Shown here piece by piece: positions 1 to 20,000 of a stretch of DNA of 20,000 bases. Positions within the stretch are counted from its first letter, which is position 1; every line of letters starts with the position of its first letter. Origin of the DNA: an uncultured virus (IMG/VR IMGVR_UViG_3300028833_000145) (taxonomy: Duplodnaviria; Heunggongvirae; Uroviricota; Caudoviricetes). Under the pieces are notes generated by a model. That model did no database searches. It was not told the origin of the DNA and saw only the letters and a list, made by a program, of their open reading frames with translations. A program made the translations under genes and the position numbers. The stretch lies in IMG/VR virus record IMGVR_UViG_3300028833_000145; one strand, written 5' to 3'.

Positions 1-22
1 CAAGTTCATGGAAGCTTGATCT

Positions 23-346
23 TCAGAACTGGACATCGGAGAGCTGAGGAGCTATCTCAAACACTTTGCTGACTTTTGTGATGTCAAACACTATCTTTGG
101 TCCAGGCTAGATGTGAGTCAAAACTACTCTTCTGCCATTTGACTTTGCTTTTTGGAGAATCTAGACTAGAGCACCGAGACCAGAAGAGTCGATGTGGTTC
201 ATCTAGCTGAGGTCAAACAAGACATCTGTCTCTGGTGTCATCTTGCTGAGAACTTCATCTCTGAACTCTGGTGCAAATCTAGCTACAAATCTTCCAGCTA
301 CAGAGACTATCATGAGATTTCCTTCCAAGTCTATCTTCCAGTTCAT
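23..346 (-). CDS. STAS-domain anti-sigma factor antagonist (RsbV/SpoIIAA-like), 107 aa, with three in-frame TAG codons (likely Gln)
   Basis: Manual translation: MNWKIDLEGNLMIVSVAGRFVARFAPEFRDEVLSKMTPETDVLFDLS*MNHIDSSGLGALV*ILQKAKSNGRRVVLTHI*PGPKIVFDITKVSKVFEIAPQLSDVQF then TGA. Has the STAS signature D-L-S-x-x-x-x-I-D-S-S-G-L-G and the C-terminal F-D-I-T motif. SD-like AGAGGA upstream. TAGs at 205-203, 163-161 and 109-107. Confidence 0.9.
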
Positions 347-374
347 TGTCTGAATTCCTCTATTCTTTTTAGAC

Positions 375-380
375 TACTTA
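375..380 (-). promoter_or_regulatory. Possible late-promoter variant (TAAGTA) upstream of the STAS gene
   Basis: One mismatch to the TAAATA core, about 30 nt upstream of the ATG. No TTGCCA/TATAAT promoter seen on this strand. Confidence 0.4.
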
Positions 381-432
381 CAGATGTGTTTGGTTGCCAA
401 GCTCATCTGCTTTTGATATAATTCTGCTTGTC

Positions 433-936
433 ATGAGCAAGAGCAGAAACCACAGAAATCGAGAGCTTGTTGAAGAGCTTGTCTCACTCGGCTACCAGTT
501 CTATCCAAGAAGCCATGGACTCTTCTATGAAGAGATGCAAGTCCAAGACAAGTTTGGAAACTCGCCAGAGCTGAAGTTTGCCTTGGACCGGAGGAAAAGA
601 ATCCAGCTTGGAATTCCTAGAGGTCGATCTCTTGGCTACACGATATACCCAACTGAGAAGCTCCAGAGAGTTCTTGACAAGCTTGAAGTCCGCACTGGGC
701 TGCTTGATCCATGCAAGCCTAATGTCAAGCTCTTCATGCCTCTGTCTAAGGTTGCAGTTCCGAGATCATGGTTCTCTGGAAGGTTCTCTCACTCAATGGA
801 GTTCAGCTCTAGGATTGGAGTGAGAAGCTGGCTCAGGAATGTGAAGCACTACTTGCTTGAGATGAATGATCCACTTGTCATCAATGCTGATCGTGCTTGG
901 ATTGAGAGTTGCCAAAAGACTAGCGGCTTGATATAA
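433..936 (+). CDS. hypothetical protein
   Basis: Start moved to ATG 433, just downstream of promoter 394-422. Its stop TAA lies inside the next promoter's -10. Confidence 0.75.
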   Translation: MSKSRNHRNRELVEELVSLGYQFYPRSHGLFYEEMQVQDKFGNSPELKFALDRRKRIQLGIPRGRSLGYTIYPTEKLQRVLDKLEVRTGLLDPCKPNVKLFMPLSKVAVPRSWFSGRFSHSMEFSSRIGVRSWLRNVKHYLLEMNDPLVINADRAWIESCQKTSGLI

Positions 937-975
937 TTCTGACTGTCAACCAACCACTAAGAAAGGAAACCAAAG

Positions 976-1251
976 ATGGACAACCTGAAGATTGAAGCCG
1001 CCGCCTCGAAGATCCAAAAGCTCATCACAAGCTCAGTCAGAGAAGGCAAGTGGTGCAGAAGCACTGTGGATGAGCAGCCGACTCGAGAGAACATTGAGAG
1101 GTCGATTGGGTGGGGACTTCTTGGAATCTATGACCGGTCTATGGCCAATGCGGTGATGGACATCGTCTATCCGAAGCTCCGCAAGAATGGAATCCTCGCC
1201 AAGCTTCGTGGTGAGGAGCCTGCTCATAATGCCACCGAGTCCTTTGGCTGA
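976..1251 (+). CDS. hypothetical protein, paralog of 14678..14932
   Basis: Promoter at 909 and SD GAAAGGA. Shares VMDIVYPKLRKNGILAKLR with the 14678 ORF. Confidence 0.85.
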   Translation: MDNLKIEAAASKIQKLITSSVREGKWCRSTVDEQPTRENIERSIGWGLLGIYDRSMANAVMDIVYPKLRKNGILAKLRGEEPAHNATESFG

Positions 1252-1310
1252 AGAGGAAGAGCTTGAGTGGCAGAGTTGCCATTGTCTTGAGAGTTTGATA
1301 TAATTGTCTT

Positions 1311-1492
1311 ACCAACTACAACAACAAGGAGAACCCTGCCATGAAGCGCCTGTACTAAGAAGATTTTCCTCGAGTGAGGGACAGGGATGTGAAAGCCTGT
1401 TTGCTGAAGGACATCCAAAGTTGAGAGATCCACAGAGCATCCTAGGCTCTACTCGTGGGTCTCTTGATTTCTTTGTGCTTTGGTTGTAGTTG
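1311..1492 (+). ncRNA. candidate structured non-coding RNA
   Basis: Own promoter (1276-1304) but only a 5-codon ORF after the SD. The 5' and 3' ends are complementary and there are several internal stems. Confidence 0.35.
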
Positions 1493-1557
1493 CCAAGTCC
1501 TAGCAGCTTTGATATAATTCCAAGTGTCAACTAACCACAAAGAAAAGGAGAATGCAA

Positions 1558-1764
1558 ATGCAGAAGTATAAAGTTGAGTGCATGGTAGGAAGCTATGGCA
1601 AAGGGCCCGTCAAAGAGTTTGAAGCCTCTAGTGATAATGAAGCATTTGAGATAGGCTGGAAGTTTGCAAAGCAGCAGATGAAGTGCATTGCATTTAGTGT
1701 GAGCAAGAAGGTAGGCCGCCGTAAAGTGTATATTGGGCCAGAAGAAAGCAAGAAAGCCGCTTGA
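1558..1764 (+). CDS. hypothetical protein
   Basis: Promoter at 1490 and SD AAGGAG. ATG 1558 has better spacing than 1552. Confidence 0.75.
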   Translation: MQKYKVECMVGSYGKGPVKEFEASSDNEAFEIGWKFAKQQMKCIAFSVSKKVGRRKVYIGPEESKKAA

Positions 1765-1836
1765 TGCAGAAGTTGCCAAGTTCATCCAGCTTTGATATAA
1801 TTCTGCCTGTAAACCACCAAGAAAGGAAACCAGCAA

Positions 1837-2364
1837 ATGAGCAAGATTGATGAGATGATTCGTGAAAACAGGCAAGAGTATGGAATTGATCTGCCTGAAG
1901 ATGAAGCTCGAGAGCTTGCTAAGCTGCAGCTGGAAGACCTCAAGCGGAAGGGCTGCACACTTGAGAACATTAGTGAGTGCCATGGGTGCTCAGCTACTAA
2001 GGATGGTTCTGAGTGTCCTCTGTGTGATTGGGAGAAACGCCATCCTGAATATGCCAATGATGAGCTTGCCAAGAGAATCAAAGCCCTTGAGAACAAATCT
2101 AGAGACAAGTTCAAAGCTGAGATGAAGTCCAAGGTCATTGGAGAGTTCAAGAAACTCAAGGTAGATGTTGACTTGACCGAGGCAGCTAGAGCACTTGAAA
2201 CCGCGGCTAGAGACATGATAGAAGCTGCTAGAGAATTTGAGGAAGTTGAAGGCCAAAACGATGAAGTCCAGCTCAAAGCTCTGGCTAAAGTCAATGAAGC
2301 TCTTGACAAGATCCGCCACAGCAAGCTTGGATTCTTCTTAGAGAGGACAAAGTGGTTTGCTTGA
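1837..2364 (+). CDS. hypothetical protein with Cys cluster and coiled coil; N-terminal half paralogous to 18077..18583
   Basis: Promoter at 1773 and SD GAAAGGA. C-x6-CxxC-x8-CxxC followed by WEKRHPEY. Confidence 0.85.
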   Translation: MSKIDEMIRENRQEYGIDLPEDEARELAKLQLEDLKRKGCTLENISECHGCSATKDGSECPLCDWEKRHPEYANDELAKRIKALENKSRDKFKAEMKSKVIGEFKKLKVDVDLTEAARALETAARDMIEAAREFEEVEGQNDEVQLKALAKVNEALDKIRHSKLGFFLERTKWFA

Positions 2365-2427
2365 GATTGCCACAGCCTCAGCCTTTTGATATGATTCTGC
2401 TTGCTAACTGAAAGAAATGACAAAGCT

Positions 2428-2562
2428 ATGGATAGTGACAAAATCAAGACGGCTTTCGACTATGTAGTCTTCATCATTCTTGTAGTTGCTATAGCATCTA
2501 TAGTTCCAATTGGGACATGCATTGCAATTTGGATGGTGTTAAAAGCTGCAGAGAATTACTGA
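2428..2562 (+). CDS. small membrane protein (44 aa)
   Basis: MDSDKIKTAFDYVVFIILVVAIASIVPIGTCIAIWMVLKAAENY, downstream of promoter 2367. Below the ORF-track size cutoff. Confidence 0.6.
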   Translation: MDSDKIKTAFDYVVFIILVVAIASIVPIGTCIAIWMVLKAAENY

Positions 2563-2635
2563 TTGGATTTGGATGTTGCCACAGCCTCAAGCTTTTGATA
2601 TAATTCTGGATGTCAACCACTCAAGGAAATCACCA

Positions 2636-2839
2636 ATGCCAGAGACCTGTATCTACAAACTTGACTACCAGCATCACTCAAGCTTTTCATTTGCTTGGGA
2701 TGAAATGCATGCAACTGAGATAGTTGAAGCACCCAAGAACATTGGCTTCAGAGAGCTTGAGACTCTATGCCATCAGAAGATTCCTGGATTCTGGGCTTTG
2801 AACAATTTCGAGGAAGTCTATATTCGGAAGCTTGTGTGA
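2636..2839 (+). CDS. hypothetical protein
   Basis: Promoter at 2576, SD AAGGA, ATG 2636. Confidence 0.75.
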   Translation: MPETCIYKLDYQHHSSFSFAWDEMHATEIVEAPKNIGFRELETLCHQKIPGFWALNNFEEVYIRKLV

Positions 2840-2862
2840 CCAACAAAGAGGAGAAACATCGT

Positions 2863-2954
2863 TGGTTGGGGAGCTGGGATTCGAACCCAGACCGACGGCT
2901 TCAGAGGCCAAAGGGTTTTAGAGACCCTCGTGCTAACCACTACACTACTCCCCA
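2863..2954 (-). tRNA. Amber suppressor tRNA (anticodon CUA), Gln-type acceptor stem, 92 nt, with a second CUG anticodon-like arm in the variable region
   Basis: TGGGGAG-TA-GTGTAGTGGTTAGCAC-G-AGGGT CTCTAAA ACCCT-TTGGC CTCTGAA GCCGT-CGGT-CTGGG TTCGAAT CCCAG-CTCCCCA-A-CCA. Perfect 7-bp acceptor stem, canonical T arm, encoded CCA. Confidence 0.92.
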
Positions 2955-2966
2955 ATCAGAGATTCA

Positions 2967-2974
2967 TATTTATA
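2967..2974 (-). promoter_or_regulatory. T4-type late promoter TATAAATA upstream of the suppressor tRNA
   Basis: Exact match to the T4 gp55 late consensus, 12 nt upstream of the tRNA 5' end. Confidence 0.7.
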
Positions 2975-3037
2975 TTTTATTGGAAGTGCTTAGAATCTTA
3001 GTTGCCAAAGTTGCTTTGCTTTGATATAATTCTGAGC

Positions 3038-3319
3038 ATGGAAAGCAACAACACAACCACTAAGATGAAGATTGTCCTTGCAAAGAAGCCTAGCAGCACT
3101 GAGTTCTGTGTCTGTGACTATAGCACCTTGAAAGTGCTTGATGTCTTTGATCTCAGCAAGCTCACTCTTCCACAATGCGTCAACATGCTCAAAGACCACT
3201 ATGAGATTGCTGGATTCCTCAGCCATGGAATGATCATTCCTCTAGTTGGCCTCATTCCTAGCCATGAAGACAAGCGAATCGAAGATGTGCATGAGCGCTT
3301 AGCTAAAGTTGCAGCTTGA
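3038..3319 (+). CDS. hypothetical protein (probably leaderless)
   Basis: ATG 7 nt after the -10 (3025-3030), no SD. Confidence 0.7.
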   Translation: MESNNTTTKMKIVLAKKPSSTEFCVCDYSTLKVLDVFDLSKLTLPQCVNMLKDHYEIAGFLSHGMIIPLVGLIPSHEDKRIEDVHERLAKVAA

Positions 3320-3341
3320 GAAAAAGAAGGAGATTGGAAAG

Positions 3342-3614
3342 ATGGCTAGAAATGACAAAGAGCAGCTCTTCGACTGCATGATCACTTGTGGTGAGCTTGA
3401 CCCTGAGTGGTATGGCCACTACAAGAAAGACACTGTCATCCGAGAAGTGGCTAAGCACAATGTCACTGCAGAGGAAGCTAAGGCATGGCATGGCTCAGCT
3501 GAGTGCATGAAGCGTGTGCAGGAGCTTGAGGACCTTGGACGAGAGAAGTTTGGCAAAGACCACTGGATGAAGTGGAGTGTGAGCTACTTCTGGACAACTG
3601 CAGCGAAAGATTAG
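3342..3614 (+). CDS. hypothetical protein
   Basis: SD AAGGAG and ATG 3342. Ends in TAG, followed by TCT TGA. Confidence 0.75.
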   Translation: MARNDKEQLFDCMITCGELDPEWYGHYKKDTVIREVAKHNVTAEEAKAWHGSAECMKRVQELEDLGREKFGKDHWMKWSVSYFWTTAAKD

Positions 3615-3685
3615 TCTTGAGGTTGCCACAGCCTCAGCCTTTTGATATAATTCTGAATGTCAATTGACCACTGAGGAGAGAACAA

Positions 3686-3862
3686 ATGCCATACCCATCT
3701 GACCTCGACAACTTCAAAGCTAAAGCTCATGCTGAGTCTATCAAGCTTGCGAATTCAGCTGGAAGCCAACTTCAACTCTTGATTGAAGAGCAGTTAGTTG
3801 CAGCTTATGTTGCTGGCTACAAGCAGTGCGAAGAAGACTATCCACATCGGACTATGGACTGA
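3686..3862 (+). CDS. hypothetical protein (58 aa)
   Basis: Promoter at 3623, SD GAGGAG. MPYPSDLDNFKAKAHAESIKL...DYPHRTMD. Confidence 0.7.
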   Translation: MPYPSDLDNFKAKAHAESIKLANSAGSQLQLLIEEQLVAAYVAGYKQCEEDYPHRTMD

Positions 3863-3894
3863 AGATCAGTGTAGCAATTGGTGAGGAGAAATAG

Positions 3895-4377
3895 ATGAGA
3901 AACTTCACTGCTAGCCAGACTCGTGAATATGAGAAGTCAAACTCACTTGACAGGATTCCTTGTCTAGAAGGTCTAGACACTGGCTGCAAGGCTGAGATCC
4001 TAGAAGGTGCTTCGGATGCAGTCTCTAGGACTAGAGTTGGCCAGAAGTTCATTGACTGTGTGTGCAAGAAGGCTGGAGTTCCTTCTGTCATGCTTTGGGT
4101 CAAAGATCAAAGCCAGCTTCATCGAGATGACAAAGCTCTTGGAACTCTGAAGCAGAAGACGCTTGGCCGCTATTGGCATGCTGGAAGCAATGGAAAGAAG
4201 ATTGAGATCTGGAATCTGACAGCCAAACGTGGGAAGGTTGTAGCAGCCAAGACATTCTGGAACACTCTCTGCCATGAGCTCTGCCATCACCTTGACTGTG
4301 CAAAGCTAGGACTGGCAAGTTCATTCCACTGTGCCGGATTCTACAAGCGAATCTCATTTCTTGAGTCCCTTGGATGA
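3895..4377 (+). CDS. putative zinc metalloprotease (zincin, SprT/YgjP-like)
   Basis: TLCHELCHH (HExxH) with a downstream H-x-x-x-F (FHCAGF). SD GAGGAG. Confidence 0.7.
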   Translation: MRNFTASQTREYEKSNSLDRIPCLEGLDTGCKAEILEGASDAVSRTRVGQKFIDCVCKKAGVPSVMLWVKDQSQLHRDDKALGTLKQKTLGRYWHAGSNGKKIEIWNLTAKRGKVVAAKTFWNTLCHELCHHLDCAKLGLASSFHCAGFYKRISFLESLG

Positions 4378-4454
4378 CTCGAGTGGTGATTCCAAGTTGC
4401 CAAGCTCAAGTGCATTTGATATAATTCCGGCATCAACCACTAAGGAGAAACCAA

Positions 4455-4607
4455 ATGAAAAACTATCTCACAACCTATCTCAATCCAAAAACTAACACCA
4501 CAGTCACAAAGACTTATTCTAACATCTCTCCAGAGACCCTCCAAAAGTACATCTCACTCTACACTTCGCTCTCTGGATTCCAGTTTGTGTCTTCTGCTGA
4601 AATCTGA
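4455..4607 (+). CDS. hypothetical protein (50 aa)
   Basis: Promoter at 4397, SD TAAGGAG. MKNYLTTYLNPKTNTTVTKTYSNISPETLQKYISLYTSLSGFQFVSSAEI. Confidence 0.7.
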   Translation: MKNYLTTYLNPKTNTTVTKTYSNISPETLQKYISLYTSLSGFQFVSSAEI

Positions 4608-4750
4608 TTCACACTGCCTATCTCACCTTTCCTTTCTAATCCTCAGTCTCTCTGGGGATTTTTCATTTCATCTTCTTGCATAGTTGCCAAGATTTCTATA
4701 GCTTGATATAATGACAACATAACCACCACAAAGTGAAAGGAAACAAACAA

Positions 4751-4996
4751 ATGAAGAAGCTCTTGATCCTGCCGATTCTTGCACTTGGTCTTGCTGGGTG
4801 TGGAAATCTTGACATGTTTGACACCAACTTCACTTACCACTATGCTTTGACAAAGTGGCCTGATGGGACAACAAAGAAGATTGAGATCAAGCAGTGGTGT
4901 GACTATGAAGGTGAGCAGATCCAGATCATCTCTCCAGATGGGAACATCTATCTGCTGTCAATGAACAACACTGTTCTTGTCCGTGAAGGAAAGTGA
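4751..4996 (+). CDS. small phage lipoprotein
   Basis: MKKLLILPILALGLAGC: signal peptide II with lipobox LAGC. Promoter at 4684, SD GAAAGGA. Confidence 0.85.
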   Translation: MKKLLILPILALGLAGCGNLDMFDTNFTYHYALTKWPDGTTKKIEIKQWCDYEGEQIQIISPDGNIYLLSMNNTVLVREGK

Positions 4997-4997
4997 C

Positions 4998-5138
4998 ATG
5001 GAGACAATCCAAATCTCTGGACAGTGGTATGCAATCCGCTGGGAAGATGACTCTAAGACAAAGTTCCAGATTGTTGCTGGACCATTTGCCGAAGAGCATT
5101 GGGCAAGAAGCATGGCTCGCTTGAATGAGCTTGACTGA
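4998..5138 (+). CDS. hypothetical protein (46 aa)
   Basis: Translationally coupled to the lipoprotein gene, SD GAAGGA. METIQISGQWYAIRWEDDSKTKFQIVAGPF... Confidence 0.65.
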   Translation: METIQISGQWYAIRWEDDSKTKFQIVAGPFAEEHWARSMARLNELD

Positions 5139-5158
5139 ATTCAGAAAGAGAGGAAACT

Positions 5159-5320
5159 ATGGAGACTTGGGAGATGCGTCAACGTCGCTTGAGAGCTGAA
5201 GCTAAGAGAGCAAAGATCAAGAGAGCAATTGGTGATGTCTTTGGCTCAGCAGCATTCTTTGGAATGCTATTTGTCTTCTGCTGGCTTTGCTGTGCAGCTA
5301 GCGGATATCATTGGGAGTGA
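5159..5320 (+). CDS. small membrane protein (53 aa)
   Basis: SD GAGGA. Basic N-terminus followed by hydrophobic VFGSAAFFGMLFVFCWLCCAA. Confidence 0.65.
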   Translation: METWEMRQRRLRAEAKRAKIKRAIGDVFGSAAFFGMLFVFCWLCCAASGYHWE

Positions 5321-5400
5321 GAATCAAAGTTGCCAAGTTGCAAGACTTTTGATATGATATAATGAGTGCACAACCAAATGGATGAAAGGAAATGATTTAG

Positions 5401-5715
5401 ATGAAAGCTGAAACAACTTTGACTGATGCTGAATGGGAAGAGAAGTTCAATAGCCCTCGCAACCAGCTTCTCAAAGAGATATTTGGTGACACTCCTTGCC
5501 AAGTGAAAGACATCTCACCTAAAGTGGTCATCAAAGATGAGAATTGGGACAGAGGAAATGACTTCATGGTGAATGGACGTCCTCGAATCCACAAGAACTC
5601 AAACTCTGATCTTTGCTCGGTTGCACGTTGGAATGACCAGATGCGATCAACTGGAAAGATTGTCAGCCAGATGAAAGATGAGCCAGCTGAAGTCTCTAAG
5701 CTGGAGAACCGATGA
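5401..5715 (+). CDS. hypothetical protein
   Basis: Promoter at 5330, SD GAAAGGA. Confidence 0.75.
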   Translation: MKAETTLTDAEWEEKFNSPRNQLLKEIFGDTPCQVKDISPKVVIKDENWDRGNDFMVNGRPRIHKNSNSDLCSVARWNDQMRSTGKIVSQMKDEPAEVSKLENR

Positions 5716-5953
5716 TTTGAGAGGTCACTCTCTCCAGAGAGGCAGAAGAAAGGAAGTTGATTTCATCCGAGCTGCAGGAAAGAAATGCAGCAAGTGGTTG
5801 GATGATGGTAGGAAGCATGAGAGTGGGTGGTTCCCTCTCTAGCCTGCGAAGCTATGGGTCTCCTTTCCCCTTTCCGTAGCAGGCTATGATTTTCTATAGA
5901 CAACTCAAGCTTTCTAGATTGCCTAAGTGATCTAGCTTGATATAATTCTTAGC

Positions 5954-6475
5954 GTGACAACCATGACAATGGATGAGTTGAGGTCTTTAGCAAGACGTGA
6001 TGAGATTCTCTCAAAAGAAGAATCTTTCTCCATGACCGTTGAAGATCTCTATTGGTACTCTCACTTCAGGAAGAAGTGGCTTGAGAAGCTGAATAGAGAA
6101 GAAACACCAAGCGAAGAAGACTTGCTCCCGGTCCTCAAGATTCTAGATGATGGATCTCTTGAAGTCAAGATCAAAGGCACTAGCAAGTACTACCATGTCA
6201 CTGCACATGCTGTCAAGCGATTCAAAGAGAGAACTGATGCACTTCAGCACCATGATCCTCTGAAGTATCTAGCTAAAGAGCTTCGAGATGCTATGCCTGC
6301 TAAGCTTGCTAATGCTAAAGGGCAAGTTCTGGCCCTTCTCAACCACAACTTAGAGCATGCCAGATACATGCTTGGACGACGAACTAAGGTCATTTGGGTT
6401 CTCGTTGGAGATGTTGTCAAGACCTGCCACATGAATGAGAGCAAGAGGTATGTTGCCATAGTTGAGAAGTCTTGA
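5954..6475 (+). CDS. hypothetical protein
   Basis: Promoter at 5919. GTG 7 nt after the -10 (alternative ATG 5963). Contains T-x-H-A-x-x-R-x-x-E-R, a motif I recall from small phage proteins. Confidence 0.8.
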   Translation: MTTMTMDELRSLARRDEILSKEESFSMTVEDLYWYSHFRKKWLEKLNREETPSEEDLLPVLKILDDGSLEVKIKGTSKYYHVTAHAVKRFKERTDALQHHDPLKYLAKELRDAMPAKLANAKGQVLALLNHNLEHARYMLGRRTKVIWVLVGDVVKTCHMNESKRYVAIVEKS

Positions 6476-6491
6476 TATAATTCTGCTTGCT

Positions 6492-6806
6492 ATGAAGATT
6501 GAAGTTCTGCCAAACAACTTGAACGAGAAGACTCGTGGACAACATGTCAAGGAAGAGAAGTTGAGAAGCATTCTCAGTGAATCCATCCAGAAGATTGTTG
6601 TCAACAAGTGTGTCAATGGTGCTGAAGCTGATTCAACAATGAACAGTCTCATGACTTTGATCATGGCTTGCCAGATGCTCTGGAATGAGCTTGAAGATGT
6701 GAAAGAAGAGCTTGCTAAAGCTAGAGCTGATGTTGATGATGCCTTTGAGCGTGGCTACAACACTGGAAGTCTTGAGACGGAGCATTCAATGCAAGAGAAT
6801 GCTTGA
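6492..6806 (+). CDS. hypothetical coiled-coil protein
   Basis: ATG 10 nt after the -10 of promoter 6453. Confidence 0.75.
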   Translation: MKIEVLPNNLNEKTRGQHVKEEKLRSILSESIQKIVVNKCVNGAEADSTMNSLMTLIMACQMLWNELEDVKEELAKARADVDDAFERGYNTGSLETEHSMQENA

Positions 6807-6910
6807 GTGGCTTGGTTGCCAAAGCTTGATAGCTTTGATATAATTCCAAGTGTTCCGAGAACTAAACCAACTCGAAACAAAAAACCAAACCACAAACGAA
6901 AGGAAATCAA

Positions 6911-7399
6911 ATGAAATACATCCACACAACCGCTTCAACCACCTACACAACCAAAGGTTGGAAGAAATCCAAGGATGGTTCGCTCTACAAGCCTTGCAAA
7001 GATTCTAAAGCCGCTTACCAAAAAGAAATTGACCAAACTCTCTTCTCAAAGAAAGTCAAGGTCGAAGATCTTCCTCAAGCCACTTGGTTCCTCGGAGGCT
7101 GCGACTGTCCTAATGACTTGATCAAGCACAAAATCTCAGACATCATCTATCGCTTGGTCCGGATACTCGAAGAAAACCAGAAGCTTGAGTCTCAGAACAA
7201 GAAAGCTACAGTCAACATCAACTGGCTCGAAGAAGCAAAAGATAATCTCGAGAAAGTTCTTGGAATTGCAATTCTCTACAATCGCTACAACACCACCTAT
7301 GGCGATTTCTTCTCTGGCTCGGATCGCGACTCAAAGCTTATCTCTAAGCTCAAAACCGAATTAGTCGACTCACTCAAACGCTATGGCTTAAAGGTCTAA
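6911..7399 (+). CDS. hypothetical protein
   Basis: Promoter at 6816, long A/C-rich leader, SD GAAAGGA. Confidence 0.85.
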   Translation: MKYIHTTASTTYTTKGWKKSKDGSLYKPCKDSKAAYQKEIDQTLFSKKVKVEDLPQATWFLGGCDCPNDLIKHKISDIIYRLVRILEENQKLESQNKKATVNINWLEEAKDNLEKVLGIAILYNRYNTTYGDFFSGSDRDSKLISKLKTELVDSLKRYGLKV

Positions 7400-7421
7400 G
7401 CCAATCATTCATATAAATCCG

Positions 7422-7453
7422 AAATCCCTAGGTCTCAACCACCTAGGGATTTT
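7422..7453. terminator. bidirectional intrinsic terminator
   Basis: AAATCCCTAGGT-7nt-ACCTAGGGATTT perfect 12-bp stem between convergent genes. Confidence 0.75.
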
Positions 7454-7482
7454 CAGCAGCCTCAAGCTTTCAGCTGTGGTTC

Positions 7483-8004
7483 TCAGCTATCTTTCTTATC
7501 TTCTTTGTCTTCCTTGACAGCCTCATACTTGATGAAGTTCTCTTTTCTGAAAGAGCGAAATCCCTTAGCCTCAAGATCCCAGTAGACGATTATTGTTGGT
7601 GGGACGAAGTGCTTCTTCTTGCCATCCTCAACTTTCTTGTCAGTAGCCTTAGCTCCATCCATCAGGTCGGCCTTCAGAGTTCCGACAGCCTCACGTGTTG
7701 AGCCATCAACTTTCTTGAAAGAGAACTTGACCTTGCCAGCTTTCAGAGCCTCAAGAAACTTCTTCTCTACAGCCTCAGACATTGACTCATTCATTCTGCT
7801 GTCAAGATACACATTGTCCTCAACTTCATATCCTCTCTCTTCTGCAAAGTCTCGCATCTCTTCACCAAACTTCTCAGGATCTTGCATTGAGCTGTGCTTT
7901 GAGAGAAACTCTTCAGTCATCTTCTTGAGCTCTGGATCTTTTCCGCTGTACTTAGGACCTTCTTTCAGGCCATCCCACACAATTGAGCACACTTTTCTTG
8001 CCAT
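7483..8004 (-). CDS. WYL_2/Sm-like SH3 beta-barrel domain protein (T4 gp61.1/DUF2693-like C-terminal domain)
   Basis: F-K-K-V-D-G-S-T-R-E-A-V-G-T-L ... Y-W-D-L-E-A-K-G-F-R-S-F-R pattern. Confidence 0.75.
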   Translation of the reverse strand: MARKVCSIVWDGLKEGPKYSGKDPELKKMTEEFLSKHSSMQDPEKFGEEMRDFAEERGYEVEDNVYLDSRMNESMSEAVEKKFLEALKAGKVKFSFKKVDGSTREAVGTLKADLMDGAKATDKKVEDGKKKHFVPPTIIVYWDLEAKGFRSFRKENFIKYEAVKEDKEDKKDS

Positions 8005-8031
8005 ATCTTAGTCTTTCATTGTTGTTTCTGT

Positions 8032-8037
8032 TATTTA
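8032..8037 (-). promoter_or_regulatory. late promoter core TAAATA
   Basis: 27 nt upstream of the minus-strand ATG at 8004. No sigma70 repeat on this strand. Confidence 0.5.
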
Positions 8038-8090
8038 CCCCTAGAGTCTAGTTGCCAAGGCCACTTGCTCTTGATAGAATATCTAGCATC

Positions 8091-8357
8091 ATGAGTCGCT
8101 CTTATCGAAAGTACAAAGGCTTGAACCACACTTGGTCTGATACAAAGCAAGGCAAAGCCATCAAGAAGATCTCGCATCGCCAGATTCGAGCCAAAGCTAA
8201 AGCATCAGAAGATGGAGTTGAGCTTGCAAAGAAGTGTGCTCGAGGAAACCGCTATGATGGCAAGTCCTTCTCCGAATCTGACTATGAATACATGGCTTCC
8301 AAGAGATCTCATGGCTACTCTCCAAAGCGGGTCAAGCATAGGCTTCTAGGGAAGTGA
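8091..8357 (+). CDS. small basic hypothetical protein
   Basis: ATG 10 nt after the TAGAAT of promoter 8052. MSRSYRK start, K/R-rich. Confidence 0.75.
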   Translation: MSRSYRKYKGLNHTWSDTKQGKAIKKISHRQIRAKAKASEDGVELAKKCARGNRYDGKSFSESDYEYMASKRSHGYSPKRVKHRLLGK

Positions 8358-8412
8358 TTGCCAAATTCTTAGGTTTTTGATATAATGTTAGCTGAAAGGA
8401 CAACAAAGACCT

Positions 8413-9120
8413 ATGGCTAGATTTTGGACAAGTGATTTCCATCTGAACAGCACAGCAATCATCCAATATGCTGGGCGGCCTTTCAAGTCTGGGATGAAGA
8501 TGGCCGAAGCTTATGTGCGGTCTTGCAACCAGCAAGCTAGAGATCCTAATGACATGATAATCCATGTTGGTGACTTCTACTTGAAAGGCAAGGATCGCCA
8601 TGGCATTGGTGATGAAGGTCTCAAGATTCCTGCCAAGGAGTGGCTGAGCAAGATAAATGCTCAGGTGTTTCTGATTGAAGGAAACCATGATGACTCTAAC
8701 ATTGGCCACACCCATGCCAAGCAGCTGATTCTTGACCTTGGACCTTTCAAGAACACTTCAGTGTCACATTATCCTTCTACTGACAAGGGAACTTGGACAT
8801 TGAAAGGCTTTGACAAGGAGCATCTCCACATCCATCTCTGTGGTCATGTCCATGAGAAGTGGAAATGGAAGCTTGATCTCCAAGACAAGTTTGTGCTGAA
8901 CATCAATGTTGGTGTTGACCAGTGGAAGCAGCAGATAGTGTCAGAGAAGAAGTTGATTGGCTATATCAGTTCACTTCTCCACTCTCAGGAGCTCAGAGAT
9001 CAGCTCTATCCTGAAGCTGCAGCTCTTGCTAAGAGCATGGCTCCGTGTCTGCCTAGCAAATGGGGTGATGATCCTGCTGAGATGACCTGGACTCCTGGCG
9101 AGCCAAGTGAGAAGTGGTGA
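8413..9120 (+). CDS. calcineurin-like metallophosphoesterase
   Basis: Motifs SDFH, VGD, GNHD, SHYP, GHVH and NVGVD. Confidence 0.9.
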   Translation: MARFWTSDFHLNSTAIIQYAGRPFKSGMKMAEAYVRSCNQQARDPNDMIIHVGDFYLKGKDRHGIGDEGLKIPAKEWLSKINAQVFLIEGNHDDSNIGHTHAKQLILDLGPFKNTSVSHYPSTDKGTWTLKGFDKEHLHIHLCGHVHEKWKWKLDLQDKFVLNINVGVDQWKQQIVSEKKLIGYISSLLHSQELRDQLYPEAAALAKSMAPCLPSKWGDDPAEMTWTPGEPSEKW

Positions 9121-9181
9121 TAGGTTGCCAAGACCTCATTGCTTTGATATAATTCTGTGCGTAAATAGGAGATGAACAGCT

Positions 9182-10519
9182 ATGAACACACTATTTGCAA
9201 AGCACATACTTTCAGTTCCTACCATCTCTGGCAAGGAAGATTTCTTCATTGACTGCATCAAGAAGTGGTGCAAGATTGTAGGAATTCGAGTAGATCAAGA
9301 TGGCAAAGGAAACCTCTACTTGAGAAAAGGTGACTGTGATGGCAAGGATTGGGTTCCTTGTCTTTGCTCTCATCTTGACACTGTCCACAGAAAGTATCTT
9401 CCTTACATCCAGAGAAAAGAGCTTCTTCCAGTCCAGATTGATGGAGATCGTCTCTTCATCAATGGCATGGGAATTGGTGCTGACTGCAAAGCTGGTGTGG
9501 CAATCTGCCTCAGTGTCATGAGAAAAGTCAAGAGGTGCAAGTGTGCACTCTTTGTTGAGGAAGAGACCGGCATGCAGGGTTCCAGAGCTCTTGACAAGTC
9601 ATTCTTTGACAATGTCAGTTATGTTCTCTCTTGGGACTCTCCAGGTGGAAACCGTGCTACAAAGACTTCTTCTGGTGTTCCAATGTTCACTGATGAATTC
9701 TTCAAGATCATCGAGCCTATCTACAAAGGCCATGGTGTGACCAACTGGAAGCATGAGCCATTCACAGACACGGTGCAGATCGTCAAGCAGCTTGGAATCT
9801 GCTGTGTGAACTGCAAGAATGGTGGAGGAATGAATGCTCACACCGACAAAGAAGATGCTAGCATATCTGAGATGAATGACTCTGAGCAGCTCTGTTTGGA
9901 TGCATTAGACAAGATTCCTTGTGACAGGAAGTGGGAGATCAAGTATGAAGAGCCGAAGTGGGAGCCTTCTAAGTGGCACAACACGGGCAAGAGCTATGGC
10001 AGCAAGCTGAGCCATGAGCCGGATCTTGACAATGATGATGAAGACTTTGGAAGCTATGTAGATGAGCTCTTTGGACTAGATGGTGAAGACTCATGGGAGA
10101 ACCATGATGACACAGAGATGTGCCAGTTTGAGTTCACCTATGATGATGAAGATCAGTTCAAGTTGCACAAAGAGCTGTGTGAGCAAGAAGATTTGCCAGT
10201 TACATTCACTGGATTCAGCGAAGTTCGTGGAACTGCTACAGCTGAAGGTGAGCTTCAAAGCATAAAAGATGCTTATGTCTTGTGGTATCAGATCTTCTAT
10301 GATGACCCATCAGTCAAGACTTGGGAGCGGCTTGAAGCTATGGATGACCTCACAGAGTTCAGTGATGGCATCATCTTTCTAGAGGGCTTAGAAGACATTG
10401 AGAGTGTAGATGATGTCCGACCAGAAGATCTTGATGATGATGAAGAGGATGAAAAAGAAGAAAAAGAGAAGAATCCTCAGCAGATGGACCTGTTTGACTG
10501 GATAGATGGACAAAAGTGA
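9182..10519 (+). CDS. M20/M28-like zinc peptidase with long acidic C-terminal extension
   Basis: SHLDTVH, GADCKAG, EEETG, SWD and AHTDKE metal-ligand pattern. The C-terminal ~170 aa are very D/E-rich. Confidence 0.85.
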   Translation: MNTLFAKHILSVPTISGKEDFFIDCIKKWCKIVGIRVDQDGKGNLYLRKGDCDGKDWVPCLCSHLDTVHRKYLPYIQRKELLPVQIDGDRLFINGMGIGADCKAGVAICLSVMRKVKRCKCALFVEEETGMQGSRALDKSFFDNVSYVLSWDSPGGNRATKTSSGVPMFTDEFFKIIEPIYKGHGVTNWKHEPFTDTVQIVKQLGICCVNCKNGGGMNAHTDKEDASISEMNDSEQLCLDALDKIPCDRKWEIKYEEPKWEPSKWHNTGKSYGSKLSHEPDLDNDDEDFGSYVDELFGLDGEDSWENHDDTEMCQFEFTYDDEDQFKLHKELCEQEDLPVTFTGFSEVRGTATAEGELQSIKDAYVLWYQIFYDDPSVKTWERLEAMDDLTEFSDGIIFLEGLEDIESVDDVRPEDLDDDEEDEKEEKEKNPQQMDLFDWIDGQK

Positions 10520-10585
10520 CATGATTGCCAAATCTTCTTTGATTTGATATAATTGCTTCACCAACAACTAATTGAAAGGATTGTC

Positions 10586-10837
10586 ATGGCAAAATCTACT
10601 TTGACTCCTAAGTCTTTGATGACTTATGCTGACACATTCAAGATGCTTTCCAAGAGACTTGAAGAGATTGCTAATGTTGCAAAGAAGCAAAGAACTCGTG
10701 TTGACAAAGTGAGGGTTGAAGATCCAGATGGTCCAGAAGGTTTTGGTGAGACACTTGAAGAGATCAAAGGGACATTTGACAGTGTAAGTGAAGATTTCTC
10801 TGAAGGCATCTATTGGACAGTCAATTGCCAATGCTGA
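10586..10837 (+). CDS. hypothetical protein
   Basis: Promoter at 10525, SD GAAAGGA, ATG 10586. Confidence 0.75.
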   Translation: MAKSTLTPKSLMTYADTFKMLSKRLEEIANVAKKQRTRVDKVRVEDPDGPEGFGETLEEIKGTFDSVSEDFSEGIYWTVNCQC

Positions 10838-10892
10838 CAAGTCTTGATATAATTGTCTCATCAACAAACCACTAAGTGAAAGGAAATTGACA

Positions 10893-11084
10893 ATGCCACA
10901 AACACAAGCTCAATTGAATGCATGCATGTCAATTGCCCACCAGTTGCCAGCTATTGCAAAGCAGCTGAGGATTGCAAACCAGCTCAAGGCGCTCGAGCTC
11001 AAGCGAGCAGCTGATCCATCGGTGAAAGCACCGTATGAGTGGACTGCAGAGATTGATCGAATCATTGCTGACCAAAAAGGATGA
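10893..11084 (+). CDS. hypothetical protein
   Basis: Promoter at 10825, SD GAAAGGA. Confidence 0.75.
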   Translation: MPQTQAQLNACMSIAHQLPAIAKQLRIANQLKALELKRAADPSVKAPYEWTAEIDRIIADQKG

Positions 11085-11091
11085 GACAACT

Positions 11092-11565
11092 ATGGAGAAG
11101 AAAATGACATTTGATGATCTCAAGAAAGAGAGCTACCTCTTAGTATTCATGTTGAATCATGAAGCTTCTGACTTAGATCCTTTCATGATCCAAGTAAGTG
11201 GATTGAACTTCATCCAGTATGGAGGAACCAAGAATACTAGCTCTCTTCGGACAATGCTCCAGACTCTGAAGAGGAAGAACTTTGTCATCAATGTGTTTCC
11301 TGGAGCGTGGATGTTGACAAAGCAGGGAAAGAAAGAAGCTGAATACTGGCAGAAGAAGTGTGGACAAGAGCCGGTCAAGCATGTTTCTCTTGTTGAGAAG
11401 GACGCAGTTGAAGCCAGTCTTGAAGACCAGCTTGAGAAAGCTAGAGTAGAGCTTCAGATGGCTAAGCACACAAATGAATACTTGGATGAGCAGGTCCAGA
11501 TTCTCAGAGAAGAGAACTCTAAGCTCAAAGAGAAGATTGCTCTCGTCCAAAAAGTCATATCCTGA
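11092..11565 (+). CDS. hypothetical protein, possible winged helix plus coiled coil
   Basis: SD AAGGA. L-x-x-L-x-x-K-x-F-V...W-x-L-T-x-x-G resembles a wHTH wing. C-terminal heptads. Confidence 0.7.
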   Translation: MEKKMTFDDLKKESYLLVFMLNHEASDLDPFMIQVSGLNFIQYGGTKNTSSLRTMLQTLKRKNFVINVFPGAWMLTKQGKKEAEYWQKKCGQEPVKHVSLVEKDAVEASLEDQLEKARVELQMAKHTNEYLDEQVQILREENSKLKEKIALVQKVIS

Positions 11566-11588
11566 GATTTTTGACTAGTTAGTGAGCC

Positions 11589-11635
11589 AGAGCTAGCCTC
11601 TACGCGAAAAGCGGAATTCTGAGGCTGGCTCTTTT
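11589..11635 (+). terminator. probable intrinsic terminator
   Basis: AGAGCTAGCCTC ... GAGGCTGGCTCT followed by TTT. Confidence 0.55.
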
Positions 11636-11670
11636 AGCAGTGAGAGCCTAGACAGCCTCAAGCTTCCTAG

Positions 11671-11676
11671 TAAATA
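11671..11676 (+). promoter_or_regulatory. late promoter core TAAATA
   Basis: 30 nt upstream of the TAG-containing ORF 11707, directly after a terminator. Confidence 0.5.
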
Positions 11677-11706
11677 ATTCTCATTGAAGGATGATATAGA
11701 CAAGAC

Positions 11707-11931
11707 ATGCAGATAAAGCTTGAGTATTCTAATGTTCTCAAAGATGGGAAATTTGAGTTCACCGGAGAAGTTGAGACTGTTGCTGATGCCGTCAAATAGG
11801 TTGTAGAGTCATTTGATGAGAAGTTCAATCCAGCTAATCTTGACTTTGAGCATGTATATGCAGATGGAGTTGACTTAGGAATAGATGGTCTCTACCAGGC
11901 TGAGATTGCTTTGAAAGAATACTATATCTAA
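11707..11931 (+). CDS. hypothetical acidic protein (74 aa) with one in-frame TAG
   Basis: MQIKLEYSNVLKDGKFEFTGEVETVADAVK*VVESFDEKFNPANLDFEHVYADGVDLGIDGLYQAEIALKEYYI then TAA. TAG at 11797-11799. Fills an otherwise empty gap. Confidence 0.7.
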
Positions 11932-12016
11932 GCTAAACATAAAAATTTGATAGTTTTTGGATGCAGGTTGCCAAAATCTGCATTTTTTGTTATTATTGAC
12001 AAGATAGGTGAACACT

Positions 12017-12400
12017 ATGAATGATTTGAGGACATGCAAATCTCCAATTGTTGAGATTCATGAGAGAGTTCCAGCACCAAGACCAGGAACATCTTTCAAT
12101 CAAGAGACAAAGCTTGAGAGATTCTACAAGCCTGAGAAGATGAGAACTGCACTCTTCAAGATGGAGCAGTTCTATCTGATTTGGCAAGATGACCGGACAG
12201 ATGAGAAGCACAAGAAAGCTGCTAAGGCACTGTTTGAGCATTATCGTCGTCTTGCTCTCTGCATTCTAGCTAAGGAAGTCTCTGTTGAAGAGATGAATGT
12301 TGAGAGAGTGCTGACATCTTCTTACATTGACACTATGTTCATTGACTTCAATCCTTATCTTGATGCCAGCATTGTTGCTAAGGCAGAGAAGACATCATGA
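12017..12400 (+). CDS. hypothetical protein
   Basis: Promoter at 11968, SD AGGTG before ATG 12017 (alternative GTG 12008). Confidence 0.75.
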   Translation: MNDLRTCKSPIVEIHERVPAPRPGTSFNQETKLERFYKPEKMRTALFKMEQFYLIWQDDRTDEKHKKAAKALFEHYRRLALCILAKEVSVEEMNVERVLTSSYIDTMFIDFNPYLDASIVAKAEKTS

Positions 12401-12636
12401 TTCTGGGCTACAGCAATCTCGACAGCTTCGTCTATGATTGCTTTGTCGAGAAGGAGAAAAGCAAGATCAAGCCTTCTTTCTGGTGGTTGAAGGGCAAAGA
12501 GATCTGTGTTCAAGGCGCTGATGTCTATGATGAGATCCGTGACATTGCATTTGGAGACTCGCCAGAAGAGCTTCTTCTCTGGGCAAAGGTTCATGGATTT
12601 GACATTGCTAATGATGCCGAAGATTTGATAGAATAG
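12397..12636 (+). CDS. hypothetical protein with C-terminal SPEELxxW motif
   Basis: ATGA overlap with the previous gene. Ends in TAG. Confidence 0.7.
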   Translation: MILGYSNLDSFVYDCFVEKEKSKIKPSFWWLKGKEICVQGADVYDEIRDIAFGDSPEELLLWAKVHGFDIANDAEDLIE

Positions 12637-12644
12637 CAAGTGCT

Positions 12645-12947
12645 ATGGCAAAGCTAGCTTACAAAGACATGCTCAAAGATGATGAGATTGAGCTCTTCAT
12701 CAGAACATATTGCACTTTTCGTGATAGCTGGAGACTTGAACGAGGAAGATCTCCAGATCCTTTTTGGCCAGAATATTGCTGGTGGCTCAGCACTAGAGAT
12801 CGAGGCTCTATAGCCGCACTTGACTTGAAGTCAATCTTGAAAGAAATACTCAGAGCTGATCGAAGAGTCTTTCACACTTGGAAGAGTCCAGCTGAGATGA
12901 GAATCTGGTTTGACTTGAACAAGATTGCCAAGATGTCGGAGCTTTGA
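12645..12947 (+). CDS. hypothetical protein with C-terminal SPAEMxxWxDL motif
   Basis: ORF tiling. Its stop lies inside promoter 12925. Confidence 0.7.
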   Translation: MAKLAYKDMLKDDEIELFIRTYCTFRDSWRLERGRSPDPFWPEYCWWLSTRDRGSIAALDLKSILKEILRADRRVFHTWKSPAEMRIWFDLNKIAKMSEL

Positions 12948-12990
12948 TATAATTCTAGATGTCAACAATCACTAAGAGAGGAAGAAAGAA

Positions 12991-13194
12991 ATGGCTGATC
13001 CTAAACCACTGAATGTCTCATTCTATGCTTCCGGGTATGGCACCAAGAGATACACTTACAAGAGCCGTGAAGAGCTCATGCGAGATGTTGAAGGAACTGC
13101 AGCAGAGCATGAAGGAACAGTCCAAGACTATGGCGATGAGCTGGTTGTAGTTGATCCTAGTGGAGAAGAAGTTGCAAGATGGGAAGTTCTCTAA
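12991..13194 (+). CDS. hypothetical protein
   Basis: Promoter at 12925, SD GAGGA. Confidence 0.75.
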   Translation: MADPKPLNVSFYASGYGTKRYTYKSREELMRDVEGTAAEHEGTVQDYGDELVVVDPSGEEVARWEVL

Positions 13195-13256
13195 GATGAC
13201 TATTTCCAGGTTCATCTAGCTTTGATATAGCAGTTTCACTAAATTAAGGAGAAGTC

Positions 13257-13457
13257 ATGTCAAGATCTGCAAAGTCTACTGGTCTCAGTTGTCTTGGTGT
13301 TGTTGGAATTATTTTCATTGTTCTCAAGCTTCTAGCTGTTCCACCTGTTGCTTCATGGTCTTGGATTTGGGTTCTCTGTCCATTCTGGATAGGACTTGCA
13401 CTTGACCTTGTGTTGATTATCATTGGTCTCATTCTGATTTGGATAGCAAGTAGATGA
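13257..13457 (+). CDS. small two-TM membrane protein
   Basis: SD TAAGGAG. I-V-L-K-L...W-S-W-x-W-V-L-x-P-x-W pattern, which I recall from a small phage membrane-protein family. Confidence 0.8.
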   Translation: MSRSAKSTGLSCLGVVGIIFIVLKLLAVPPVASWSWIWVLCPFWIGLALDLVLIIIGLILIWIASR

Positions 13458-13536
13458 AGTTGCAACAAGTGGTGAGTTGCTAAAAGTGGAAAGTCTTGAT
13501 ATAATTTTCTGCACAACCACTTGAAAGGATTCAACA

Positions 13537-13707
13537 ATGCCTAAGAATTCACGTAACAAGATCATTAGCTTCATTGAAGATGGACTTCTTGACTGGGAGA
13601 TGGTTTGTCGTGAATGCCTTCAACGGATGAATGTTGATGAGATCGATGACATGATTCGTGAGTGTGATTGGGATGATGACCATCCTTGCTGTGGGCACTC
13701 TTGTTGA
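13537..13707 (+). CDS. hypothetical protein (56 aa)
   Basis: Promoter at 13477, SD GAAAGGA. MPKNSRNKIISFIEDGLLDWEMVCRECLQRMNVDEIDDMIRECDW... Confidence 0.7.
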   Translation: MPKNSRNKIISFIEDGLLDWEMVCRECLQRMNVDEIDDMIRECDWDDDHPCCGHSC

Positions 13708-13712
13708 CAAGG

Positions 13713-13940
13713 ATGGCAGTCTATCCACAGTTCAAGTATGACCCAAGGATTCACCGACCTTGGCTAGAGAAGATGTCTGACTCTGAGTGGTGGAGAATCA
13801 GGTCAGTGAACTATTGTACTGTTGGGTGGCAGCCAGGAGAAAGTTATGTTGACATTGCCTACTCAGACAATCCAGAAGAACTCATTTTGTGGGCAGATTT
13901 GAATGGTGTGCCTATTGCCAAGCCAAAGAAGTTTTGTTAG
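13713..13940 (+). CDS. hypothetical protein with C-terminal NPEELxxWxDL motif
   Basis: ATG 13713 follows the previous stop. Its terminal TAG is part of the next promoter's -10. Confidence 0.7.
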   Translation: MAVYPQFKYDPRIHRPWLEKMSDSEWWRIRSVNYCTVGWQPGESYVDIAYSDNPEELILWADLNGVPIAKPKKFC

Positions 13941-13953
13941 AATTAGAAGTGCT

Positions 13954-14355
13954 ATGAGATTGAATCTCTTCAGAGGTGAGCCAGGAGCGGGGAAGTCGAG
14001 CGCTGCTCAGCGCATGTTTCCTGGAGTTCTGCTCGTGGAAAATGACATGTTCCACATGAAGGATGGTCGCTACCAGTGGAGCAAAGAGAACATGCCTAAG
14101 GCGATCTCATGGTGTGTCAGCATGGTGAGAACTGCCCTTGAGAATGGGCTTGACGTATGTGTTGCAAATACGTTCACAAAGAGGAAGTTTGTAGAAGCAT
14201 ACAAGAAGATTGCTGAAGAGTTTGGTGCAGAGTTCCGTGTCTATAGATGTGTAGGACATTTCCAGAACCAACATGGACTCTCTGAAGGCATGGTAGCCGG
14301 ATTCCAGAAGGCAATGGAAGACTGGCCTGGAGAAACTGTTGTTGAGTCGGTTTGA
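13954..14355 (+). CDS. P-loop kinase (AAA_33 / polynucleotide-kinase-like)
   Basis: Walker A GEPGAGKS, then END and V-x-V-A-N-T-F, and QNQHG. Confidence 0.85.
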   Translation: MRLNLFRGEPGAGKSSAAQRMFPGVLLVENDMFHMKDGRYQWSKENMPKAISWCVSMVRTALENGLDVCVANTFTKRKFVEAYKKIAEEFGAEFRVYRCVGHFQNQHGLSEGMVAGFQKAMEDWPGETVVESV

Positions 14356-14412
14356 GCTGCCTGTAGTGATTCCAGGTTGCCAAATCTAAATAGTTTTGAT
14401 ATAATTCCAAGC

Positions 14413-14598
14413 ATGAAAAACAACCAAACCACAAAAACCACCAAATCATCCACATCTCGTGCTTGCTTCAACTTCTTGAAGTCAATGTATCGCCAAGCTC
14501 CTTTGCCTAAGACGGAGCTTGAAGAACTCAAGACCTTGGCTAAGAAATACAATCCAAAGATGGCCGACTACTTGGAGAAAAATCCAGAACTTTGCTAA
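14413..14598 (+). CDS. hypothetical protein (probably leaderless)
   Basis: ATG 7 nt after the -10 of promoter 14377. Confidence 0.7.
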   Translation: MKNNQTTKTTKSSTSRACFNFLKSMYRQAPLPKTELEELKTLAKKYNPKMADYLEKNPELC

Positions 14599-14677
14599 AA
14601 ACTGAATTGCCAAATCCAAGAAGCTTTGATATAATTTCAACCGTCAACCACCAACCACAAACGAAAGGAAACAAACA

Positions 14678-14932
14678 ATGAATAAGATTACCGAATCCCG
14701 CCAGTCCGAGCTCACCACCCTTGCCGCTCAGGTCCAGAAGACCATTGCCGCGTCCACTAAGCATGGGGTCTGGCAGCGCTCCTATCCAGAGGAGCAGCCC
14801 ACTAAGGAGTCCATTCGCCGCTCCATTCCTTGGTCCTGGATTGGTCTGACTGATTGTGATGAGATCAATTATGTGATGGACATTGTCTATCCTAAGCTTC
14901 GCAAGAATGGGATTCTCGCCAAGCTCCGCTAA
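14678..14932 (+). CDS. hypothetical protein, paralog of 976..1251
   Basis: Promoter at 14607, SD GAAAGGA. Confidence 0.85.
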   Translation: MNKITESRQSELTTLAAQVQKTIAASTKHGVWQRSYPEEQPTKESIRRSIPWSWIGLTDCDEINYVMDIVYPKLRKNGILAKLR

Positions 14933-14968
14933 GGAGCTTGGTTGCCAACAACAATCTAGGAGAGTCAA

Positions 14969-15121
14969 ATGAAGAAGACTTGCTGCATTTGTGGAGAGAC
15001 TTTTGAAGGACATGGCAACAATGCTGCCCCAGTCAAGGATGGGGCTTGTTGTGACAAGTGCAATCTGGAGAAAGTCATTCCAGCAAGAATAGATCTAGTT
15101 GCCAAGTCCAAGAAGCTTTGA
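14969..15121 (+). CDS. small zinc-finger-like protein (50 aa)
   Basis: MKKTCCICGETFEGHGNNAAPVKDGACCDKCNLEKVIPARIDLVAKSKKL, with two CxxC pairs. SD AGGAG. Confidence 0.8.
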   Translation: MKKTCCICGETFEGHGNNAAPVKDGACCDKCNLEKVIPARIDLVAKSKKL

Positions 15122-15162
15122 TATAATTTCTCCTGTCATTAACCACTGAAGGAGAACAATCA

Positions 15163-15480
15163 ATGGACATAAACCAACTTCGCATCCAGACAGCTAATGC
15201 TCGTGCCTCTAGAGAGGCTACTGAAGACAAAGAGTTCAATGACAGTCCACTTCGTGAATATATTGATGGCTTGATAGCTAAAGCTTCTAAGCGTGGAGAG
15301 TCTAAGATATCACCAAACTTCTATTGCCTGAAAGAGGATGTGCTTGGTGAGAAGTATGGTGGACCTTCTATTGACACTGCAATTAGGCACTACAACAGTG
15401 AGGGGTTTCATGCATACTCAAAAAGCTGGTGCTCGCCTAATGGCTATGGCAACACAAGCTTGATAATCTCTTGGGAGTAG
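15163..15480 (+). CDS. hypothetical protein
   Basis: Promoter at 15099, SD AAGGAG. Ends in TAG abutting the next -35. Confidence 0.8.
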   Translation: MDINQLRIQTANARASREATEDKEFNDSPLREYIDGLIAKASKRGESKISPNFYCLKEDVLGEKYGGPSIDTAIRHYNSEGFHAYSKSWCSPNGYGNTSLIISWE

Positions 15481-15559
15481 TTGCCAAGAACAAGAAGTCT
15501 TGATATAATTGACAGCGTAAACCACGAACAACAACCACTAAACCGAAAGGAATAAAGCA

Positions 15560-15889
15560 ATGGCTAAGAAAACCGATACCGCCGTCTCCAATGTCCTCAT
15601 CACCGAGGAGCTCCTCCCTATCTATAAGCAGTATGTTGAGGCCCAGCAGGCTAAGGCTGCCGCTGAGGACACTATCAACCGCCTCAAAGGGAAGATCATT
15701 GAGTTCCACAAGACGAATGGTGTGGCTCGAATTCAGGACAAGGGATTCAGCTCTACTCTCAGTGAAGGTCATCGGGACACCTTGCTGAAGGATGTGATTG
15801 AAGCGAAGTTTGGGAAGCTCCCACCTGAGTGCGTGAAGACTACGGTCTATGACCAGATCAGAGTGAGTGGTTCTCTGATCAATGGGTGA
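15560..15889 (+). CDS. hypothetical protein
   Basis: Promoter at 15481, SD GAAAGGA. Confidence 0.85.
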   Translation: MAKKTDTAVSNVLITEELLPIYKQYVEAQQAKAAAEDTINRLKGKIIEFHKTNGVARIQDKGFSSTLSEGHRDTLLKDVIEAKFGKLPPECVKTTVYDQIRVSGSLING

Positions 15890-16008
15890 TGCACTCTGCC
15901 TGGACCTCTTGGTGATTGGATGAAAATAAAGAGGAAAGTTGCCAAGAGGTCCAGGCTTTGATAGAATCTAAACTATAAACAACTCACTAACTAACTGAAA
16001 GGTCTAAG

Positions 16009-16236
16009 ATGGCTAAGTCAAGCTACAACTCTGGTTCAAGCTACAAGTTCTACAACATGGGCAAGCGCGGTCTTGAATATCCTGTGATGTGTGGAAAGGG
16101 TGTTGCAATCCCTGAAGGCACTACTGGTGTGCGAATTGCCTTTGGTCAGTCACATCTTCGCCGTTGGGATGAAGAGAAGCAGAAGTTTGTCCCGATGAAT
16201 GTCTATCTCTGGAAGGGGAAGCTCATTCACGCCTAA
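16009..16236 (+). CDS. hypothetical protein
   Basis: Promoter at 15939, SD GAAAGG. Confidence 0.8.
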   Translation: MAKSSYNSGSSYKFYNMGKRGLEYPVMCGKGVAIPEGTTGVRIAFGQSHLRRWDEEKQKFVPMNVYLWKGKLIHA

Positions 16237-16307
16237 GTGACAGCCTTTGGATTGCCACAGCCTCAAGCTTTTGAGACTGTGGTGATCCTAACAGAGGAGA
16301 AACTCAA

Positions 16308-16412
16308 ATGGCAAGTGACCAGATAGAATATTGTGGAGAGTGTGAGAACAAAGAGAAGTGCAGACTTGCTCTCAAGCGGGGAGAAGATCCTCATTGTCCT
16401 CATGCTGGGTAA
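16308..16412 (+). CDS. small Cys-containing protein (34 aa)
   Basis: SD GAGGAG. MASDQIEYCGECENKEKCRLALKRGEDPHCPHAG. Confidence 0.55.
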   Translation: MASDQIEYCGECENKEKCRLALKRGEDPHCPHAG

Positions 16413-16424
16413 AATAGTTTAACT

Positions 16425-16509
16425 GTGGGTGTGCGCCGAATGGATAAGGCAGCGGCCTTCTAAGCCGCCGGGATTTCCCATGCTGGTTCGACTCCAGTCA
16501 CCCACGCCA
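16425..16509 (+). tRNA. tRNA-Arg(UCU) with a long variable arm, 85 nt
   Basis: GTGGGTG/CACCCAC acceptor, GCGGC-CTTCTAA-GCCGC anticodon arm, GCTGG-TTCGACT-CCAGT T arm, G73 and CCA. Variable region CGGGATTTCCCAT. Confidence 0.9.
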
Positions 16510-16600
16510 TTCATTCATGGTGCATCTCGACACCTAAGGGCCAAAGGCAAGTCCGAGTCTGGCAACAGATGGCCTGAGGTCCTTTCTTATTTTAAGCCTT

Positions 16601-16963
16601 ATGTCAGCTAAGACCCTGTGTGATCGCCTCAGCCTCAGGTTCTTCAAGTGCCGCAGCCAACGGCTTGTTGAGAAGTACTGCAAGCTTTGCAAAACAAACT
16701 TGAAAATTGACTATGAGCTAGATCCAAGAAGTGAAGACATGTGGAGGTCTGGAACATTTCCAAATTGTTCCCCATATCTGATTGAGATCTACAACTTGAC
16801 AAAGTACAAGGGTGAGCACTGTCACTGTGGCAAAGACATCCGGTTTGGAGAAGGCAGGACCTTGAGAGAAGCCTGGGATGATCTCTTCAAGAACATCCTA
16901 GACTTTGAAGGTGTCACAAGTGAAGATGGACTTTGGTTGAAGCTTGACATTTCTAGAGCCTAA
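16601..16963 (+). CDS. hypothetical protein
   Basis: 120-aa ORF. C-terminal SEDGLWLKLD resembles the SPEEL motif. Confidence 0.65.
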   Translation: MSAKTLCDRLSLRFFKCRSQRLVEKYCKLCKTNLKIDYELDPRSEDMWRSGTFPNCSPYLIEIYNLTKYKGEHCHCGKDIRFGEGRTLREAWDDLFKNILDFEGVTSEDGLWLKLDISRA

Positions 16964-17153
16964 GATCCTATAAGTCCAAATATGCTCACTATTCTCTAAA
17001 AAAATATTATTATGTAAATAACAATGTTTTATAAATTATTCGAGACGATTTCCAAAACATGGATTTCTAAAGACATTTTAAGCTAAGCATGAATGAGCGG
17101 TTTTCTCAGAATTGCAAGGCTGCAAACAAAAACAAACAAGAAAGAAAAAGAAA

Positions 17154-17954
17154 ATGAAGAAAATGATTATGGCATTTGCAATTGCAGCTGCTGCTGGCTT
17201 TGCAAGTGCTTCTTGTACTGACTGCCCGTTCGGCTATCGTGTGAAGGTGATGGTCCGCACGACAGACAGTTGTAGTTCTATCAACACCGCCAAGAATGCA
17301 TGTGAGGAGTGCAACATGGTCTCATTCCGTGGCCCTGCAATCCGCAAGCTTGTTGGTGTTGTATATGGCACGACTCCAACAGGAGCTGGTGTGTGTGGTG
17401 ATGATGGATGCGAATGCAATGACTGGAAGGACACAGCAAGCATAGCATTCTTTGACTATGACACCGGCCGTCCTATGTCACTTGATGCTGGAACAACCGA
17501 GCTCATACAGCTCAACCGCATTGGGTGCAAGGCAGAGGATCGTGCAAAGGCAGAGATGGCATTCACAGCAGGATTCACTTGCGGCAGCAATGTTGCTAAG
17601 ATGACATTTGCTGGATTTGGCCTCTGTGGAAACCATGATGGCAAGATAACTGTTGGTGCAATCTCCGGATATTGTGCTGGCCAACTTCCTGCTTCAGCAA
17701 TGACTGCAGCTGGAAGTCCATGTGCTGATCCAACTGTTGACTGTGGAAACATGGTGTGGAATCTCTGCAACAACACTTACTACAAGTGTGCTTATACAGC
17801 TGCTTATGGCAAGTGGACACTTGTGTGGGATGCAAGTGTGGCTGACAAGGTTGGAACAAATCTCACAACATCACAGGCTAAGACTGGGTGGGGCACTGCA
17901 ACTCCAGTTGCATTCAAGGATGCTCGTGCCTGCTGTGATTGCTCTGACATATAA
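17154..17954 (+). CDS. secreted cysteine-rich protein (266 aa, 19 Cys)
   Basis: Signal peptide MKKMIMAFAIAAAAGFASA. AT-rich upstream region with TAAATA at 17015-17020 and no TTGCCA promoter. Confidence 0.85.
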   Translation: MKKMIMAFAIAAAAGFASASCTDCPFGYRVKVMVRTTDSCSSINTAKNACEECNMVSFRGPAIRKLVGVVYGTTPTGAGVCGDDGCECNDWKDTASIAFFDYDTGRPMSLDAGTTELIQLNRIGCKAEDRAKAEMAFTAGFTCGSNVAKMTFAGFGLCGNHDGKITVGAISGYCAGQLPASAMTAAGSPCADPTVDCGNMVWNLCNNTYYKCAYTAAYGKWTLVWDASVADKVGTNLTTSQAKTGWGTATPVAFKDARACCDCSDI

Positions 17955-17978
17955 GTTCACTTGATTGACTGGTGCTTT

Positions 17979-18012
17979 AAGATGGCTGCACTTAGGTGTG
18001 GCCATCTTTTTT
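17979..18012 (+). terminator. intrinsic terminator
   Basis: AAGATGGCTGCAC-TTAG-GTGTGGCCATCTT plus T-tract. Confidence 0.85.
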
Positions 18013-18076
18013 AGTTGCCAAGTTCAATGTGTTTTGATATAATTGTCTCATCAACAAACCACTAAAGAGAATTCAA

Positions 18077-18583
18077 ATGGCAAACTTCACTGAACCTCAA
18101 ATCCAAGGAATGCTCAAAGCTCTCAGAGATGACATGGGCTATCCAGCTACTCGTGAGCTAGCAATTCTTGAGCTTGAAGACATGAAGCGGAAGGGTTGTC
18201 TCTGTGAGAGGACAGATGGCTACTGCATTGGTTGCTCAGCTATGGCTAATGGCAGTGGAGCATGTCCTATGAATAACTGGGAGAAGCGCCATCCTGAATA
18301 CAAGAATGATGAGCTGGCAATGAAGATAAAGATCCTCGAAGCTGGTGGTGAGGAAGCTTACAAAGCCAAGCTCAAAGCTCAGGAAGAAGCTAAGAGGAAA
18401 GCTGAAGAGGAAGCTCAGAAGGCCACTGATGTTGATAGGGCTGAAGCATGCCGCTATCTCTTGAATCTTTACTGCAATTCTAAGCTTACTGCTACACCTG
18501 GTGGAATTATTGATTTTGTGTACAACATTCTTCATGCGAAGACCAAAGCTGAGATTTGGAATGAAGTTGCCAAGACGGCTTGA
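18077..18583 (+). CDS. hypothetical protein, paralog of 1837..2364 (N-terminal half)
   Basis: Promoter at 18015. RELAxLxLEDxKRKGC...WEKRHPEYxNDELA is shared. Confidence 0.85.
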   Translation: MANFTEPQIQGMLKALRDDMGYPATRELAILELEDMKRKGCLCERTDGYCIGCSAMANGSGACPMNNWEKRHPEYKNDELAMKIKILEAGGEEAYKAKLKAQEEAKRKAEEEAQKATDVDRAEACRYLLNLYCNSKLTATPGGIIDFVYNILHAKTKAEIWNEVAKTA

Positions 18584-18634
18584 GTTTGATATAATTGTCT
18601 CATCAACCACCACTAAACGAAAGGAAACAATCAA

Positions 18635-18961
18635 ATGACACGTGAACAGAAGATTGAAATCTGCCGGAATCTCCTTGCGGACAACAAGAACCGTTTCTGC
18701 AAGGTTGACTTCATCAAGAAGGATGGGACCACCCGCCGCATGGTTCTTCACAAGTCCAAGAAGCTTGAGGCAACCGTGAATGGGATGCACCCTCTCATCA
18801 CTTCTAAGGCGAATGAGACCCTCCATGCAAATGGCATGATGCGTGTTGAGGAGTTCTGTCGCGATGAAGCCGGAAATCCGATCCACCAGTGGCGGACTTT
18901 GAATCTTGGAACCATCACTCGTCTTGCGGTGAATGGTGCTGTGCTTGACTTCACAAAGTGA
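18635..18961 (+). CDS. WYL_2/Sm-like SH3 beta-barrel-like protein
   Basis: V-D-F-I-K-K-D-G-T-T-R-R-M ... W-R-T-L-N-L-x-T-I. Promoter at 18567, SD GAAAGGA. Confidence 0.7.
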   Translation: MTREQKIEICRNLLADNKNRFCKVDFIKKDGTTRRMVLHKSKKLEATVNGMHPLITSKANETLHANGMMRVEEFCRDEAGNPIHQWRTLNLGTITRLAVNGAVLDFTK

Positions 18962-18992
18962 GTTGGTGAGACAGAGAGGGAGACACTAAGCT

Positions 18993-19391
18993 ATGGCTAT
19001 GACACAGGACGAGATATGTGACTTTTGGAAGCTTGGTGTCTCCCTCCAAAAAGTGCCAGAAGACTCTGACAATCCTCAGGTGCTGAATGCAAGAATGCAG
19101 TATGAGTACTTGAGAGACAAGATGCTAGCTGAGATAGCTTCTCAGAAAGAGACTGCAGAAGAAGAGAAAGCTAAGATGGATGTCAAGACTGCAGAAGAAG
19201 AGAAAGCTAAGATGGATGTCAAGACTGCAGTCAACTATCTTGATGCTACATTGATGTTGCTTGCAACAATAGCTAGCAAGATCCCTCAGCTTGCTAGTGA
19301 TCCAAATGTCACCCAGATGATAGACAATGCAAAGCTTGCTAGTGAATGGCTTCATGAGAATCTAGACAGCCTCAAGAATCCTGAGACATGA
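18993..19391 (+). CDS. hypothetical protein with internal 12-aa tandem duplication
   Basis: SD GAGGGG. TAEEEKAKMDVK occurs twice. Confidence 0.75.
   Translation: MAMTQDEICDFWKLGVSLQKVPEDSDNPQVLNARMQYEYLRDKMLAEIASQKETAEEEKAKMDVKTAEEEKAKMDVKTAVNYLDATLMLLATIASKIPQLASDPNVTQMIDNAKLASEWLHENLDSLKNPET
19150..19230 (+). repeat. exact 36-bp tandem duplication (2.25 copies)
   Basis: AGACTGCAGAAGAAGAGAAAGCTAAGATGGATGTCA twice, then AGACTGCAG. Confidence 0.95.
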
Positions 19392-19404
19392 TATAATATG
19401 ACTT

Positions 19405-19695
19405 GTGAAAGATCCTAGCGATTTGGTGAAGATAAGGCCTCAGCCTGCAGATGACTTTAGTGACGACATAGCCAATGGTCGTCTTTTTTGGCAATGTGAG
19501 AGCTATGATGAATACCGTCTTCACTGCACAATAGAAGGCATAGAGCCACTCTACACTAGGAGAGAATTTGATGAGATGAAGCAGCCTGGATCGGTTTCAC
19601 TTGAAGGTCTGCATGAAGTGTCTCAAAAATATGGTGTAGATATTGCAACTATGCTAGGAATCAATCCGCAACATGTCGATGCTATCAATCTTTGA
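19405..19695 (+). CDS. hypothetical protein
   Basis: GTG 7 nt after TGATATAAT (19389-19397). Confidence 0.7.
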   Translation: MKDPSDLVKIRPQPADDFSDDIANGRLFWQCESYDEYRLHCTIEGIEPLYTRREFDEMKQPGSVSLEGLHEVSQKYGVDIATMLGINPQHVDAINL

Positions 19696-20000
19696 TAAGT
19701 TCTTCAAGAAGCTGCAGCCTGAGAAATCCAGACAGCCTCAAGAATCCAGTGATGGACAGAAGGCAATAGCCAAGCTGCTTGAGTTGACGGAATGCACAGA
19801 TCTCAGGATAGATGAACAGCGTCAAGTATACTTTGTCAAGAATGGCAAAGCACATTGGGTGATGCTCAAGCCTGACAAAGATCGAATCACTATATACGGA
19901 ACCAAAGTCATGTTCAAGACAGGTGGAAGAGACTTGTCTTGGAAAGACATAAGTCCGGAGCTGTGTGATAGGCTAGTTCTGGAATCACTTTGTGGAACTT
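19673..20000 (+). CDS. hypothetical protein, partial (runs off the window)
   Basis: Open frame MSMLSIFDKFFKKLQPEKSRQPQESSDGQKAIAKLLELTECTDLRIDEQRQVYFVKNG... continues to the end of the window. Confidence 0.65.
   Translation, partial: MSMLSIFDKFFKKLQPEKSRQPQESSDGQKAIAKLLELTECTDLRIDEQRQVYFVKNGKAHWVMLKPDKDRITIYGTKVMFKTGGRDLSWKDISPELCDRLVLESLCGT

What the first reader, a model, noticed from the sequence alone, without database searches (positions are those of the whole stretch)
23..346. Hidden phage anti-anti-sigma (STAS) gene with three in-frame TAG codons
Seen: a complete 107-codon STAS protein, invisible in the standard-code track, with an intact DSSGLG motif. Three TAGs fall at positions that are usually polar and variable in STAS proteins (DLS*M, ALV*I, THI*P), and there are no frameshifts or internal TAA/TGA. 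Known: STAS proteins such as RsbV and SpoIIAA bind anti-sigma kinases and release alternative sigma factors, regulated through the Ser in D-S-S/T-G. Inference: TAG is a sense codon here (probably Gln, code 15; 3 of 6 Gln codons would be TAG). A sigma-regulating protein would then be translatable only once suppression is active, a possible link between code switch and transcription switch.
Basis: partly seen in the sequence, partly recalled or inferred. Interest (0 to 1): 0.85.

Follow-up and report, generated by a model that had tools for sequence, protein, structure and literature searches.

The report
Phage STAS gene read through TAG
A large rumen phage carries a working copy of a bacterial signalling gene whose three TAG "stop" codons are read as glutamine by the phage's own tRNA, a known kind of phage code change with an unusual cargo gene.

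Summary
On the minus strand, 346..23 is a 107-codon STAS gene (Pfam E 7e-18) with three in-frame TAGs and no other stop.

TAG here means glutamine, and the gene is not a pseudogene:
- Two TAGs sit in columns that are Gln in 19 of 19 and 17 of 18 homologs.
- A 92%-identical relative has CAG at one of the sites.
- Codons after the first TAG show 13 synonymous against 2 non-synonymous changes (dN/dS 0.04).
- A tRNA(CUA) lies 2.5 kb away, with the acceptor end of the host lineage's tRNA-Gln and an extra hairpin showing a Gln anticodon loop.
- A second gene (11707..11931) has a TAG where its three closest relatives have Gln.

The "sigma switch" idea is not supported. The gene is a lone, reverse-oriented cassette in an array of early genes with 28 near-identical promoters, and it is absent from a co-occurring variant. 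No kinase, phosphatase or sigma gene lies beside it.

Its closest relatives (55-66%) are in rumen Kiritimatiellia MAGs. There the gene sits in a polysaccharide locus with a REC-PP2C-kinase protein, a SypA/HsbA-type arrangement.

This is a new member of a known kind: a code-15 phage.

The parts
23..346 (-). STAS (anti-sigma-antagonist family) gene, 107 codons plus TGA stop. In-frame TAG at codons 48, 62 and 80. Conserved D-S-S-G-L-G at residues 53-58.
203..205 (-). TAG codon 48. The family column is variable: Q 4, R 7, K 7, G 1 of 19. It is Q in relative P0026 and TAG in L113.
161..163 (-). TAG codon 62. The column is Gln in 19 of 19 homologs. The codon is CAG in relative L113 and in 12 of 12 host genes.
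107..109 (-). TAG codon 80. The column is Gln in 17 of 18 homologs (R once). It is TAG in L113, the protein call of P0026 ends just before it, and it is CAG in 12 of 12 host genes.
347..393 (-). Upstream region of the STAS gene, with a Shine-Dalgarno-like AGAGGA about 10 nt before the ATG. No copy of the early-promoter consensus faces this way. The promoter is unresolved.
21..412 (.). Segment (STAS gene plus its upstream region) that is replaced by 18 nt in a co-occurring variant. The variant junction reads as a complete early promoter placed directly after the upstream gene's stop.
   Evidence: table 5c: run X1 at depth 4.9 and RNA-library run X24.
2..19 (+). 3' end (..KFMEA, TGA at 17-19) of a convergent + strand gene. 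Only 3 nt separate the two stop codons.
   Evidence: L113 1642-2178, 178 aa.
2863..2954 (-). tRNA with anticodon CUA (amber suppressor), 92 nt with encoded CCA. It has U1-A72, G2-C71, G3-C70 and A73. The 21-nt extra arm UGGC-CUCUGAA-GCCG has a 7-nt loop that equals the true anticodon loop CUCUAAA except for G at position 36, so it shows the Gln anticodon CUG.
11707..11931 (+). Second gene with an in-frame TAG (codon 31, 11797-11799). It has 74 codons, unknown function and no early promoter, and lies between two hairpin-plus-U-run sites.
394..422 (+). First of 28 near-identical promoters (TTGCCAA-N14-TTTGATATAAT) that head the small + strand genes. None of those genes needs TAG read-through.

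Best explanation
Shown: 346..23 (minus strand) is an intact gene under purifying selection. It encodes a single-domain STAS protein of the anti-sigma-antagonist family, on a large phage-like element from ruminant gut, and its three TAG codons stand where glutamine belongs.

Strongly inferred: the TAGs are decoded as Gln by the element's own tRNA(CUA) at 2954..2863. That tRNA has the U1-A72 / A73 acceptor end found only in the tRNA-Gln genes of the probable host lineage. It also carries an extra hairpin that displays a Gln (CUG) anticodon loop, a feature shared with amber suppressors of known TAG-to-Gln phages. Full-length protein can therefore be made only in cells where the phage suppressor is active, the code-15 'late translation' logic described by Borges and colleagues.

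Inferred, less sure: the gene was captured long ago from a Kiritimatiellia-type host. There its homolog is the STAS partner of a REC-PP2C-Ser-kinase protein inside a surface-polysaccharide gene cluster (SypA/SypE and HsbA/HsbR type). The phage copy would then act as a mimic or decoy in that host partner-switch, altering polysaccharide, biofilm or stress signalling during infection, rather than driving a phage sigma switch.
For: Family membership:
- Pfam STAS E 7.2e-18 and TIGR00377 above its cut-off.
- Sequence matches to solved structures: TM1442, SpoIIAA, RsbV.

TAG = Gln:
- In alignment A1 the column of TAG62 is Q in 19 of 19 homologs, and that of TAG80 is Q in 17 of 18.
- 12 of 12 host genes have CAG at both sites.
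- Relative L113 (92% nt identity) has TAG, CAG, TAG at the three sites.
- P0026 (89% aa identity) has Q, Q and then ends before site 3.

Not a pseudogene:
- Window against L113, codons 49-107: 13 synonymous and 2 non-synonymous differences, dN/dS 0.037, binomial p 3.9e-7.
- Codons 81-107: 6 synonymous and 0 non-synonymous.
- The only indel is 3 nt, in frame.
- Run X3 holds a third variant whose listed differences in the gene are 4 synonymous plus A99V and K35R (the list was truncated).

Suppressor tRNA:
- tRNA(CUA), 62.4 bits.
- Among 37 distinct tRNAs of host-lineage MAG G003, only the two tRNA-Gln have U1-A72 with A73.
- The extra-arm loop is CUCUGAA against the anticodon loop CUCUAAA.
- The same 13-mer, GGCCUCUGAAGCC, occurs in the tRNA(CUA) of crAss-like phage cr113_1, and CUCUGAA occurs in a Phass-1 tRNA-Sup-CTA.
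- In an IMG/VR sample, 26 of 37 distinct long tRNA(CUA) have a Gln-anticodon-like heptamer, 19 of them closed by 3 bp; shuffles give 0.16.

Second gene: the TAG at codon 31 of 11707..11931 aligns with Q in the 3 closest of 20 homologs and with A in the other 17.

Long residence in the phage: the gene is 43% GC, against a mean of 60% for 12 host genes and 44.6% for the window.

Host context: REC-PP2C-HATPase_c_2, sugar transferases, STAS, hybrid histidine kinase and GT4/WecG in 4 of 4 loci. By tblastn the REC-PP2C-kinase protein is in 39 of 80 loci and the hybrid kinase in 48 of 80, many with cut flanks.

Literature: TAG-to-Gln phages keep early genes in the standard code and carry suppressor tRNAs (passages of 10.1101/2021.08.26.457843; PMC10607447).
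Against: - No whole genome is held, so genome-wide recoding (structural and lysis genes, release factors, GlnRS) could not be checked.
- In the window only 2 genes carry in-frame TAGs (4 codons in all). Making TAG sense raises coverage by ORFs of 80 aa or more from 0.84 to 0.94, no more than TAA (0.94) or TGA (0.99).
- 5 of 45 + strand ORFs end in TAG, so TAG also works as a stop here, at least early.
- CAG-to-TAG is also the commonest route to a nonsense mutation, so the Gln columns alone would not exclude decay. The selection test carries that argument.
- No transcription or protein evidence exists for the gene. The one RNA-library run laid holds the variant without the cassette.
- Timing of tRNA and STAS expression is unknown, and no promoter was identified for either.
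- The tRNA's long extra arm is atypical for tRNA-Gln and could in principle attract another synthetase.
- The functional reading rests only on homology and host gene context. The phage itself has no partner gene in view. Two distant relatives (G001, G002) have no STAS, and G001 is not recoded.
Confidence: 0.75

Rival explanations
1. The gene is a decaying, host-derived pseudogene. The three TAGs are ordinary CAG-to-TAG nonsense mutations and only a 47-residue stub, if anything, is made.
For: C-to-T at CAG is the easiest path to TAG. The gene is an accessory cassette missing from a co-occurring variant. TAG ends 5 of 45 other ORFs in the window. There is no expression evidence.
Against: Downstream of the first TAG there are 13 synonymous against 2 non-synonymous differences from L113 (dN/dS 0.037, p 3.9e-7), and 6 against 0 after the last TAG. 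The only indel is in frame. Two TAGs are shared by diverged relatives, and one toggles TAG/CAG. There is no TAA, TGA or frameshift in three alleles. A cognate tRNA(CUA) lies 2.5 kb away.
Confidence: 0.04
2. TAG is translated, but as another amino acid such as Ser, Leu or Tyr (the tRNA has a long extra arm like class II tRNAs), or as pyrrolysine.
For: The tRNA(CUA) has a 21-nt variable region, and ARAGORN labels any CUA anticodon 'Pyl'. A few long tRNA(CUA) in IMG/VR do look Ser- or Leu-like.
Against: Gln fills the aligned columns (19 of 19; 17 of 18), and CAG replaces TAG in a close relative. The closest relatives of the second gene have Q. The acceptor end matches only the host-lineage tRNA-Gln, and the D-arm is close to host tRNA-Gln(CUG). 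The extra arm is a 3-4 bp hairpin with a 7-nt Gln-anticodon-like loop, not a class II arm. No Pyl genes appear among the window's Pfam hits.
Confidence: 0.06
3. One reading: the STAS protein is an anti-anti-sigma factor that frees an alternative (host or phage) sigma factor, so that the code switch triggers the phage's transcription switch.
For: It belongs to the anti-sigma-antagonist family and keeps the conserved Ser motif. HsbA-type STAS proteins can act on sigma regulation (abstract of PMC6482189 in the listing). The + strand genes all use one sigma-70-like promoter type, which the TAG-bearing genes lack.
Against: No sigma, anti-sigma, kinase or phosphatase gene is in the window or in the flank seen in L113. 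The host homologs sit in a polysaccharide cluster, as SypA does, and SypA's output is not known to be a sigma factor. The cassette is dispensable in a co-occurring variant, which does not fit a core developmental switch. The distant relatives G001 and G002 lack any STAS.
Confidence: 0.12

Closest known systems
TAG-to-Gln (code 15) recoded phages with their own tRNA-Sup(CUA): crAss-like, Lak, Phass-1 and others (Borges et al. preprint 10.1101/2021.08.26.457843; PMC9523058; PMC10607447)
   Same: In-frame TAG stands at Gln positions. There is a phage tRNA(CUA). The early genes are compatible with the standard code, and the TAG pattern differs between close relatives. The window's tRNA hits Phass-1, cr113_1 and Lak suppressor tRNAs by blastn and shares the extra-arm motif with two of them.
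   Different: Here the recoded genes seen are small accessory genes inside an early-gene array, not structural or lysis genes. The probable host lineage (Kiritimatiellia) does not occur in the text of the Borges preprint or of PMC13037316 (0 occurrences). No close relative exists in GenBank phages or IMG/VR.
SypA / SypE of the Vibrio fischeri syp polysaccharide locus (PMC4517449, passages read)
   Same: A single-domain STAS protein with a conserved phosphorylatable Ser, controlled by a response-regulator protein that carries both a Ser-kinase and a PP2C phosphatase domain. It is encoded inside a polysaccharide locus alongside a hybrid sensor kinase and glycosyltransferases. The Kiritimatiellia homologs of the phage gene have this context.
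   Different: No sequence comparison with SypA was made here. The host protein's domain order is REC-PP2C-kinase. The phage copy has none of the partners beside it.
HsbA / HsbR (HptB pathway) of Pseudomonas (listing and abstracts only: PMC6482189, PMC5085249)
   Same: The REC-PP2C-HATPase_c_2 architecture of the partner protein, as I recall HsbR's domain order, and a small STAS antagonist that switches partners.
   Different: HsbA acts on flagellar and RpoS regulation and on a diguanylate cyclase. No such genes were seen near the host homologs in the 4 loci annotated.
SpoIIAA / RsbV / TM1442 anti-sigma-factor antagonists (PDB 1th8, 6m36, 1sbo)
   Same: The same fold family by sequence (E 1.7e-10 to 2e-5), and the D-S-S-G motif is aligned.
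   Different: Those genes lie in operons with their anti-sigma kinase and sigma factor. This one stands alone on a phage and is interrupted by TAG.
T4 AsiA and other phage factors that redirect host sigma (mentioned in PMC7824862, passage read)
   Same: A phage protein aimed at host regulatory machinery.
   Different: The fold and mechanism are unrelated. No STAS protein is mentioned among jumbo-phage hijacking factors in that review: its only 'stas' match is the word 'stasis' in a reference title.

Membership tests
STAS-domain anti-sigma-factor antagonist (PF01740 / TIGR00377) | Full-length match to the family profile above the curated cut-off | tested here: met
   PF01740 64.7 bits against 22.6, profile positions 6-105 of 106. 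TIGR00377 55.1 against 53.45 bits. PDB sequence hits TM1442, SpoIIAA, RsbV.
STAS-domain anti-sigma-factor antagonist (PF01740 / TIGR00377) | Conserved phosphorylatable Ser in the D-S-S/T-G motif (which Ser is the target is recalled, not tested) | tested here: met
   H-I-D-S-S-G-L-G at residues 51-58 is invariant across 20 aligned sequences and aligned to the same motif of TM1442 and SpoIIAA.
STAS-domain anti-sigma-factor antagonist (PF01740 / TIGR00377) | Cognate Ser-kinase/anti-sigma or PP2C partner encoded nearby | tested here: not met
   No HATPase_c_2, SpoIIE or sigma domain in 137 ORFs of the window or in L113's flank. Host homologs do have a REC-PP2C-HATPase_c_2 gene 3-5 kb away.
STAS-domain anti-sigma-factor antagonist (PF01740 / TIGR00377) | Binds an anti-sigma kinase and releases a sigma factor | not testable with these tools
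   No binding or phosphorylation assay is possible. A complex prediction was not run (see Tried and rejected).
Code-15 (TAG to Gln) recoded phage | In-frame TAG in conserved genes aligned to Gln in homologs | tested here: met
   For 4 of 4 in-frame TAGs, at least one relative of 82% identity or more has Gln in the column. Two columns are nearly invariant Gln family-wide.
Code-15 (TAG to Gln) recoded phage | Sequence downstream of TAG under protein-level selection | tested here: met
   dN/dS 0.037 for codons 49-107; 6 synonymous and 0 non-synonymous differences after the last TAG.
Code-15 (TAG to Gln) recoded phage | Phage-encoded suppressor tRNA with anticodon CUA and Gln-type identity | tested here: met
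   tRNA(CUA) at 2954..2863. U1-A72 with A73 as only the host-lineage tRNA-Gln have. Similar to Phass-1, cr113_1 and Lak suppressors. Actual charging was not tested.
Code-15 (TAG to Gln) recoded phage | Genome-wide gain of coding density and repair of fragmented late genes under code 15 | not testable with these tools
   No genome is held. Within the window there is no TAG-specific gain.
Bacteriophage (large or 'jumbo') | Phage hallmark genes or clear phage relatives | tested here: inconclusive
   6 of 47 ORFs hit PHROGs, none of them a structural gene. The 445-aa peptidase has 33-39% relatives on IMG/VR contigs of 317 and 222 kb and 27-31% relatives in GenBank phages. There are two tRNAs and a dense array of small genes with repeated promoters. 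No capsid or terminase is in the window.

The most novel reading that the evidence does not exclude
A phage of Kiritimatiellia uses its TAG-to-Gln code switch as a lock on a captured host signalling protein. The STAS decoy is made only once the phage suppressor tRNA is active, and it then overrides the host's SypA/HsbA-type partner-switch that controls surface polysaccharide. The suppressor itself obtains glutamine identity from a spare hairpin that shows the synthetase a normal CUG anticodon loop. That trick appears in many unrelated TAG-recoded phages, and I did not find it described in the papers I searched.
Probability: 0.3. Interest if true: 0.8.

Novelty: new member of a known kind. Interest (0 to 1): 0.55.

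Why it matters
**Genes hidden from standard annotation.** Standard-code gene calling misses real, selected phage genes. Here it hides a host-derived regulator that no phage library holds: there is no PHROG family for it and no tblastn match in 50,697 GenBank phage records.

**A likely new host phylum.** The case points TAG-to-Gln recoding towards a phage whose probable hosts are Kiritimatiellia. That phylum has few known phages and is not mentioned in the recoding papers I searched.

**A short, testable case of selection after recoding.** Three alleles of one gene differ in which Gln codons are TAG, while the protein stays under purifying selection.

**The extra arm on the suppressor tRNA.** If the extra arm that imitates a Gln anticodon loop is what gives the tRNA glutamine identity, it would explain how host synthetases that read the anticodon can charge a stop-codon reader. 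That would be useful for understanding code change and for engineering orthogonal suppressors.

Tried and rejected
**Wrong strand first.** Translating the + strand of 23-346 gave nonsense. The gene is on the minus strand.

**The window's own genome and close relatives**
- No genome is held for the window.
- Megablast of 1-8000 against GenBank phages: no match.
- An exact 39-mer of the gene and a 23-mer of the tRNA in IMG/VR: no match.
- The STAS protein in IMG/VR: 7 pattern hits, none confirmed.
- The family of the second TAG gene in IMG/VR: 83 pattern hits, none confirmed.

**Distant relatives G001 and G002** (33-39% identity in one protein)
- Neither has a STAS match.
- G001 is 32% GC and gains nothing specific from TAG-as-sense (0.841 to 0.870), so it says nothing about this phage.
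- Its tRNA(CUA) and long tRNAs did not align usefully with the window's tRNA.

**Coding density in the window.** Comparing genetic codes was not discriminating.

**Promoter search.** I looked for a shared promoter motif upstream of the three minus-strand features and of ORF 11707. Only weak sigma-70-like matches turned up, and nothing convincing.

**A flawed metric.** My global-identity ranking of the tRNA against host tRNAs was biased by length, and I discarded it.

**Laid sequencing runs**
- The RNA-library run X24 covers only 2-20 and 413-642, in the form without the cassette, plus a short piece near 2360-2399.
- There is no cover of the STAS gene or of the tRNA, which is no evidence either way.

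**Complex prediction not run.** I did not predict the phage STAS with a host kinase domain. The pair is a textbook one and the host protein would be a stand-in, so a pass would not have changed my odds.

**Earlier notes of this scan.** There were none for this genome or for these sequences.
Full report
**1. The observation**

The reverse strand of window 23-346 reads as an ATG, 106 further codons and a TGA stop. It contains exactly three internal stops, all TAG, at codons 48, 62 and 80 (+ strand 203-205, 161-163, 107-109). Read with TAG=Q, the product matches Pfam STAS almost end to end: profile positions 6-105 of 106, E 7.2e-18, 64.7 bits against a cut-off of 22.6. It also passes NCBIfam TIGR00377, "anti-sigma factor antagonist", at 55.1 against 53.45 bits. 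By sequence it matches the solved antagonists TM1442, SpoIIAA and RsbV. The H-I-D-S-S-G-L-G block is intact. Three of the six Gln codons are TAG. Logan's independent assembly of the probable source sample covers 1-442 without a difference.

**2. Is TAG a sense codon, and which one?**

A search of 5.8 billion proteins gave 706 hits. The best full-length ones are 60-67% identical and 107-108 residues long.

In an alignment of the query with 19 of these hits (A1):
- The column of TAG62 is Gln in 19 of 19.
- The column of TAG80 is Gln in 17 of 18, with one Arg.
- The column of TAG48 is variable: Q 4, R 7, K 7, G 1.
- In 12 of 12 host-lineage genes, codons 62 and 80 are CAG.

Two closer relatives settle the matter:
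- Metagenome contig L113 is 92% identical in DNA over the gene. It has TAG, CAG, TAG at the three sites and an in-frame 3-nt insertion.
- Protein P0026 (89% identical) has Q at sites 1 and 2, and its gene call ends exactly before site 3.

The alleles therefore differ in which Gln codons are TAG.

The comparison of the window with L113 gives the selection test:

| Region | Synonymous | Non-synonymous | dN/dS |
|---|---|---|---|
| Whole gene | 14 | 9 | 0.16 |
| Codons 49-107 (after the first TAG) | 13 | 2 | 0.037 (binomial p 3.9e-7) |
| Codons 81-107 (after the last TAG) | 6 | 0 | - |

A reading frame that ended at codon 48 would not be conserved like this. In the N-terminal 47 codons the ratio is not low (1 synonymous, 7 non-synonymous). 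This region is also the variable end of the family.

A third variant, in run X3, shows 4 synonymous changes plus A99V and K35R among its listed differences. That list was truncated, so I cannot say what X3 has at the TAG sites.

**3. The decoder**

ARAGORN and Rfam find a tRNA with anticodon CUA at 2954..2863, on the same strand as the STAS gene and 2.5 kb away (62.4 bits). It has U1-A72, G2-C71, G3-C70, discriminator A73 and an encoded CCA.

In a MAG of the probable host lineage (G003), 37 distinct tRNAs were called in the fetched loci. Only tRNA-Gln(CUG) and tRNA-Gln(UUG) combine U1-A72 with A73; tRNA-Asn has U1-A72 with G73. The D-arm is also close to that of host tRNA-Gln(CUG).

The tRNA has an odd 21-nt extra arm. 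Two earlier notes of this scan, on other genomes, claimed that such arms show a glutamine anticodon, so I tested that claim here:
- The arm is UGGC-CUCUGAA-GCCG. Its 7-nt loop equals the true anticodon loop CUCUAAA except for G in place of A at the third anticodon position, so it displays CUG.
- The cloverleaf with this hairpin lies 1.2 kcal/mol above the minimum free energy.
- Blastn of the tRNA against GenBank phages hits the tRNA-Sup-CTA of Phass-1, the 91-nt "tRNA-Gln" of crAss-like phage cr113_1, and Lak phages (14 records).
- cr113_1 carries the identical 13-mer GGCCUCUGAAGCC. One Phass-1 suppressor carries CUCUGAA in a different stem. The other Phass-1 suppressor and the Lak-A1 one have no extra arm.
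- In IMG/VR, 48 contigs hold the strict pattern. They give 24 distinct long tRNA(CUA) sequences with many different acceptor stems and covarying arm stems (CC/GG, GC/GC, GGC/GCC, CAC/GUG, ACC/GGU).
It gave 87 distinct tRNA(CUA), of which 37 are 84 nt or longer.
- Of those 37, 26 have an N-U-(C/U)UG-R-N heptamer in the extra region, and 19 of them are closed by 3 base pairs. Shuffles give 0.16.

That the arm supplies glutamine identity is an inference. That it is there, is widespread and is shaped like a Gln anticodon loop is shown.

**4. A second recoded gene, and the setting**

The + strand carries about 45 small ORFs. They tile the window without any need for TAG read-through, and their stops are TGA 31, TAA 9 and TAG 5. 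Twenty-eight of them are headed by a near-identical promoter, TTGCCAA-N14-TTTGATATAAT; only one weaker match lies on the minus strand. This looks like an early-gene array.

In a 440-nt gap of that array, between two hairpin-plus-U sites and without the early promoter, lies a 74-codon ORF (11707..11931) with one TAG at codon 31. It has 20 homologs of 74-75 residues. The three closest (82-93% identical) have Q at that column, and the other 17 have A.

So for all four in-frame TAGs in the window, at least one close relative has Gln in the aligned column.

Within the window, coding density does not discriminate between codes. The rest of the genome is not held.

**5. The cassette**

L113 shows that a 178-residue + strand gene ends at window 17-19, three bases from the STAS stop. 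The next + strand promoter starts 48 bases upstream of the STAS start.

The STAS gene is therefore a single reverse-oriented gene inside the early array. The tRNA(CUA) and a WYL_2-domain gene (8004..7483, no TAG) are likewise reverse-oriented. No kinase, phosphatase, anti-sigma or sigma domain is found in 137 ORFs of the window or in L113.

Run X1 (depth 4.9, against 11 for the window's form) and the RNA-library run X24 hold a variant in which 21..412 is replaced by 18 bases. Those bases complete a perfect early promoter right after the upstream gene's stop (table 5c). The cassette is thus present or absent among co-occurring relatives.

Its GC content is 43%, matching the element (44.6%) and not the host genes (mean 60% in 12 loci). 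It is neither a recent capture nor a chimeric assembly.

**6. What the protein probably does**

The best matches in species-representative genomes (98 relatives, 80 kept) that cover the whole protein, at 55-66% identity, are mostly MAGs from ruminant gut. Their titles name Kiritimatiellae or Kiritimatiellia, "Verrucomicrobia", Lentisphaerae or Victivallales, or they are unnamed rumen MAGs. Lentisphaeria and Victivallales follow at 41-54%. The runs that hold the window are labelled sheep gut (probable source), with small, unlaid shares in bovine and goat gut runs.

In 4 of 4 host loci annotated, the gene order is as follows:
- a REC-PP2C(SpoIIE)-HATPase_c_2 protein;
- a Bac_transf sugar transferase;
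- a hexapeptide transferase;
- an unknown gene;
- the STAS gene;
- a hybrid histidine kinase (SBP_bac_3-HisKA-HATPase_c-REC);
- a GT4/WecG glycosyltransferase.

By tblastn the REC-PP2C-kinase protein is present in 39 of 80 loci and the hybrid kinase in 48 of 80. Many loci have cut flanks.

This is the layout of SypA/SypE in the Vibrio fischeri syp polysaccharide locus. There SypE phosphorylates or dephosphorylates a conserved Ser of the STAS protein SypA, and unphosphorylated SypA promotes biofilm through an unknown partner (passages of PMC4517449). The partner's domain order is that of Pseudomonas HsbR, which I recall rather than tested (listing).

I therefore read the phage protein as a mimic of the host's STAS partner that plugs into this switch. 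This step is inferred from homology and context only.

**7. Comparison with what is known, and verdict**

TAG-to-Gln recoding in phages is established. It comes with standard-code early genes, phage suppressor tRNAs, and TAG patterns that differ between relatives. I read passages of the Borges preprint and of the Phass-1 paper, and I saw the abstract of PMC9523058 in a listing. Passages of PMC13037316 report that 8.75% of rumen jumbo phages use alternative codes. The finding is a new member of that kind.

Three things are new here:
- **The cargo.** There is no STAS family in PHROGs at E 1e-4 and no tblastn match in 50,697 GenBank phage records. My two literature searches for phage STAS proteins listed none.
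- **The probable host phylum.**
- **The clear selection signal across three alleles.**

The Gln-anticodon-like arm of the suppressor is the most interesting by-product. I did not find it in the two papers I text-searched or in two literature listings. That is not proof that it is unpublished.

Noticed in passing
window 2863-2954 (-); L217 142-232, L218 127-217; L220-L383: The extra arm of the amber suppressor tRNA is a small hairpin whose 7-nt loop (CUCUGAA) copies the anticodon loop but shows the Gln anticodon CUG. The same motif is in the suppressors of crAss-like phage cr113_1 and of Phass-1. In an IMG/VR sample, 26 of 37 distinct long tRNA(CUA) carry it or the UUG form, and the arm stems covary.
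   Followed up: yes
window 394-18595 (+), 28 sites, for example 394-422, 909-937, 1276-1304: There are 28 near-identical promoters (TTGCCAA-N14-TTTGATATAAT, extended -10), each ahead of a small gene, all on the + strand. The density and uniformity of this early-gene array are striking. Read on the other strand, the -35 box is TTGGCAA, itself close to the -35 consensus. All three reverse-oriented features (STAS, tRNA-CUA, WYL_2 gene) start 45-55 nt beyond such a box.
   Followed up: partly
window 16425-16509 (+): tRNA-Arg(UCU) of 85 nt also has an extra arm (GGG-AUUU-CCC), although Arg tRNAs are normally short-armed. The distant relative G001 likewise has long Gln(CUG), Met and Trp tRNAs of 86-90 nt.
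   Followed up: no
window 7483-8004 (-): A reverse-oriented 173-residue gene with a WYL_2 domain (E 7.7e-18; phrog_1086), without any TAG. It is followed by a strong hairpin.
   Followed up: no
window 3612-3614, 12634-12636, 13938-13940, 15478-15480 (+): Four plausible early genes end in TAG. Once the suppressor is active they would be extended by 2, 64, 13 and 25 residues. In two of them the TAG lies inside the next gene's promoter -10 box (TGATAGAAT or TGTTAGAAT).
   Followed up: partly
window 17154-17954 (+): A 266-residue Cys-rich protein with an N-terminal hydrophobic signal-like segment and no family match. It may be a secreted or surface protein.
   Followed up: no
L005 787-1157 (G001): The 317-kb IMG/VR phage G001 encodes a tmRNA (tag peptide ending ..YAMAA), about 32 tRNAs and a tRNA(CUA), yet shows no gain from reading TAG as sense.
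   Followed up: partly

Follow-up and report, generated by a model that had tools for sequence, protein, structure and literature searches.

GlnRS and TrpRS depend on the anticodon for the identity of their tRNAs, and the identity set of tRNA-Gln for E. coli GlnRS comprises a weak 1-72 pair, G2-C71, G3-C70, G10, G73, and a YUG anticodon with A37. E. coli amber suppressors charged by GlnRS are supE, a tRNA-Gln with CUA, and su+7, a tRNA-Trp with CUA. Class II tRNAs (Leu, Ser, Tyr) carry a base-paired arm between the anticodon and T arms along with a 3-bp D stem, and in the nematode nev-tRNAs it is the arm, not the anticodon, that sets the amino acid. tRNA-Pyl, for its part, is characterized by a compact body with a 3-nt variable loop, a small D loop, and a 6-bp anticodon stem. 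Allo-tRNAs have an 8/4 or 9/3 acceptor/T branch, as stated in the available portion of PMC5389517, and in the E. coli thrS operator an mRNA mimic of an anticodon arm binds the synthetase, according to the accessible part of PMC9976931.

Among phages, the available text of PMC10607447 describes phAss-1 (Phass-1) as a TAG-to-Gln "code 15" phage, in which TAG occupies conserved Gln sites in TerL and for which tRNAscan-SE calls Gln. Its long tRNA is annotated as a suppressor in that same text, where the extra arm goes unmentioned and the word "variable" has 0 occurrences. In the accessible part of the preprint by Borges et al., how phage suppressors become charged is named an open question. No arm that copies an anticodon is described for suppressor tRNAs in the available main texts of the literature, supplements aside, including PMC7590224, PMC12636597, PMC7886860, and 10.64898/2026.08.21.746148. 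A first-pass annotation of the locus presented here knew of no described tRNA of such architecture, and the accessible texts on phage suppressors likewise contain none.

The locus lies in a 20,000-nucleotide stretch (hereafter the window) of an uncultured virus, IMG/VR record IMGVR_UViG_3300028833_000145. Its minus strand carries a tRNA gene with the following features, listed from the 5' end of the RNA after the gene as a whole.

2863..2954, minus strand: whole tRNA gene, 92 nt with the encoded CCA (ARAGORN; Rfam RF00005; family model R1)
2948..2954, minus strand: 5' strand of the acceptor stem, UGGGGAG, with its partner at 2867-2873; U1-A72, G2-C71, G3-C70
2930..2945, minus strand: D arm, a 4-bp stem and an 8-nt loop with GG, of class-I type (Rfam alignment)
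2912..2928, minus strand: hairpin 1, the predicted decoding anticodon arm, AGGGU-CUCUAAA-ACCCU (ARAGORN and Infernal place the anticodon here)
2919..2921, minus strand: anticodon CUA, predicted to read UAG (ARAGORN; the plus-strand letters are TAG)
2895..2911, minus strand: hairpin 2, the putative spare Gln-anticodon arm, U-UGGC-CUCUGAA-GCCG-U (RNAalifold; covariation)
2902..2904, minus strand: displayed CUG triplet (Gln anticodon) in the loop of hairpin 2 (family alignment columns)
2891..2894, minus strand: CGGU, the last 4 of 5 unpaired linker nucleotides (U2895 and CGGU), resembling a class-I variable loop
2874..2890, minus strand: T arm, CUGGG-UUCGAAU-CCCAG (Rfam alignment)
2866, minus strand: discriminator A
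2863-2865, minus strand: encoded CCA

Read 5' to 3' on the minus strand, the gene runs from a 7-bp acceptor stem through a 4-bp D stem, G26, hairpin 1, hairpin 2, and a linker to the T arm, with a single U between hairpin 1 and the paired part of hairpin 2 and the linker UCGGU leading to the T stem. Both hairpins have 7-nt loops, whose sole difference is the third anticodon position (A in hairpin 1, G in hairpin 2), and deletion of either 17-nt unit on paper gives a 75-nt tRNA. These two tandem anticodon-like arms, with their 7-nt loops and the 75 nt left on removal of either, had been described in the first-pass annotation, with which ARAGORN and Rfam agree. Its reading of the gene as a tRNA of the amber-suppressor type that bears another anticodon-like arm also stands, the CUA being placed by ARAGORN and Infernal. 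ARAGORN called the tRNA with anticodon cta at position 34 under the label "Pyl", which derives from the CUA anticodon alone. The Rfam tRNA model (RF00005) matched the gene at 62.4 bits (E 1.2e-11, threshold 29) over all 71 model positions, and its alignment assigned the extra nucleotides to the variable region (21 nt). The 7-nt anticodon loop, CUCUAAA, frames CUA between U33 and A37. Set against the tRNA-Gln identity elements, the body has U1-A72, G2-C71, G3-C70, and G10 and lacks G73 (A73), while YUG-A is absent from the decoding arm, where CUA stands, and confined to hairpin 2. Another tRNA of the window, with a UCU anticodon, also has a long variable arm, as seen with both ARAGORN and Rfam.

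We evaluated whether hairpin 2 folds and whether the gene is genuine. In the window, hairpin 2 comprises three Watson-Crick pairs and one U-G pair (4 bp), its outermost U-U being unpaired; the two 5-bp units initially proposed thus hold for hairpin 1 and not for hairpin 2. Comparison of alternative folds had been suggested in the first pass; ARAGORN calls a cloverleaf, and the single-sequence thermodynamic fold does not single out hairpin 2 (z-score -1.65), with a minimum-energy structure that pairs this region of the window sequence differently and a centroid that leaves it open. RNAalifold, applied to 46 sequences, predicted hairpin 2 unprompted, with 3 bp and a 7-nt loop. It is the comparison of relatives that establishes hairpin 2, a single-sequence fold being insufficient. 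Regarding the gene itself, run X4, an independent one that belongs to another study, yielded a contig that spans 2860-3044 with 2 letters different, none listed within the tRNA; with the whole gene present in that contig, the possibility of an assembly chimera raised in the first pass can be dismissed. In a third run (X3), a sequence related to 2881-2943 occurs in a different context. The exact 40-mer across both loops had 0 matches in viral_contigs and metagenome_contigs. In the single RNA run (X12), cover was found at 2575-2616 only, on a repeated promoter-like element, and is uninformative on expression of the tRNA. Neither an HDV-like ribozyme nor any other Rfam family was found beside the tRNA at E up to 1 in positions 2300-3300, in a database from which the theta family is possibly absent. 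The runs in which the window occurs carry the labels of sheep gut and bovine gut metagenomes.

Next, we searched viral contigs for tRNAs of the same kind. Two IMG/VR scans, in which only the CUCUAAA loop and the T loop were fixed and the variable region was unconstrained, returned at least 109 loci and 67 loci (the latter complete), and yielded at least 101 CUA tRNAs, at least 65 of them distinct. The 65 distinct CUA tRNAs listed divide into 45 class-I-bodied ones whose variable region measures at least 19 nt, 16 with a class-II body, and 4 short ones. All 45 class-I-bodied long CUA tRNAs among the matches listed have YUG in the 7-nt loop of the extra arm, and the triplet displayed by these 45 is always a Gln anticodon (CUG in 40, UUG in 5). 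Their loops are CUCUGAA (18), UUCUGAG (12), CUUUGAA (3), GGCUGAC (3), CCCUGAA (2), CUCUGAC (2), and UUCUGCA (2), with three others found once each. In the complete scan, 52 of the 67 loci have a member of this family, and the reverse arm order (YUG first, CUA second) was seen at 0 of 49 loci. The family is diverse, with a median pairwise identity of 64% and 19 clusters at 80% identity, and the window copy reaches no more than 78% identity with any other listed member. A family model (R1) scored the window gene at 97.4 bits, level with the third-best of 46 matches, a score that is by itself not independent since the window sequence was included in the building alignment. Metagenome-assembled genome bins with family members are labelled Bacillota, Mollicutes, Erysipelotrichaceae (twice), and Nanosyncoccus; these are probably binned phage contigs and offer a host hint only.

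The members share further traits beyond the displayed triplet. The linker from hairpin 2 to the T stem measures 5–7 nt in 40 of the 45 listed (5 nt in the window), whereas the 16 CUA tRNAs with class-II bodies from these scans have 1–2 nt. The hairpin-2 stem, counted with a 7-nt loop, has 2–3 bp in 35 of the 45 listed, and the variants with loop UUCUGAG fold with CUG alone unpaired, a fold that resembles the splayed anticodon of the GlnRS complex. The bodies of the 45 listed are Gln-like, in that the 1-72 pair is never G-C (45/45), G10 occurs in 43 of 45, and position 73 has G in 35 members and A in 9. When bodies were compared, the same phage's own tRNA-Gln ranked first in similarity to the family tRNA in 2 of 5 phages and within the top 3 in 4 of 5, a weak signal that would point to Gln as the isotype. 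One scan also contained 29 CUA tRNAs of 72–78 nt without hairpin 2, and Phass-1 carries two short CUA tRNAs beside the long one; given such arm-less phage CUA tRNAs, hairpin 2 appears to be dispensable for suppression in general.

The letters of the second loop are strongly conserved across this family. In a structure-based alignment made with R1, U35' and G36' are found in 45 of 45 members each, 34' is C in 40 and U in 5, and A37' occurs in 43 of 45, with the complete set of loop columns reading C26/U15/G3, U37/G6/C2, C40/U5, U45, G45, A43/C2, and A26/G13/C6. Hairpin 2 keeps its three inner pairs in 44, 44, and 34 of the 45, with both-side changes in 10, 13, and 17; the covariation in relatives proposed as a check in the first pass, with a conserved loop on a changing stem, is therefore observed. 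An R1-made alignment leans toward the structure. A MAFFT alignment, which was not structure-fitted, agrees with these results; on it, the five-helix structure yielded 88.5% paired cells versus 61.8% for shuffled alignments, with 0 of 500 shuffles reaching the observed value, and slid controls gave 39–49%. The other helices of the family pair at 92.5% (acceptor), 97.8% (D), 95% (hairpin 1), and 100% (T). The invariant letters are those of a Gln anticodon (CUG or UUG) followed by A37, and the loop is under selection, its conservation not identifying the reader; shared descent of the members accounts for part of the invariance. The further suggestion that the arm was duplicated from a tRNA-Gln anticodon arm finds no backing here, as the two hairpins are alike only in the loop, both in the window and in its relatives.

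A similar design was detected among UGA readers. Scanning for the loop CUUCAAA gave at least 27 distinct long-armed UCA tRNAs, and UCCA(A), the Trp anticodon loop, stands at the tip of the extra arm in 25 of the 27 among the matches listed; the two listed without UCCA look Sec-like. Arm-tip YUGA occurs in 46 of 61 CUA tRNAs and 1 of 27 UCA tRNAs among the matches listed, and arm-tip UCCA in 0 of these 61 CUA tRNAs and, in this tally, 24 of the 27 UCA tRNAs. The Trp design arose separately, with a matching triplet. Long variable arms were also found on 70 of 80 UUU tRNAs (62 distinct), and in this set YUGA, UCCA, or UUUU was found at the arm tip in 0 of the 62 distinct tRNAs. The extra arm as a suppressor-specific trait is ruled out by these common long arms on UUU tRNAs. 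Taken together, this suggests that the suppressor-specific feature is an arm copying the cognate sense anticodon, rather than the arm itself, and that the displayed triplet follows the amino acid, i.e., Gln for UAG readers and Trp for UGA readers.

We then examined the use of TAG in four relatives (G001–G004), which are IMG/VR phage records taken in full (140–169 kb, CheckV 88–100% complete). Each encodes 27–33 tRNAs, among which exactly one has a stop anticodon, the double-arm CUA tRNA. With TAG read as sense, ORFs of 3,300–4,300 codons open in these genomes, with up to 124 in-frame TAG per ORF, and such giant ORFs do not open in the four with TGA or TAA as sense. A scan of giant frames against PHROGs covered G001 and G003, two of the four genomes: three of the six giant frames scanned there are tail genes (tape measure, Dit, tail protein), one belongs to a family of unknown function, and two had no match. 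In pairwise comparisons over the four genomes, the residue opposite TAG is Gln in 98 of 606 cases, 5.0-fold over background, the next residue being at 1.6-fold. In G001–G004 the double-arm tRNA is thus the one decoder that the phage itself encodes for a TAG codon in heavy use. The GlnRS/GluRS catalytic domain (PF00749) was detected in 0 of 5 phage records including Phass-1, and the control matched 14 of 14 genomes; because no GlnRS or GluRS was found in the phage records, charging is most likely performed by host enzymes. All five phages (the four relatives and Phass-1) encode tRNA-Gln(UUG), and tRNA-Gln(CUG) is missing in three of the five.

The phage nature of the window is indicated by 8 of 32 ORFs matching PHROG families and by relatives of a 445-aa ORF on IMG/VR contigs. 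Its 20 kb read well in the standard code, with 31 ORFs ending in TGA (23), TAA (4), and TAG (4). When TAG was read as sense in the 20-kb window, plus-strand ORFs became hardly longer and no sign of in-frame TAG was seen. TGA as sense in the window, where 23 of 31 ORFs end in TGA, was rejected, as frames lengthen alike on both strands. Many short plus-strand genes lie behind repeated promoter-like sites in the window. A 62-kb metagenome contig with the 445-aa ORF at 100% identity starts near window position 4376, so that it does not include the tRNA. Two distant relatives, L002 (317 kb) and L003 (222 kb), showed no long-armed CUA tRNA by pattern.

Overall, these patterns suggest that hairpin 2 is probably an identity handle for glutamine charging by the host. 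Among the roles proposed for the arm in the first-pass annotation, synthetase recognition appears best supported, with a Gln anticodon in 45 of the 45 listed and a Trp anticodon on 25 of the 27 UGA suppressors listed. Hairpin 1, which has a 5-bp stem that is 95% paired, lies one nucleotide after the D stem, and is chosen by both tRNA finders, is the predicted decoder and would read UAG on the ribosome. Hairpin 2 sits at the variable-arm site, is built as an anticodon arm, and displays U33'-C34'-U35'-G36'-A37'; it would offer the host charging machinery (GlnRS, or a non-discriminating GluRS and GatCAB in hosts without GlnRS) the Gln anticodon that this machinery requires. Because a CUA or UCA decoder lacks part of the anticodon signal, a spare arm would restore it, and with such a handle a CUA-decoding tRNA could still be loaded efficiently and specifically with Gln. 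The synthetase may read hairpin 2 with the arm docked in place, or, while charging proceeds, with the arm stacked in the place of hairpin 1, and the 5–7-nt linker would let the arm swing or swap stacking with hairpin 1. As a tentative extension, which we regard as possible without expecting it, the tRNA may be a two-state adaptor in which hairpin 2 stacks for charging and hairpin 1 for decoding, within a five-way junction. The Gln anticodon of hairpin 2 would then dock in the anticodon pocket of the synthetase, the choice of amino acid would be uncoupled from the codon, and phages may, on this equally tentative view, have reached the solution at least twice (Gln/UAG and Trp/UGA).

Several points count against the identity-handle reading. 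Class I synthetases bind tRNA with the variable region toward solvent, and a short arm at this site does not bring its tip to the place of the anticodon. The window discriminator is A, not G, the hairpin-2 stem is as short as 2–3 bp in 35 of the 45 listed members, CUA suppressors without the arm exist, the likeness of the bodies to tRNA-Gln is moderate, and the 20 kb of the window itself give no sign of TAG recoding. Long arms without any mimic are also found on UUU tRNAs, and because these are common among phages an extra arm can have other uses.

These observations leave room for other explanations, most of which bear on the function of the second arm. Hairpin 2 may be read by another partner, such as a modification enzyme of the phage or the host, a processing factor, or a regulator timing suppression. 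The conservation of the loop indeed shows selection without naming the reader, and the available part of PMC10879173 reports theta ribozymes and CCA-adding or ligase genes accompanying many phage suppressors, so that such phages do possess factors devoted to tRNA handling. However, the triplet tracks the amino acid (Gln/UAG, Trp/UGA) as anticodon-dependent synthetases need, which would otherwise be a coincidence, and no Rfam ribozyme was found beside the window tRNA at E up to 1, so that we consider such a partner unlikely. It is somewhat harder still to see the arm as a structural or protective element, acting against anticodon nucleases or for stability, with an anticodon-like loop inherited from its origin and no role in charging. 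Mimic-less long arms are frequent on phage UUU tRNAs, and one is found on the UCU tRNA of the window, so phages evidently equip tRNAs with arms for other purposes; yet protection needs no particular loop, whereas positions 35', 36', and 37' are fixed while the stem changes on both sides over 19 clusters at 80% identity, and a separate Trp design bears its own matching triplet. This makes a purely protective arm quite unlikely.

The layout of the gene is symmetrical, with one nucleotide before hairpin 1 and a loop-like linker of 4–5 nt after hairpin 2, and could thus suit a two-way decoder of UAG and CAG/CAA, or a tRNA with hairpin 2 as its true anticodon arm and hairpin 1 as an insertion. Three of the five phages are without their own tRNA-Gln(CUG), and reading CAG with Gln would cost no fidelity. 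Such dual decoding is nonetheless very unlikely when the 2–3-bp hairpin 2 of 35 of the 45 listed is set against the conserved 5-bp hairpin 1, when both ARAGORN and Infernal choose hairpin 1, and when the reverse order is absent from all 49 loci and tRNA-Gln(UUG) present in 5 of 5 phages; the short stem and the missing reverse order likewise make the two-decoder idea of the first pass improbable. The first pass had also left charging with Leu, Ser, or Tyr open, and a class II identity, with SerRS, LeuRS, or TyrRS recruited through the arm and UAG read as Ser, Leu, or Tyr, would be in line with the 21-nt variable region, A73, and the 16 distinct class-II-bodied CUA tRNAs among the matches listed. 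Nevertheless, the D arm is of class I, with a 4-bp stem that is 97.8% paired in the family, the linker is 5–7 nt in 40 of the 45 listed against 1–2 nt in class-II-bodied tRNAs, and TAG lines up with Gln rather than with Ser, Leu, or Tyr in the four genomes that have a member of the family as their only suppressor; Gln is also reported in the available text of the phAss-1 paper. We therefore regard class II charging as highly improbable. Finally, an assembly artefact or a dead gene might be suspected from the 40-mer across both loops being absent from viral_contigs and metagenome_contigs and from the lack of RNA cover in X12, but an explanation of this sort is largely refuted: an independent contig runs through the gene with its flanks at 2 differing letters, neither of them listed within the tRNA, the five helices are intact, and the score of 97.4 bits against R1 is level with the best members.

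If hairpin 2 does serve as an identity handle, it would represent a natural separation of tRNA identity from decoding, with a bearing on genetic code change and on the design of efficient suppressors for GlnRS- and TrpRS-type enzymes. The question of how anticodon-reading host synthetases come to charge phage suppressors would find a concrete answer, open to mutational testing, in a spare hairpin with the cognate anticodon. If the two-state adaptor were also true, the design could be copied for anticodon-dependent synthetases. In terms of annotation, such tRNAs are now labelled "Pyl", "TERM", or "long variable arm".

With regard to known systems, the window tRNA belongs with the phage amber suppressors rather than with class II tRNAs, tRNA-Pyl, or allo-tRNAs. 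As in class II tRNAs, a long paired variable arm is present (21 nt, 4-bp hairpin), but the 3-bp D stem and the 1–2-nt linker are absent; relative to both class II tRNAs and nev-tRNAs, the window tRNA differs by its class-I body, the 7-nt anticodon-type loop of the arm, the linker (5–7 nt), and the imitation of an anticodon. tRNA-Pyl is ruled out by the 21-nt variable region, the 8-nt D loop with GG, the 5-bp anticodon stem, and the standard T loop, and allo-tRNA by the 7-bp acceptor stem and 5-bp T stem. Like the window tRNA, supE and su+7 are CUA tRNAs of the Gln system with a weak 1-72 pair and G10, but they have a single anticodon and 75–76 nt and bear the loss of G36, whereas the window tRNA adds a full YUG loop on a second arm. 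In thrS-type mimics, a hairpin with the cognate anticodon attracts an anticodon-reading synthetase, in mRNA leaders where it regulates translation according to the accessible text; unlike that of the thrS operator, the mimic of the window sits inside a tRNA. Suppressors of recoded phages (crAss-like, Lak, and others), as presented in the available parts of the Borges et al. preprint and Yutin et al. 2021, share the CUA anticodon and the phage-borne gene and are likewise presumed to carry Gln and to rely on host synthetases, but they are ordinary cloverleaves there, with no second arm mentioned, and many in our scan measure 72–78 nt. The only match among 50,697 GenBank phage records was Phass-1's tRNA-Sup-CTA (OQ749652.1, 62445-62532). 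It differs from the window tRNA in its acceptor stem, in G73, and in an identity of ~80% that extends over 71 nt only; the two share their architecture and the loop of hairpin 2, CUCUGAA, which in Phass-1 tops another stem (AUUCC/GGGGU).

Stop-codon use in the window is skewed, with TGA terminating 23 of 31 ORFs and TAA and TAG four each (4/31). When TAG is read as sense, the ORF at 15163-15480 extends to 15555 and ends five bases short of the next ORF. This skew and the possible TAG readthrough of the ORF are suggestive only.

Two promoter-like sites flank the double-arm CUA tRNA (2863-2954, - strand) and lie on the strand opposite to it:

2576-2604, + strand, promoter-like site: TTGCCA and TATAAT separated by 17 nt, TG upstream of TATAAT; near-consensus, 11/12 matches
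3002-3030, + strand, promoter-like site: TTGCCA and TATAAT separated by 17 nt, TG upstream of TATAAT; near-consensus, 11/12 matches

Since many separate contigs matched window positions 2575-2617 in all four of the sequencing runs compared, including the RNA run, this segment is a repeated element.

The window also encodes a second tRNA, detected by both ARAGORN and Rfam:

16425-16509, + strand, tRNA with anticodon UCU (Arg by anticodon)

This tRNA has a class-II-like body, with a D arm of the Ser/Leu type, discriminator G, and a base-paired variable arm of 13 nt, the loop of which does not copy an anticodon. Class-II-like bodies carrying class-I anticodons were also seen in phage tRNAs with anticodon UUU, which served as a comparison set of long-armed tRNAs lacking a stop anticodon (viral loci L518 onward). 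Among the matches listed, a long variable arm together with a class-II-like D arm was common (70 of 80), and at least 62 long-armed tRNAs were distinct, with an anticodon-like arm tip found in none of these 62.

Unusual tRNAs were encountered at other viral loci as well. At L512, a 93-nt tRNA with a GCU (Ser) anticodon arm carries CUCUAAA inside its variable-arm loop, a single case of the reverse kind of combination to that of the double-arm CUA tRNA. The CUA tRNAs of L016, L034, and L043 have class-II bodies and a short variable arm (CC-UGAC-GG), so that CUGA appears again at the arm tip, here in a 4-nt loop. Within one phage record encoding a double-arm CUA tRNA (G001), the Rfam tRNA model matches three stretches of 115-126 nt at 44794-45452, which may represent tRNAs with large insertions. 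Finally, at L033, L070, and L079, a short CUA tRNA (73-75 nt) directly adjoins a long double-arm one, an arrangement resembling that of the published TAG-to-Gln phage Phass-1 (OQ749652.1), in which a short CUA tRNA likewise lies beside the long double-arm CUA tRNA.
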